From the NCBI GenBank assembly GCA_964460395.1, contig CAYWQS010000007.1:11135-75134 (forward strand): DNA of 64,000 nt, read 5' to 3'. The DNA comes from an uncultured Solibacteraceae bacterium (lineage in GTDB: Bacteria; Acidobacteriota; Terriglobia; Bryobacterales; Bryobacteraceae). This document shows positions 1 through 64,000 of this stretch, piece by piece (positions within the stretch are counted from its first letter, which is position 1; every line of letters starts with the position of its first letter). The notes beneath the pieces are model-generated. The model was given only the letters and a program-made list of their open reading frames with translations, searched no databases and had not been told where the DNA came from. The translations under genes and the position numbers were made by a program.

Positions 1-1673
1 CGGCGGTCACCGTCGCGCCCGGGTTCTTTGCCACGCGGGACGTGGCGCCGGAGGTGTATTACGAGGCTGCGGTCTTCATCCTGGCACTCATTCTCGTGGG
101 CAGCACTCTGGAGGAACGCGCCAAAATCCGGACTGCCGCTTCCCTCGCCGCGCTCGCCAGCCTGCGGCCCGATCATGTCCGCATCCTCCGCGATACCAGC
201 GAACTGGAGATTCCGCTTGCGGAACTTCAGATTGGCGATTCTGCAGTGGTGCGCCCGGGCGAACGCATTCCCGCCGACGGTGTGGTTGTCGCAGGTGAAA
301 GTGCAGTGGACGAATCCATGCTCACCGGCGAACCCATGCCCGTCGACAAGGGCCCCCGGAGCCCGGTGACGGGCGGCACCCTCAATGGGCAGGGCCGGCT
401 CATCATCCGTGTGACCGCCGTCGGAGCGGAAACCATATTGGAAGGCATCCTGCGCTTGCTGCGCGACGCCCAGGGTGCGAAGCCACCCATGCAAAAACTG
501 GCTGACCGTGTCAGCGCTGTCTTCGTGCCCGTGGTCCTGCTCATCGCCTGCGCAACGGCCGCCGTTTGGCTGGCCACCGGCCACAGCCCCACGCAGGCTT
601 TCTCGGCCGCGGTCGCCGTGCTCATCATCGCCTGTCCCTGCGCGATGGGCCTGGCTACGCCCGCTGCTTTTCTGGCCGCTACCGGACGCGCCGCCCGCGC
701 CGGCATCCTCCTCCGCAGCGGCGAAGCATTGGAGCGCCTGGCTCGCGCCGACACTCTGGTCTTCGATAAAACCGGTACCCTCACGGAAGGCCGCCCGGAG
801 GTCACCGGCGCCAGGGCCCTCCGCGGGTTCTCGGAGGCAGATCTGTTGCGATTTGCCGCAGCAGTGGAATCCGCCAGTGAACATCCCTTGGCCCGGGCCA
901 TTGTCCAATACGCTGTGGAACAGGGCGTGCCTGTCCCCGCTGTCGAGGAATTTCAGGCTCTGCCTGGACAAGGCGCCCGCGGCCGCGTGGAAGGCCGCAC
1001 TGTCGTTCTCGGCCGTCCAGGACTCACGGGCGCTGAGGGCGCCGCTCCAAAAAGTAACGCCACCAGCGTTTGGGTCTTCGTGGATGGCGAAGCCGTGGGC
1101 GCCATCGAACTGGCCGATCGTCCCCGTGCTGGGGCCCGGGAGGCAATCCTCGCCCTTCGCCAGGACGGCTACCGGGTGATCATGCTCACTGGCGACCAGC
1201 CGGCTCCTTCCCAGGCCATTGCCGCCTCGGTCGGCATTGAAGAAGTGCTGGCCGGTCTTCTCCCTGATGGCAAACTGCAGGCCATCGCCAACCTTCAGGG
1301 TGGAGGTTCTGTGGTGGCCATGGTGGGCGACGGGATCAACGACGCCCCCGCCCTCGCCGCCGCCGATGTCGGCCTCGCCATCGGCTCAGGCGCCGACGCC
1401 GCCCGGCTCGCTGCTGGTTTCGTTCTGCTTCGTCCCGAACTTGGCCTGGTGAGAATCGGCCTCCGTCTGGCCCTCCAAGCCGTTCGCGTGATGCGGCAAA
1501 ACCTCTTTTGGGCCTTTGCTTACAACGTTTTGATGATCCCTGTTGCCGCCGGGGCCCTCTACCCCGTCTGGGGATGGACCCTCAGTCCAGTCCTGGCTGC
1601 CGCCGCCATGGCCTTCAGTTCGGTGACCGTTGTAACCAACAGTCTCAGGCTCAGTCGCATGAGCTTGTCTTAA
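1..1673 (+). CDS. copA: Copper-translocating P1B-type ATPase, 5' truncated by window edge
   Basis: The frame is open to position 3. Motifs read in the translation: TM6 CPC ([13 protein letters not shown]), phosphorylation site DKTGTLT, hinge [12 protein letters not shown]7 YN (FAYNVLMIP), TM8 MxxSS (MAFSS). Together these are the Cu(I) P1B-1 signature. Confidence 0.85.
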
Positions 1674-1691
1674 TCGCGCCTCGCGGCCTGG

Positions 1692-1720
1692 GGAACTTTT
1701 CCCGCCCCGTCGCAGTCTAT
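1692..1720 (+). promoter_or_regulatory. Candidate ECF-type (autoregulatory) promoter
   Basis: GGAACTT (1692-1698), a 17-nt spacer, then TCTAT (1716-1720). It lies about 85-110 nt upstream of the ECF sigma start and resembles the RpoE-type -35 GGAACTT / -10 TCTnA consensus. Motif match only. Confidence 0.35.
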
Positions 1721-1803
1721 ACCTACAGATCGCCGTTCAGTCCCCGGCAGACCAGGATGCCGGGCAACCGTGAAGGCGATACAATGCTCGTGCGGAGATA
1801 CCC

Positions 1804-2475
1804 ATGCATCCGGGCCGGCACGATATTGAACACGGGGAACCATTAACTCCCCCGGACTATCCAGGTTGGGGAAGCGAAGCCAGTTTTCTGGACAGCCTGA
1901 GGTCCGGCGAGGAGCGCGCCTACGAGAGATTGCTTGAGAAATTTCAGGGGCCGGTCTACAACCTGGTGGTGCGGCTCCTGGAGGATCCGAGCGAAGCCGC
2001 CGATGTCACCCAGGAGGTCTTCCTGAAGGTATTCCGCGCGGTCGGGCGCTTCCGGAACGACAGCAGCCTGAAGACTTGGATCTACCGCATCGCCGTGAAC
2101 GAAGCGCACAACCGGCGGCGCTGGTTTGGGCGGCACCGCGCCGCGGAAGTCGGCTATGAGTTTGAACAAGCGGGCCATGGCTATCTCGACATCATGCGGG
2201 ACCCCTCGCGGTCCCCATACGATCTGGTGCTCAACCAGGAGTTTCATTCGGCGATCGAGCAGGCGCTCGCCGGGCTGAATCCGGTGTTCCGGTCAGCCGT
2301 CGTTTTGCGCGATATGGAGGAGCTGAGTTACGAAGAGATTGCGGACATCCTGGATGTTTCGCTTGGCACGGTGAAATCGAGGATTCTGCGCGGGCGTGAA
2401 TGCTTGCGCAGAGCCTTAATGGACCAATTGGAGCCTTCGCGGGCTCTGGATCTCACGCCCCAACCTGCCGAATAA
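1804..2475 (+). CDS. RNA polymerase sigma-70 factor, ECF subfamily
   Basis: 223 aa. Region 2 (DVTQEVFLKVF, WIYRIAVNEAHNRRR) and the region 4 HTH (LSYEEIADILDVSLGTVKSRILRGRECL). Confidence 0.9.
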   Translation: MHPGRHDIEHGEPLTPPDYPGWGSEASFLDSLRSGEERAYERLLEKFQGPVYNLVVRLLEDPSEAADVTQEVFLKVFRAVGRFRNDSSLKTWIYRIAVNEAHNRRRWFGRHRAAEVGYEFEQAGHGYLDIMRDPSRSPYDLVLNQEFHSAIEQALAGLNPVFRSAVVLRDMEELSYEEIADILDVSLGTVKSRILRGRECLRRALMDQLEPSRALDLTPQPAE

Positions 2476-2502
2476 GTGGGTGGTGGGCTGGATTGGATCG
2501 TT

Positions 2503-3195
2503 ATGGACTGCCAACAGGTCAAAGTGATGCTCGGCGCCCTGGTCGATGGGCGAGTATTGGACTCCGAGCGCCATGAGATCATGACGCACGTGGACGCCTG
2601 CGGCGATTGCGGCCTGCAACTGGCGCAATTGCATGCTGTCCGCGATTCCTTACGGAACCTGGCTGCGAAGCCGGTCCCCCCGCATCTCGCACTTTCTCTG
2701 CGTGTCGTTGCTTCCCGGGAGGCCCACCGCCGCCGCCGCTACGCTGGTTTGCAGGGTTGGCTGCGCAGTGTGGGAGAAGAGTTCCAGCTTTTCGCCAACA
2801 ATCTCATGCGGCCTCTCGCGTTGCCCGCCGCCGGCGGGTTGTTTTCCGCGGTGGTGCTGTTTTCCGCCATCATGACCAACTACAGCGGCATTGTCCGGCA
2901 GCCGGCCGACGACGTGCCCACTGTGCTGGCCACCAGCGCCACGATGAAGTCCGGTCTTTTCTCGGCCGAAGAGATCCCCTCCGAGGTGCTCGTGCTCGAT
3001 GTCCTGGTGGATGAGCAGGGCCGCGCCATCGACTACTCGCTGGCGCCTGGCACGGAAGCCGACTACAGTCCTGAGTTCCGCCGCCAGTTGGTGAACACGT
3101 TGCTGTTTACCCGCTTCGAACCTGCCACCGCGTTTGGCCAGCCTACGGCTACCTGGGTCAAGGTTTCCTACCGCCGTATTGATGTGAAAGGCTAA
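2503..3195 (+). CDS. Anti-sigma factor (zf-HC2) with single TM helix and TonB-C-like periplasmic domain
   Basis: Begins directly after the sigma stop (GTG 2476 or ATG 2503). H-x3-C-x2-C motif (THVDACGDC), one TM helix (LALPAAGGLFSAVVLFSAIM). The C-terminal ~70 aa (VLVLDVLVDEQGRAIDYSL...FTRFEPATAFGQPTATWVKVSY) resembles the TonB C-terminal fold pattern. Confidence 0.75.
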   Translation: MDCQQVKVMLGALVDGRVLDSERHEIMTHVDACGDCGLQLAQLHAVRDSLRNLAAKPVPPHLALSLRVVASREAHRRRRYAGLQGWLRSVGEEFQLFANNLMRPLALPAAGGLFSAVVLFSAIMTNYSGIVRQPADDVPTVLATSATMKSGLFSAEEIPSEVLVLDVLVDEQGRAIDYSLAPGTEADYSPEFRRQLVNTLLFTRFEPATAFGQPTATWVKVSYRRIDVKG

Positions 3196-3204
3196 CCGCG
3201 CTCC

Positions 3205-3960
3205 GTGCCGCGGCCCCTGGGGCAGCATTTCCTCTATCAGGAGGCGATCCTGGAAAGGATCGCCTTTGCTGTTTGCGGCGAGGATCATCCGCCGGTCATA
3301 GAAATCGGGCCCGGACCAGGCACTCTGACCGCCCACCTGCTGCCCCGAGCCAGCCACCTCACTGCGATCGAAATCGACGCCGCGCTCGCCAGCGCTCTTC
3401 GCGCGCGGTACCTCCAAGCGCCCGGCTTTACGCTCATTGAGGGAGACGTGCTGGCCCAGGATCTATCGCGCTGGGCCCCCGCAGTGGTGTGCGGCAACAT
3501 CCCCTACTACATCACCTCACCCATCGTGGAAAAGGCACTGGCGCTCGGGCCCTTATTGATGCGTGCTGTCTTTCTCGTACAGCGAGAAGTGGCCAATCGC
3601 CTTGCCGCTTCGCCAGGCAACCGCGATTACGGTTATCTGAGCGTCATCGCGCAGGTTCAATGCCGGGTCCAGCGGCTGTTTGTGGTGAAACCCGCCTCGT
3701 TCCGCCCTCCGCCGAAGGTGGACAGCGCCGTTGTCCTCCTCACTCCGCACTCCGCCCCGCTCTGCCCGGACCTTCCCGCATTCCGCCGGTTCGCCTCTCT
3801 CTGCTTCCGGCAGAAGCGCAAGACATTGCGCAATAACCTGGCCGGAGTGGTCCCCCTGGAACGGCTGGAGGACTTGCCTGAAGCGGGTCTCCGCGCCGAA
3901 CAACTGAGCGTGCCCGAGCTATTGCGCCTGGCGCGGACGCTCGGCGTACTGCCCGCTTAG
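3205..3960 (+). CDS. rsmA: 16S rRNA (adenine1518/1519-N6)-dimethyltransferase
   Basis: LGQHFL, SAM-binding IEIGPGPGTLT and GNIPYYITSPI motifs. GTG start. Confidence 0.9.
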   Translation: MPRPLGQHFLYQEAILERIAFAVCGEDHPPVIEIGPGPGTLTAHLLPRASHLTAIEIDAALASALRARYLQAPGFTLIEGDVLAQDLSRWAPAVVCGNIPYYITSPIVEKALALGPLLMRAVFLVQREVANRLAASPGNRDYGYLSVIAQVQCRVQRLFVVKPASFRPPPKVDSAVVLLTPHSAPLCPDLPAFRRFASLCFRQKRKTLRNNLAGVVPLERLEDLPEAGLRAEQLSVPELLRLARTLGVLPA

Positions 3961-4892
3961 TCGAATACCACCGTCCGGTTTGCGTAGGCCAGAATCCGAT
4001 GGTCCAGGTGCCATCGCACCGCACGGGAAAGCACCAAGCGTTCCAGGTCTCGCCCCTTCTCCACCAAATCGCTCAACTGATCGCGGTGCGAGATTCGCAA
4101 CACGTCCTGCTCGATGATCGGGCCATCATCCAACACCTCGGTGACGTAATGCGCGGTGGCCCCGATGAGCTTCACGCCACGTTCGTATGCCTGGTGATAT
4201 GGCCGCGCTCCGCTAAATGCCGGCAGGAACGAATGGTGCACGTTGATGATCCGCCGGTGGTAGCGCTGAACGAACTCCGGGGAGAGGATTCTCATGTAAC
4301 GCGCCAGCACCACCAAATCCACGGCGAACTCGTCCAGTAACCCCATCTGCCGGGCCTCTTCCGTGTGCGGCACAACCTGAAATGGAATTCCGTAGTACGA
4401 GGCTAACCCCCGGGCATTCTCATGGTTCGACACAATCAGCGGAATTTCACACGCCAGCTCGCCGGTCTGATGCCGGTGCAGCAGATCGACCAGACAATGC
4501 GTCTCCCGGGAAACGAAAACCGCCACACGCTGCCGCTGCGTCTTCAGAGCCAGCCGCCAGTTCATCTCAAATTGCCGCGCCACCGGGCCGAACTGCGCAT
4601 GGAAAGCCTCCGGCTCCAGGTCAAAGCCTGCCAGATCCCACTCCACCCGCATGAAGAACAGCCCCGCCTCCGCATCCTGGTGTTGGTCGGCGTGGAGAAT
4701 GTTCGCGTTGTGCTGATAAAGGAACCCGCTCACCGCGGCTACCAGACCGCGTTGGTCGGGACAATCGATCAAGAGAACCGCAGAGTTAATCGAGGACCTC
4801 CGGCGCCAGTTCGATGTTGCGTTCCCCGGCCGCCTTCTTCGCCAAATACTTCTTGACCCACTCTTCCCAACTCTTGCCGGCTGCCATGTCAC
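3957..4892 (-). CDS. purU: Formyltetrahydrofolate deformylase
   Basis: ACT-like N-terminus ([26 protein letters not shown]) plus formyltransferase core ([30 protein letters not shown]). The first ~35 codons of the ORF overlap hpnH and look non-native, so the real start is probably near 4772-4790 (TTG at 4772). Confidence 0.85.
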
Positions 4893-6225
4893 GCCCCGAG
4901 AAGTGGATCTCCTCGATCTCGTGGTAAGCCACCGTCACACGTTCGCCACCCGTTCTCAAAATCATCCGCAGGCGTCCCTGGGCGGGCGTGCCGTTTGTCT
5001 CACGGTCGAACACGTAACCCTCCAATTGCTGGCCGTTCTTGAGCCGCAACGTGAGGTCGCCTCTATAGTCGAAGGCCTCTTCCACTGTTTCCACCCCGCC
5101 TCGCGAGCCCTGCAAAGTGCTCCGCTGCGACGGCGTGTTGGTCAAATCGATCTGCACCAGCGCTGATTTTGGTTTCTCACTCTCCAGTTGCCTTAGAGCC
5201 TCTGCGTCCTCATACCGGCGGAACAAACTGGCCTTCACCATCGCCAGGAATCCACGCCACGAGCCAAAGGCGAAGTCCACCGTTGTCGCCTCGTAGCCGG
5301 AATGCATCATGCAATTGGCGCACTTGGGGTTTCCCGACTCGTAACCGTAGCTGGTCCAATCTGTCGTGGCGAGCAACTCCTGGTAAGTTTCCGCATATCC
5401 CTCTTGAATCAGGTAGCAGGGCTTCTGCCAGCCGAAAATCGAGTAGGTAGGCATGCCCCAGGGTGTGCACTCGAAATTCCGGCGCCCCATCAGAAACTCC
5501 AGGAACAGCGGCGACATGTTGAATCGCCATTCCGGCTTCCGGTTCGACAGGATGGCGCGGAACATCCGCCGGATTCGTTCCCGCCCCAGAAAGTGCTGCT
5601 GGTCCGGCGCCTTCTCGTAACTGTAGCCCGGGGACACCATCATGCCCTCGACGCCCAGCTCCATCATGTCATCGAAAAACGACCGGACAGATCTCGCATC
5701 CACCCCGTCGAAAAGCGTAGTGTTGGTCGTCACCCGGAATCCCCGCGCCAGCGCGGCCCGAATCCCCTCCACTGCAATCTCGTAGCCGCCTTCTTTGCAC
5801 ACCGAGAAGTCGTGGTGCTCTTTTTGGCCGTCCAGGTGCACGGAAAACGTCAGGTACCGGCTCGGCTCGAACAGGTGCAGCTTCTCCTTTAGCAGCAGCG
5901 CGTTCGTGCAGAGGTAGATGTACTTCTTCCGGGCCGCCAGCCCAGCCACGATTTCGGCAATCCGCGGGTGCATCAGCGGTTCGCCCCCCGGTATCGACAC
6001 CATGGGCGCGCCGCATTCATCCACCGCGCGGAAGCACTCTTCCGGCGTGAGTTCCTTCTTCAATATGTGGCCCGGATACTGGATCTTGCCGCACCCCGCG
6101 CACGCCAGATTGCAGCGGAACAGCGGCTCCAGCATCAGAACCAGAGGATACTGCTTGCGCCCCCGCAGCTTCTGGCCCAGGACGTACGTGGCGACGGTCC
6201 ACATCTGTTGGAAGGGGACGGGCAT
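4786..6225 (-). CDS. hpnH: Adenosyl-hopene transferase (hopanoid radical SAM protein) with extra C-terminal domain
   Basis: N-terminus [40 protein letters not shown] with radical SAM CX3CX2C. DUF3463-like region ([31 protein letters not shown]). 479 aa, with about 135 aa beyond the recognisable core. Confidence 0.85.
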
Positions 6226-6296
6226 ACGCCTCCAGTGTAACGCGAACGCGAATCCGCTTTCGTGTTTTCCCCGGCTGGTGCCATACTAAGGGGCAG

Positions 6297-6908
6297 GTGA
6301 TGTCCTCCGTGCCCGCCCGCCGCGCTCCGCAGCAGGAGCGCAGCGCTGGTACCGTCGAGGCGGTACTCGATGCCGCCGCCCGCCTGCTCGCGGCCCACGG
6401 CGCCGAAGCCGTCACCACGAGCCGTGTCGCCGAAGCGGCTGGTGTTTCCGTGGGCGCTCTGTACCGTTTCTTTTCCGATAAACAGGAGATCTTCGACGCC
6501 ATCGCCCTTCGGGACCTCGAAGCCTTCCGCGCCGAGATGGGCGCGGCCCTGCAACCCCGCCGCTGGCTATTGCGCAAACGGAGCCCCGTGGGAGCCGTCA
6601 TCGACGCCTATGTCGATTTCCTCGAGCGCCACCCCGCTTTCCGCGTCCTGGCCCTGGGCCATCACATCAGCCCGCAAACGCGCTCCGGGCAGGTTCGGCC
6701 CGATCTCGGCCCTGCCTCCATCCTGAAGGAGCATTTGGTGAAGCACTTCCGCTTCAAGCCCGGTCCGCGCCTCGACCTGCGCCTCCGGGTCGCGGCCGAA
6801 GTGGGAGACCGCCTCATCGCCTTCGCGTTTGAACAGCCGGATGCAACCGGCCGCGCGCGCGTGGTCGCCGAACTCAAGCGCCTGCTTACGGGCTACCTGC
6901 TTGGCTAG
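6297..6908 (+). CDS. TetR/AcrR family transcriptional regulator
   Basis: N-terminal HTH (VTTSRVAEAAGVSVGALYRFFSDKQEIF). Divergent from hpnH. GTG 6297 or ATG 6300. Confidence 0.85.
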   Translation: MMSSVPARRAPQQERSAGTVEAVLDAAARLLAAHGAEAVTTSRVAEAAGVSVGALYRFFSDKQEIFDAIALRDLEAFRAEMGAALQPRRWLLRKRSPVGAVIDAYVDFLERHPAFRVLALGHHISPQTRSGQVRPDLGPASILKEHLVKHFRFKPGPRLDLRLRVAAEVGDRLIAFAFEQPDATGRARVVAELKRLLTGYLLG

Positions 6909-8131
6909 CCGCGCCCCAGCGCGCCATCCAGCCACGCAAACGCACGGTCCTGCATCTCCCGGTTGAAGATGTGCGGCACGTCGAAAAACTCGGCGGTGAA
7001 TGCGCGCTCCGCCCCGGCCTTTCGGTAGATGGCGCGCAGTTTCTCAACGGATTCCTCCATCCCCGCCGGCGGAAACAGCCCGTCCCTCCGGCACTGCTGT
7101 ACCAGCAGAGGCTTCGGAACTCGGAGCGCCACCACGTCGGGAAGATCCAGACCACCGTGCACCCCGGGAATGAAATGCACGAACGAATGTGTGTCCATAT
7201 GCTTCCGGATCATCGGCCGCACTGTGGACATGAAGCCGGTCACACAGCCCGCCGCGATCCGGCTGTCCAGCCCGGCCAGCAGCAGCGCGCGGTAGCCGCC
7301 CATAGACACTCCCACGCAGCCAATTCGGGCCGGATCCACCTCGGGACGGCTCACCAGGTAGTCCACCGTCCGCATATCGTCCCAAGCCACGACACCTGGC
7401 CAGGTCAGCCCCGCGTAAGCCAGCGACTTGACGATCGTCGATTCCTTTTGCCGGCATTTTGCATTCAACCGCTTTACATCGTCGATGGAATAATTGCGCC
7501 GCTCCCAGCCCGCGCCCAGGTCCTCGTCCATCATCAGGCGCCGCTCACCGAACGGAAATGCGTCGATCGTGATCACCACGTAACCCCGCCGCGCCAGCGC
7601 CGTCGCCGTGGGCCGCCCCTCGTAATTCACGCGGTGATACTCCACCATCGCCGGATGGTTTTCGCCGAAGTCGATCACCTTCTCCTTGCCGAACAGAAAC
7701 ATACCGCCGTGCGAGTGCAGGTCTACAATCGCAGGCAAGCGGCCGCGGCGCTGCTTGGGAATGTGCAAATACGCCGGCACGCGGAACTCGGGCGATGTCG
7801 AAAAGACCACTTTCTCGCGGATCAAATCGCCCAGGTCCGCGCGGTCCACAACCTCCGCCCGCGGCGCCACCGCCGGCGGCGCCGGCCCCAGCGCTTCCAG
7901 CACTGCTTTCCGCCCCGCTTGCCGGTACTCCTCCACCGATCGCCACTGCTTCTCGAGAAACGAAAGCGCAAAGCTCTGCCGTGCCGCTAACTGCTCGATT
8001 ACCGGGTAGAGCGACCCGCTGTCGGCTCCCGCTCCCTCCGTGATCCCTGGTCCGTCCGGCGGCATGCCGCCTGTCCGCCCCTGCACCAGCATCAGCAGCG
8101 CCGTTCGTCTCCGCATACCTTTCTCCAGCAT
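6905..8131 (-). CDS. Alpha/beta hydrolase (dienelactone hydrolase / acetyl-xylan-esterase-like)
   Basis: Nucleophile elbow GVSMGGY, an HSHGG segment, and an RRR-containing N-terminus ([10 protein letters not shown]) suggesting export. Confidence 0.7.
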
Positions 8132-8189
8132 CTTTCGATCCTACTGCCGCCGGGGTCCGGCACGCCCCCTCCCGTATACTGAAAGATTC

Positions 8190-9629
8190 ATGGTCAGAGT
8201 CCGTTTCGCCCCGTCGCCTACGGGGTATCTCCACATCGGCAGTGCCCGCACGTTCATCTTCAATTGGCTGTTCGCCCGGAATCAGGGCGGCACGATGATC
8301 CTCCGCATTGATGACACCGACGTGGAACGCAACACCGAAGCCTCGCTGCAGTCCATTTTCGACGGCCTCCGATGGCTCGAACTCGATTGGGACGAGTTTT
8401 ACCGCCAGAGCGACCGCACCGCTCTCTACACGCAAGCTGCTCAACGCCTGCTCGACGCCGGGTTTGCTTACCGCGACTTTACCCCGGCCGATGCCGCTGC
8501 CGAAGACCGCTCTTCCGGCGCGAAGGAAGCCTGGCTCTTCAATCCCGGCATGCGCGAACTCTCCCGCGAGGAAAGCGACCGGCGCGCCGGCGCCGGCGAG
8601 CCCTTCGTCCTTCGTTTTCGCGTTCCCCGTGACCCTGTGCGCGACGTCACCTTTCAGGACCTCGTCTACGGCCCCCAAGCCAAGTCCACCGCGGACATCG
8701 AAGACTTCGCGCTCCTCCGTTCCAATGGCATGGCCACTTACCACCTTGCCTCCTGCGCCGACGACGCCGACCTTCGCATCTCGCATATCGTCCGTGGCCA
8801 GGATCACCTCACCAACACCTTCAAACATGTCCTCATCTTTGAAGGTCTGGGGTACTCGGCCCCGGCGTTCGCCCACCTGCCGCTGCTGATCGCCCCTGAC
8901 GGCGCGAAACTCTCCAAACGCAAACACGGCCCCGTCGTCAGCGTGACGACTTACGCCGACGCGGGATTCCTGCCTCATGGCTACGTCAACTTTCTCTGCC
9001 TTTTGGGCTGGAACCCCAAAGACGACACCGAGGTGATGAGCCGTGAAACGCTGATCGGGAAGTTTTCGTTTGAAGGTGTCAACCGGTCGAACGCGGTTGT
9101 CAATTTCACCGAAGCCGACCCCATCGATCCCAAGGCGCTCTGGCTCAATTCGCAGCACATCTATGCCATGAGCCCCGAAGATCTGACTGACCGTCTGCTG
9201 CCCTGGGTGGAGCGCGCCGGTTTCTCCACTACCCGCGAAAAACTGTTGCGCATTACCCCGCTGATCCAGGAACGCATCAAGACACTGCGCGACATTGGGC
9301 CTGTCGTCGACTTCTTCTATACTGATGAACTCGCGCCCTACGACCCGCAGGAACTCATCCCACAAAAGGGTGACGCGCCACTGGCCTCCCGGGTCCTTCG
9401 CCGCGCCCTGGCCGTGCTGGAAACTGCTGAGTTCACGCATGCGGGCCTCGACGCCGCCCTGCGCGCCGCCGCTGCTGAACTCCAGGTCAAGCCCGGCCAA
9501 ATGTTTCAGCCCATCCGCGTCGCGGTCTGCGGCCGCAAGGTCGCGCCGCCCCTGTTTGAAACCCTCGAAATTCTCGGCCGGGAAACCTGCCTGCGCCGCG
9601 TGGCCCAGGCCATCGCGCTACTCGGTTGA
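8190..9629 (+). CDS. gltX: Glutamate--tRNA ligase
   Basis: [26 protein letters not shown] (HIGH motif) and KLSKRK (KMSKS). ATG at 8190 chosen; the upstream 50 codons of the ORF overlap the divergent hydrolase gene region. Confidence 0.9.
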
Positions 9630-9646
9630 ACCAGAAAAGAGCTGCC

Positions 9647-11356
9647 ATGTCCGAAGATGCTGCCAAAACCGCCAACGGCGCCTCCGAACCGCGCCCCACG
9701 CATTTCATCCGGGAGATCATCCTCGATGATCTGCAAACCAATAAATACGGCGGCCGCGTCCACACCCGATTCCCACCGGAGCCCAACGGCTACCTCCACA
9801 TCGGCCATGCCAAGTCGATCTGCCTGAACTTCGGTCTCGCCCGGGAGTTCGGCGGCAAGTGCAATCTTCGTTTCGACGACACCAATCCCTGCAAGGAAGA
9901 GGTCGAGTACGTCGAGTCCATCCAGGAAGACGTCCGCTGGCTCGGTTTCGAATGGGATGGCTTGTATTACGCCTCAGATTACTTCCGCCAGTTGTACGAA
10001 TGGGCCATCCTCCTCATCCAGAAAGGCAAGGCTTACGTCTGCGACCTCACCGCCGATCAGCTTCGCGAGTACCGCGGAACCCTTACCGAACCGGGCCGCG
10101 AAAGCCCCTGGCGCAACCGCTCTGTCGATGAGAATCTCGACCTCTTCACCCGCATGAAAGCCGGGGAATTTCCTGACGGCTCCCGCACCCTGCGCGCCAA
10201 GATCGACATGGCTTCGCCGAACCTCAACATGCGGGATCCGGTCATGTACCGCATCCTCCATGCCGAACACCACAACACCGGCAACGAGTGGTGCATCTAC
10301 CCCATGTACGACTACGCGCACGGCCAGTCGGACTCCATCGAGGGCATTACCCATTCCATCTGCACGCTCGAATTCGAAGACCACCGCCCGCTCTACGACT
10401 GGTTTATCCGTGAAATCGGGATCTACGCGCCGCAGCAGATCGAGTTCGACCGTCTCAACCTCACCTACACCCTGCTGAGCAAGCGCAAGTTGCTGCAACT
10501 CGTCCAAACCGGCGTCGTCAGCGGCTGGGACGATCCGCGCATGCCCACCCTGAGCGGCATCCGGCGCCGCGGCTACACACCCGAAACGATCCGCACCTTC
10601 TGCTCCCGTATCGGTGTGTCAAAGACCAACGGCGTCGTTGAAATGGGCCTGCTCGAGCACGCCGTTCGCGAGGACTTGAATCTTCGCGCCCATCGCGTCA
10701 TGGCCGTGCTCAAACCACTGAAACTCGTCATAGAAAACTATCCCGAGGACCGGGTGGAGCTGATGGAAGCCGTCAACAATCCTGAGGATCCGTCTTACGG
10801 CGTCCGCCAGGTGCCATTCACCCGCGAGCTCTACATCGAGCAGGAGGACTTCCGCGAAGATCCGCCCAAGCAGTACTTCCGGCTCTCCCCAGGGAAGGAA
10901 GTGCGCCTCCGTTACGGCTACCTGGTCACCTGTACCGGTGTCGTAAAGAACGAGCGTGGCGAGATCACGGAGATCCGCTGCACATACGACCCAGCCACCA
11001 AAGGCGGCAACACGCCCGATGGCCGCAAGGTGAAGGGCACCATCCACTGGGTTTCCGCCTCCCATGCCGTCGAGGCCGAAGTACGCCTCTACGACTACCT
11101 CTTCCTCACCCCCGATCCCAACGAGGCGCCGGAGGGCCAGGATTGGACCGCCAACCTCAACCCTGCTTCTCTCGCCGTGGTCCCCGCCGCCAAGTGCGAG
11201 CCATCTTTGGCTTCATCCAGGCCCGGTGACCGCTTCCAGTTCGAACGTCTTGGCTATTTCTGCGTCGACAAGGACTCCGCGCCGGGCCGCCTCGTGTTCA
11301 ACAGAACCATTGGCCTCCGCGACACCTGGACCAAGATCGAAAAGAAAGGAAAATGA
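9647..11356 (+). CDS. glnS: Glutamine--tRNA ligase
   Basis: [10 protein letters not shown]...[21 protein letters not shown] and LLSKRKL (KMSKS-like). ATG 9647; a TTG at 9626 would overlap the gltX stop. Confidence 0.9.
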
Positions 11357-11363
11357 CGCGCCC

Positions 11364-12938
11364 ATGATCATCCTCGGCCTCGGTGGCCTGCTGAATAATC
11401 CTGCCTGCGCCGTACTCCAGGACGGTTCGCTCACCGCGGCCGTGGAACAGTTGAAGATCGCGCGCCGCTTTGTGCCCGGCGAACTCCCCGAAGAGGCACT
11501 CAACGAGGCCCTGCGCCTGGCGGGCGCAACCGGTGAGCAGATCCGCGCCATTGCTGTCGCCCGGCCCTACGGCGACCGCCACGACAGCCGTCTGCTGCTC
11601 GAACTCCGCACCCGTTTCCCGCAGGCCCGCGTCATCCCCGTTGATCACCACCAGGCCCACGCCGCCAGCGCTTATTTCGCCTCGCCCTTCTCGCAGGCCA
11701 CCGTTCTCACCCTCGACCGCTCCGGGGACGTTCGCTGCGGCGCCCTCTGGAAAGCCGAAGGCGCCCGGCTGGACCTCGAACACGAGTTCTACTACCCTGA
11801 TTCGCTCGGCGAACTCTATTCCCGCGTCACCGAAATGCTCGGTTTCGAACCCCGCAGCGAAGAGCACAAAGTGCAGTGGCTTTCTACCTACGCCGCGCCC
11901 GATCTTGCCCCCGCCTTCCTCTCGATCCTCCACCGCGATGCCGCCGGCTTCCGTTTGAACCGCCACTATCTGGATGCCGACCGCCTTGGCCGCGGCGGCT
12001 TCAGCTCTGCCTTCTATGAAGCGCTCGGCCTGGATGAATCTGCCCCGCTCACGGATGCCTGGAAACAGCGCATCGCTGCAGGTTTGCAGAATGCAGTCGA
12101 GCAGATCGTGCTCGACCTCGCCGGCTCCGGAGAAAACCTCTGCCTCGCCGGCGGCCTTGCGAACAACGCCCTCCTGGTAGCCGCGCTCGAACGCAGCGGC
12201 CGCTGGGAAAATGTTTTCGTACAGCCCGCCGCCGGCAACAATGGCACTGCCTTTGGCGCCGCCTATGCTGCCTGGCACTTAGTGGAGCGCCAGCCACGAT
12301 GCGAGCCCCTGCGTACTCTCAGCCTGGGTCCTGCTTACTCGCCGGAAGACATCAAGCGCGTGATCGAAAACTGCAAGTTGCGCTTCCGCTTCCTGCTCAC
12401 CACCACCGAAATCCTGCAGAGCGCCTTGGACCTCCTGGCCGGCGACCGTATCCTGGCCTGGATGCAAGGCCGCATGGAGTTCGGCGCTCGCGCCCTGGGC
12501 TATCGCAGCATTCTCGCCTCTCCGTTGAATCCTTACTCCTCGGAAAACCTCAACGTCTACATCAAGCACCGCGAGCCCTTCCGCAAGTTCGCCGCCTCGG
12601 TCCCCGCCGAACTTGCCTCCGAATATTTCGACGTGAGGCCCAACGCCCGCTTCCTTGCCACTGTCTGTCCCGTGCGGCCCGAGCACCGGCAGAAGTTCGA
12701 ATCCGCGCTGCTTGGGGACGGCTCCGTCCGCGTTCACGCCGTCGAAGAGTCTGAGAACCCGCTCTTCCACAAATTGCTCCGCGCCTGGGGCGAAAAGACC
12801 GGGCTCCCCGTTCTCTACAACACATCGTTCAACCTCTTCGGCGACCCTCTGGTCTGTACCCCGCGCGACGCCGTCCGCAGTTTCTACTCCTCCGGTATAG
12901 ACGCCATGCTTGCCGGTAACTTCCTCCTCGAAAAGTAG
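11364..12938 (+). CDS. Carbamoyltransferase (NodU/CmcH family)
   Basis: MIILGLGGLLNNPACAVLQDG N-terminus, VDHHQAHAASAYFASPF, and C-terminal NTSFNLFGDPLVCTPRDAV. The ORF-track extension 11064-11363 overlaps glnS and was discarded. Confidence 0.85.
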   Translation: MIILGLGGLLNNPACAVLQDGSLTAAVEQLKIARRFVPGELPEEALNEALRLAGATGEQIRAIAVARPYGDRHDSRLLLELRTRFPQARVIPVDHHQAHAASAYFASPFSQATVLTLDRSGDVRCGALWKAEGARLDLEHEFYYPDSLGELYSRVTEMLGFEPRSEEHKVQWLSTYAAPDLAPAFLSILHRDAAGFRLNRHYLDADRLGRGGFSSAFYEALGLDESAPLTDAWKQRIAAGLQNAVEQIVLDLAGSGENLCLAGGLANNALLVAALERSGRWENVFVQPAAGNNGTAFGAAYAAWHLVERQPRCEPLRTLSLGPAYSPEDIKRVIENCKLRFRFLLTTTEILQSALDLLAGDRILAWMQGRMEFGARALGYRSILASPLNPYSSENLNVYIKHREPFRKFAASVPAELASEYFDVRPNARFLATVCPVRPEHRQKFESALLGDGSVRVHAVEESENPLFHKLLRAWGEKTGLPVLYNTSFNLFGDPLVCTPRDAVRSFYSSGIDAMLAGNFLLEK

Positions 12939-13013
12939 CGGACCGCAGGCCGGGTTCGCCTCTCTTTTCCACACCAGCCCAATCCATTCTGTCTTCCTGA
13001 GTGGCGGTATGCC

Positions 13014-15152
13014 TCAAAAAATCAGCCGGACCCCGCCATTGACTACCCGCCCTTCCAGCGGCGCCCATCCGTCCACCGTCCATCGCCCATCAGGCCCCCG
13101 CTGCGTCCGGATGAGCGGGCTCCAGCGCGTCTGCCGCACATTGGTCAGGTTTTCAAAGTTGACGAACAGCCTCACGCGCGACGTTAGGCTTCTTTCCGCG
13201 AGGGCGCCGACAATCGAGTACCCGCGCGACAACGTGTTGTAAGGGTCATATTCCAGCCGCTGGTGTCCTGTGTAATAGTATTCGAGCCCCACGCGACCCT
13301 TCCCTTCCTGCTCCCAGAAGCCAACCAGGCCGAAGTTGTGGCGCGGCGTGAGGGGCACATCGGCTCGCCGGCCGCCTGGCTCAATTTCCGATGATCGGAC
13401 ATAGGTGTACGAAGTGGTGACGGCAAAGGGATTTTTGCGCCAGGTGGCCAGGAACTCGACTCCGCGATTGGTCGTTGGTTCGCGCAGATTGACAGCCGCG
13501 TAGCGTTCCCCGCGCTCTACATAAATGGGATTGGATACCGAGGAGGCGAAGAAGGTGGAAGTGAATGACACGGGTCCGTAATTGCGTGTGACGTCGAAAG
13601 AGGCGCTCCGGCCGCGCTCCGCCCTCAATGGTTCCGGCAGGCTGAGCCTGGTAAGCCCCGCCGCCTCGGTTTCCTCTGTCAGTGGCGTGGCGGCGAAAAA
13701 CCCCTGTCCGGCCGAAAGCCTGGCAGTCCAGCCTGCTACGCGCAACAAGCCGCTCACTCGAGGGCTGAAGAACGCCCCGTAATGGCTATGAAAGTCGGCG
13801 CGCGCGCTTGCCGAAACCGAGAGCCATGATGAGACTGTCAGGTCGTCTTGCAGAAAAATGCCCGGCGTGACAAATGTGTATCGGAAGCGTTGCACGTCGC
13901 GCGGCCGGTACGCATCACGCTCCGCCGCCACGCCGGCCACCCACGTATGGCGGCCGGCGGCTCCGCGAACGGAAACCTCTCCAAGCATGAGTTCATGGCG
14001 GTCCCGTTCCAGGATCTCGCCGAACTGGTGGTCATGCGCCAGATTCGAAGCAGAAAAACGGCCCGCCAATACGGTGCGATTCCCGATCAGCCATTGCGCG
14101 TTGCCGCCGATGTCGTACCGGCGGGTGTCGAGGCCTTCCGTGTAGGGTGCGTTGGTTGGGCGCAGCACCGCACCCGCTATGGTGCCGCCCACCCGGTCCT
14201 CGTGTGTATAGCCGCCGGTGAGTAAAGCGCTGCGGCCGTTGCCGCCATCCCAGAACAGTCGAGGACGGACGAGACCCCTGGTATACGAAGGGACGTCGGC
14301 CCACCCGTCTTTGTCCAGATCCCTGCGCTCCTGCCAGTGCCCGCCGCCAAGCAGTGAGACGCTCCAGCCACTGGCCAGGGGTGTGGCGACAAATCCGGTT
14401 GCGTCGGTTCCGCTCAGCGTGGTGCGATTCAGCAGGAATTCCCGCACGGGCTCTTGCGCCGGCCGCCTGGATACCAGATTCACAATGCCAGCCATCGCAC
14501 CCGCGCCGTAGAGAGCCGAAGAGATGCCTTTGATGACCTCCACTTGCCCGAGGTCCATGGGCGGAATCTGGAGCAGCCCCAATCCGGCGCCCTGCTGCCC
14601 GAACAGGGGCAGGCCGTCCGACAAGAAGCGCGTGTAGCGGCCGCGCATCCCCTGCATCCGGACGCTTGCCGCGCCCAGCGACGGCGACGTGGTCTGCACG
14701 CGCATGCCGCCCATCTCGTTCAACATCATGACGATGTCGCCCGGCGTCATCATCATCTTTTCCTCCACCTCTTCGCGCTGCAGGACCTCGACGCGGAGTG
14801 GTGAATCCTGGATGCGCAGCTCGCTGCGTGTGGCGTAAACCGTGACCTCTTCCCGCACCTCCGTCTCCGGTTCCAAAGCCACATCGAGCCTCCAATCGCG
14901 CTCTTCGTTGACCTCGACCGACGCGGTGGCTTCGTGGAAACCCTCTTTCCTGACCACCACCTCCACGCTCCCGAAGGGCACACGGCAGGCCACGACCCCC
15001 TCTAGCCCTGTCTCGAGCGACTGACCGTTCACGCGGACCTGGGCTCCGGAAACGGGTTTCGAACCGGCTGTCACCCGCACCTGGACCATTGCGCCAGGCG
15101 CTTGCGCATAGAGATGCAACATGGAGGCAAGAACGCAACCAATCAGCTTCAT
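13014..15152 (-). CDS. TonB-dependent receptor with N-terminal carboxypeptidase-regulatory-like domain
   Basis: Signal peptide, CarboxypepD_reg-like segment (VRVTAGSKPVSGAQVRVNG), plug (DIVMMLNEMGGMRVQ...IPPMDLGQVEVIKGISSALYGAGAMAGIVNL), C-terminal barrel ending in F. ATG 15152 preferred over TTG 15170. Confidence 0.85.
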   Translation of the reverse strand: MKLIGCVLASMLHLYAQAPGAMVQVRVTAGSKPVSGAQVRVNGQSLETGLEGVVACRVPFGSVEVVVRKEGFHEATASVEVNEERDWRLDVALEPETEVREEVTVYATRSELRIQDSPLRVEVLQREEVEEKMMMTPGDIVMMLNEMGGMRVQTTSPSLGAASVRMQGMRGRYTRFLSDGLPLFGQQGAGLGLLQIPPMDLGQVEVIKGISSALYGAGAMAGIVNLVSRRPAQEPVREFLLNRTTLSGTDATGFVATPLASGWSVSLLGGGHWQERRDLDKDGWADVPSYTRGLVRPRLFWDGGNGRSALLTGGYTHEDRVGGTIAGAVLRPTNAPYTEGLDTRRYDIGGNAQWLIGNRTVLAGRFSASNLAHDHQFGEILERDRHELMLGEVSVRGAAGRHTWVAGVAAERDAYRPRDVQRFRYTFVTPGIFLQDDLTVSSWLSVSASARADFHSHYGAFFSPRVSGLLRVAGWTARLSAGQGFFAATPLTEETEAAGLTRLSLPEPLRAERGRSASFDVTRNYGPVSFTSTFFASSVSNPIYVERGERYAAVNLREPTTNRGVEFLATWRKNPFAVTTSYTYVRSSEIEPGGRRADVPLTPRHNFGLVGFWEQEGKGRVGLEYYYTGHQRLEYDPYNTLSRGYSIVGALAERSLTSRVRLFVNFENLTNVRQTRWSPLIRTQRGPDGRWTVDGWAPLEGRVVNGGVRLIF

Positions 15153-15604
15153 GGCTGGCTCATTGTTCAAGGCGGATCGCGGGGACCAGGCGGAGTGTTT
15201 TTAGGGCCATGATCAGACCGCACTTCGCCCTCGGAAACTCCACCCCCAACCTCCCCGAGACGACTTGCAGTGCTGCATCCGTTAATTTCTCCTCGTCTCC
15301 CCAGCCGTCAGAGTTGCTTCCGTTCGCGTTTCCTACTCCGAAGAACTCTCCAAGAGAATGAGAACCGCCTCCCAGGCTTCGTGCCAGTAAGTTCACTTCC
15401 GAGCATACGCAAAGCAGGATCGCACTTCGTTATCGGAGACGACGAAAGCAAAATCCTGCTTGGGCGATCACGCCAGCTTCGCCCGTCTTCTTGGGTTGAA
15501 CGGCATGAGCGCGTTGATGCATGCAGAATCGTCTGAACCAGCAAGGCTTATCGTTCGGTGGGCCGGCCCGCAATCCAGGGTAAGCTGAAATCCAGGAGGG
15601 CTGC

Positions 15605-16282
15605 ATGATTCGATACTGCAAATGGATTGTCGGTCTGTGCGTCGGCGCTGTCTGTTGGGCCGGCCAGGCCGAGGAAAAGCGGATCAAAGCTGCGGAAGAA
15701 ACGCTCGTGGAGATCATGAAGACAGGTGACAAGGCGATCCCGCAGGAGCTGTTTAACAAGGCGGATTGCGCCATCATCATTCCGGGGATGAAGAAGGGCG
15801 GATTCATTCTCGCCGGTAAGTATGGCCGCGGCTTTGCTTCCTGCCGGGGCTCTATCGGAGGTTGGCGGGCGCCGCTCGGGGTTCGTATCGAAGGCGGAAG
15901 CTTCGGCCTGCAGATCGGCGGGTCAGAGACGGATGTGGTCATGCTCGTGATGAATCAATCGGGCATGGAGCGGCTGACGTCCAGCAAGTTCACGCTGGGC
16001 GGAGAAGTGTCCGCCGCCGCCGGGCCAGTGGGCCGTTCAAGCACTGCGCAGACTGACGTGACCATGAAGGCCGAAATCCTTTCCTGGTCGCGCTCCCGAG
16101 GCGTGTTCGGCGGTGTTGCCCTGGATGGCGCCACGCTGCGGCCCGATGCTGACACGAACGAGGCAATCTACGGCAAAGGTGTGGATCCGAAAGACATCGT
16201 GCAGGGGAAAGTCGCTACCACCCCGATGGGTAAGCGGCTGACAGCCACCCTGGCAAAGTATTCGCCGTCCCAGGCGAAGTAA
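15605..16282 (+). CDS. SYLF (DUF500/Ysc84-like) lipid-binding domain protein, secreted
   Basis: YGRGFASCRGS...RIEGGSFGLQIGGSETDVVMLVMN...FTLGGEVSAAAGPVGR...SRSRGVFGGVALDGATL pattern. N-terminal hydrophobic signal. Confidence 0.75.
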   Translation: MIRYCKWIVGLCVGAVCWAGQAEEKRIKAAEETLVEIMKTGDKAIPQELFNKADCAIIIPGMKKGGFILAGKYGRGFASCRGSIGGWRAPLGVRIEGGSFGLQIGGSETDVVMLVMNQSGMERLTSSKFTLGGEVSAAAGPVGRSSTAQTDVTMKAEILSWSRSRGVFGGVALDGATLRPDADTNEAIYGKGVDPKDIVQGKVATTPMGKRLTATLAKYSPSQAK

Positions 16283-16305
16283 CCTTTCAGAACGTAGCAC
16301 CGGCA

Positions 16306-16340
16306 GGCGGCCCGCCCGAAATGGCAGGCCGCCGCTTTTC
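16306..16340 (+). terminator. Rho-independent terminator candidate after SYLF gene
   Basis: GGCGGCC (16306-16312) pairs with GGCCGCC (16327-16333) around a 14-nt loop, followed by GCTTTTC. Confidence 0.5.
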
Positions 16341-16384
16341 TGCGGGTTTTTGCACCCGCCAGTGATCCAAAGCGCGCCGCTTCT

Positions 16385-16413
16385 CGTAGCACGAATGTGA
16401 GGATCGTGCTACG
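16385..16413 (+). promoter_or_regulatory. Perfect 9-bp inverted repeat immediately upstream of receptor RBS
   Basis: CGTAGCACG (16385-16393), an 11-nt loop, then CGTGCTACG (16405-16413). It ends 5 nt before AAGGAG (16419-16424) and 21 nt before ATG 16435. A third half-site CGTAGCAC lies at 16293-16300. Confidence 0.4.
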
Positions 16414-16434
16414 CTCCAAAGGAGAATCGGACCC

Positions 16435-19400
16435 ATGAACCGCTTTGGATGGTTCGCAAAGGCATCTCTGGCCGTTTGGCTGCTGGCCGCCGGGTGGCTG
16501 GCAGGACAATCTTCAACTGCAAGCCTTTCGGGGGTGGTGTGCGACGAGCAGGAAGCCGTCGTCCGCGGAGCAAAGCTCACTTTGCGCGAACCGTCACGCG
16601 GTGTGTCCCGCGAAGCCTTGGCCGGCCCGGACGGATCCTTCACTTTCCGCCAGCTTCCGCCCAGCGTCTACGAGTTGACGGTTGCCAGTCCAGGTTTCGC
16701 CGAGACCCGGTTTGCGCAGATCGTCCTGAACGCGAACGACGAGCGGTCCCTGAGAGTTGTGCTCCGCGTGGCGCAGAGGGGCGAAACCGTGACGGTCACC
16801 GGCGACATTCCGCTTGTTTCCGAATCACCGGCGGTTTCAACCGCCGTGGACCGCAAGTTCATTGAGAATCAGCCGCTCAATGGCCGGACTTTTCAGTCCC
16901 TCATTGCCTTATCCCCCGGTGTCCAACTCACTTCTTCTTCCATCGTCGATCAGGGGCAATTCTCGGTGAACGGACAGCGCACTGCCACCAACTACTTTAC
17001 GGTGGACGGGGTCAGCGCCAACTTCGGGCTCCCGTTTGCCACCACCCCTTATGAAGCAGGCGGCGCCGTACCCGCGTTATCCGCACAAGGGGGAACCGCC
17101 GCGTTGGCGTCCGTCGACGCCGTGCAGGAGTTCACCATCCAAACATCCACCTACGCACCGGAGTACGGCCGCCAGCCAGGTGCACAAGTGGCCATCGTGA
17201 CGCGGTCCGGCTCGAACAACCTGCACGGCTCCGTCTTCAACTACCTGCGCAACGACAAGCTCGACGCCAATAGCTGGTTTGGAAACTTCAACGGCTTGCG
17301 CCGCCCCGCGCTTCGCCAGAACGACTTTGGCTTTACGCTTGGTGGTCCGGCGCTGTGGCCCAAGCTCTACGACGGCAGAAATCGGACGTTCTTCTTCGCC
17401 TCCTACGAAGGTCTTCGCTTGGTGCAGCCTGTCATTTCGCAGCCCTCCCGGGTCCCCTCCCTGGCGGCCCGCGAGCGCGCCACGGGCCTGCTCAAGGCCC
17501 TGTTGGAAGCGTATCCCCTGCCGGTGGCGCCGCCGCTGGCCGACGCGCCGGACGAGACGCCCTACATCGCCAGTTTCTCGAACCCTTCGAATCTCGATGC
17601 CACCAGCGTCCGCATGGACCACATCGTCTCCCCCCGCATCACGCTGTTTGGAAGATTCAGCTACGCCCCTTCAGAGAACCGGGAGCGGGGGCGTTTCGCC
17701 ACCCCAAGCTTCGTTGCCACCTTGCCCGCTAAGGCCAGCACCGTCACCCTTGGCAGCACCATGATTCTGGCGCCCTCTCTGAGCAACGACCTCCGCCTCA
17801 ACTGGAGCAGGTCCCGGGCGGCGCAGATCTACGAACAGGACACCTTCGGCGGGGCCAGGCTCTTGCCGCGGAACCTGATCTTCCCGGACTTCGCCCGGCC
17901 CGAAACATCCCTGTTTTACCTCACGATCGGCGGCAACGACGAAAACACCATCAGCCCCGGAGTGTTCAGCGACAACTCTCAGCGTCAGGTAAACCTGGTA
18001 AACACCGCCAGTTGGACGTTGGGCAGCCATGCGCTCAAGTTCGGCGTCGATTACCGCTGGATGGCGCCGTCCGTAGGCGGCCGCCTCTACTCGAAAGTGT
18101 GGACCGTCCCCACCATCACGCAATTGGCCACCGGGATTGTGCCAACGGCGGAAGTCCGTCAGGTGAACAACTTCCTGGAACCCCGCTATCACAATTTCTC
18201 GGCGTTTGTTCAGGACGCCTGGCGCATGAACACCCGGCTGACGTTGACCTACGGGTTGCGTTGGGAGGTGAACCCTGCTCCTTCCGAAGCCAACGGCAAT
18301 CTGCCCGTAACGGTTCGCGGCTTGTCCAATTTCAGCTCAGCTACGCTCGCGCCCGCGGGTTCGAAGCTCTACCCGACTACTTACGGAAACTTCGCGCCCC
18401 GCATCGGCGTTGCCTACCAGCCGCTCCGCTCACGAGGCACGGTCCTGCGCGGCGGTTTCGGGATGTTCTACGACCTCGGTTACTCTTTCGCTGGTACAGC
18501 CCTCAGCCCCGGCAACTACCCCTACTCGCGAAGCCGGATCTTCCGTAACGTTCCGCTCACCGATCCCGCCCTTTCCGGCGAAGCCGGGCCCATCAACAAC
18601 AATCCGCCGTATCCCCGGTTGTTTGCGTATGCGGAAGACTACCAACTGCCTTACACCCTGCAATACAGCCTTGCCGTGGAACAGCCGCTGGGCGGTGCGA
18701 ATTCACTTGAGGTGTCCTATGTCGGCGCGGCAGGGCGGCGCTTGGCTCGCGTCGAGAGTCTGCGGCCGCAAGTGCTGCAAAACCCTTTGTTCACACGCAT
18801 CGACTTCGTGAACAACGAAGGCTACTCGGACTACAACTCACTGCAAATGCAATTCAAACGGCGCTTCAGCCGGGGCTTTCAGGCTTTGCTGGCCTACACG
18901 TGGTCGAAATCCCTCGATACGGCATCGGACGAATCCATTACCAACTTGCAGGCCCCGTCCGCGCGGACCAGCATCGATCTGGACCGCGGGCCGTCGTCGT
19001 TCGACATCCGGCACACCTTCACTGGAACCGCCAGCTACCAGCTCCCCGCGAAGCTGCCGAACCGGGCGGCGAACGCCATCCTTGGCGGCTTCGCCGTCGA
19101 CAGCGTGGTCCGCTTGCGGACCGCCACACCTGTCACGGTGGTCACCGGACGGGATCCGCTGGGTCTGGGCCTGACCAATGTGGCCCGCCCTGATCTCGTG
19201 CCGGGCCAGCCTCTTTACCTGGAGGGGTCCGGATTCCCCGGCGGAAAACGTTTCAATCCTGCCGCCTTCGATGCGGCAACCCCCTTGGCGCAAACCCGCC
19301 AGGGCACCCTCGGCCGGGGCGTACTGCGCGGTTTCGGGCTCGCCCAATTCGACCTCTCGCTGCGCCGGCAATTCCAATTCACGGAACATGTGGGGCTCCA

Positions 19401-19584
19401 GTGCCGTGTCGATGCCTTCAACGTGTTCAATACGCCCAACTTTGCGAATCCGATCGGCATCATGACCAGCGGGAACTTCGGCCGGGCCACGCAGATGCTG
19501 AACACCGCGCTCGGGGGACTGAACCCGCAGTTCCAGGTAGGCGGCCCGCGTTCGCTGCAGTTGGGGCTGAAACTCCTCTATTAG
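16435..19584 (+). CDS. TonB-dependent receptor, CarboxypepD_reg-type (1049 aa)
   Basis: Signal peptide. SLSGVVCDEQEAVVRGAKLTL...GPDGSFTFRQLPPSVYELTV (carboxypeptidase regulatory-like domain). Plug-like region (NGRTFQSLIALSPGV). Long beta-barrel ending LGLKLLY. Confidence 0.85.
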   Translation: MNRFGWFAKASLAVWLLAAGWLAGQSSTASLSGVVCDEQEAVVRGAKLTLREPSRGVSREALAGPDGSFTFRQLPPSVYELTVASPGFAETRFAQIVLNANDERSLRVVLRVAQRGETVTVTGDIPLVSESPAVSTAVDRKFIENQPLNGRTFQSLIALSPGVQLTSSSIVDQGQFSVNGQRTATNYFTVDGVSANFGLPFATTPYEAGGAVPALSAQGGTAALASVDAVQEFTIQTSTYAPEYGRQPGAQVAIVTRSGSNNLHGSVFNYLRNDKLDANSWFGNFNGLRRPALRQNDFGFTLGGPALWPKLYDGRNRTFFFASYEGLRLVQPVISQPSRVPSLAARERATGLLKALLEAYPLPVAPPLADAPDETPYIASFSNPSNLDATSVRMDHIVSPRITLFGRFSYAPSENRERGRFATPSFVATLPAKASTVTLGSTMILAPSLSNDLRLNWSRSRAAQIYEQDTFGGARLLPRNLIFPDFARPETSLFYLTIGGNDENTISPGVFSDNSQRQVNLVNTASWTLGSHALKFGVDYRWMAPSVGGRLYSKVWTVPTITQLATGIVPTAEVRQVNNFLEPRYHNFSAFVQDAWRMNTRLTLTYGLRWEVNPAPSEANGNLPVTVRGLSNFSSATLAPAGSKLYPTTYGNFAPRIGVAYQPLRSRGTVLRGGFGMFYDLGYSFAGTALSPGNYPYSRSRIFRNVPLTDPALSGEAGPINNNPPYPRLFAYAEDYQLPYTLQYSLAVEQPLGGANSLEVSYVGAAGRRLARVESLRPQVLQNPLFTRIDFVNNEGYSDYNSLQMQFKRRFSRGFQALLAYTWSKSLDTASDESITNLQAPSARTSIDLDRGPSSFDIRHTFTGTASYQLPAKLPNRAANAILGGFAVDSVVRLRTATPVTVVTGRDPLGLGLTNVARPDLVPGQPLYLEGSGFPGGKRFNPAAFDAATPLAQTRQGTLGRGVLRGFGLAQFDLSLRRQFQFTEHVGLQCRVDAFNVFNTPNFANPIGIMTSGNFGRATQMLNTALGGLNPQFQVGGPRSLQLGLKLLY

Positions 19585-19625
19585 CCCCGCCGCTGCCCCC
19601 GCAGGAAGGGGATACAATACGGGCC

Positions 19626-20501
19626 ATGCCGGACAAAAAGATCACCCGCCGGGCGGCCGTGCTGGCCTTGGGCCTGCCCGCCATGCCCCGTCTGCATGCA
19701 GCGCCGCTGAAGAAAGTGGGCTTGCAGCTTTACACCCTGCGCAACGTGCTGCCGAAGGCTCCGGACGCGACCCTGGAGCAGGTGGCGAAGATCGGTTATC
19801 AGGAGGTGGAGGCTATCCGGGATTCCCTCGCCCTTGTGGCTCCCATTGCCAGGCGCTTGAAGCTGGATATCCCGTCGTGCCACTTCGAAGCCGCCGTGAT
19901 CACTGGACGGTGGCGCAACGCGAAGCCAATTACCATCCAGCAGGCCGCCGATGAGATCAAGGGTGCAGGCGCAAGGTATGCACTGATGCCGTGGGTGGAT
20001 GTCGAGGACCGCGGTGGCGGCGACGTCTTCCGGGCGCTGGCCGACAAAATGAACCAGGCGGCGGAGGTGTGCCGGAAAACGGGTTTGCAGTTCTGCTATC
20101 ACCACCACGCCTTCGAATTCGCGCCGGTCGAGGGCCAAAAGACCGGGATGGACATCTTTCTCGAACGCTTTGACGCCAAACTGGTGCAGTTGGAAGTGGA
20201 TATGTTCTGGCTCAAGGTAGCCGGGCAGGATCCGGTGCAGTTCCTGCAGCGCGTGAAGGGGCGGGCGCCGCTGCTGCACGTCAAGGACATTGCTCCGGGT
20301 GCTCCCGTGCAGTTCAACGAGCGTCTGGCGCCAGACATCTTCAAGGAAGTGGGCAGCGGCACACTGAACGTACAGGCGGTGCTGAAGGCAGCCATGGCTG
20401 CGGGCACGAAGCACTTCATCGTCGAACAGGATCAGTGCCCCGGCGACCCTCTCGAAAGCGTCAGGAAGAGCTTCGAATACCTCAAGACCGTGCAGATGTA
20501 G
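19626..20501 (+). CDS. Sugar phosphate isomerase/epimerase (xylose isomerase-like TIM barrel), Tat-type signal
   Basis: MPDKKITRRAAVLALGL (twin-arginine), then VGLQLYTLRN...IGYQEVE, typical of the AP_endonuc_2 family. The upstream part of the ORF (19401-19625) overlaps the receptor gene. Confidence 0.75.
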   Translation: MPDKKITRRAAVLALGLPAMPRLHAAPLKKVGLQLYTLRNVLPKAPDATLEQVAKIGYQEVEAIRDSLALVAPIARRLKLDIPSCHFEAAVITGRWRNAKPITIQQAADEIKGAGARYALMPWVDVEDRGGGDVFRALADKMNQAAEVCRKTGLQFCYHHHAFEFAPVEGQKTGMDIFLERFDAKLVQLEVDMFWLKVAGQDPVQFLQRVKGRAPLLHVKDIAPGAPVQFNERLAPDIFKEVGSGTLNVQAVLKAAMAAGTKHFIVEQDQCPGDPLESVRKSFEYLKTVQM

Positions 20502-20508
20502 GCAGTTC

Positions 20509-20530
20509 GCATAGCCGGCGGCGATGCTTT
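20509..20530. terminator. Possible bidirectional terminator hairpin between convergent genes
   Basis: GCATAGCC-ggc-GGCGATGC (8-bp stem with one mismatch) followed by TTT. It overlaps the stop codon of the convergent GH57 gene. Confidence 0.3.
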
Positions 20531-22667
20531 AGTCCGCCAGTTCCGCCGGCACGAATTCAATCGCCCCTTGCGGCGGTACAGCATCCAGCGGCAGCCCGTC
20601 GCGCCACAGAGAAAGCTGAAAGCGCAGCGGTTCCTCAGGAACGGCGCCGATCGCATGTAAGGGGATACCGCATTCCAGGATCTGGCGGTAGCCCGTGTGG
20701 ATCCTCTCCCGAACCGCCTCCTCCTGGCAGTGGGCGGCGATCACTTCCGCGCCCTCGCTCGCCAGCAGAAGTGTGAACTCACATTGGCGCTCGCCCGGTT
20801 GCACTCGCAGGCGGATTTCGGTCCCCGCCAGAGCGCCAGGAAAGTCTTGTTGCAGGTCGAGCCGGAGAAACAGGTGCGCCTCGTCCGAGCCGAAGTATAG
20901 ATCGCGGAGCAATGGCGCTTGGCCATGCATCGCGCCCTGGCGGTGATCAGGCCGGTAATGCCCCGCACCCATCCATTCGAAATAGGAACTCACGCTCCCG
21001 TCCAGAACAGGGCTGAGGAACGTTGCGGGCAGTTCGATGCGTGCGGGTTCTTGAATGCGCAGTATGGGGCGGGAAAGAACCTCCGGCGGCGCTAGTCCGA
21101 GGGCCCTGTACACCTGGGCCAGATGGCCTCGGAAGAGCTTGTCGAACTCCTCGCGGTTTTCCGAGTGGTGCTCCGGACCGTACCACCAGTTCCAATCGCT
21201 GCCCTCGGCGATCAACAACTCCTCGAACGCCAGCTTCCGCTTGGCCTCGGTCAGCAGCTTCCCCTCGGGCCCTTGGACTATGCGGTCGTACGTCTCGCGC
21301 GCGGCCAGCAAATAGTTCCAGGCTTGGTTGTCCTCCTCCGCGCCGATCCAGACATCGAAATTAGCGTTGATCCAGGAGCCGGGATGAATGTGGTCCAGTG
21401 GACTGGCGGGCATGCGGGACAAGGCTTCGGTGACGGTGACGGCCTCAAGATCGGAGGCGCGTTCGATCTCGCGATAGAGTTCACGGAAGAAGGGCCGCCC
21501 GTTCTTTTCGTAATGCTCCCAGGCATTCTCCCCGTCCAGAATGATGGGGACCAGCGCGTCCCGGCCCTGCGCGTGCACCGAGCGGCAGTTGTCACGGATC
21601 CGGTCAAGGAAATGATGGGCGGCGGCGGCGGGCTCCATCCGCGAGTACACGAACCCGATCAGGTCGCTCAGGAAGTGGTCGCGAAAGATCAGGCTCATCT
21701 CGTGCGAGCCTTGCCGCCATCGCCACGGCTGGTAAGTCTCGTGCACGCCGGCAATCGACCGAAGTGTGGCGCCCAGCACCCCGTTGTCGGTGGCCATCCA
21801 TTGGAATCCGGCCTCGGAAGCGAGGCGAAGCGTTTCATCGGAAACCGAGCCTTCCGAGGGCCACATCCCAGCGGGAGGCTGGCCGAAACGTTCCTTGGCG
21901 AACTGCCGGGCCGTTACGATCTGATGGCGGGCATCCTGCGGATATCGAAAACGCTTGGGCAGCGGCACGTTCGGATGGCTCACCCGCGCGATGTCGCTGT
22001 CGCAGAGCAAGGGCAGGATGGGGTGGTAGAACGGCGTGATGGAAACTTCGATTTGGCCGCTCTCGGCGAATTCCTGGTAAACCGGCATTACCCGGCCGAG
22101 TAGTTCGAGCTGTTTGCGGCCCGCGGCAGCTTGGTCTTCCCGCGTGAATCCGCGCTGCTTGCGAAGCAGAGCCGAGATCACGGGGTCATGGTCTTGATAC
22201 TCTTCGTCGAACCACGCGAGTTGGGACCACACCTGCAGATCCCGCAGATCCTGCCGCGAAAAAAGCTGGCGCGCCGCGCCCGGCACCCCTTGGGCAGATC
22301 GCCAGAGATCGAATAACTCTCCGTAACGCGGATAACGGTAGATCATGCGGCCGTGATTAGCCTGGAAGAAATACTTGAAGATGAATTCTTGCTCTTCCGC
22401 CGATAGATCTTCCGCCGGACGCAATGCCGCACGCAGAAACGGGTCCGCGGCTTCCCCCCGGGCGTATTCCTCGATTTGCATCACCATCGAGGGGACGAGG
22501 TTGAACGTCTGACGAATGGATGGAAAATCCTGCAGAATGCGCACCATGCCGAAATAGTCCTTGAGAGCATGCATGCGCGTCCAGGGAAGCTGGTATTCGC
22601 CGGTAGCCAGGTCCTTGTAAAAAGGCTGGTGCATGTGCCAAACGAAGACCAGAAGAGTTTGGGGCAT
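20529..22667 (-). CDS. Glycoside hydrolase family 57 alpha-glucan-active enzyme
   Basis: LVFVWHMHQPFYKD, GMWPSEGSVSDETL, ILDGENAWEHY and WNWWYGPEH, which are GH57 conserved regions, plus a C-terminal extension. Confidence 0.85.
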   Translation of the reverse strand: MPQTLLVFVWHMHQPFYKDLATGEYQLPWTRMHALKDYFGMVRILQDFPSIRQTFNLVPSMVMQIEEYARGEAADPFLRAALRPAEDLSAEEQEFIFKYFFQANHGRMIYRYPRYGELFDLWRSAQGVPGAARQLFSRQDLRDLQVWSQLAWFDEEYQDHDPVISALLRKQRGFTREDQAAAGRKQLELLGRVMPVYQEFAESGQIEVSITPFYHPILPLLCDSDIARVSHPNVPLPKRFRYPQDARHQIVTARQFAKERFGQPPAGMWPSEGSVSDETLRLASEAGFQWMATDNGVLGATLRSIAGVHETYQPWRWRQGSHEMSLIFRDHFLSDLIGFVYSRMEPAAAAHHFLDRIRDNCRSVHAQGRDALVPIILDGENAWEHYEKNGRPFFRELYREIERASDLEAVTVTEALSRMPASPLDHIHPGSWINANFDVWIGAEEDNQAWNYLLAARETYDRIVQGPEGKLLTEAKRKLAFEELLIAEGSDWNWWYGPEHHSENREEFDKLFRGHLAQVYRALGLAPPEVLSRPILRIQEPARIELPATFLSPVLDGSVSSYFEWMGAGHYRPDHRQGAMHGQAPLLRDLYFGSDEAHLFLRLDLQQDFPGALAGTEIRLRVQPGERQCEFTLLLASEGAEVIAAHCQEEAVRERIHTGYRQILECGIPLHAIGAVPEEPLRFQLSLWRDGLPLDAVPPQGAIEFVPAELAD

Positions 22668-22679
22668 CGGGAGAGCCCA

Positions 22680-25193
22680 TTATCTCGTGAAAAAGCTGCG
22701 AACCGGCGGAGGCGGTGCATTACCGCGGACAGCGAGCCAAAGAATCTGGTTCAGCTCATCGTCGTCGATCCGGTCCGCTTCGGAAAAGTCCATTCGCAGC
22801 GTGCGGGCGGCGGTGGGGTTGTTCGGTGGGTTCTTCTCATTGAGGTCGATCCGTGGCTGCCGGGCTTCCCACGGGCGCGCATCGGGCTTGGGCAGAAACG
22901 CGCGCCACATTGGCACGGCGCCTGCGTCGTGCATGGTCATGGGGCGTAGCCCGAGCAACAGTTCCATGCTGCGAAGCATCGAAACCGTGTTGTACATCGT
23001 CGAATCTATGCCGCGCCCGCGCGTGTAAGGCGAGATCACAAAGGCGGGAGCGCGGTGGGAGTCGACGTGATCGGGTCCGTTCTGCGCGTCATCTTCCAGG
23101 ACGAAAATAGCGGTTTGCGGCCAGAACGGGCTGCGGGAAACCGCCTGAACCACCAGGCCCAGAGCGTAATCGTTGTCGGCGACCGCCGCGCGGGGTGTGT
23201 GCTTGCCGGGCGCGGTTCCTGACGTATGGTTGTTGCCGAGCCTCAGCACAATGAGTTCTGGCATGCCTGAGCCCGCCTTGCTCCACTGCTCCAACTCGCG
23301 CAGAAAAGGCTGCACGCGGTCCACATCGGGGTAATCAAGATCATAGGCGCGGTACTCCAGGCAAGTGTGCGGCGCCAGCCCCGGGTCGCGCACGAAGGCA
23401 ATCTGCTTGCCCGACGCCGGGCGCGGGGTGATGTTTGTAGCCCACCAGCCATAGTTGCGGACTGTCCTCCCGGCAGCCAGCGCGTTGGTCCAAATGTAAC
23501 CCGCTGGCGGCGCGGCGGCGCGTTCGCCGCCTTCGTAGTCGTAATGGCGCCTCCGGCGGCCGTAGCTGTTTGGCCAGAGCAGTTGAACGTAGGCGGGCGC
23601 GATGGCAGCGGATGACCAGTTGTGGCCGTCGGCGGAAACGTCGGCGTTGACGTAGAAGTTGTCGAGCAGGACGAAGTCGCGTGCGAGTTGGTGCTGGTTG
23701 GGCGTCACGTCCTCTCCGAATAGCGTGAGCGAAGGGTCGCCGTTGCCCATTCCGAGATCGCCCAGCACCTGGTCGTAGGTGCGGTTTTCTTTGACTACGT
23801 AGATCACGTGCCGGATCGGGCTGCGCCCTTCAGCGTTGGTAGGCAGCGGGTTGCCCGCGGGTACTCCGGCATCGGCCAGCATGCGGCTGCGAAAAGGCGT
23901 GTTCCTGAGAACCTGCGCAGAGTATTCGTCCAATTGCGCGGAGTCGAAGGGCTCGATCAACGATGCGGCCCCACGCTGCAGCGCGCCGACATATTCCACT
24001 GCCGGAATCCCAGCATGCGTGGGTGCCGGGCGCCGCGTAGGGTTTGGGCCTTGCGGGTTCGGAAACGAGCGCGGACCCCGGCCATTCAGCACCAGCAGGC
24101 GCCCGTCCGGGAGTTCGACCATCGAGGTCGGATACCACCCTGTGGGCACGAAGCCCATCACAATCGAGCGCGCAGTGCGCACGTCGGCAACCGCCACGGC
24201 GTTTGTGTCCGAGCAGACGGTGTAAAGCCTGTCTTCATCCGCGGACAGTGCCAGCGATGCCGGGGTCATGCCCACCGGCTGTTCCGGATACAGCGAAAGG
24301 TTTAATCGTTCCAGTAACCGCATGGAGCCGTCTGCGTTGATGCCGACCGACGCCACGCTGTTGGTGTTGGAGATTGCCACGAAGAGCCGCGCGCTGAAGG
24401 GAACAGGCTTGGCCGCTTCTCCCTCTGCCTCGGCTTCCGCGATCGTCGCTTTCGCGCGCCAGACTATGTCCATCGGCTGCGGGCCAACCGGCAGCCGCGA
24501 AACCGCCTCCCCGGTCGTCGTATTGTGACGGTAGAGAAACCCGTCGCCCCAACCGGTGACATACAGCCAGCGTCCATCAGGATGAGGCAAGAGACGGAAG
24601 GGCCGGTGCGCGCTCTTCCACTCCTCGATCACGATCCCGGTCTGCAGGTTGATCACGAAAATCGTGTTGCGGAAGAGCGCGGCCACATAGAGGAACCGGC
24701 CATCTGGCGAGAGCGCGACATCGCCCAGAAAGTCGGTGTGCTTGCGCTCTCCTTCCTTCACGAGGACAAAGGTCCGGCGGCGCTCCAGTGAGCCTTGCGG
24801 CGTGAGAGCGAGTTCGTAGACCTCCGAACGCGACCCCCCCGAGGCGTACAGCAAGTTGCTCTTCGGGGCAAAGCGGAGCCCCAGCCACAAGTCGGGCAGG
24901 GCAAGTTGGGCTGTTTCGCGGAACGAAGGCAGTTCAAACACTGTCAGTTTGGGCGGAAGATAACCTGCCTGCATGACTACGACATGCCGCCCGCCGGGCG
25001 CCAGAGCGGAAGTCATGGGGAGAGTTTCGAGAGGGATCTGCCGCCCCGCTGGCGTTAGCAACGCTCCGGAAACCAGGCGCACCGCGCCTCCTGGTTGCGG
25101 CCCTACCGTGAGAGGCCGTTCAGGCTGCGGCAACAGCAACATGGTGGATAGCAGACCGCACACGGCAACGGCGGCAAGCGGATGGATTTTCAT
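22680..25193 (-). CDS. Secreted beta-propeller (YncE/YVTN-like) fused to phosphoesterase (PLC/AcpA family)
   Basis: The N-terminal half has repeated propeller blades (LYVAALFRNTIFVINL, LYVTGWGDGFLY, LYTVCSDTNAVAVAD). The C-terminal half has IRHVIYVVKENRTYDQVLGDLG, the phosphoesterase-family signature. The start overlaps the nadE stop by ATGA. Confidence 0.8.
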   Translation of the reverse strand: MKIHPLAAVAVCGLLSTMLLLPQPERPLTVGPQPGGAVRLVSGALLTPAGRQIPLETLPMTSALAPGGRHVVVMQAGYLPPKLTVFELPSFRETAQLALPDLWLGLRFAPKSNLLYASGGSRSEVYELALTPQGSLERRRTFVLVKEGERKHTDFLGDVALSPDGRFLYVAALFRNTIFVINLQTGIVIEEWKSAHRPFRLLPHPDGRWLYVTGWGDGFLYRHNTTTGEAVSRLPVGPQPMDIVWRAKATIAEAEAEGEAAKPVPFSARLFVAISNTNSVASVGINADGSMRLLERLNLSLYPEQPVGMTPASLALSADEDRLYTVCSDTNAVAVADVRTARSIVMGFVPTGWYPTSMVELPDGRLLVLNGRGPRSFPNPQGPNPTRRPAPTHAGIPAVEYVGALQRGAASLIEPFDSAQLDEYSAQVLRNTPFRSRMLADAGVPAGNPLPTNAEGRSPIRHVIYVVKENRTYDQVLGDLGMGNGDPSLTLFGEDVTPNQHQLARDFVLLDNFYVNADVSADGHNWSSAAIAPAYVQLLWPNSYGRRRRHYDYEGGERAAAPPAGYIWTNALAAGRTVRNYGWWATNITPRPASGKQIAFVRDPGLAPHTCLEYRAYDLDYPDVDRVQPFLRELEQWSKAGSGMPELIVLRLGNNHTSGTAPGKHTPRAAVADNDYALGLVVQAVSRSPFWPQTAIFVLEDDAQNGPDHVDSHRAPAFVISPYTRGRGIDSTMYNTVSMLRSMELLLGLRPMTMHDAGAVPMWRAFLPKPDARPWEARQPRIDLNEKNPPNNPTAARTLRMDFSEADRIDDDELNQILWLAVRGNAPPPPVRSFFTR

Positions 25194-26842
25194 TCAAAGA
25201 ACCTTTGCGCGATGGGAAAACGGCGTCCGATGCCAAAGGCCTTCGAGGTGACTTTGAGCCCGGGCGCCGCCTGCTGGCGTTTATACTCGTTGCGGTCCAC
25301 CTTGTTGACGATGTCGCGCACCAGGGCGAGGGGAAGATCAAGTTTGGCGGCAATAACGGCTGGAGGTTCGAGATCCTCGACATAGGCCTTCAGAATCCGG
25401 TCCAGTACCTCATACTCCGGCAATGAGTCCGTGTCTTTCTGGTCAGGACGCAGTTCCGCCGATGGCGGCTTCGTGAGGACGCTTTCGGGCACGATCGGCG
25501 CACCCCGGCGCTGATTCACCAGACGGCACAGGTCGTACACCATGGTCTTGGGCACGTCGCTGATCACCGCTAAGCCGCCACACATGTCTCCGTACAGCGT
25601 GCAATAGCCAACCGCGACTTCGCTCTTGTTGCCCGTAGTGAGCACGAGTGCATTCCACTTGTTGGAAAGAGCCATCAGCGTCATTCCGCGGAGCCGGGCC
25701 TGGATGTTCTCCTCTGTCACATCCCGCGAGGCCCCGTTGAACAGGGGATCGAGCGATTCCAGCATCCGCTGGTAGGCAGGTGTGATCGGCGCGACTTCGA
25801 AGCGGATGCCCAGGTTCACGGCCAGGGCGCGCGCGTCGGTGAGGCTGTGATCAGAGGAAAACGGTCCTGGCATGGCGACCCCCACTACGTTTTCCTTGCC
25901 CACCGCATCCACCGCGATACAGGCCACCAGCGAAGAGTCGATGCCACCGCTCAAGCCGATCAGTACTCTTTGAAATCCGCACTTGCGCAGGTAGTCGCGC
26001 GTGCCCAGCACCAGAGCATCATAGACGGCGCTTGTTTCGTCCTCGTGACTTGCGTGCCTGTCTCCTGACAAAGTATCGAGATCCAGCAGCACCAGGTCCT
26101 CTTCGAAGCTGCGGGCCTCCGCTACCGCTTGGCCTGACGCATCCAGCGCGAAACTGGAACCGTCGAAAATGAGCTGGTCGTTGCCGCCCACCATGTTTAC
26201 GTAAACGAGGGGCACCCCGTGGCGGCGCGCTTGCGACGCGAATACCCCGCGCCGCAAGGCCCTTTTCTCCAGGTTGTACGGTGAGCCGTTAACAACAATC
26301 AGCAAATCCGCGCCTTGGCTCACGAGCTGGTCGACCGGGTCGAGGTGATAGAGAGGGCGGTCCCAGAATTGCTTGTCGTTCCACGCGTCCTCGCAGATGG
26401 CCAGCGCAAGCCGGCGGGACTCGAAGCGGCAAATCGACTGGCAGGTGGCGGGTTCGAAGTTCCGCGCCTCGTCGAACACGTCATACGTAGGCAGCAGCAT
26501 CTTCGTCTGCGTGAAGAGAACCCGCCCGCCGTCAATCAGAGCCGCATTGTTCAAGGCGCGCCGGGTAGCTTCCGGGGGGGCTTGCCCCACATAACCAACG
26601 ATCAAGGCACAGTTCAGCCCGGCGGTTTCTTCCCTCAGCTTGGCCAGCTCCTGCGCCGTGCGTTCGAGAAAGGATGGTTTCTCCACCAGATCCCGCGGCG
26701 GATAGCCGGTGAGCGCGAGTTCGGGAAACACCGCCAGGCGGGCTCCGCGCTCCGCCGCCTGGCGCGCGAATGAGGCGATCCGGGCGCGGTTGCCCTCCAG
26801 ATCGCCCACGGTGTTGTTGATCTGGCAAAGAGCGATGCGCAT
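25190..26842 (-). CDS. nadE: NAD+ synthase (glutamine-hydrolysing)
   Basis: N-terminal CN-hydrolase domain (MRIALCQINNTVGDLEGN, FPELALTGYPP, LAICEDAW). C-terminal PP-loop GLSGGIDSS. Confidence 0.9.
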   Translation of the reverse strand: MRIALCQINNTVGDLEGNRARIASFARQAAERGARLAVFPELALTGYPPRDLVEKPSFLERTAQELAKLREETAGLNCALIVGYVGQAPPEATRRALNNAALIDGGRVLFTQTKMLLPTYDVFDEARNFEPATCQSICRFESRRLALAICEDAWNDKQFWDRPLYHLDPVDQLVSQGADLLIVVNGSPYNLEKRALRRGVFASQARRHGVPLVYVNMVGGNDQLIFDGSSFALDASGQAVAEARSFEEDLVLLDLDTLSGDRHASHEDETSAVYDALVLGTRDYLRKCGFQRVLIGLSGGIDSSLVACIAVDAVGKENVVGVAMPGPFSSDHSLTDARALAVNLGIRFEVAPITPAYQRMLESLDPLFNGASRDVTEENIQARLRGMTLMALSNKWNALVLTTGNKSEVAVGYCTLYGDMCGGLAVISDVPKTMVYDLCRLVNQRRGAPIVPESVLTKPPSAELRPDQKDTDSLPEYEVLDRILKAYVEDLEPPAVIAAKLDLPLALVRDIVNKVDRNEYKRQQAAPGLKVTSKAFGIGRRFPIAQRFFE

Positions 26843-26895
26843 AAGGGGAAACCCCTCATTTTACCGATCCAACACAGGGTCGCCGCTACACTGGA

Positions 26896-28287
26896 ATGAT
26901 GGCCGGCAGTTTCTGGGGCGAAATCAAGGCAGCACTGGCCGGGCATGAGCAGGACTACACCACGGCGCCACTGAACCGCGCTATTTTCCTCTTGGCCGTG
27001 CCGATGGTTCTGGAGATGTGCATGGAGTCGCTCTTCGGCATCGTGGACATCTACTGGGTGGCGCGTCTCGGCGAAAAGGCCACTGCCGCGGTTGGCGTAA
27101 CGGAATCAATCATGACCATCGTTTACTCGGTGGCCCTGGGTGTTTCCATGTCGGCCACCGCCATGATCTCGCGCCGGATTGGCGAAAAGAAGCCGGAGGC
27201 CGCGTCACGGGCGGCCGCGCAGACGGTCCTCCTGGGCTTGCTTCTCTCCTTGGTCATTGCCGTGCCATGCACCGTGTGGGCGGACGATCTGTTGCGGCTG
27301 ATGGGGGCGGACGCTGCCGTCCAGCAGGCGGGCGCGGGCTACGCACGGCTGATCTTCGCCGGCTCGGTCAGTGTCATGCTCCTCTTTCTCCTGAACGCAG
27401 TGTTCCGGGGGGCGGGCAACGCGGCCATCGCTATGCGCGTCCTGTGGCTGGGCAACGGAATCAATATCGCACTGGACCCGCTGTTGATTTTCGGATGGGG
27501 ACCCTTCCCGCAGTTGGGCATCGAAGGAGCCGCATGGGCTACCGTGTTTGGCCGGACCCTCGGCGTGGCCTACCAGTTCTGGCATTTGGCGCGGGGCACG
27601 GGGGCGATCCGTCTCGAATGGCGGTACCTGCGGCCCGAATGGAAGGTGCTTCGGACACTCTCGCGCCTCTCCGCAACAGGTATGCTGCAATTCCTCATCG
27701 CCCACGCCAGTTGGATTGCGCTCGTGCGCATTATTGCTCTGGCGGGGGCCAGTGCCTTGGCGGGATACACCATCGCCATCCGGATCGTGATCTTCTCGCT
27801 GCTGCCTTCCTGGGGTTTTTCCAATGCCGCGGCGACCTTGATGGGCCAGAACCTCGGCGCGCGGCGGCCCGATCGCGCCGAAAGCGCCGTCTGGCGTACA
27901 GGTTTCTACAACATGGTGTTCCTCGCGGTGGTGAGTGTGGCCTTTCTGGTGATCCCGGCGCAATTGGTGGGCTTCTTCACGAACGAACCGGAGGTCGTGC
28001 GGTTCGGCGCAGCCTGTCTCCGCATCATCGCGGCAGGCTATCTGGCCTACGCCTACGGAATGGTGATGGTGCAAGCCTTCAACGGAGCGGGCGACACTGT
28101 AACCCCCACCTTCATCAACCTCGCCTGCTACTGGTGCCTGCAATTGCCGCTCGCCTACTGGCTGGCTGAAGGCATGGATTGGGGCGCTTTTGGCGCCTTC
28201 TGGGCAGTCCCCGTCGCCGAAACCGTGCTCGCAATCGTCGGCATCCTGGTCTTCCGCCGCGGCACTTGGAAACAGCGCAGAGTGTAG
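26896..28287 (+). CDS. MATE family efflux transporter
   Basis: 463 aa with about 12 predicted hydrophobic helices. N-terminus LNRAIFLLAVPMVLEMCMESLFGIVDIYWV is typical of MATE/NorM. Confidence 0.85.
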   Translation: MMAGSFWGEIKAALAGHEQDYTTAPLNRAIFLLAVPMVLEMCMESLFGIVDIYWVARLGEKATAAVGVTESIMTIVYSVALGVSMSATAMISRRIGEKKPEAASRAAAQTVLLGLLLSLVIAVPCTVWADDLLRLMGADAAVQQAGAGYARLIFAGSVSVMLLFLLNAVFRGAGNAAIAMRVLWLGNGINIALDPLLIFGWGPFPQLGIEGAAWATVFGRTLGVAYQFWHLARGTGAIRLEWRYLRPEWKVLRTLSRLSATGMLQFLIAHASWIALVRIIALAGASALAGYTIAIRIVIFSLLPSWGFSNAAATLMGQNLGARRPDRAESAVWRTGFYNMVFLAVVSVAFLVIPAQLVGFFTNEPEVVRFGAACLRIIAAGYLAYAYGMVMVQAFNGAGDTVTPTFINLACYWCLQLPLAYWLAEGMDWGAFGAFWAVPVAETVLAIVGILVFRRGTWKQRRV

Positions 28288-28391
28288 TCCGGCAATCCTG
28301 CTCGCCAGCGCTCACACCCGTTCCATCAAACGACTTGGAGAAAAACTTGACGCTCTCGCGTCGGCCGAACGGAGGGAAACTGTTGACGAAG

Positions 28392-28423
28392 AAAAACCCG
28401 GCCTCGCGAACAAGGCCGGGTTT
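28392..28423. terminator. Bidirectional rho-independent terminator
   Basis: AAAAA-CCCGGCCT (28397-28404)-cgcgaaca-AGGCCGGG (28413-28420)-TTT, located between the convergent MATE and receptor genes. Confidence 0.6.
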
Positions 28424-28444
28424 CGCGGAAAGTGCTGGTTCTGC

Positions 28445-31579
<3,135 letters not shown>

Positions 31580-31680
31580 AGCTTGTTAAGACCCTCTGGA
31601 AAGTGGTGGCTGGAGCTTCCACGCAGAAGACAGCCCCGATAACTGATAGTTAACACGATTTAAGCCAAATCGGGAGCTAA

Positions 31681-31718
31681 TAGAAGAAACTCTTCTAAAA
31701 CTATCCGAAAGATAGGTT
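31681..31718 (-). terminator. Terminator-like double hairpin downstream of hemY
   Basis: On the minus strand: AACCTATC-tttcg-GATAGTTTT followed by TAGAAGA-gtt-TCTTCTA. It separates hemY from the downstream receptor gene. Confidence 0.35.
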
Positions 31719-31727
31719 CCCGGCCGG

Positions 31728-33113
31728 CTACGACGCTTGAAGAAAACGACGGGCGGCGGCACGCCCTGTCCGCACGCAGTCCGAAATACCGATCCCTTCA
31801 TAGGCATTGCCCGCCAGGGCCAGGCCGGGCAGCGGTGCAAGGCGTTGGTGGAGTTCCTCCATGCGTGCGGAGTGCCCGACGGTATACTGCGCCATCGAGC
31901 GCCGCCAGCGCCGGACGTTCACGAAGTCAGGCTCAACATCCCACCCCAGCAGTGCCCGGAGTTCGCTCCGGACTTGGGCCACGAGTTCCGCGTCATCGAG
32001 GTCCAGGACCTCCTCCCGTCCCGCGCCGCCAAGAAAACAGCGCAGCACTATGTGGGAATCTGGGACGCGGAAGGGGAACTTGGCGCCGATGAACGTGCAG
32101 GCAACCAGCGTTCTCCGCTCGGCTGCGGGCACGAGGAATCCGAAGCCAGGCGGTACTTTCCCTGCTCGTTCGCGCCGGTAGCCCAGCGCAAGCGTAATGG
32201 ATGAGCTGTAGTCAATGCCTTCCAGCAAGGCCGCCGCTCGCGTGTTTACATTGCGCAGCAAGGCCCCGGCTCGCCATGCTGGCGTGGCGACTACCACGCC
32301 GCGCGCCGGGAGATTCTCACCTCCTGCGCGCACCACCCAAAGGCCATGGAAATTCAAAACGGCTTCCGCTTCCACGTGCCTGACTTCTGTAGCCGGCCGG
32401 ATCGCGGATTCCAGCGCTGAAACAAGCTGCTGGAGCCCTCCCTTCAACGTCAGAAAAAGCGGAGCGTTCTCAGCGGCAGCCCACGCCCGGGCTTTCCTGC
32501 GGCTGGCCAGCACCCCGCGGGTCAGGCTGCCATATTGGCGCTCCAACTCGGTGAACCGGGTGAGCACGCTGTTGACGCTCAGTTCCTCCACCGACCCGCC
32601 GTATACTCCCGAGAGCAGTGGTTCGGCCAGGTAGTCCACCGATTCCTGGCCGTAGTGGCCCCGAATGAAATCAGCCACCGAACGGTCGGGCGGCGGTTCC
32701 TTAGGTGGCCGGCGAAAATACTCCAGCCCCATGCGCAGCTTCGTGCCCCAACTCAACAGCGGGCTCACCGCCATCGGCAAGACCCGCGTGGGCACCATCA
32801 TCATCAACCCGTCGGGCAGCGGCAACAGCCGCCCGTTTTTGACGACGTAAGTGATCCGCCCCGAATCGTTCGAACCGATCAGATCAGCTGCAAGCCCGAG
32901 TTCGCGGATCAGTTCGGTAGCCGCCGGCTTGGCGGAGAGATAACTGTCCGGACCGCCTTCCAGCACGCAGCCTTCTGTGGTGGACGTTTCAATTACGCCG
33001 CCCAAGCGGGGGGCCGCCTCCAGCAGGAGAGGCCGTTCTCCCGCCTTGACCAGCTCGTAGGCCGCGGAAAGACCCGCGATGCCGCCGCCAATAACAATGA
33101 AGGGCGCCGCCAT
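31728..33113 (-). CDS. hemY: Protoporphyrinogen/coproporphyrinogen III oxidase (HemY/CgoX family, FAD-dependent)
   Basis: FIVIGGGIAGLSAAYEL dinucleotide-binding motif, 461 aa, adjacent to hemE. Confidence 0.8.
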   Translation of the reverse strand: MAAPFIVIGGGIAGLSAAYELVKAGERPLLLEAAPRLGGVIETSTTEGCVLEGGPDSYLSAKPAATELIRELGLAADLIGSNDSGRITYVVKNGRLLPLPDGLMMMVPTRVLPMAVSPLLSWGTKLRMGLEYFRRPPKEPPPDRSVADFIRGHYGQESVDYLAEPLLSGVYGGSVEELSVNSVLTRFTELERQYGSLTRGVLASRRKARAWAAAENAPLFLTLKGGLQQLVSALESAIRPATEVRHVEAEAVLNFHGLWVVRAGGENLPARGVVVATPAWRAGALLRNVNTRAAALLEGIDYSSSITLALGYRRERAGKVPPGFGFLVPAAERRTLVACTFIGAKFPFRVPDSHIVLRCFLGGAGREEVLDLDDAELVAQVRSELRALLGWDVEPDFVNVRRWRRSMAQYTVGHSARMEELHQRLAPLPGLALAGNAYEGIGISDCVRTGRAAARRFLQAS

Positions 33114-33119
33114 CGGCCG

Positions 33120-34142
33120 TTACGGCTTGAACTCCCGGACGATCTGCACCACCGCGCGGACATTCTCCACGGGGGTCTCGGGCAGGATGCCGTGGCCGAG
33201 ATTGAAAATGTGCCCGGGCCGCGAGCCGGTACGCTTCAATAGTTCGATCACCTTCTGCTTCAACTCGGGCAACGGCGCCAGCAGGGCCGCGGGATCCAGG
33301 TTGCCCTGAATCGCCGAACGGTAACTGATGTCCATCCACGCCTGGTCGATGTTGAGCCGCCAGTCGACGCCCATCACATCGCCGCCGGCGGCGTGAAGTT
33401 CCCGAAAGTAACCGGCCGCGCCGGTGCCGAAGTGAATCACCGGCACTCCCGTCGAGCGGATCCGCTCGATGAGAGCGCGGCTGTACGGAGCCACATAACG
33501 CACGTAATCGTCGGCGCCAAGTGCGCCGACCCAACTGTCAAACACCTGAATGGCGCGCGCCCCGGCGGCCACCTGCAGGATCGCGAACGGCCCTAATACG
33601 TCCACCAGCTTGCCCATCAGCCGGCGCCACAGCGTCTCGTCGCGGTACATCAAAGTCTTCGTCTGCAGAAAATGCCGCGACGGCCCGCCCTCAATCATGT
33701 AACTCGCCATCGTGAACGGCGCGCCGACAAAGCCGATCGTCGGAACTTTGCCGTTCAGCGCGCGAGTCACCATTTGAATGGCTTCGCCCACATAGCCGAG
33801 ATCGTCGGTGTTCGCCGTCGAAAGCGTATCCACGTCGTGCGAGGTGCGTACGGGATTGTCGATCACCGGCCCTTCGCCCGCCACAAACTTGAGCTTCAGC
33901 CCCATCGGTTCCACCGGCAACAGCAGGTCCGCGAAGATGATCGCGGCGTCAACGTCGAGCATCTCGATGGGTTGCAGGGTGACCGTTGCCGCCAGATCAG
34001 GCCGCTTGCAGATGTCGAGAATTCCGTGCTTGGCGCGAATGTCACGATAAGCCTTCATGTAACGCCCGGCTTGGCGCATAAACCAGACCGGCCGGACATC
34101 TGTCGGGCGGCGCCTGCAGGCGTCTAGAAAGCGGCTGCTCAT
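33120..34142 (-). CDS. hemE: Uroporphyrinogen decarboxylase
   Basis: RFLDACRRRPTDVRPVWFMRQAGRYM signature. ATG 34142 forms an ATGA overlap with the apbE stop. Confidence 0.9.
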   Translation of the reverse strand: MSSRFLDACRRRPTDVRPVWFMRQAGRYMKAYRDIRAKHGILDICKRPDLAATVTLQPIEMLDVDAAIIFADLLLPVEPMGLKLKFVAGEGPVIDNPVRTSHDVDTLSTANTDDLGYVGEAIQMVTRALNGKVPTIGFVGAPFTMASYMIEGGPSRHFLQTKTLMYRDETLWRRLMGKLVDVLGPFAILQVAAGARAIQVFDSWVGALGADDYVRYVAPYSRALIERIRSTGVPVIHFGTGAAGYFRELHAAGGDVMGVDWRLNIDQAWMDISYRSAIQGNLDPAALLAPLPELKQKVIELLKRTGSRPGHIFNLGHGILPETPVENVRAVVQIVREFKP

Positions 34143-35200
34143 GGGAGGGACACGCATGCGATCTCCGTTCTGTCTTCACACAGGAAGACGCGAAACTCGT
34201 TGGGCTTATGGCGGGCCGTCCAGGCCCGGCCTTGAATGAAAAAGGGTTTGGTCCAGGCTTCGCTGTCCAGCGTCCGGGGAGCGAATACCGAAACGCTCAG
34301 CATGCCCCGCGCGGGCATGCCCGTCCGCGGGTCCATGATATGGCTGTAGGTCGTGCCTCCGGCGACAAAAAACTTCTCCGCCGTTCCAGAAGTGGACATC
34401 GATTCGTTTCGAAGGAAAAACTCGCCCGCGCTCTGGCGGGGCTGGCGAGGGTTCGGGAGTGTCACCCGCCACCCGCGAGGTTCGTTCGGCGGGGCGCCCA
34501 GAGCGTAGATGCTTGACCGGCCGGCGCTGATCAGCCCCGACTGGATGCCGCGTGCCCGCAAAATCGCCACCATCCTGTCCACCGCGTAGCCTTTGCCGAT
34601 GCCGCCTGGGTCCATCTCGATCTGCCGCGTGAACCGGACCGTCCGTGTTGCCGGATCCAACTGTATGTGCTGGTAGCCCATCCGCCCCAACGCCGCGCGA
34701 ATTTCAGCTCGATGCGGGATGCGGCCTGAACCCTTGTAGAAGCCCCAGATCTTCATCAGCGGACCCACTGTTATGTCGAATGCACCTTCGCTCCGGCGGC
34801 TGTAGTTCAGACAGGCCGTCAACAATTGAAACATCTCCTCGGAAACCGGCACGGCCCGTTGATACGCCTCGCGGTTCACCCGGCTCCATTCGCTCTCAGG
34901 CCGGTAATTCGAGAGCAGTTCATCCAGGCGCTTCACCTCTTCGAAGGCGTCGTCAACGGCCGACTCGAGGGAGAAGCGGTCCGATCCGTACAGGGCCACC
35001 GTATACGTCGTCCCCATCGCATCCATGGACCGCTCGAAGCGAACTTCGGGCGCTGCCGGAACCGGCGGAGCGGAGGACCGCCCCGTCGCTAAGAACGAAA
35101 TTAGCACAGTAAGTCCAAGCAGGTAGGGGATTTTCACGGCAGGACGGCACAATGAAGCTCTATTTTTCGATGGGGAATGGGTCATTGCCGTGCCGTTCAC
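34139..35200 (-). CDS. apbE: FAD:protein FMN transferase (ApbE family)
   Basis: MGTTYTVALYG, AFDITVGPLMKIWGF and DPGGIGKGYAVDRMV motifs, with a signal/anchor N-terminus. Confidence 0.85.
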   Translation of the reverse strand: MNGTAMTHSPSKNRASLCRPAVKIPYLLGLTVLISFLATGRSSAPPVPAAPEVRFERSMDAMGTTYTVALYGSDRFSLESAVDDAFEEVKRLDELLSNYRPESEWSRVNREAYQRAVPVSEEMFQLLTACLNYSRRSEGAFDITVGPLMKIWGFYKGSGRIPHRAEIRAALGRMGYQHIQLDPATRTVRFTRQIEMDPGGIGKGYAVDRMVAILRARGIQSGLISAGRSSIYALGAPPNEPRGWRVTLPNPRQPRQSAGEFFLRNESMSTSGTAEKFFVAGGTTYSHIMDPRTGMPARGMLSVSVFAPRTLDSEAWTKPFFIQGRAWTARHKPNEFRVFLCEDRTEIACVSLP

Positions 35201-35562
35201 TCTACTTCGGGCTTGGGCCGGCCACGACGGGTGCGGCGAAGCAGTTTCGCCAAGGCCGCCCCACCCGCCAACTCCGCAGCAGGGCGGAACCTCAATTCAG
35301 GCATGCGATGGAGTTCCATCCTCTCCATCAGGCGGCGGCGGAGGAAGAATCGGGCGCTTTCAAGGCCCAGTAACGCCTCGGCGCGAGCCTCTGCCTCGTC
35401 AGGGAGCGAAACGAGGACGTCTGCTTTCCTAAGGTCTTGGGCAACAATAACTTCCGTTACGTCAACACCGGCCAGACGGGGGTCTGAACTCTCGAACCGG
35501 ACCAGTTCGGAGAGCTCCTCGCGCATCGTCTCGGAAACTCGGCGCGTCCGTAGCGGATCCAC
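35197..35562 (-). CDS. rbfA: Ribosome-binding factor A
   Basis: RTRRVSETMREELSELVRFESSDPRLAGVDVTEVIVAQDLRKADVLVS. GTG at 35562 gives a ~121-aa product. The longer ORF to 35886 runs into the upstream gene. The stop overlaps the apbE start by 4 nt. Confidence 0.8.
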   Translation of the reverse strand: MDPLRTRRVSETMREELSELVRFESSDPRLAGVDVTEVIVAQDLRKADVLVSLPDEAEARAEALLGLESARFFLRRRLMERMELHRMPELRFRPAAELAGGAALAKLLRRTRRGRPKPEVE

Positions 35563-35654
35563 GTTTTTATTGTAGAAACACAGACGCACCCGCCGGGGGA
35601 AAATCGCATCCTGATACCCCAAATTTCTGAAACGACAGGCTAAGCCAAATCGAA

Positions 35655-36779
35655 TCAGAGCTTCAGGTACCAGCGGCGGCGGTGCAGGAACCAGCCAACC
35701 AACCCGAGGGCGAAGACATTGAGAAGAGCGTATGCCAGTGAGGCGTTCACCGGTGTGAGGAAAGCACCGAAAACGTCCTCCGTGAGAATCGCCTTCCAAG
35801 TTTTCCCTCCCCTGTAAAGCATGGTCATGATGTCTGCGACAAACCCGGAAAGCAGGTAAAGAAGAATCGCGTTCATGCCCATCCACTCCACAGGGCGGAG
35901 CCAGCCCAAGGAAAACCGGCGGATGTCAGCCAGCCAATACCAGGCGGCAAGGCAGAGGAAAGCCAGCCCGCCCATGAAAAGCGAAAAGGGCACTGTCCAG
36001 ATGTTCTTGTTGATGGGCTGGAAAGGGTGCAGCGCCAGGCCGGCCAACGTCAGTGCGGCCCCTCCGGCCAGCAAGGCCCGGAGCCGGATTCCGGGCGTCC
36101 AGTTGGTTTGCAGCACGCGCCCCGCAAATGCCCCGAGCAACACAGTCCCGATCGCAGGCAGGGTGCTCCAGATTCCTTCGGGATCCCACACTTTGGTCTG
36201 AGACCACATGTGGCCCGTCAGGACCAGGCTGTCGAGGTACTGCGCGAAGTTCCCCACGGGCTCCAGGACGCCCGCGCCATGCCCTGGCACGGGGTAGAAC
36301 GACATGCAGGCCCAGTAGACCGCGTACAGCGAGAACAGGGCGGCGATCTGGCCCCGCAAGCCGGTAAAAAGCACAACCAGCACTGCCACCAGATAACAAA
36401 TGGCAATCCGCTGCAAAACACCCGGAATCCGGATCGTCGACCAGTTGTAGTTCGGGAATGGCGAGGCCAGGAATCCGATCACAAACAGCAGAACCGCCCG
36501 CCGGAACGCGTGCGCCAGCAATTGGCCGCGATCCTCGCCCCGGCTCACCCGTTTGGCGGTGGATAACATCATGGCGGCGCCCACAATCCACAAGAAAAAT
36601 GGGAATACCGTGTCGGTGAATGTCCAGCCATGCCACTTGGCGTGCAATAACGGCGGATAGACATGCTCCCAGGAGCCAGGGTTGTTCACCAGGATCATTG
36701 ACGCGATGGTGGCGCCGCGGAAAAGATCCAGCGAGCGCAGCCGTTCCGGAACAGCAGGCATGACGACAGAGGCTACCAT
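35655..36779 (-). CDS. Integral membrane acyltransferase-like protein (DUF5009/DUF1624, heparan-alpha-glucosaminide N-acetyltransferase-like)
   Basis: RLRSLDLFRGATIASMILVNNPGSWEHVYPPLLHAKWHGWTFTDTVFPFFLWIVG, multi-pass membrane protein. Confidence 0.7.
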   Translation of the reverse strand: MVASVVMPAVPERLRSLDLFRGATIASMILVNNPGSWEHVYPPLLHAKWHGWTFTDTVFPFFLWIVGAAMMLSTAKRVSRGEDRGQLLAHAFRRAVLLFVIGFLASPFPNYNWSTIRIPGVLQRIAICYLVAVLVVLFTGLRGQIAALFSLYAVYWACMSFYPVPGHGAGVLEPVGNFAQYLDSLVLTGHMWSQTKVWDPEGIWSTLPAIGTVLLGAFAGRVLQTNWTPGIRLRALLAGGAALTLAGLALHPFQPINKNIWTVPFSLFMGGLAFLCLAAWYWLADIRRFSLGWLRPVEWMGMNAILLYLLSGFVADIMTMLYRGGKTWKAILTEDVFGAFLTPVNASLAYALLNVFALGLVGWFLHRRRWYLKL

Positions 36780-36805
36780 AACGGCTGTATCATTCGGAGA
36801 TCCGC

Positions 36806-38680
36806 ATGCAGATTACGTCCTCATTCTTGGCTACCCTCCCCTTTCTCTTCTTCTCGCTTTCCGCCTCCGCCCAAACATCTCTCCGCGAGGCTTACGCGCA
36901 GGACAATTTTACGGTCCGGGTCGAAATGGTCCCCATGCGCGACGGCGTCAAACTCCGCACGATTCTTCTGACGCCCCGGAATGCCGCCGGGCCGTTGCCC
37001 GTCCTTCTCGAGCGCACGCCCTATGACGCTTCGCGGATCCTCGGCGGGCGCGCCTCCACCCAACTCGGCATCGTCCTCGGCCCCAAGTACCTGGGCGACG
37101 GCTACATCTATGCTGCCCAGGACATCCGCGGTCGCTTCGGTTCCGAGGGCGATTACGCCATGTACCGTGTCCCTCGCGGGCAGTTCAACCGGACCCCCAC
37201 CGACGAAACAACCGACGCCTGGGACACCCTCGACTGGCTTGCGAAGAACACCAGAAACAACGGAAAGATCGGGGTCTGGGGCACCTCTTACCCAGGCTGG
37301 CTCACCCTCGCCGCCATGCGCGACCCTCATCCCGCGCTCGCCGCCACCGTGCCCTTCAACCCCGTCGTCGACGTCTGGAAAGCGGACGACTGGTTCCACT
37401 GGGGCGCCTTCCGCCCCATTTACGCCTTCGAATTCATCTACTCCATGGAGTCCCGCAAGGGCGCATCCACTCCTTATCCCTTCGAAGTCCGCGACCTCTA
37501 CAAATGGATGCTTGCTCTGGGCGCCGCCGGTACCGGGCTGGGCCCCCGTCTCGATGCGCGTCACGAAATGTGGCAGCGCCTCATGGACAACCCCGCCTAC
37601 GGCCCTTACTGGCGCGATTGCGCCGCCGACCAGTGGTTCGATGCGCCAACCCGCCTCGTCCCGGCGCTGCATGTCCACGGTTTCTGGGACCAGGAAGACA
37701 TCTATGGCGCGCCTGCCGTCTATGCCGCGCTGGAAAAACACGACCGGGCCAACGACCGCAACTTTTTCGCCGCCGGCCCCTGGTATCACGGCCAGCACTT
37801 CGACGACGGCAGCCACCTCGGCCCCATCACCTTTGATGAGGACACCGCCAAACGTTTCCGCGAGGATGTCCTCGCCCCCTTTCTGGAGAGGTTCCTGCAG
37901 GGAAAAGACGTGCCCGCGCCCAGCCCGGTCACCGTCTTCGAAACCGGCGCCAACCGCTGGCGGAAGTTCACCCAGTGGCCCCCTGCCGGCCGGGCGCTCG
38001 ACATCTACCTCCACCCCGCCGGCAAAATCTCCTACCAACCACCCTCAGGCGCGACAGCCTTCACCGAATACGTCTCCGACCCCGCCAAGCCCGTCCCTCA
38101 TTCGCCCCGTCCGCAATTCGGCTACGACTACGGGGTTCCCCTCATCATCTCCGCCTGGCGGCGGTGGTTGGTCGAGGATCAACGCTTCGCCGATGGCCGC
38201 CCGGACGTCGCCACCTGGGAGAGCGAACCCTTGGCCGCACCCCTGACGTTGCGTGGCCCAGTCACCGTGAAACTCTACGCCGAAACCACCGGTTCCGACG
38301 CCGATTGGGTGGTCAAATTCATCGATGCCTACCCGGATGACGCTTCACCCCTCGAAATGTCCGGCTACCAGTGGATGATCTCCGCCGACATCTTCCGCGG
38401 CCGCTACCGGGAATCTCTGGAACAGGGCCGCCCCCTCGCTCCCAACCAGATTCTCGAGTACACCATCCAATTGCCCCATCTCAACCACACCCTGCTCCCC
38501 GGCCACCGCCTGATGGTCCAGGTTCAAAGCTCCTGGTTCCCGCTCTACGACCGGAACCCCCAAACGTTCGTCCCCTCCATCATGTTCGCGCCGCCTGAGT
38601 CCTATAAGGCGCAGCGCCACCGGATCCACCACTCCGCCCAACACCCGACGCGCCTCTCATTGCAAACTTCTACCCGGTAA
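36806..38680 (+). CDS. CocE/NonD family hydrolase (X-Pro dipeptidyl-peptidase S15 family), secreted
   Basis: Signal peptide, VEMVPMRDGVKLRT, GKIGVWGTSYPGW nucleophile region, and a C-terminal beta-sandwich (RLMVQVQSSWFPLYDRNPQ). Confidence 0.85.
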   Translation: MQITSSFLATLPFLFFSLSASAQTSLREAYAQDNFTVRVEMVPMRDGVKLRTILLTPRNAAGPLPVLLERTPYDASRILGGRASTQLGIVLGPKYLGDGYIYAAQDIRGRFGSEGDYAMYRVPRGQFNRTPTDETTDAWDTLDWLAKNTRNNGKIGVWGTSYPGWLTLAAMRDPHPALAATVPFNPVVDVWKADDWFHWGAFRPIYAFEFIYSMESRKGASTPYPFEVRDLYKWMLALGAAGTGLGPRLDARHEMWQRLMDNPAYGPYWRDCAADQWFDAPTRLVPALHVHGFWDQEDIYGAPAVYAALEKHDRANDRNFFAAGPWYHGQHFDDGSHLGPITFDEDTAKRFREDVLAPFLERFLQGKDVPAPSPVTVFETGANRWRKFTQWPPAGRALDIYLHPAGKISYQPPSGATAFTEYVSDPAKPVPHSPRPQFGYDYGVPLIISAWRRWLVEDQRFADGRPDVATWESEPLAAPLTLRGPVTVKLYAETTGSDADWVVKFIDAYPDDASPLEMSGYQWMISADIFRGRYRESLEQGRPLAPNQILEYTIQLPHLNHTLLPGHRLMVQVQSSWFPLYDRNPQTFVPSIMFAPPESYKAQRHRIHHSAQHPTRLSLQTSTR

Positions 38681-38767
38681 TCCCGCCAGCGCCGGTCTCG
38701 CTCCATGGCCTTGCAAGACGGGGCGCATCCTGCTCTGCAGACCATGGCGCTTGGCCACTCTGTTTAT

Positions 38768-38980
38768 TCAAAGGACCCGCGGCAGACCGGACTGCCGGAT
38801 GATGCTCAACAGAGTACCGGCGCCGACGGCATCGTGGAGCGGAACCGGAACCGTAATGGTTGTCCCCTCTGTCCGCTTTTGCATGATACGGTGACTGCCG
38901 CGCTGGCGCGCCGCGAGGAAACCGTGTTGTTCGCGAATCTGGCAAATCTCCAGGCCTGACAGGACCCGAAGCTTACCCAA
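38768..38980 (-). CDS. hicA: HicA-family mRNA interferase toxin
   Basis: 70 aa. LSGLEICQIREQHGFLAARQRGSHRIMQK...TITVPVPLHDAVGAGTLLSIIRQSGL matches the YcfA/HicA pattern. Overlaps upstream hicB by 8 nt. Confidence 0.8.
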   Translation of the reverse strand: MGKLRVLSGLEICQIREQHGFLAARQRGSHRIMQKRTEGTTITVPVPLHDAVGAGTLLSIIRQSGLPRVL

Positions 38981-39200
38981 CCGGCGCCTCGACTTGCGTC
39001 ACCAGGACCTCGCCATGGCACCGCCGCGCCACCTCGGACGCGTCCGCAGTCTCGAAAAACAAAGTCAGGGCTTCCACGAGGTTCGCACGGGCTTCTTCGA
39101 TCGATGCGCCTTGGCTGGCGATATCGAGTTCCGGACACAACGAGACGAATCCATCACCTTCCCGCTCGATGATGGCTGTCAGGCGCTGCGTACCTTGCAT
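38973..39200 (-). CDS. hicB: HicB-family antitoxin (UPF0150 fold only)
   Basis: 75 aa. LTAIIEREGDGFVSLCPELDIASQGASIEEARANLVEALTLFFE. Confidence 0.75.
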   Translation of the reverse strand: MQGTQRLTAIIEREGDGFVSLCPELDIASQGASIEEARANLVEALTLFFETADASEVARRCHGEVLVTQVEAPVG

Positions 39201-39458
39201 GCGTTGAGTCTACACGAGGCTCGTCTGACGCATGGCCGGCCATAGACTTGCGTGCCTGCCTCGCAAGTCCTCAATCAGTCGTTCCTCTTCCCATCCCGAT
39301 GATCACAAGACGCCCCAGTGGCATGAAAACGAGTTGCCAAATGGCGAAAGACCCTGAATTGTCACAGTTGGACAGGTGTACGTGTCTCTTGATGAACGGG
39401 ACCACCGTGAACCGTGGTCATGGAGTGGCAGTCCCGCTGCGTTCATTGAGGATTTGCG

Positions 39459-39700
39459 CTACTCGATGAGTTGAATAGACGGCCACGAAAGGAACTCCGA
39501 TGCCTTGGTGGAGGCGAATCTGGCGTGACTCGGGCAGTCCACTTCCTGAACGCCTGCGGGCCGCCCTGCCTGCTTCGCTGCACGTCGAGCCTCTTTGAAT
39601 CCGGCAGGGAAAAGGCATAGATGGGGATCCGGTCGCGCACGTTTCTGAACCACCGGACTGAAAGGACGGGCTATCCTTCCCACTCCAGCCCGATTTATTC
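39459..39700 (-). pseudogene. Possible decayed tyrosine-recombinase (integrase) remnant
   Basis: The minus-frame tail LFPAGFKEARRAAKQAGRPAGVQEVDCPSHARFASTKASEFLSWPSIQLIE* loosely follows the integrase pattern (LFP...kkAG...tpH-LRHtFAs...iq.lLGH) but lacks the catalytic Tyr region. It lies in a 570-bp non-coding, lower-GC stretch. Weak evidence. Confidence 0.2.
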
Positions 39701-39771
39701 TCCCCGTTCCTTCAACCACATAGCCGCTACCCTGCCGCCACCCGCCGCCTGGCCCTCCGAACCCCTCCCTC

Positions 39772-40440
39772 ATGACCACTCCCAATCTCAATCCCGTGGC
39801 GCCCGATGCCGGCGAAGACCTGGATGCCGCCGGCCCCCCGCGCAAATGCTTCTACCCCTCCCTCTGCGCCCTGCCCGAACCTCAGTTCAAAATCTTTGAA
39901 CTCTTCCGCGACCACTACACCCTCACCTGGCGCCGCTTCCCCCACCCTGAACTTGACCGCCGCATCGAAGAACTCGCCTTCACCGACTTCCGCCGCGACC
40001 GCATCCGCTGCGCCATCCTCGCCCTCGAACACCGCCACACCGAACGCGCCCGCGAATCCTTCGGCGAACCCGCCCCGCCTCCCTACTCCCCCATCGTCGA
40101 AGGTATGCTCCTCGGCGAAGCCCACCTCCGCGATCACGTCGACCACCAGCAACTCCAGCGCCTCTACGCCCTCGAACGCTCCTTCACCCGCACCCTCCGT
40201 TCCCTCGAGCGCGACCTCGCCGCCTTCATCACCCTCCTCGAACAAAGCCTCCTCCCCGCATCCGAACCCGCCCCCGAACCCGAAACGGCAAAATTACAAA
40301 ACGAACCCAATTCCACTCCCCGCAATGCCCCCTGCCCCTGCGGCTCCGGCCGCAAAACCAAACGCTGCTGCGGGAAACACCTCCCGCCGGTCCTCGGCCC
40401 TAGCCCCAAAACGGCTTCACCTGCCGCGCCCGACCTCTAA
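39772..40440 (+). CDS. Hypothetical protein with C-terminal SEC-C metal-binding motif
   Basis: 222 aa. PCPCGSGRKTKRCCG near the C-terminus; the N-terminal ~180 aa are not recognised. Confidence 0.6.
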   Translation: MTTPNLNPVAPDAGEDLDAAGPPRKCFYPSLCALPEPQFKIFELFRDHYTLTWRRFPHPELDRRIEELAFTDFRRDRIRCAILALEHRHTERARESFGEPAPPPYSPIVEGMLLGEAHLRDHVDHQQLQRLYALERSFTRTLRSLERDLAAFITLLEQSLLPASEPAPEPETAKLQNEPNSTPRNAPCPCGSGRKTKRCCGKHLPPVLGPSPKTASPAAPDL

Positions 40441-40476
40441 AGAGGGCACTCAAACCCCAGGCGATCCCCGTTATGA

Positions 40477-40512
40477 TTGATAGTTGACAACGAGACGCTA
40501 ATATTTAATACT
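40477..40512 (+). promoter_or_regulatory. Sigma-70-like promoter candidates for dnaK operon
   Basis: An AT-rich patch in GC-rich DNA. Two readings fit: TTGATA (40477-82)-N16-TAATAT (40499-504), and TTGACA (40484-89)-N17-AATACT (40507-12). It lies about 65-100 nt upstream of the dnaK ATG, with an AAGAGGA RBS at 40558. Confidence 0.45.
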
Positions 40513-40575
40513 AATGACAGGCGCATTTGAGCCGCCGTCACTTCCTATCGGCAACCAAAGAGGATAGCAGGCATT

Positions 40576-42492
<1,917 letters not shown>

Positions 42493-42526
42493 TCCACGCT
42501 GATCGCAAAGGAATTGCGCGCCAGCC

Positions 42527-43687
42527 ATGGCCACCAAACCGCAGGACTACTACCAGACTCTCGGCGTGAAGAAGAACGCCTCCGCGGATGACCTCCGCAA
42601 GGCCTACCGCCGTCTGGCGCGCAAATTCCACCCCGATCTCAACCCCGGCGACAAAACCGCGGAAGAGAAATTCAAGCAGGTCCAGGAAGCCTACGACGTC
42701 CTGAGCGATACCAAGAAGCGACAGATGTACGACCAGTTCGGTTTCTACTCTGAACAAGGCTTCCCCGGCGCCTCGTCCGGCCCACCCCCCGGCAGCGGCG
42801 GCTTTGGCTTTGGCGGGTTCGACTTTTCGGATTTCACCGAACACATGGGCCGCGGCGCCGGCGGTGGCGCCTTCTCCGATCTCTTCAGCCAGTTCTTCGG
42901 CCGGGGAGAGTCCGCCCATCAGGCGCCCCGCCAGCCCTCCCCTGAGCGCGGAGCCGATCTCGAATACGCCCTCGCCATCGATTTCTGGCAGGCCATCCGC
43001 GGCACCCAGGTTCGCCTGAACATCCACCGCCTGGATCTTTGTACAGCTTGCTCCGGCACCGGAGCCCAGGGCGGCGCCACCATGACCTGCCCGCAGTGCA
43101 ACGGCTCCGGCAATGTCACCCAGATGGCGGGCGCCATGCGCTTCAGTCTCACTTGCTCGCGCTGCGGCGGGTCCGGCCGGCTCCGCAATACCTGTTCTGT
43201 CTGCCGCGGGGAAGGCCGCCGCGCCGCCGACGAGACAGTCGAAGTCCGCATCCCCGCCGGCGCTTCCACCGGTTCGCGCCTCCGTGTCCCCGGCAAAGGC
43301 AATGCCGGTACGCAGGGCGCGCCCGCCGGCGATCTTTTCATCACCGTGCGCGTCGAAGACCACCCTCTCTTCCGCCGCGACGGCGACGACATCTTCCTGC
43401 GCGTCCCGGTCTCCGTCTCCGAAGCCGGGCTCGGCGCCAAAATCGAAGTCCCCACCGTTGATGGCCGCGCTTTGCTGAAAATCCCGCAAGGCACGCAGAG
43501 CGGCCAGAAGTTCCGTTTGCGGGAAAAGGGCGTCTTCAACGCCCGCAAGAATACCCGCGGCGATCAGATCGTCGAAGTCTTTGTCCAGGCCCCCGATGTC
43601 CGCGACGAACGGGCCCGGGATCTCCTCCGCCGCCTGGCTGAAATCGACACCTCCGATCCCCGCGCCGAAATGTGGTCGACAGTATAG
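42527..43687 (+). CDS. dnaJ: Molecular chaperone DnaJ
   Basis: J domain ([36 protein letters not shown]), G/F region, and four CxxCxGxG repeats ([32 protein letters not shown]). Confidence 0.95.
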
Positions 43688-43724
43688 GTGCACCGTGGTC
43701 CGAACCAGAGGCAAAGCCGGCTAC

Positions 43725-44081
<357 letters not shown>

Positions 44082-44089
44082 ACCTCCCC

Positions 44090-44893
44090 GTGCCCGAACT
44101 CCCCGAAGCCGAATACATGGTGCAGCGGCTGCGCGAGTACGCCGCCGGCGCCGACATCCGCCGCATCCGCATCCTCCGCCCGGGGTTCCCCGCGCCGCCC
44201 CGTGTCCGTGGCCGCATTGCCGCTTACGGCCGCCGCGCCAAGAATGTCCTCATCCATCTTGAAACCGGGCAGACTCTCCGCATCCAACTCGGCATGACCG
44301 GCCACGTCTACTGGATCCCCCGCGCTGCCGCGCCGCCCCGCTTCACCCGCGTCCTCTTTGAACTCGAAGACGCCTCCGCGATTGCCTTCGAAGACTCGCG
44401 CGTCTTCGGCGCCGTCGAACTCCACCCGACGTCCGCCCTCGAGGAGGTGTTCCGCGATTACGGCCCCGAACCCCTCGACGCCAGCTTCACCTGGCGCGAC
44501 CTGCAATCCTCCGCCGCCCGCGCCAAGGGTCCGATCAAACCCTTCCTGCTCGACCAGTCGCGCATCGCCGGACTCGGCAACATCTGGGCCGCCGAATCCC
44601 TCTTTCGCGCCCGGCTCCACCCTGCCCACCCTGTTTACCAGATCTCCCCGCCTGCTTGGCGCCGCCTCCACGCCGCCATCCGCCGCACCCTCGCCCGCGC
44701 TATCGAAAACACCTTCAAGGTCACATCCCGCCCTGAAGAATTCCCGGACGCGGACCTCCTCTGGCTCAATGTTTATGGCCGCGAAGCCAAACCCTGCCGC
44801 TCCTGCCGCACCCCCATCGCCCGGGAAACTCAGGCCGGCCGCTCCACCTTCTTCTGCCCCCGCTGCCAGCCCGCCGCGCTGAGAGTCCCCTAG
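44090..44893 (+). CDS. mutM: Formamidopyrimidine-DNA glycosylase
   Basis: (M)PELPEAE N-terminus with a GTG start, H2TH region (LLDQSRIAGLGNIWAAESLFRA), and a C-terminal zinc finger CRSC...CPRC. Confidence 0.9.
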   Translation: MPELPEAEYMVQRLREYAAGADIRRIRILRPGFPAPPRVRGRIAAYGRRAKNVLIHLETGQTLRIQLGMTGHVYWIPRAAAPPRFTRVLFELEDASAIAFEDSRVFGAVELHPTSALEEVFRDYGPEPLDASFTWRDLQSSAARAKGPIKPFLLDQSRIAGLGNIWAAESLFRARLHPAHPVYQISPPAWRRLHAAIRRTLARAIENTFKVTSRPEEFPDADLLWLNVYGREAKPCRSCRTPIARETQAGRSTFFCPRCQPAALRVP

Positions 44894-45510
44894 GCTTCGT
44901 CAGCCGGGTTGGGTTGACGGGCGAGATCCTTTGCCGAGGACTCGGCGCCGAGTGGTTCACGGAACGGTTCCACGGAAATGCGACGGTAGGCCACTTCGAG
45001 CACAGTCAAATGGGTTGTGCCGCCCGGAGCCCGAAGCACGACGCGGTCGCCCTCTTCCGACTTCATCAACGCGCGTCCCAGGGGCGACAGCCAACTGATG
45101 TGCTTGCGTTGGAGATCCACCTCGTCGGCGCCCACGATGCTTACGACATGCTCCGTTCCCTCCGCATCGCAATAGCGCACCGTGGCGCCGAAGAAGACTC
45201 TCGTGGCAGCCTGGCCCGTTCGGGGCGCTTCCGGGTCCACCACGACCGCCGCTTCGATGCGCTTCAAGAGAAAGCGAAGCCGCGAATCGATCTGGCGTAA
45301 TCGCCGCTTGCCGTACTGATAATCGGCGTTCTCACTCCGGTCGCCGTTGCTGGCAGCCCACGCCACCACTTCCTTCACCGCCGGGCGTTCCCGGGTGAGC
45401 AGAAACCGGTACTCCTCCTTGAGGCGTTGCAGCCCGCCCGGCGTGATGTAGTTCTTCACCGGCGTTGCTGGCGCGTCCGGCCGTGGTTTTCTTGTGAACC
45501 CTTCCCGCAT
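44890..45510 (-). CDS. greB: Transcription elongation factor GreB-like
   Basis: ITPGGLQRLKEEYRFLL...WAASNGDRSENADYQYGKRRLRQIDSRLRFLLKRIE. ATG 45510 chosen. It carries about 30 extra C-terminal residues relative to the core. Confidence 0.8.
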   Translation of the reverse strand: MREGFTRKPRPDAPATPVKNYITPGGLQRLKEEYRFLLTRERPAVKEVVAWAASNGDRSENADYQYGKRRLRQIDSRLRFLLKRIEAAVVVDPEAPRTGQAATRVFFGATVRYCDAEGTEHVVSIVGADEVDLQRKHISWLSPLGRALMKSEEGDRVVLRAPGGTTHLTVLEVAYRRISVEPFREPLGAESSAKDLARQPNPADEA

Positions 45511-45656
45511 CACCTGGTTCTTCCAGAGAATACCCCATGAGCACCGCAAGGCATCGTGGTGATGGGGGGCCGGCTTCCTGTTTATGGATCGCCGGATCGA
45601 CTCTACCTTGGAATCGAACCATCACGGCATGACGATGATCCAAACACCGTGGTGAA

Positions 45657-45869
45657 TCACGCGGGCAATTCGACTTCGATCTCCCGTAGCATCGAACCGG
45701 GTGAGATGTCGGCTCGGATGGATTCAAGGTAAAGGCGAATTGCTTCCCCGGCGCGCGCCGTGAGTTCGTCAAGCGATCCGCCGGTTACAAGAATGGCCGG
45801 AAGTTCGGGTACGTAGGCGCTGTAGCTGCCAGGTTCACCTTCAATTGCGAGAGAGTAGCTGCGCTTCAT
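45657..45869 (-). CDS. hicB: HicB-family antitoxin (UPF0150 fold only)
   Basis: 70 aa. YSLAIEGEPGSYSAYVPELPAILVTGGSLDELTARAGEAIRLYLE. ATGA overlap with upstream hicA. Confidence 0.75.
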   Translation of the reverse strand: MKRSYSLAIEGEPGSYSAYVPELPAILVTGGSLDELTARAGEAIRLYLESIRADISPGSMLREIEVELPA

Positions 45870-46066
45870 TTATCCGGCTCCTCAATACCAGTTTGCTTCA
45901 GGATCGCGCGCGATGTGCCCAGGCGCACGTCGTCGCCAAGTTTGCCTGATACTACGGTCACCCGTCCGTCTGCGCTTCGATAGATCCGATGATCCCCAGT
46001 GGTCCGTACGTGCCGCCAGCCATGTTGTTCCAGCAGTCGAATCACCTCTCGAACCTTCACTGGCAC
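45866..46066 (-). CDS. hicA: HicA-family mRNA interferase toxin
   Basis: 66 aa. VKVREVIRLLEQHGWRHVRTTGDHRIYRSADGRVTVVSGKLGDDVRLGTSRAILKQTGI. Confidence 0.8.
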   Translation of the reverse strand: MPVKVREVIRLLEQHGWRHVRTTGDHRIYRSADGRVTVVSGKLGDDVRLGTSRAILKQTGIEEPDK

Positions 46067-46139
46067 ATCATCAGTGTAACTTGCTGCACGTGCGGCCGGA
46101 GACGCCGCGATGCGGTAGAAGACACGCGGAAATGCGTGC

Positions 46140-46628
46140 TCAGGCCTTTTTGAACATCGCGATGGCTTCGATTTCCACCAGCAGTTCGGGGCGGCAGAGT
46201 TTGGCCTGAATGCCGGTGGAGGCGGGCAGGGGATCGAGGCCCTGTTCCGCGTAGAAGGCGGTGCGCTCTTCGTTGAAGGCGGCGTAGTCGCGGTCGATGT
46301 CCCGCAGGTAGCAGGTCGTGCGGACGATGTCGTGCCAGGTGGCGCCTTCGCTCTTCAACAGCTCCGTGATGTTGTGGAAGGTGCGGCGGCACTGGGCGCG
46401 GAAGTCCCCCACGTGAACCGTCTGGCCGTGCTCATCAATGCTGGCCGTGCCCGAGATCAGCAGAATAACCACATTGCCGATATCGATGCGCATGCCGCGC
46501 GAGAAGGAACTGGGCTTGGCGTAGCTGAAGGCCTCATTCAAGACGTTCAGGTTGGTGATCGGCCGTTTGTCGATCGGTTCCTTCGATTGAGCCACCAGCT
46601 CCTCCATCATTTCACTCAAATTCATCAT
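46140..46628 (-). CDS. RidA/YjgF/L-PSP family protein (no signal peptide)
   Basis: ISGTASIDEHGQTVHVGDFRAQCRRTFHNITELLKSEGATWHDIVRTTCYL...PASTGIQAKLCRPELLVEIEAIA. Last gene of the operon. Confidence 0.75.
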   Translation of the reverse strand: MMNLSEMMEELVAQSKEPIDKRPITNLNVLNEAFSYAKPSSFSRGMRIDIGNVVILLISGTASIDEHGQTVHVGDFRAQCRRTFHNITELLKSEGATWHDIVRTTCYLRDIDRDYAAFNEERTAFYAEQGLDPLPASTGIQAKLCRPELLVEIEAIAMFKKA

Positions 46629-46631
46629 GAC

Positions 46632-47702
46632 TTAAGACTCCTTGATCAAACTCAACTCCCACTCGTTCTTCAGGCTCAGGCGAGCCGCGTGCACGGAGCG
46701 CGTATTGCGGTTGAGGGCGTTCCACTCGACGCGGCCAGCCAAGCCTTGCCAAGGCGTGAGATCAGTCAACGCCTGGCGGATTCCGTTGCGCGACGGGCCG
46801 GCCACCCGGACGGCCTCGATCAAAAGGCGCGCGCCGTCGCGGCATTGCGCGCGCGCATAATCCTCCCCGGCCCGCGTCCGGGCGAGGACGGGGTACACGA
46901 TGCCATCGGCGGCGGCGCCCGCCGCGCGCAGAAATGCCGCGCGGCCGGCGGCGGGGCCGGCATACAGACGGGCGCCTGCCAGTTGACGGGCGAGGCGGGC
47001 TGTATCGGCCGGCGGGGCGACGATCACGGCGCGCCGCGCCTCCAATTCCACTGCTCCTCCGGGCGCGAACTCCAGGTGGCGTTCGGGACTCACACGCTGT
47101 TTGCCAAAGAACCGGAGGAACTCCCGCACCAGCAAGCGCTCGTCGTGCGAGGTGGCCGAAAGCAGTGTGAACGGTTCGGCTCCGTCCGCGAGCACTTGCG
47201 CCCCCACCGCCGCGGCGATCGCAGGATCGGCCGGGAGGAGGGAAAACGCCCAAGGTACCATTGCGGCGTTGACGCTGCGGTCGGTCGAGATCAGATCGAG
47301 CAGCGGCAGGCGGGTTTTGACGGCCACCTGCTCGGCGAGATGCACCGAGTCGGACCCCGCCGCCGTCAGCACAGCGTAAACGCGCTCCTGGTAGGCCAAT
47401 TCCACGACCATGCGCGCGGCGGCGCGCCATGGGTCGGTGGTCCAGCGGCGGATGAGACGGAATGGCACTCCACCGATTCCACCCTGGCGGTTCGCTTCTT
47501 CAAAGACAGCTTCGACGGCGCGAAGGAGATCGTCCTCCGGTCCGAAGTATCCGATGGGGATTTCGCGGAGGCCGGCCGGGGGCGGCGGTTCCTCGGCTTC
47601 GCCCACGGCGGCGCGTTCGCGGGTGCGGTCGAGGTAGGGAGGGGGCGCGGCGGCGGCAAGGCCGCCCAGAGAAGCTACAAAACTGCGCCGCGTCCAGGGC
47701 AT
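46632..47702 (-). CDS. LivK-type (type I, Peripla_BP_6-like) periplasmic binding protein, Tat-like signal
   Basis: MPWTRRSFVASLGGLAAAA, then IPIGYFGPEDD...FEEANRQGGIGGVPFRLI, the typical start of branched-chain-amino-acid-type SBPs. ATG 47702 lies 4 nt after the upstream stop. Confidence 0.7.
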   Translation of the reverse strand: MPWTRRSFVASLGGLAAAAPPPYLDRTRERAAVGEAEEPPPPAGLREIPIGYFGPEDDLLRAVEAVFEEANRQGGIGGVPFRLIRRWTTDPWRAAARMVVELAYQERVYAVLTAAGSDSVHLAEQVAVKTRLPLLDLISTDRSVNAAMVPWAFSLLPADPAIAAAVGAQVLADGAEPFTLLSATSHDERLLVREFLRFFGKQRVSPERHLEFAPGGAVELEARRAVIVAPPADTARLARQLAGARLYAGPAAGRAAFLRAAGAAADGIVYPVLARTRAGEDYARAQCRDGARLLIEAVRVAGPSRNGIRQALTDLTPWQGLAGRVEWNALNRNTRSVHAARLSLKNEWELSLIKES

Positions 47703-47706
47703 GAGG

Positions 47707-49170
47707 CTATTCTTCGGTCTTCTCCGGAGTAAGTTCGCGGGCCACGCGGCTGCGGGGAGGGATCTGGCCTTGGGGGATCTCCCAATCCTCGCGGGAGTAA
47801 TACTTCCACTGCCCGTTCTCAAAGCGGGCCAGGAACACCTCGCCGATGTCGTCGAGCACAGAACTCAGCGGAATTTCGCCGGTGACTCCGGGCCATGGCT
47901 GTGTGCGGTAGGCGATAACATCCCGGATCTTGGCGCGGTTGAGCCCAGCCACCTGAATCGCCCAGATGAGCATATTCATTCCATCGTAGCCGTGAGCGGC
48001 GTAGGTTTCGGGCTCTTCGCCGTACTTCTTCACGAAACGCTCGCGGAAGGCAGCCAGCTTGGGATCCTTCCGGGCGGGGTTCCAGGGGAAGCCCGCGATG
48101 ACGCCTTCGGCATTCTTGCCGGCGAGTTTGACGAACTCGGGCGAAACAGTGCGGTCGCTGGCGAAGTAGGGCTGGTTCATGCCCATGCCGCGAATCGTGT
48201 TCAACACGCGGGCGCTGTCTTCGGCGTTGCCCCAGTGAACGATGGCGTCGGGGTTCATCGCCTTGATGCGCTCCACCTGCAAGGTGAGGTCTTCGGCTCC
48301 GACCTTATAGGCCATCTCGATGACGACGGGCCGGCCGCTGCGGCGGGCGCTGTCGCGCACCTCGCGGACCCCGAAGCGGCCATAGCGGTTCGAAGCGCGG
48401 ATGATGGCGACGCGCTTGTAATCCATCTTGCGGAACAGGTAGTCGGCGAGCAGGTAGCCCATCTGCCGGTCGTCGCCGATGCAGCGCATGGTCCAGGGGA
48501 TGTTGGTTTCGATGAAGGTGGGGTCGGTGTCGCCGGTGTTCATCATCACCACCTCCGCCTTAAGGGCCACGCGGATGGCAATGTGGGAGTTCGCCGAGTC
48601 GATGGTGCCAAGCAAGCCGAAGACATTGTGCTTGTAGGCCATATTCGTGACTTCGTTGCCGGTGGAACCCCAGAGGCCGTTGTCGTTGGCGACGATCATT
48701 TCGAAGGGGATGCCGCGGCGGAAGTACCCGCCCTGGGCGTTCCATTCGTCCACGGCCATTTGGGCGCCCTTCAGCATCATGCGTCCCAGCGTCTCCTCAT
48801 GGCTCTTGCCCCCGGTGGCGATCGAAACGGTGCTTTCGATGGGCCCGATGAAGCCGATCTTGACGGTCTTCAGATCGGGGCCGGGCTCGGGGATGGCGCG
48901 TCCCGGCCCGGTGTATTCCATCTGCAGGAGGAAGTGCTCCTTGTAAGGCTTGGTGCCGCGGAACGGTTCGTAGTCTACGGGCGTGCGGGCATAGTTCTCC
49001 TCACGCTTCAGGCCGAGGTCGGGCACGGTATAGGCGTCGACCGCGTTGATGCGGCGGAGGACTTCGGCGGTGCCCGGATCGATGAGAGCCTCGAGCTTCT
49101 TCATGCGATCGGCGGCGGGGTCGGATGCGAGCAGCGCCGGGACGGCAAGGAGGAAGGCGAGCGCGCGCAT
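47707..49170 (-). CDS. LivK-type periplasmic binding protein, Sec signal
   Basis: MRALAFLLAVPALLA; KIGFIGPIES...GAQMAVDEWNAQGG...VFGLLGTIDSANSHIAIRVALKAEVVMMN...YAAHGYDGMNMLIWAI. ATG 49170 is preceded by AAGGAG and lies 2 nt after the upstream stop. Confidence 0.8.
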   Translation of the reverse strand: MRALAFLLAVPALLASDPAADRMKKLEALIDPGTAEVLRRINAVDAYTVPDLGLKREENYARTPVDYEPFRGTKPYKEHFLLQMEYTGPGRAIPEPGPDLKTVKIGFIGPIESTVSIATGGKSHEETLGRMMLKGAQMAVDEWNAQGGYFRRGIPFEMIVANDNGLWGSTGNEVTNMAYKHNVFGLLGTIDSANSHIAIRVALKAEVVMMNTGDTDPTFIETNIPWTMRCIGDDRQMGYLLADYLFRKMDYKRVAIIRASNRYGRFGVREVRDSARRSGRPVVIEMAYKVGAEDLTLQVERIKAMNPDAIVHWGNAEDSARVLNTIRGMGMNQPYFASDRTVSPEFVKLAGKNAEGVIAGFPWNPARKDPKLAAFRERFVKKYGEEPETYAAHGYDGMNMLIWAIQVAGLNRAKIRDVIAYRTQPWPGVTGEIPLSSVLDDIGEVFLARFENGQWKYYSREDWEIPQGQIPPRSRVARELTPEKTEE

Positions 49171-49172
49171 GG

Positions 49173-50321
49173 CTACTCTTCTCCTTTCTGAGCGATCAAG
49201 CCGGAGGCGGGGGAGCGTTCGCGGAGGCGGGGGTAGTAATCGGCGCCGCGGCCCCAACCCAGACCCTTCGAGGTGCCCACCCAGACATCGTTGCCGTCGA
49301 AGTCGACGGCGATGATGAAGTTGTGCGGGATGCCGAGCTTGGACTCGACGCGTTCAAGCACGGTGCGGTCGCGGTAGACGGTGGCGATGCCGAGGTGGGT
49401 TTTGGGGTCCATCCTGTACTCGACCCAGGTGTTGGTGTCGGCGTCCATGATGGCGCCGACGCCCTTGTCGGAGCAGAACCAGGCCTCCTGAGCGCTGCGG
49501 CCCTTGCCGTTGTTGTTGAAGTCACTGGGCATGCCGGAGTCCATGTTGTAATAGCCCCGCCACTTGCGGCCGTCATAGCGGGCGTTGCCGAAATAGCTGG
49601 ACACCCAGAGCGTCTTTTCGACATACGTGGCGGAGGTGGTGATGACGTGGACGATGCCGTCGTCGCGATAGAGGTCGATTTCCATTTCGCCGTCGGGATC
49701 GAGGTAGTCTTTCCAGCGGTTGGTGGCAACGTCGTATTCGAGCACCCCGCTGCCCCAGACGGCGAGGTAGACTTTGCCGTCGCGGTAGGAGACGTTGTAA
49801 TTCCAGATCTCCTCCATGGGGGCGTTCTTCTCGGTGAAGATGGTCCACTCGCCGGTGGCGGTGTTGAGGCGGGAGGCGCCGGCGGTGGTGGCGGCCCAGA
49901 CGTTGTCGTTCTCGACGGCGATGCCATAGACGACATCGTTGACGATACCGGAATTCATCTGGTGATAGTGGTCGAAGCGGCCGCCGGAGAAGCGCGCAAT
50001 GCCGCCGCCGAATAAACCGAGCCAGACGTCGCCGGTCTTGGGATCGACATCAATGGCGGTGACGGCGCGCCAGGGGAGGCCGTCCTTCTCGGTCCAGCTT
50101 TTGACCTTGCCGGTGCGCTTGTCGAGCATGGCGAGGCCGTTCTCCGTGCCGATCCAGACGCGGGGGCCGTCGGCCTTGACGGAGAAGATGTGATCGTCGG
50201 GCAGGCCGTCGGCCGTGGTGATGTGCTTCCAGTCGGTGTAGACAAAGGGGAGTTTCTCGGCGCTCAGGGCGAGGGCGCCGAGCAGAGCCAGAAGAACAAT
50301 GCGGTGCATGCTGCCTCTCAT
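49173..50321 (-). CDS. Secreted stand-alone Reg_prop (two-component regulator propeller) repeat beta-propeller
   Basis: Signal peptide. Repeats of the GLPdd.I.sv..D..g.vWiGT..Gl type (ADGLPDDHIFSVKADGPRVWIGTENGLAMLD; KDGLPWRAVTAIDVDPKTGDVWLGLFGGGIARF; others). ATGA overlap with the upstream gene. Confidence 0.75.
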   Translation of the reverse strand: MRGSMHRIVLLALLGALALSAEKLPFVYTDWKHITTADGLPDDHIFSVKADGPRVWIGTENGLAMLDKRTGKVKSWTEKDGLPWRAVTAIDVDPKTGDVWLGLFGGGIARFSGGRFDHYHQMNSGIVNDVVYGIAVENDNVWAATTAGASRLNTATGEWTIFTEKNAPMEEIWNYNVSYRDGKVYLAVWGSGVLEYDVATNRWKDYLDPDGEMEIDLYRDDGIVHVITTSATYVEKTLWVSSYFGNARYDGRKWRGYYNMDSGMPSDFNNNGKGRSAQEAWFCSDKGVGAIMDADTNTWVEYRMDPKTHLGIATVYRDRTVLERVESKLGIPHNFIIAVDFDGNDVWVGTSKGLGWGRGADYYPRLRERSPASGLIAQKGEE

Positions 50322-53020
50322 AACGTTTTGAGGTACTCGATCAGGTCGTTCAACTGATCCTTGGTCATGTCATTGGTGAAGCCGTGCTTGTCGTACGGAT
50401 TGAACAGGGTCCAGATCTCTTCGAGGGACTTGGCCATGCCGTTGTGCAGGTACGGGGCCGAGTCGTAGATGTTGTTGAGGTGGGGGACATCGAACAGGCC
50501 GGTGCGGTCGGAGGGTTGTTTGGTGCCGACATCGAAGCGGCCCCGGTTGGTGTAGTAGGGGGCGGGGTGGCAGAAGCTGCAGCGGCCTTCAGGGGGGATG
50601 GGGCGGCCGTCGTTGGTGGTGGTGCGTTCGAAGATCACCTTGCCGCGCTGCTGGGCCGGCGTCAATTTGGCGCCGGGGGCGCGGTAGCGGTTGGGCGGCC
50701 GCGGGATGGTGGTGACGTAGTAGTCGAGGTCGGACAATTCTTCCTTGGAGAAGGGCAGGCCGCGCGTGAAGAAGACGGCGAGGCGCGCGCCGCACTGGCG
50801 CTGCAGGCTGGGGTTGGTGCCCTCCCACTTGAACGGGGCCGTATCGTTGATGCCGCGGAGCGTGCGGTTGTCGACGGGGCTGACGCCAATTCCGTCGGCC
50901 TCGATGTCGTAAGTAATGCGGTCGACGTGGCCGTCCGGGTGGCAGGAGTGGCAGGAGAACTGGCGGCGGAAGGTGATGGAGGCGTTGTGGAACAGGCGTT
51001 CGCCCCGGCGCGTCTTGGTGATCGTCTTGGGGCCGCCGAGATCGATCCGTCCGCACGCTTCCAACTTTTCGAGATCGATGACGGTCAAAGTGTCGTCGAG
51101 GGAATCGGCGACAAAGGCGAGGCGGCCATCGGGGGTGGTGACGACGCCGCGCGGGCTGGCGCCCGTGGGGATGTATTTCGGGATGTACTGGGCCGCCTGG
51201 CCGAGATGGTTCGGCAGAACATGTTCGCGCTGTTCCGGCGTAGCCTGTTCGAGGATGGCGCGGAGTTTGGCGATGTCGACGACAGCGGCGCGGTTGGTGC
51301 CGGAACTCGTGACAAGGGCGTAGCGGCCGTCGGGCGTGAAGGCGACATCCGTGGCGTCGGCGAAGCCAAGATTCGGCTCGTCCAGCAGGATCTGATCGAG
51401 GCGGCCGCCGGGCCAGGCGATGATCAAGCCGTTGGTAATGGTCCAGCCCTGGAGGAGCCGGGTCATGGGCACCATGCTCTTGGTGCGGTTCATGGTGGCA
51501 AGCGCGAACTCGCCCTTGGGATGCCAGGCGATCCCCGTGAGGAGGTTGGTGCCGCTTGCGGACCAGCGGTCGTCCACGCGGCCGCGTGCCGTCTCAATCA
51601 CAGTGATCTCCGAGGCCAGAGGGGTGCGGAAGCCGGTGTCATGAGAGTAAGTGTTCGTGACAAGGAGGCGCGAGCCATCAGGGGAGAGGGCGGCCGACCA
51701 TGGGCCGTTGCTGGCCTTGAGGACCTTGAGACGCTCCCAGGTTGAGGTGTCGAAAACGGTGATGTCGTCGGAGGAGGTGTTGAGCACGTAGAGCGTGCGG
51801 CCGGAGGCGTCGGTCAGCAGGCCATGCGGTTCGTCGCCGACGGGGAGGGTGCGCAGGACACGGCGGGCGGAGGCATCGACGACGGAGAGGGTGTCGTCCA
51901 TGCGGTTGGTGACATAGGCGAACTCGCCATTGGGGGAGAAGGCGATGCCGGTGGGCGCCTGGCCGGTGGGAATCTCGGCGACCAGGCGGCGGGCCGCGGT
52001 GTCGACGATGCCGACGGTGTTCGCGTTTTCGAAAGAGACCCAGAGTTCCTGGGAGCGCGGCCGGAGGGTGAGCCGGAGAGGCGTCTTGTAGACAGGTTCG
52101 GCAGGCGGTTCCGGGTAAGGACGGCCGTGGGCGATCTTTTTCCAGGCGGCTGAGTATTGGAAGGGCTTCCCGTGCGCCTGGAGGTGGCAGGCATTGCAGG
52201 AAGCGGCAGTGGGTTTGGAGTTCGGGTTGGAATGGCAGTCCTGGCAGCCGACGCCATCGGCGGCAGAGGGTCCGGGGCCGTGGCACTTCAGACAGGCGGG
52301 GGATTGCACGGGATCGGTGGTGAGCTTGCTTTGGGAGGCGATGACCGCGGCGCGAGGGGAACTCAAGGAGCCGTAGGCGCGGGCGTGGGGGGTGAGGCGC
52401 CATTGGGCGTAGGCCAGGGCGTTCCCGGAGACGGGCGGGACGTCGCCGCGGAGCCCGCCGTTCAAATTCCGCCCGGTTTTCGGCATGGCGTGGGCGATTT
52501 CGGCCAGGGCCTTCTTGAACTCAAACGGCGCGGTTTTGAGAACCGAGGTATGCGAGACCTTTTCAATGTGGCAGACCATGCATTCGGCCTCGCCGGGCAT
52601 GCGGAGGCCGGCCATCATGGCGGCCTTCCGGTCGCGCATGATGTTTTCCTGGGCGTATTCGCTGCCCGGGCCATGGCAGCCCTCGCACTGCATTCCGTCG
52701 ATGGAGCGGAAGTCGTCGTCACGCTGCCAGGGGTCGGCATCGGCGGCGACCGTGTGGCAACCGAGGCAGATAGGGGCTTGCATGGGATCCTGGCGGATGC
52801 CGGAAACCTTGGCGATTTCGCGGGAGACGGGCAGGGCGAGGACGGCGGTGGCGCGGGCGTGCTTCGTGGTGAGCCACTTGCTGAACTGGTAGCCCATGCC
52901 GGCGCCCTCGTGGCATTGGGCGCAGGCGTGGGCGCCGATGTAGACGGGCTTCTTCGGGGCGGCGAAGAGCCACAGGGCCAAAGGCAGGGGGAGGACCAGA
53001 AGCCAGGCCAGACGCCTCAT
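50318..53020 (-). CDS. Nine-CXXCH multihaem cytochrome c / YVTN beta-propeller / di-haem cytochrome c peroxidase (CCP-MauG-like) fusion, secreted
   Basis: 900 aa with a signal peptide. Seven N-terminal CXXCH motifs: CAQCH, CLGCH, CEGCH, CMVCH, CLKCH, CQDCH, CNACH. The first four sit in a c554-like context (YIGAHACAQCHEG). The central region has propeller blades (FAYVTNRMDDTLSVVD, LYVLNTSSDDITVFD, LAFVADSLDDTLTVID). The C-terminus is CCP-like, with FSCHSCHPDG and CSFCHPAPYY plus FDVPHLNNIYDSAPYLHNG. Confidence 0.85.
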   Translation of the reverse strand: MRRLAWLLVLPLPLALWLFAAPKKPVYIGAHACAQCHEGAGMGYQFSKWLTTKHARATAVLALPVSREIAKVSGIRQDPMQAPICLGCHTVAADADPWQRDDDFRSIDGMQCEGCHGPGSEYAQENIMRDRKAAMMAGLRMPGEAECMVCHIEKVSHTSVLKTAPFEFKKALAEIAHAMPKTGRNLNGGLRGDVPPVSGNALAYAQWRLTPHARAYGSLSSPRAAVIASQSKLTTDPVQSPACLKCHGPGPSAADGVGCQDCHSNPNSKPTAASCNACHLQAHGKPFQYSAAWKKIAHGRPYPEPPAEPVYKTPLRLTLRPRSQELWVSFENANTVGIVDTAARRLVAEIPTGQAPTGIAFSPNGEFAYVTNRMDDTLSVVDASARRVLRTLPVGDEPHGLLTDASGRTLYVLNTSSDDITVFDTSTWERLKVLKASNGPWSAALSPDGSRLLVTNTYSHDTGFRTPLASEITVIETARGRVDDRWSASGTNLLTGIAWHPKGEFALATMNRTKSMVPMTRLLQGWTITNGLIIAWPGGRLDQILLDEPNLGFADATDVAFTPDGRYALVTSSGTNRAAVVDIAKLRAILEQATPEQREHVLPNHLGQAAQYIPKYIPTGASPRGVVTTPDGRLAFVADSLDDTLTVIDLEKLEACGRIDLGGPKTITKTRRGERLFHNASITFRRQFSCHSCHPDGHVDRITYDIEADGIGVSPVDNRTLRGINDTAPFKWEGTNPSLQRQCGARLAVFFTRGLPFSKEELSDLDYYVTTIPRPPNRYRAPGAKLTPAQQRGKVIFERTTTNDGRPIPPEGRCSFCHPAPYYTNRGRFDVGTKQPSDRTGLFDVPHLNNIYDSAPYLHNGMAKSLEEIWTLFNPYDKHGFTNDMTKDQLNDLIEYLKTL

Positions 53021-54711
53021 TTCGCCTTGGCCTCACGCGTATAGGTAATGATCTGGCCGGTGCGGACGCCGCCATGTTTTTCGACGAAGCCGTCCGGCCA
53101 GCGGATCTCGAGATCGACCGTTGCGGCCTGGCCGACGCCGAAGTGGAGGCGCGAGTCCTGCTGGCCGAGATAGCCGCGGCCCGGGACCATGTCTTCGATC
53201 AAGCGCATGCCGTTCGCGATGACGGTGACGCGGGCGCCGATGGCGTCGCGCGTGCCGGTAGGGAACTTGAGGCGCGGAATGACGGTGAGAGAACGGTTCT
53301 CGTTCCTGGTGTCGTTGCGGAGCAGAACGGCCGTGGAGTTCAGGTTGACGATGACGAGGTCAATGTCGCCGTCGTTGTCGTAATCGAAACCGGTGCCGCC
53401 GCGGCCGACGTGTTTCTCAAAGAAATAGCCGCCGGCCTGTTCGGAAACGTCTTCGAATTTGCCGTTGCCCAGGTTGCGGACGAGGGCGTCTTCCTGGGAG
53501 TACTCGTGGTGGGCGTTGCCGTGGACGGTGAAGATGTCGAGCCAGCCGTCGTGATCGAAGTCGAACATCATCGCGGCCCAGCCGGCGTACTGGCCGAGCG
53601 CGACGGCGACGCCGCTTTGCTGGGACTTGTATTCGAATTCCTGGCCGCCGGGTTTCTGGATGAGGAGGCTGCAGTAGTTGAGGTCGGGGATGAAGACGTC
53701 GAGCCAGCCGTCGCGGTTGACGTCGCCGACGACAGGGCCCATGTGGGCGACGCCTTGCCCGTCTTCGGAGAAAGCGATGTTGCGTTCGAGGGCGCGCTCG
53801 GCGTAGACGCCCTTTTCGGTCATTTCGAAGTAGTAGTTCTCCATCGCGTCGTTGGCGGAGAGGACTTCGAGTTTGCCGTTGTTATTGAAGTCGGAGGCGG
53901 TGACGGACATGGCGCGGCCGCCGGGAAACCACATGCCCATCTCCTTGGTGACATCGGCAAAGGTGCCGTTGCCGTTGTTGCGGAAGAGGGTGTTGGGCTG
54001 GCCGCTGTAGCTTAAGGGGCCCGGGTAGCCTTGGGCGGGGTAGAAGTCGCGGAACTTGCCGTCGTCATAGAGCAGGTAGTTGCCGACGTAAACGTCGAGC
54101 CAGCCGTCGTTGTTGAAGTCGAACCAGACGGCGGAGAGGCTCCAGCGGGAGTCGTTGACGCCGGCCTCCTTGCCGACTTCGGTGAAGGTGCCGTCACCGT
54201 TGTTCCGGTAGAGTTCGTTTTCGCCGTAGTTGAGGACGTAGAGGTCGACGTCGCCGTCGTTGTCGTAGTCGGCAGCGGAGCAACCGGAGGCGTAGCGGAT
54301 GCCGGCGACGCCTGCCTGTTCAGTGACATTCGTGAAGGTGCCGTCGCCGTTGTTCTTGAAAAGCGCGTTGGAAAGTTTGCCGCGCAGGTCGCGGCCTTCG
54401 TTGTCGCTGACGCCCTTCGTCCAGCGGCCATTGGGGAAATAGACGTCGAGGAAGCCGTCGTTGTTGTAGTCGAAGACGCAGACACCGGTGCCGGTGCCCT
54501 CGACGATGTTGTCCATGTGGTGGTCGCCGTAGGACTGACGGAAGTGGAGGCGGCTGGCCTTGGTGACGTCGGTGAAGATAATGGGGCCGGGGGGGGCGGC
54601 GGCAGCAGCGAGCGCGAGCAAGAGAAGCGGCAGATTCATGCGGAGGATCTTGTGAGGGCGGAGGCGGCAGGATAAAGATATTCCGGTCTGCAACACCCGA
54701 AAAGCATTCAC
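53017..54711 (-). CDS. CRTAC1-family protein (FG-GAP repeats + ASPIC/UnbV C-terminal domain), secreted
   Basis: Repeated FDYNNDGFLDVYFPNG / ADYDNDGDVDLYV / FDFNNDGWLDVYV / FDHDGWLDIF / YDNDGDIDLVI Ca-binding FG-GAP loops. C-terminal RLHFGVGQAATVDLEIRWPDG. Start is GTG 54711 (conserved with the copy B gene) or ATG 54639. Confidence 0.85.
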   Translation of the reverse strand: MNAFRVLQTGISLSCRLRPHKILRMNLPLLLLALAAAAAPPGPIIFTDVTKASRLHFRQSYGDHHMDNIVEGTGTGVCVFDYNNDGFLDVYFPNGRWTKGVSDNEGRDLRGKLSNALFKNNGDGTFTNVTEQAGVAGIRYASGCSAADYDNDGDVDLYVLNYGENELYRNNGDGTFTEVGKEAGVNDSRWSLSAVWFDFNNDGWLDVYVGNYLLYDDGKFRDFYPAQGYPGPLSYSGQPNTLFRNNGNGTFADVTKEMGMWFPGGRAMSVTASDFNNNGKLEVLSANDAMENYYFEMTEKGVYAERALERNIAFSEDGQGVAHMGPVVGDVNRDGWLDVFIPDLNYCSLLIQKPGGQEFEYKSQQSGVAVALGQYAGWAAMMFDFDHDGWLDIFTVHGNAHHEYSQEDALVRNLGNGKFEDVSEQAGGYFFEKHVGRGGTGFDYDNDGDIDLVIVNLNSTAVLLRNDTRNENRSLTVIPRLKFPTGTRDAIGARVTVIANGMRLIEDMVPGRGYLGQQDSRLHFGVGQAATVDLEIRWPDGFVEKHGGVRTGQIITYTREAKAK

Positions 54712-54768
54712 CGAGGTCTAGTTTATGCTGGCGCTGCGGATTTGCCCATAGCGTGAAGGTATTAGTGG
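54695..54768 (-). repeat. Copy A of a conserved ~75-nt 5' element (upstream of CRTAC1 operon)
   Basis: Aligns with 56915-56989. The outer blocks are 27/33 and 19/22 identical and the middle ~20 nt diverged. Orientation relative to the downstream minus-strand gene is the same in both copies. Confidence 0.65.
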
Positions 54769-54801
54769 TTTTGGAGGGGCGGGAGCTACTGCGTTTGAGG
54801 C

Positions 54802-55056
54802 ATGGGCTGGCGTGACCGCATCGCGGCAGATCTGCGAATTCTGGTGGGGAAGCCTGGAGTGAAATGGATCCGGATTGCGGTGGAGTTGGTGATCGATCTG
54901 TTGGCTCGCGCGCTGGACCTCGAGCAGATTCGCGATAGCTATCCCGGGGTGTTCGGGGAAGAGCATGATGAAAACGCCGGAAGAGATCGCCTTGCTTGCT
55001 GTGCCGGCCTTCAGGTTGCAGGTCTGTCCATGGATGCAGGGGGTGGAGATGTTTGA
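54802..55056 (+). CDS. DUF433-like small protein (antitoxin-like), C-terminus possibly frameshifted
   Basis: DLRILVGKPGVKWIRIAVELVIDLLARALDLEQIRDSYPGV follows the DUF433 pattern (GKPvikGTRIpVe.ildlLa.G.s.eeI...YP.lt). After YPGV the expected ...TxEDIxAALxYA continues better in the +1 frame (KTPEEIALLAV). Confidence 0.45.
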   Translation: MGWRDRIAADLRILVGKPGVKWIRIAVELVIDLLARALDLEQIRDSYPGVFGEEHDENAGRDRLACCAGLQVAGLSMDAGGGDV

Positions 55057-55127
55057 GAGGCGGGCCGCGGCGAGGAGTGGGTGCTAGGCTGGGCGGAACG
55101 CTGATGGCGGGTCGAGGGAGGCTGGGC

Positions 55128-55593
55128 ATGGCAAAGGTGGTGCTGTTGCGAGGGGTGAATGTGGGCGGGCACGATTGTGATTCGAAAGGCAGTGACGCAG
55201 GCGGAAGCGCGGCAGGCCGGGGCGGCGCGGCTGCCGTTCGCGACCGGGATCATCATCTGCAACGGACGGGAGGTGTTGCGGTTGATGGAGGCCGGGGACT
55301 TCGCAGAGTATCCGGTGCGGCCCGACCTAGTCCGGTTTGTGAGCGTGCTGCCCCGGATGCCACGGTTTGCACCGCCCGTGCCATTTGATCTTCCGGCAGG
55401 CGAGAAACGATGGCTGGTAAAGGTGGTGGGGCGGCACGGACGGTTTGTGTTGGGGCTATACCGGCGGGAGATGAAGGCGATCCAGGCGCTGGGCGGCCTG
55501 GACCGGGCACTGGGTGCGCAGGCAACGACACGGAACTGGAACACGATGATGGCGATTGCAAGGGTGCTGGGGTGGCGAGGGGGCGGGAAGTAA
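55128..55593 (+). pseudogene. DUF1697 family gene disrupted by frameshift and internal deletion
   Basis: The family N-terminus MAKVVLLRGVNVGGH is read from ATG 55128 in one frame. The rest (PFATGIIICNGREVLRLME...LGAQATTRNWNTMMAIARVL) is in the frame of ORF 55159-55593. The usual ~35-40 aa between the two (LG..V.TYI.SGNVVF) is missing. Confidence 0.55.
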
Positions 55594-56970
55594 TCAGGGT
55601 GCGGACTTATTGTGAGTAAGAGGAGTGGCCGGTTTGCCGAGGGCGGTGGCGAAGCGGTTTTCGGGGGTGAGTTCGGGGTCTTCGTGGCAGCCGATGCAGC
55701 CGCGGTTCTCCTTGTTTTTGACCCAGAACCAGTTGCTGGAGCGGAGGAGTTTGCCGGCGGCGTCGAGGGCTTCGACGCGGAGCGGGGTATTGGCGGGGGC
55801 TTCGACGTGGAAGGAGCCGTCGGCCTCCAGCGGCGCCTCGCCGAGGACGCGTTCGCCGGGGTAGGCGACGAAACGGACGCGGGCGGGTTTGGGCATGGGT
55901 TCAGCGGTGGTAAAGGCGCTGAGGCAATAGATTTTCCCGGTGGAAGCGGACTCCTCGACGACGGAGGCGCGGCCGGGCGGGACGGGGCGGGGGGCGAGTT
56001 CACGGGGTTGGATGTCGTGGCGCTGGGGGTCGTCGTAGAGGAGAGTGGCCTGCCCGGTGGCGGGATCGATGCGGTAGAGGCCGTGGGTCTGGTTGGGGAG
56101 ACGGCGGGCAGCGAGGATGGCTCCGGAGGAGAGGGCGGAGGGCCAGGCGTAGAGGCCATCGGAGGGGAGGGTGAGTGCCCGGTAGGTGTGGCGGTGGCGG
56201 CGGAGGTCGACGGTGGCAAGCGAGCCGGAGGAGTCCCATTCGGGCTGATCGTTCTCGACAAAGACGATGTGGCGGGAGGGCGCGTAGGCGGGCATGGAGC
56301 GAAAGGCGCGGCCGGGGGCGCCGGAGAAGCGTTCCACATCCGTTCCGTCGAGGTTGATGCCGTACAGGAGGGAGGATTTTTCGAAGCGGGCGGAATAGAG
56401 GAGGCGGCCGTCTTCGTTGAGGGTGGCGGTGGCGGCGCCGGCGGGGTGGTAGGTGAGGCGGCGGAGTCCGGAGCCGTCGAGGCGGGCGGAGTAGAGTTGC
56501 GGGACGGCCCCGGATTCGTAGCCGGTGAAGGTGATCTGGGGCTGGGGTTCGGGGTCGTCTAGGTAGAAGATTCTGGACTGGTAGATGGGGGAGCGGCAGT
56601 CCCAGGGAGTTTTGACGACCTGGCGGAGATTGCGGCCGTCGCGGCCGGTTTCGTAGATCTGCCAGGGGCCGGCGGCGGTGCGTTTGGCGGCGAAGAGGAT
56701 CCGGGTGGCGTCCCAGGAGACCGCCGGGTCGGCGGCGGAGTGGAATCCGGGGGCGAGGGGCCGGAGAGCGCCGGAGGGGGTGAGCAAGACGAGGCGGCCC
56801 TGTTCGCCGGGGGGCAGGCCCGGGGTGGCAGGCATCTGGACAAAGACGATGGGCGGGCGGGCGGCGGGCGGGGTTTGGCCGGTGAGCGCCAGAAGCAAGA
56901 TAAAAGAGCTGAAAACCCGAAAAGCGTGCACTGGTGTCCAGTTTATGGGAAAGCGCGCGGGGAGGGCCAT
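55594..56970 (-). CDS. PD40/TolB-like beta-propeller protein with C-terminal single-haem CXXCH module (HzsA-related architecture), secreted
   Basis: Signal peptide, then propeller-like repeats (ILFAAKRTAAGPWQIYETGRDGRNLRQV; LYSARLDGSGLRRLT; LLYGINLDGTDVERF). C-terminal DGSFHVEAPANTPLRVEALDAAGKLLRSSNWFWVKNKENRGCIGCHEDPE. ATG 56970 or the conserved GTG 56931. Confidence 0.75.
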   Translation of the reverse strand: MALPARFPINWTPVHAFRVFSSFILLLALTGQTPPAARPPIVFVQMPATPGLPPGEQGRLVLLTPSGALRPLAPGFHSAADPAVSWDATRILFAAKRTAAGPWQIYETGRDGRNLRQVVKTPWDCRSPIYQSRIFYLDDPEPQPQITFTGYESGAVPQLYSARLDGSGLRRLTYHPAGAATATLNEDGRLLYSARFEKSSLLYGINLDGTDVERFSGAPGRAFRSMPAYAPSRHIVFVENDQPEWDSSGSLATVDLRRHRHTYRALTLPSDGLYAWPSALSSGAILAARRLPNQTHGLYRIDPATGQATLLYDDPQRHDIQPRELAPRPVPPGRASVVEESASTGKIYCLSAFTTAEPMPKPARVRFVAYPGERVLGEAPLEADGSFHVEAPANTPLRVEALDAAGKLLRSSNWFWVKNKENRGCIGCHEDPELTPENRFATALGKPATPLTHNKSAP

Positions 56971-56989
56971 AACGCGAAGGTATTAGGGG
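56915..56989 (-). repeat. Copy B of the conserved ~75-nt 5' element (upstream/5' end of HzsA-like gene)
   Basis: See copy A. It spans the 25-nt gap after the DUF155 gene and the first codons of ORF 55594-56970. Confidence 0.65.
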
Positions 56990-56995
56990 CGGGGC

Positions 56996-58078
56996 TCAGA
57001 GGATGCCGGCTTCGCGGAGGAGGAAGACGAGGTCGATGATGAGGATGATGACGACGGCGAGTTCGAGGACGAAGGCGCGGCCGTGGTGGATTTCGTTGAC
57101 CATGAACTGGTAGAGGTCGCCGGCGGTGCGGAGTTTTTCGTCGACGAGTTTGCGGTAGTCGTTGACGCCGATGCGGTCGGCGGCGAGGCGGTAGGCGCGG
57201 GCGTAGAACATGTCGCCGATGAATTTGAGGGCGTTGTCGGCGCGTTCGGTGAGGTCGGTGACATCGAGGCGGAGGGCGTTGAGGCGGGCGGCGTCGCGGG
57301 CGTACTGCCAGCGGGTGAACCAGGAGCGGGGGGAGTCGAGGCGGGCGTAGGCCTCGCGGAGGACGGCGCTGATCACTTCGTCGTAGAAGCGGAACTCGAG
57401 CAACTGGGTGTTGGCGAATTCGAGGAGTTGGGTGGTAGCGAGGGCGCCCTCGTCGGTGTCGAAGACGACGGCGGCGGTCCAGCCGGGGATGAGGAGGTCG
57501 GAGGGGTAGTAAGAGAGGCTGCCGCGGACGACTTCGAGGCATTCGGCTTCGGCGAGCGGGGTGGTTTCGGTGCGGACGAGCTGGGCGAGTTCGGAGGAAT
57601 GGCGGGAGAGCAGGTCGGCGGCGGAGAGGATACCGTCGACTTCGCGGAGGTGGATGACGTAGTAGTCCTCGGTCATCCAGTGGGGGCTGGGTTTCTTGAG
57701 AGCGCCGGCCATGATTTCGGCGCCGCGGCGGGCGAGAGAGGCGGCGAGTTGTTCCACGTCGGCGGAGCCGGCGAGGCGCTGGTTAAGGCGGAGCAGGGCG
57801 GGCCAGTCGCAGTCGAGGGGGTGGAGGAGTTCGACGCTGACGACACCGTATTGAAAGACGCGGAGGGTGTAGGTGAACTCTTCGCCGGAATCGAGCCGGA
57901 CGGGTTCGCCGGAGAGGATGACCGGCGGATGCTCGAAGCGGACGTATTGGGGGGCGGGGAGGCGGAACTGGGGGCCGCGGCCCGGGGGCTGGCCGAGGCG
58001 CTGGCGGACGAGATCGAGATCGATTTCCTCGGCGATGTCGAACAGGAGGAGGGCGCGGTAGGCGCCACGCAGGGGCAT
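56996..58078 (-). CDS. RMD1/DUF155 family protein with C-terminal TM helix
   Basis: MPLRGAYRALLLFDIAEEIDLDLVRQRL start, internal helical region, and terminal hydrophobic helix FVLELAVVIILIIDLVFLL. ATG 58078 chosen; the upstream 103 codons of the ORF are low-complexity. Confidence 0.65.
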   Translation of the reverse strand: MPLRGAYRALLLFDIAEEIDLDLVRQRLGQPPGRGPQFRLPAPQYVRFEHPPVILSGEPVRLDSGEEFTYTLRVFQYGVVSVELLHPLDCDWPALLRLNQRLAGSADVEQLAASLARRGAEIMAGALKKPSPHWMTEDYYVIHLREVDGILSAADLLSRHSSELAQLVRTETTPLAEAECLEVVRGSLSYYPSDLLIPGWTAAVVFDTDEGALATTQLLEFANTQLLEFRFYDEVISAVLREAYARLDSPRSWFTRWQYARDAARLNALRLDVTDLTERADNALKFIGDMFYARAYRLAADRIGVNDYRKLVDEKLRTAGDLYQFMVNEIHHGRAFVLELAVVIILIIDLVFLLREAGIL

Positions 58079-58191
58079 GGGGGCTCCGTGAGGCAATTCT
58101 AGCGGGAACGGGAGTAGTACGCGGCGGGATTGTGTCCGGCGGAGAGGTGTGGCAGGGTTGGCCTGAGAGTCGAGGATATAGGAGTGCGAAT

Positions 58192-58791
58192 ATGCGAAGT
58201 CTGACGAGGGCCGCTGCTGCGGCCGTGCTGTGGGCCGGGGTGAGTCTGGGATGTCCTTTGTACGAGCCGACATATCCGCTGGTCCGGGATTTCGACGGGG
58301 CTGGAGTGGAGATCGGCGGAGCCGGAGCGCCGTGGCAGGCTGTGGCGTTTCAGTTCCGGCCGCAGCGGTCGACCCCGCTGAGTGCAATCCAGATCTTACT
58401 TACCTGTCTGGAGCCGGAGGACGGCGGAGCCGGCTGCGATTTTCTGGTGGAGTTGAGAGAAGACGAAAATGGCCTGCCGGGCCGCGAGATGGCATTGCAG
58501 CCCACACCGCGGTTTTATCGCGAGCAGTTGTACTGGATTTCCGTGGCCATTCTCAGCGGCGCACGGGGGCAGTGGGACTACCTCGCCTTCGTAGAGGAAT
58601 TGCGCGGGCGGATGGCGTTTCTTTCTTCGCAAGCCGGCGGGGGCGGCGCTTTGGGTGGTGTGGCGGGCGAGGAGGAGCAGGCTACACTAGCGGGTAAAGA
58701 TCAAGCGCATGCGACTTCTCATTGGTGTGCTCGTGTTGGCGGGAGTGGGCGCCGTGGCGTGGCAAGCACCGCGCGGGGCGATTCATTTTAG
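58192..58791 (+). CDS. Hypothetical small secreted protein
   Basis: MRSLTRAAAAAVLWAGVSLGC signal-like N-terminus and a plausible globular ~130 aa. The glycine-rich tail overlaps the next gene by 83 nt, so the true 3' end is uncertain. No recognised family. Confidence 0.35.
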   Translation: MRSLTRAAAAAVLWAGVSLGCPLYEPTYPLVRDFDGAGVEIGGAGAPWQAVAFQFRPQRSTPLSAIQILLTCLEPEDGGAGCDFLVELREDENGLPGREMALQPTPRFYREQLYWISVAILSGARGQWDYLAFVEELRGRMAFLSSQAGGGGALGGVAGEEEQATLAGKDQAHATSHWCARVGGSGRRGVASTARGDSF

Positions 58792-60358
58792 ATATCAGCC
58801 GCTGCCGTTCCGTTTGGAAAACGATGAAACGCAGAGGCGGTATGCGCCGGAGACGATGGCCGGCGGGGTGGCGGCGTTCGATTTCAACAATGACGGCCAC
58901 CTGGATATCTTCTTCCCGAACGGCGCGAACTTGAAGACGTTGAAGAAGGAAGGCCCGAAGCATTGGAACCGGCTGTATGCGGGGGATGGCAAGGGTAATT
59001 TTCAGGACGTGACGGAGAAGGCCGGGCTGGCAGGGACCGGGTATGACAACGCGGCGGCGGCCGCCGATTTCGACGGGGACGGATGCGTGGATCTTTTCGT
59101 GGGCGGCATCCACCGGAACACGCTGTACCGGAATCAGTGCGACGGGACGTTCCGGGACGTCACCGTGGAGGCGGGGCTGGCGGGAAAAGCGGATCCGCAG
59201 CACGGGCCATATTGGAACGTGGGGGCGGTGTGGTTTGATGCGGATAACAACGGGACGCTGGACCTGTTTGTGACGAATTATTTGGCCTGGAATTACGAAA
59301 AAGAGCCGAATTGCGAATACGAAAACCATTTTGAGTATTGCCACCCGCGGTATTACAAGGGGTTGCCGAACCAGTTGTTTCTGAACGATGGAAAAGGGCG
59401 GTTCCGGGATGTATCGGCGGAGGCGGGGATCCGGGCGCAGGTGGGCAAGGGGATGGGGGCGGCGATGGCGGATTTCGACGGCGACGGGTTGGCGGACCTG
59501 TTCGTGTCGAACGATAAGATGTTCAACTTTTTCTTCCACAACCGGGGGAAAGGGAAGTTCGAGGAGCGGGCGTTCGAGTTGGGCGTGGCGCTGGCTGAGC
59601 ACGGCGAGATGATTTCGGGGATGGGCGTGGATTTCCGGGACATCGACAACGACGGGCATCCCGACATTTCGCTGGTGGCGCTGGACCTGGAGACGTTCCC
59701 GGTGTTCCGGAACACGGGGAAGGGCGGGTTTGAGGAAGTGACTGGCCCGTCGGGGCTGTCTGCGCTGACGCGGAAGATGGCGGGCTACAGCCCGGTGATT
59801 GTGGATCTGGACAACGATGGCTGGAAGGACCTGTTTGTGACGCGGGGGCATGTGCAGTCGCCGCTGATGGCGCCGCGGGTGTTGATTGACCAGCACAACA
59901 CGGTGTTCCGGAACTTGGGCAACGGGAAGTTTGCGGCATTGACGGAGGAGGCGGGGCTGGCGGCGGGACCGGCGGCGCGGCACCGGGGTTCGGCGTTTGG
60001 GGATTTCAACGGGGACGGGCGGCTGGATGCGGTGGTGGTGGCGTTGTCGGGGCAGGCGCAGTTGTGGCTGAACGATTCGGAAGGCGCGGGGCAGTGGCTG
60101 GCGTTGCGGCTGCGGGGGCGGAAGTCGAACCGGGGGGCGATTGGGGCGAAGGTGAAGTTGGTGGCGGGCGGGAAGGCGCAGTACAACCACGTGACGACGG
60201 CGATGGGGTATGCCTCCTCGTCGGCGGGTCCGCTGCATTTCGGCTTGGGGGCGGAGCGGAAGGCGGAGCTGGTGGAGGTGACTTGGCCGTCGGGCGCGAA
60301 GCAGGTGGTGAAGGACCTGGCGGCGGGGCGGGTGCACGAGGTGGCGGAGCCGGAGTAG
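58709..60358 (+). CDS. CRTAC1-family protein (FG-GAP + ASPIC/UnbV), second paralog
   Basis: Signal peptide. FDFNNDGHLDIFFPNG, ADFDGDGCVDLFVG, FDADNNGTLDLFV, ADFDGDGLADLFV, IDNDGHPDISL, DLDNDGWKDLFV, GDFNGDGRLDAVV. C-terminal GPLHFGLGAERKAELVEVTWPSG. Confidence 0.85.
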   Translation: MRLLIGVLVLAGVGAVAWQAPRGAIHFRYQPLPFRLENDETQRRYAPETMAGGVAAFDFNNDGHLDIFFPNGANLKTLKKEGPKHWNRLYAGDGKGNFQDVTEKAGLAGTGYDNAAAAADFDGDGCVDLFVGGIHRNTLYRNQCDGTFRDVTVEAGLAGKADPQHGPYWNVGAVWFDADNNGTLDLFVTNYLAWNYEKEPNCEYENHFEYCHPRYYKGLPNQLFLNDGKGRFRDVSAEAGIRAQVGKGMGAAMADFDGDGLADLFVSNDKMFNFFFHNRGKGKFEERAFELGVALAEHGEMISGMGVDFRDIDNDGHPDISLVALDLETFPVFRNTGKGGFEEVTGPSGLSALTRKMAGYSPVIVDLDNDGWKDLFVTRGHVQSPLMAPRVLIDQHNTVFRNLGNGKFAALTEEAGLAAGPAARHRGSAFGDFNGDGRLDAVVVALSGQAQLWLNDSEGAGQWLALRLRGRKSNRGAIGAKVKLVAGGKAQYNHVTTAMGYASSSAGPLHFGLGAERKAELVEVTWPSGAKQVVKDLAAGRVHEVAEPE

Positions 60359-60567
60359 GGAGCGGGTCGACAAGCCCCGGGTGTGGGAGGTGTTGGGGAC
60401 GCATTCCGAAGCAGAGTTGGGGGCGAGCGAGGAAGGGTTCTTGGGGTTTCCTGGCTTGTCAGGCCGGGTCCAGCGATGAAGGAGCCGCGCTGGCGGCATG
60501 GATGCATCAGCGGCGGGCGGCGGACCGGATGCAGGGGTCCGATATACTGCTGGCGAGGTTTCCATTG

Positions 60568-63500
60568 ATGCGCGCGATTTGTTCTTTGTCTTTGCTGCTG
60601 GCGGTGTGTGCCGCGATGCCGGGCCAGGTGACGGTGACGGAAGAGAGCACGGTGATTCCGACCTATCCGGCGGGGGCGGCGGATCCGAACCCGATGTTCT
60701 TTACGGGGCGGGTGTACCAGGGGGCGAAGGGGATGGTGTATCCCTACCCGATGTACGACAAGCTGAGCGATGAAAAGACCGACAAGACTTACAAGCTGGT
60801 GTGCCTGGAGAACGAGTATGTGAAGGTTTGCGTGTTGCCGGAGATCGGGGGGCGGATTTTCTCGGCAGTGGACAAGACGAACGGCTACAACTTTTTCTAC
60901 AAGCAGAGCGTGATCAAGCCGGCGTTGATCGGGATGCTGGGGGCATGGATTTCGGGCGGAGTGGAGTGGAATATTCCGCACCATCACCGGGCTTCGAGTT
61001 TCAATCCGGTGCTGTACCGGACGGAGGAACGTGCGGACGGCAGCAAGACGGTGTGGGTGGGCGAATTGGAGTTGAGGGACCGGATGCGATGGGCGATTGG
61101 GCTGACGTTGCGCCCGAAGAGTTCGGTGCTGGAGGCGCGCGTGACGGCGCTGAACACAACTCCGCTGGCGAATTCGCTGTTGTACTTCGCCAACGTGGCG
61201 GTGCACACGAACGAGAACTACCAGGTGATTTTCCCGCCGCGAACGCAGTTTGCGACGCAGCATGCCAAGCGGGAGTTTTCGAAGTGGCCGGTGGCGGACG
61301 GGGTCTACAACGGCATCGATTTCACGAAGGGCGTGGACGTATCCATGTGGAAGAACCACCCGTCGTCGATTTCGATGTTCTGCTGGAACGAAGAAGACGT
61401 ATTTCTGGCGGGGTATGACCACGGGAAGCAGGCGGGGACGATGCACGTGGCAGACCCGCACCAGGTGCCCGGGAAGAAGTTCTTTACGTGGGGGACGGGG
61501 CCCTCGGGACGGTTGTGGGACAAGATCCTGAGCGACACGGACGGACCATACCTGGAGTTGATGGTGGGGGCATGGTCGGACAATCAGCCGGACTATAGCT
61601 GGATGCAGCCGTATGAGACGAAGAGCGTGGAGCAATTCTGGTATCCGTTCCGGGACATCGGCGGGGCCAAAGAGGCAACGCGGGATGCCGCGGTGAACCT
61701 GGAGGTGGCCGGGCGCAAGGCCAAGGTGGGTTTCTATGTGACGCGTCCGGTGGCGCAGGCGCGCGCGGTGCTGACGGTGGACGGCAAGGAAGTGTGGACA
61801 GAGACGGCGGATCTGGATCCGGCGAAGACGCTGGTGAAGGAAGTGGAATTGCCCGCGGCGGGGAAAGTGCGCGCAGCGCTGGTGGCGGGCGGGAAGGAAC
61901 TGGTGGCGTACGCACCGGTGGAGTTGACGTCGCAGCCGATGCCACAACCGGCTTCGGCGCCGGGGGATCCGAAGGAGATCCGGACCGTGGAGGAACTAGT
62001 GCTGACCGGGCAGCGGCTGGAGCAATTCCATAATCCTTCGGTGGACCCGGAGCCGTATTACCGGGAGGCGTTGCGGCGGGATGCGGGCGACAGCCAGGCG
62101 AACACGGCGCTGGGGATTCTGAAGCTGAAACAGGCGCGTTATGGCGAGGCGGAGAAGGTGCTCCGGGCGGCGGCAGACCGTGTGGAGCAGAACTACACGC
62201 GGGCGAAGAACTGCGAGCCGCTGTACTACCTGGGGTTGAGTTTGAAGTGGCAGGAGAAGTATGCCGCGGCGGAGGTGGCGCTGCAGCGGGCGGCGTGGTG
62301 TTACGCGTGGCAGTCGCCAGCGTATTTCCAACTGGCGGAGATCGCTTCGTTGCGGGGGCGCACGGCGGAGGCTCTGGCGCTGGCGGAGCGCTCGCTGGTG
62401 ACGAATCAGTGGAACACAAAGGCGCTTTCGTTGAAGGCGCTGCTGTTGCAGCGGATGGGCGAAGGAGGGAAGGCGGCGGAAACGCGGAGGCAGATCCGGG
62501 CGATCGACCCGCTGGACCTGCGGGGGTATCGGGAGTTGATGGAATTGGCGGAAGTGACGATGGCGTTTCCGCAAGAAGGGTTAGAACTGGTGGCGGACTG
62601 CGTGAACGCAGGGCTGTGGCGCGAGGCGCTGTTTCTGCTGGACCGGTTTCCGGGAGCGGACATTCAGACCGCGTACTTGCAGGGGCTGGTGGCGGAGAAA
62701 ACGGGGCAGGAGCAGACGGCGCGGAATCATTATTTGCGGGCGTCGAAGATGCGCTGGGAGGGCGTGTTCCCGTTCCAGAGAGAGATGATGCCGGCTTTCG
62801 AAGCAGCTTTGCGGACGAACGCGGGGGACGCCAGGGCGTCCTATTTGTTGGGCCTGTTTCTATATGACCGTCAACCGGAGCGGGCGGCGGAATTGTGGGA
62901 GCAGGCACTGAAGGCCGATCCGCAACTTGCGCTGGCGCACCGGAACCTGGCGGTGTACCACGCGCAGCGGGATGGAGGCGTGCCGCAGGCGGCCGCTCAC
63001 CTGGAAAAGGCGATTGCGCTGAACGGCAAGGAGGCGCTGTGGCTGTTTGAACTGGACCGGCTGTATGAATTTGCGCAGAAGCCGGTGGCCGAGCGACTGG
63101 CGCTGTTTGAGCGGAACAGGCAAACGGCGGAGACGCGCGACGATGCGATGTCGAGGCTGGTGCAGATCCAGGTGCTGGCCGGGCAGTATGACGCAGCGAT
63201 CGCGACGATGAAGCAGCGGCACTTCCACTTGTGGGAGGGGGGCGCGCGGTTCAACGTGCAGGACGCGTGGACAGACGCGCACTTGCAGCGCGGGCACGGG
63301 AAGCTGGCGGCGAAGGATTACTCCGGCGCGCTGGCGGATTACCGGGCGGCGATCGAGTATCCGGAGAACCTGGAGGTGACGCGGGCGTACCGGGGAAGCC
63401 GGGCGCCGGAGACGCTTTACTTCGCGGGGGTGGCGCTGGAAGCGTTGGGCCGGCAGGAGGAGGCGCGGAAGTGCTGGCAGGAAGGAGCGCAGGAGTTACT

Positions 63501-63834
63501 GGGGACGGAAGATAACCCGCGGCCGACGGTGAATTCCGGGGCAGCGTTGTTGTACTACCAGGCGCTGTCGCTGGAGAGGCTGGGCCAGAAAGAGCGGGCG
63601 CGAGGGATTTACCAGTCGCTGCTTCAGGCGGCGGAGGCGGCCATGAAGCCTGGCGAGGAGAACGAGTTCTTCGCCAAGTTTGGTGAACGGCAGCCGCCGC
63701 GCATGCGGCAGGCGATGGCGCATTATATTGCCGGGCTGGGGCATGAAGGGTTAGGCGAGAAGCAGAAGGCAGAGGCGGAGTTCCGGAAGGCGGGCGAATT
63801 GAATGCATACCTGGTGGGGGTAAAGCGGAGATAG
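60568..63834 (+). CDS. DUF5107 domain protein fused to long TPR region (1088 aa), secreted
   Basis: MRAICSLSLLLAVCAAMPG signal. VIPTYPAGAADPNPMFFTGRVYQGAKGMVYPYPMYDKL is the typical DUF5107 start. The C-terminal half has TPR-like helical repeats. ORF-track start 60064 rejected because it has no signal and is low complexity. Confidence 0.8.
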   Translation: MRAICSLSLLLAVCAAMPGQVTVTEESTVIPTYPAGAADPNPMFFTGRVYQGAKGMVYPYPMYDKLSDEKTDKTYKLVCLENEYVKVCVLPEIGGRIFSAVDKTNGYNFFYKQSVIKPALIGMLGAWISGGVEWNIPHHHRASSFNPVLYRTEERADGSKTVWVGELELRDRMRWAIGLTLRPKSSVLEARVTALNTTPLANSLLYFANVAVHTNENYQVIFPPRTQFATQHAKREFSKWPVADGVYNGIDFTKGVDVSMWKNHPSSISMFCWNEEDVFLAGYDHGKQAGTMHVADPHQVPGKKFFTWGTGPSGRLWDKILSDTDGPYLELMVGAWSDNQPDYSWMQPYETKSVEQFWYPFRDIGGAKEATRDAAVNLEVAGRKAKVGFYVTRPVAQARAVLTVDGKEVWTETADLDPAKTLVKEVELPAAGKVRAALVAGGKELVAYAPVELTSQPMPQPASAPGDPKEIRTVEELVLTGQRLEQFHNPSVDPEPYYREALRRDAGDSQANTALGILKLKQARYGEAEKVLRAAADRVEQNYTRAKNCEPLYYLGLSLKWQEKYAAAEVALQRAAWCYAWQSPAYFQLAEIASLRGRTAEALALAERSLVTNQWNTKALSLKALLLQRMGEGGKAAETRRQIRAIDPLDLRGYRELMELAEVTMAFPQEGLELVADCVNAGLWREALFLLDRFPGADIQTAYLQGLVAEKTGQEQTARNHYLRASKMRWEGVFPFQREMMPAFEAALRTNAGDARASYLLGLFLYDRQPERAAELWEQALKADPQLALAHRNLAVYHAQRDGGVPQAAAHLEKAIALNGKEALWLFELDRLYEFAQKPVAERLALFERNRQTAETRDDAMSRLVQIQVLAGQYDAAIATMKQRHFHLWEGGARFNVQDAWTDAHLQRGHGKLAAKDYSGALADYRAAIEYPENLEVTRAYRGSRAPETLYFAGVALEALGRQEEARKCWQEGAQELLGTEDNPRPTVNSGAALLYYQALSLERLGQKERARGIYQSLLQAAEAAMKPGEENEFFAKFGERQPPRMRQAMAHYIAGLGHEGLGEKQKAEAEFRKAGELNAYLVGVKRR

Positions 63835-63889
63835 GTCTGCTATAAAAAGATTGCGTCATCCGGAATTGCCGGAAGAGGTTATCTGCGCA

Positions 63890-64000
63890 ATGACACGCCG
63901 TTCTCTTTTCCTAACGCTCGGTGGGGGCGCCGCCGCTGCCAGTTCCCTGTCAGGTGAGATCCGGTGGCCGGGAGGGCCCCCGCCGGGCTGTCCTTTGGAG
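63890..64000 (+). CDS. Partial CDS (3' truncated) with twin-arginine signal
   Basis: ATG 63890: MTRRSLFLTLGGGAAAASSLSGE... (T-R-R-x-L-F-L Tat motif). It runs off the window end, so the function is unknown. Confidence 0.4.
   Translation, partial: MTRRSLFLTLGGGAAAASSLSGEIRWPGGPPPGCPLE

Follow-up and report, generated by a model that had tools for sequence, protein, structure and literature searches.

A gene cluster of an uncultured acidobacterium that very likely belongs to clade I of the hydrazine synthase homologues

We analysed a 64-kb window (the whole stretch of DNA studied here) from an uncultured Bryobacterales-like acidobacterium and conclude with high confidence that it carries a clade I hydrazine synthase (HZS)-homologue cluster, a cluster type described in late 2025 (Hagglund et al. 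2025, Genome Biol Evol; PMC12758564). The cluster comprises seven genes: a core encoding an HZS-alpha-like protein, an FG-GAP/UnbV protein, a 900-aa fusion protein, a Reg_prop propeller and two binding proteins (SBP1 and SBP2), plus an optional gene of the RidA fold. Homologues of all three HZS subunits are present, and the product of the cluster is very probably a multihaem oxidoreductase of several subunits, located in the periplasm and homologous to the anammox enzyme. Judging from alignments, the residues that make HZS hydrazine-forming are absent, and the cluster almost certainly does not form hydrazine. The explanation as a whole, which joins this identity to a mechanism and to an alpha-like gene uncoupled from its partners, is one that we consider probable.

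Gene layout and the encoded proteins

Six co-oriented genes occupy positions 46140 to 54711 on the minus strand, as a first-pass annotation of this DNA had described. The extent given there was too short, since a seventh conserved gene at 55594 to 56970 on the same strand, encoding the 458-aa HZS-alpha-like protein (Pfam HZS_alpha), had been overlooked. The CRTAC1-type FG-GAP/UnbV gene (gene 1; ORF 53017 to 54711) has an ambiguous start, GTG 54711 or ATG 54639, of which the ATG is the probable one, and it shares an ATGA overlap at 53017 to 53020 with the gene for the 900-aa c554-beta-gamma-like fusion (gene 2; 50318 to 53020). An ATGA overlap at 50318 to 50321 is likewise present in the sequence between the fusion gene and the Reg_prop propeller gene (gene 3; 49173 to 50321; 382 aa), but if the publicly annotated start at ATG 50309 is used (P0127, 378 aa, with GAGAGG upstream), this junction may instead be an 8-nt gap. 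The remaining junctions, all as described earlier, are gaps of 2 nt before ATG 49170 of the SBP1 gene (gene 4; ORF 47707 to 49257, or 47707 to 49170 from this start), with AAGGAG upstream; of 4 nt before ATG 47702 of the SBP2 gene (gene 5; ORF 46632 to 47822, or 46632 to 47702); and of 3 nt before ATG 46628 of the RidA/YjgF-fold gene (gene 6; 46140 to 46628). For all six proteins, Pfam agreed with the domains first assigned: FG-GAP_3 and UnbV_ASPIC; Cytochrome_C554, a YVTN/lactonase propeller and a weak CCP_MauG match; Reg_prop; Peripla_BP_6 in both binding proteins; and Ribonuc_L-PSP. The picture of a tightly coupled set with mostly exported products also held, with hydrophobic N-terminal leaders legible in the translations of the exported members. 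Export is needed for the attachment of c-type haem.

The 900-aa protein is a c554-type seven-haem extension fused to HZS-beta-like and HZS-gamma-like modules. Its nine haem sites, already counted in the first-pass annotation, are CxxCH motifs at residues 33, 85, 112, 147, 243, 259, 275, 690 and 814, and it matches the NCBIfam models hydrazine_BC (E = 6e-49; 166.8 bits against a cut-off of 1250), hydrazine_beta (E = 1e-41; 142.9 against 560) and hydrazine_gamma (E = 1e-18; 67 against 625). The extension (residues about 26 to 300; 52121 to 52945, minus strand) holds seven of the motifs and matches Pfam Cytochrome_C554 (E = 1e-20) and PDB entry 1bvb (E = 3e-5). The HZS-beta-like part, a seven-bladed YVTN propeller (residues about 313 to 660; 51041 to 52084, minus strand), matches 5c2v_B by sequence (E = 2e-38), and the same chain is the best PDB match of its AF2 model (E = 3.6e-29, TM 0.88, rmsd 2.4 Å); the fusion also matches TIGR03866 (E = 7e-35), under the cut-off of that model. 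The gamma-like CCP/MauG-type di-haem module (residues about 666 to 900; 50321 to 51025, minus strand), with haem motifs at residues 690 and 814, matches 5c2v_C (E = 3.7e-15). When aligned with that chain, Cys743 corresponds to gamma-Cys165, Trp732 to gamma-His144 and Arg746 to gamma-Asp168, and all three are invariant across the fusion relatives (alignment A1), among them what would be a gamma-I-type third cysteine and a CCP/MauG-type tryptophan. Cys743 is a candidate third covalent haem link; gamma-Asp168 is said, in work by Dietl and colleagues from 2015, to have a role near haem gamma-I. Against Pfam CCP_MauG the module scores 17.4 bits, below the threshold of 25.6, and the haem-bearing parts of the fusion are modelled by AF2 with low confidence (pLDDT <50).

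The alpha-like protein consists of a signal-like leader, a TolB-type propeller and an HZS_alpha middle domain (Pfam E = 3e-16), with one haem motif, CIGCH (residues 425 to 429; codons at 55684 to 55698, minus strand), equivalent to the HZS haem alpha-I motif. It matches NCBIfam hydrazine_alpha (E = 7e-25; 87 bits against a cut-off of 800) and PDB chain 5c2v_A, the latter with E = 9e-15 as a single sequence and E = 8.8e-82 as a family profile. In the profile alignment, the alpha-like family has a two-residue gap at alpha-Ser590/Tyr591 (S563/Y564 of the 5c2v_A chain), and alpha-Cys303 (chain C276) falls in an HZS-only insertion for which the family has no equivalent. The protein of the window is a short form without the C-terminal haem domain: it stops 29 residues past its first haem motif, and haem alpha-II is missing with the rest of that domain. 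A second haem motif is found in 64 of 77 relatives.

About 955 nt lie between the alpha-like stop and the FG-GAP start, compared to a median of 18 nt in 75 loci. This distance is taken up by a 0.9-kb insertion (54712 to 55593, plus strand), for which a DNA alignment was made against two related loci (L005 and L006); it is outside the conserved cluster but splits the cluster in this genome. It contains a DUF433-like ORF (54802 to 55056; E = 2.5e-6) and a 144-aa ORF with no assigned family (55159 to 55593), both on the strand opposite to the cluster, and no remnant of the haem alpha-II domain was found in it. Because these opposite-strand ORFs separate the alpha-like gene from the other six, its co-expression with them is uncertain here; the insertion would have uncoupled it from the remaining six genes in this genome.

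The FG-GAP/UnbV protein matches Pfam FG-GAP_3 (E = 6e-49) and UnbV_ASPIC (E = 9e-19). The Reg_prop protein (Pfam E = 8e-7) has a signal peptide and no second domain, in line with its first description as a stand-alone propeller. Its AF2 model (pLDDT 87.7) finds its best PDB match in one propeller of the BT4663 sensor domain (TM 0.65 to 0.67). A role as a hybrid two-component Reg_prop sensor was rejected, the protein being a single propeller without Y_Y_Y, kinase or regulator modules. Automatic annotation labels such proteins as ligand-binding sensor domain proteins.

Both binding proteins are of the LivK type, and the view of them as orphans was borne out: no ABC permease or ATPase genes were found for them in the 64-kb window or in 85 related loci. 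No kinase gene lies nearby either, as noted before. SBP1 carries an N-terminal extension of about 100 aa and matches Peripla_BP_6 (E = 1e-42; 147 bits against a cut-off of 31.7) and PDB entry 4gnr (E = 4e-26). SBP2 has a divergent form of the fold, a twin-arginine-like leader (TRRSFV) and a partial Peripla_BP_6 match (E = 6e-14; 53 bits against 31.7). We mapped the SBP1 pocket by sequence alignment to LivJ, not by structural superposition, using a sequence that we take to be that of E. coli LivJ (11 of 11 key letters at the expected numbers). At the ligand-contact positions of LivJ, SBP1 reads I-D-G/S, G-D-T, Y, D/N and D, with LivJ contacts C78, A101, Y202 and E226 becoming D, D, D/N and D; the pocket positions of SBP1 are thus predicted to be rich in Asp, three to four of them invariant, and those of SBP2 are degenerate. 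A role as the binding component of a LivK/HAAT-type ABC transporter was set aside, there being neither a cognate permease or ATPase nor the amino acid contact residues of LivJ in SBP1. Automatic annotation names both as ABC substrate-binding proteins.

Conservation and distribution of the cluster

To determine how broadly the gene order extends beyond this genome, a check proposed in the first-pass annotation, we used a synteny sample of 85 related loci drawn from two phyla, Acidobacteriota and Planctomycetota. Outside this genome the order was strongly conserved, as that annotation had required for its reading to stand: alpha-like, FG-GAP/UnbV, beta-gamma fusion, Reg_prop, SBP1, SBP2 is near-universal across the sample. 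The arrangement is far beyond chance, because practically all of the related loci that we examined repeat the same order, and in both phyla the genes are inherited together as one block. The alpha-like gene was present in 75/75 loci, the FG-GAP gene in 78/78 (median identity, 58%), the Reg_prop gene in 78/78 (69%, the most conserved member), the SBP1 gene in 72/72 (68%) and the poorly conserved SBP2 gene in 60/65 (36%). No further conserved neighbours of the cluster were found in the related loci.

Relatives are encoded in 450 GTDB species genomes, with hosts in Bryobacterales (including the cultured Paludibaculum fermentans), Pirellulales, Thermoguttaceae, Phycisphaerae and Sedimentisphaerales; the nearest named relatives are Bryobacterales. 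In 77 loci the fusion has eight N-terminal and two C-terminal haem motifs (8+2); the 7+2 pattern is confined to L005, L006 and the window. This clade lost the fifth N-terminal motif, leaving 9 haems rather than 10.

Relation to hydrazine synthase and other systems

The earlier statement that the genes have no known pathway context was overturned: the fusion is homologous to HZS beta and gamma with an HZS-alpha homologue just upstream, and clusters of this type, with CRTAC1/FG-GAP and two SBP genes, have been published as clade I (PMC12758564). The published hosts are P. fermentans, Syntrophobacter fumaroxidans, Thermogutta terrifontis, Aquisphaera giovannonii, Novipirellula artificiosorum and Opitutus terrae, and the published layout is an alpha-like gene, a CRTAC1/FG-GAP gene, a beta-gamma fusion with an eight-haem N-terminal extension of two c554 domains and two SBP genes, with a Cys at gamma-165, a Trp at gamma-144 and a gap at alpha-590/591 (PMC12758564). 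The window has this residue pattern, which our alignments confirmed independently (alpha-Tyr591 and alpha-Ser590 deleted, alpha-Cys303 absent, Trp for gamma-His144, gamma-Cys165 kept). It also shares the gene order, including the FG-GAP gene between the alpha-like and fusion genes and two SBP genes downstream, and the P. fermentans locus (L015) has the same layout and a fusion 60% identical to that of the window. In contrast to the published clusters, the window has seven rather than eight N-terminal haem motifs, and it is a naturally occurring variant: it has nine haems, its alpha-like protein is short and its operon is split by the 0.9-kb insertion. The Reg_prop and RidA-fold genes, universal and optional here, respectively, are absent from the main text of PMC12758564. 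The cluster type itself was already known from that study; new here are the Reg_prop propeller and SBP1 as the most conserved parts, the predicted Asp-rich pocket of SBP1, a RidA-like protein without Arg105 and the nine-haem clade. Constraint is thereby highest on the propeller and this putatively Asp-rich binding protein, and the RidA-fold gene is dispensable.

For a long time, to our knowledge, hydrazine synthase was believed to lack relatives; the clade I clusters are its closest known kin. All three subunits of the anammox enzyme (Kuenenia stuttgartiensis, PDB 5C2V) are matched in the window, on one strand, with the FG-GAP gene and the insertion between them. The window keeps the gamma-I haem motif with its third Cys, the alpha propeller, the middle domain and the haem alpha-I motif, and its beta-like propeller is the part that superposes at TM 0.88. 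In contrast, the Zn site of HZS (alpha-His587 and alpha-Cys303), with its Tyr591 haem ligand, is absent; His144 and Asp168 are replaced by Trp and Arg; and the haem alpha-II domain is lacking. The gene order is reversed relative to the anammox genes, with alpha first in the window; four conserved partners are added (FG-GAP, Reg_prop and the two SBPs); and the host is not an anammox bacterium. Anammox HZS is supplied by a separate tri-haem electron donor, in place of which the cluster has a fused wire of seven to eight haems.

Other likenesses are more partial. The gamma-like module shares two CxxCH motifs and a conserved inter-haem Trp with di-haem CCP/MauG/MbnH proteins, and its core resembles the FWDG and RN-P-L motifs of bCCP, but it falls below the CCP_MauG threshold, has the probable extra haem-linking Cys and forms one chain with a propeller and a multihaem wire. 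Nitrosomonas cytochrome c554 (1BVB/1FT5), the family match of the extension, is a free tetrahaem carrier, whereas the domain of the cluster is duplicated (two repeats, 7 to 8 haems) and fused into an enzyme subunit. MxaJ/XoxJ orphan binding proteins occur in quinoprotein dehydrogenase clusters, and a TIGR03866 YVTN propeller occurs in PQQ catabolic clusters. By analogy, these systems may resemble the present one in placing transporter-less SBP-fold genes beside a periplasmic propeller enzyme and a cytochrome, but the SBP family, the cofactors and the enzyme all differ, and there is no evidence of homology. The function of clade I, once found, would show the chemistry from which anammox evolved, and a periplasmic redox process so far overlooked in soils and sediments might come to light.

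Possible function

The early suggestion that the proteins form a periplasmic redox machine, with the SBPs binding a small ligand, is plausible. We propose a mechanism that, taken as a whole, is tentative and may well prove wrong. The seven-haem c554-like wire of the fusion would carry electrons to the gamma-II-like haem and from there, across Trp732, to the gamma-I-like haem linked to Cys743, which would reduce a small oxidant (NO, NH2OH or peroxide). In the alpha-like subunit, the only haem, ligated by His, may serve as another site of reaction or transfer. Both additional propellers and both SBP-fold proteins would be fixed periplasmic partners, not transport components, and SBP1, with its putatively Asp-rich pocket, may present a cationic ligand. 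In this scheme we infer which way the electrons flow, which substrate is used and that the proteins form a physical complex; our literature search on the cluster type found only comparative genomics. A more specific version, for which we see only a slim chance, is a two-site, tunnel-coupled periplasmic nitrogen transformation by a non-anammox HZS relative in Acidobacteria and Planctomycetes that are common in soil. For example, NO would be reduced to hydroxylamine at the Cys-linked haem, and the alpha-like haem would then couple this product, or dispose of it, together with ammonium or a cationic amine that SBP1 brings in. If true, it would represent a widespread, previously unrecognised nitrogen-cycle route and a living model of the HZS ancestor.

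MauG matures methylamine dehydrogenase, and MbnH acts likewise on MbnP. The cluster could similarly be a MauG/CCP-type peroxide system, serving H2O2 detoxification or the oxidative maturation of a cofactor or cross-link in a partner propeller or SBP, and W732 in place of the HZS histidine is consistent with this, as are weak matches to CCP_MauG, MbnH, MauG and RoxA-like models, a weak match of the propeller to the quinohemoprotein amine dehydrogenase beta subunit and the strict co-inheritance of several non-enzymatic-looking partners. We nonetheless rate this as unlikely: similarity to HZS gamma (E = 4e-15) is far above that to CCPs (1.5e-4) or MbnH-like 6e1c (2.7e-6), the extra haem-linking Cys is an HZS trait, an 8-haem wire and an alpha-like haem subunit would be excessive for peroxide removal, and strict anaerobes such as S. 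fumaroxidans carry the cluster as well.

A periplasmic metal-redox or extracellular-electron-transfer module, in which SBP1 binds Fe(II) or Mn(II) and the haem complex oxidises or reduces the metal, would accommodate the invariant Asp residues of SBP1, although their place in a pocket comes from the LivJ alignment. Weak MtrC/MtrF and DmsE-type matches of the N-terminal domain of the fusion point the same way, but the MtrC-type matches are below threshold. FG-GAP repeats typically bind Ca2+, a further link to metals. Hzs-like genes have been reported from Fe/Mn-rich tunnel biofilms, and P. fermentans is described as a dissimilatory Fe(III) reducer (PMC8407742). Against this reading, to which we give little weight, no conserved outer-membrane porin, cytochrome partner or membrane quinol dehydrogenase adjoins the cluster in the related loci.

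That a sensor-like propeller, transport SBPs and a cytochrome are unrelated neighbours brought together by accident is highly improbable: SBP and Reg_prop domains mostly serve transport and sensing, and the automatic annotations name them so, but six genes in equal order and strand in essentially all loci of two phyla contradict it, as do junctions that overlap or span a few nucleotides, the absence of a permease, ATPase or kinase nearby and the position of Reg_prop and SBP1 as the most conserved members. A genuine hydrazine synthase, with which an acidobacterium would cryptically join NO and ammonium through an anammox-type N-N bond, can be dismissed almost entirely: three clustered homologous subunit types, the retained gamma-Cys165 equivalent and acidic SBP1 pocket positions that could fit ammonium favour it, but scores far below the equivalog cut-offs (87/800, 143/560, 67/625 and 167/1250 bits) and the loss of the HZS-defining residues and of the haem alpha-II domain count against it, hosts include aerobic soil heterotroph lineages, and the published analysis concludes likewise (PMC12758564). 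The 64-kb window contains no hdh or HAO-type partner genes.

The RidA-like gene is an optional accessory, dispensable to the cluster: it is present in 34/59 loci, 20 times upstream and 14 times downstream of the core. Its product, which has no signal peptide, matches Ribonuc_L-PSP (PF01042; E = 2e-20; 73.3 bits against 27.3) and has the YjgF/L-PSP fold, but scores 53 bits against TIGR00004, below the cut-off of 106. The equivalent of Arg105 (E. coli numbering) is missing, the protein having PAST where HI0719 and PH0854 have PARS. With this residue lost and the gene found in only some loci, at either cluster end, the proposal that it handles a reactive imine or enamine product is weak. The Ser of PAST is kept in orthologues.

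Gene organization and relationship to hydrazine synthase

The observation of a compact gene set encoding a CRTAC1-type FG-GAP/UnbV protein, a 900-aa multihaem fusion, a Reg_prop propeller, two substrate-binding proteins (SBP1 and SBP2) and a RidA-fold protein is confirmed and extended here. Six long open reading frames with high third-position GC occupy the minus strand at 46140-54711. Re-reading of the sequence bore out the junctions described in the first-pass annotation: ATGA overlaps at 53017-53020 and 50318-50321, a 2-base spacing between the preceding stop and the ATG at 49170 (with AAGGAG upstream), and stop-to-start spacings of 4 bases at ATG 47702 and 3 bases at ATG 46628. Nine CxxCH motifs were likewise found in the 900-aa product (seven within residues 33 to 275, then at residues 690 and 814), and Pfam agreed with all of the domain assignments. 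Two start sites may differ. Because ATG 50309, the start of the Reg_prop gene in the public annotation (P0127), has a better Shine-Dalgarno-like sequence, this junction may be an 8-nt gap in place of the ATGA overlap; for the FG-GAP gene, ATG 54639 is a possible start instead of GTG 54711. A scan of 45600-58800 returned no promoter-like site and terminator-like sites at the level of shuffled sequence, and was uninformative regarding transcript structure. No Rfam matches were detected across the whole window.

The first-pass annotation had overlooked a gene at 55594-56970(-), whose product carries the middle domain of Pfam HZS_alpha and one CIGCH motif. The top NCBIfam match of this alpha-like protein is the alpha subunit of anammox hydrazine synthase (HZS; 87 bits against a cut-off of 800). 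The 900-aa fusion (50318-53020, minus strand) matches three NCBIfam hydrazine synthase models, those for the beta-gamma fusion (E = 6e-49), for beta (1e-41) and for gamma (1e-18), all far under the curated cut-offs. Against the PDB, the fusion matched HZS-beta (5c2v_B, E = 2e-38) and HZS-gamma (5c2v_C, E = 4e-15), and the alpha-like protein matched HZS-alpha (E = 9e-15); a profile of 16 alpha-like orthologues matched HZS-alpha over its full length (E = 8.8e-82). In the AF2 model of the fusion, the propeller alone is confident (haem domains, pLDDT <50), and the top match of this modelled propeller across the whole PDB is HZS-beta (E = 3.6e-29, TM 0.88, rmsd 2.4 A).

A recent search for HZS homologues distinguished four clades whose alpha-like and beta-gamma-like genes are co-located (Hagglund et al., Genome Biol Evol, Dec 2025, PMC12758564). 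Clade I has its alpha-like gene upstream of the fusion and a CRTAC1-family FG-GAP gene between the two; the N-terminus of the fusion is extended by two c554 domains carrying eight additional haem motifs, and downstream are two genes for ABC substrate-binding proteins (PMC12758564). The members named are P. fermentans, S. fumaroxidans, T. terrifontis, A. giovannonii, N. artificiosorum and O. terrae (PMC12758564). The window's cluster is therefore a known cluster type with small variations, and the first-pass statement that the combination was not a described system is out of date. The Reg_prop propeller and the RidA-fold gene appear in neither case in the main text of PMC12758564. An earlier study speculated that hzs-like genes are part of a broader enzyme family (PMC10732223). 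The hzs-like genes of Phycisphaerae UBA1845 in that study were considered as the same cluster and rejected: the arrangement is related but different, in that hzsA-like directly adjoins hzsBC, without an FG-GAP gene (PMC10732223).

The same authors reported that alpha-Tyr591/Ser590 fall in a gap, that alpha-Cys303 and a beta-loop Glu are not conserved, and that a CCP/MauG tryptophan takes the place of gamma-His144 whereas gamma-Cys165 is kept (PMC12758564). We mapped residues to HZS via PDB alignments (chain offsets +39 for gamma and +27 for alpha) and reproduced most of these points independently. Fusion residues Cys743, Trp732 and Arg746 correspond in the PDB alignment to gamma-Cys165, gamma-His144 and gamma-Asp168. 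In the profile alignment, the alpha-like family has a two-residue gap at chain S563/Y564 (alpha Ser590/Tyr591), and alpha-Cys303 (chain C276) lies within an insertion found in HZS only.

Conservation of the locus

We compared the window's proteins with those of 85 fetched loci. Homologues of the fusion number more than 1400, the best 120 of which are all full length, with 55-72% identity. When one genome was scanned for each GTDB species, 450 genomes were found to encode a relative, with carriers in the Bryobacterales of the Acidobacteriota (including the cultured Paludibaculum fermentans) and in the Pirellulales, Thermoguttaceae, Phycisphaerae and Sedimentisphaerales of the Planctomycetota. 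Counting genes in the same order and strand on contigs that reach far enough, the alpha-like gene was present in 75/75 loci (median identity to the window, 42%), FG-GAP/UnbV in 78/78 (58%), the Reg_prop propeller in 78/78 (69%), SBP1 in 72/72 (68%) and SBP2 in 60/65 (36%); the fusion, which served as the query, had a median identity of 56%. The RidA-fold gene was found in 34/59 loci, upstream of the core in 20 and downstream in 14. All-versus-all clustering of flanking open reading frames across the 85 loci yielded no conserved neighbours besides these seven genes. The proposed check of neighborhood conservation thus came out in favor of the set, with the six-gene order shared among related loci of two phyla. 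Together, these counts and the lack of any other recurring neighbour indicate a functional unit made up of six core genes, to which a seventh may be added.

Partner proteins and possible function

The AF2 model of the Reg_prop protein is a single propeller (pLDDT 87.7), with neither a kinase nor any other domain. Among known structures it comes closest to one propeller in the periplasmic sensor domain of BT4663 (TM 0.65-0.67, 16% identity), a Bacteroides hybrid two-component system. SBP1 has a clear LivK-type fold (PDB 4gnr, E = 4e-26). To map its pocket, we placed 75 orthologues in a sequence alignment with E. coli LivJ, whose eleven key residues all carry the numbers expected. At what we take to be the LivJ ligand-contact positions (L77-C78-S79, A100-A101-T102, Y150, Y202 and E226), the orthologues carry I-D-G/S, G-D-T, Y, D/N and D. 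The Asp residues are invariant, which argues, at the level of sequence alignment rather than structure, for a cation and against an amino-acid carboxylate as the putative ligand. SBP2, whose leader is twin-arginine-like, is degenerate at the positions matching the LivJ contacts.

The suggestion that the RidA-fold protein handles an imine is weak, since it lacks an Arg105 equivalent (PAST replaces PARS) and scores under the Rid-family cut-off. In some Planctomycetes, a protein of ~370 aa stands in its stead (Pirellulales loci L035:5130-6233 and L067:4884-6035), the C-terminal domain being the homologous part; the top NCBIfam match of the ~370-aa protein is FkbO/Hyg5 chorismatase (E = 1e-16, 61 bits against a cut-off of 325). 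The acidobacterial protein of 162 aa might accordingly represent this C-terminal domain on its own.

The set is exported and co-inherited, and each of the three HZS subunits has a homologue in it; a multihaem extension is built into the fusion, a Cys/Trp pair around the gamma-I-like haem is invariant, and the haem motif of the alpha-like subunit is canonical. No transporter, kinase or membrane partner was found near the cluster, in keeping with the earlier remark on kinases and ABC permeases. Of the mechanisms considered, we tentatively favor one in which the c554-like wire would carry electrons inward to the gamma-II-like haem, from which they would pass by way of Trp732 to the Cys-linked haem and there reduce a small oxidant. 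The alpha-like haem would form a second site, and the propellers and SBP-fold proteins would act as fixed partners, with SBP1 presenting a cationic ligand. Electron flow could equally be outward rather than inward. The same haem proteins might have a MauG/CCP-like, peroxide-dependent role, in line with the tryptophan at the gamma-His144 position, but we consider this unlikely, and a role in metal redox quite unlikely. That these are unrelated neighbouring genes is, given their co-inheritance, highly improbable. True hydrazine synthesis, to which the subunit homology might point, can be virtually discounted; Hagglund et al. concluded that the clade proteins are unable to make hydrazine (PMC12758564). 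The published work on the cluster that our literature search returned is comparative genomics only. This intriguing biology could be tested in hosts that are in culture, although the main insight is already in print.

Peculiarities and surroundings of the window's copy

The window's copy differs from its relatives in how far the FG-GAP start lies from the alpha-like stop, ~955 nt versus a median of 18 nt; in the closest relatives, loci L005 and L006, the two genes overlap by 4 nt. The extra ~0.9 kb of DNA (54712-55593), missing in relatives, carries opposite-strand open reading frames: a DUF433-like one at 54802-55056(+) (E = 2.5e-6) and one of 144 aa at 55159-55593(+), with coding-like GC3 and no family match. 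Another frame of the inserted DNA contains a weak DUF1697-like N-terminus (MAKVVLLRGVNVGG). No convincing terminal repeats or target-site duplication were detected around the insertion. The window's alpha-like protein is a short form that lacks the second haem domain; this form characterizes a subclade of 11 of 77 loci, L005 and L006 included. Because the alpha-like genes of L005 and L006 are also short and overlap the FG-GAP gene, the short form is native to the subclade and not a truncation. A lost C-terminal haem domain hidden in the insertion was sought by tblastn and six-frame reading, and nothing was found. The fusion has 7+2 haem motifs in the window's clade versus 8+2 in 77 relatives, the fifth motif having been lost.

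Directly downstream of the RidA-fold gene lie a HicA toxin gene, 45866-46066(-), and a HicB-like antitoxin gene, 45657-45869(-), with a 4-nt mutual overlap; the related locus L006 has a different toxin-antitoxin pair (Xre/RES) a few kb off. On the other, upstream side, a 463-aa open reading frame at 56996-58387(-) stops 25 nt before the alpha-like gene; its C-terminus is hydrophobic, and it has no Pfam or NCBIfam matches. A second FG-GAP/UnbV paralogue, 58709-60358(+), is oriented divergently from the cluster; next after it comes the gene for a very large DUF5107/TPR protein, 59890-63834(+), the longest open reading frame of which overlaps the paralogue. Neither the 463-aa gene nor the DUF5107/TPR gene has a counterpart in any of the 85 loci. 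In the Planctomycetes loci L002 and L004, additional FG-GAP/UnbV and TPR genes flank the cluster, and the DUF5107 gene is not conserved.

Between 32000 and 64000, GC skew is strongly negative at 36-46 kb (plus-strand genes) and strongly positive, up to +0.36, at 46-64 kb (minus-strand genes). The sign tracks gene strand, and the coding strand is therefore C-rich in either orientation; the change at ~46 kb goes with gene orientation and does not resemble a replication origin or terminus. At a distance of 11 kb from the cluster, the stretch 31728-35296(-) carries haem-related genes, encoding a protoporphyrinogen-oxidase-like flavin amine oxidase, 31728-33119(-), uroporphyrinogen decarboxylase, 33120-34175(-), and an ApbE flavin transferase, 34139-35296(-). 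Three large genes for outer-membrane barrels of the CarboxypepD_reg/TonB-dependent-receptor-like type are located at 13014-15200(-), 16390-19584(+) and 28445-31585(-). Such barrels are common in Acidobacteriota, and the three genes are consistent with the taxonomic placement from best matches. Tandem class-I Glu/Gln-type tRNA synthetase genes occupy 8010-9629 and 9560-11356 (+), and their longest open reading frames overlap. An 837-aa protein encoded at 22680-25193(-) is a further secreted-looking propeller protein, unrelated to the cluster, with weak matches to lactonase-type propellers and the phosphoesterase family.
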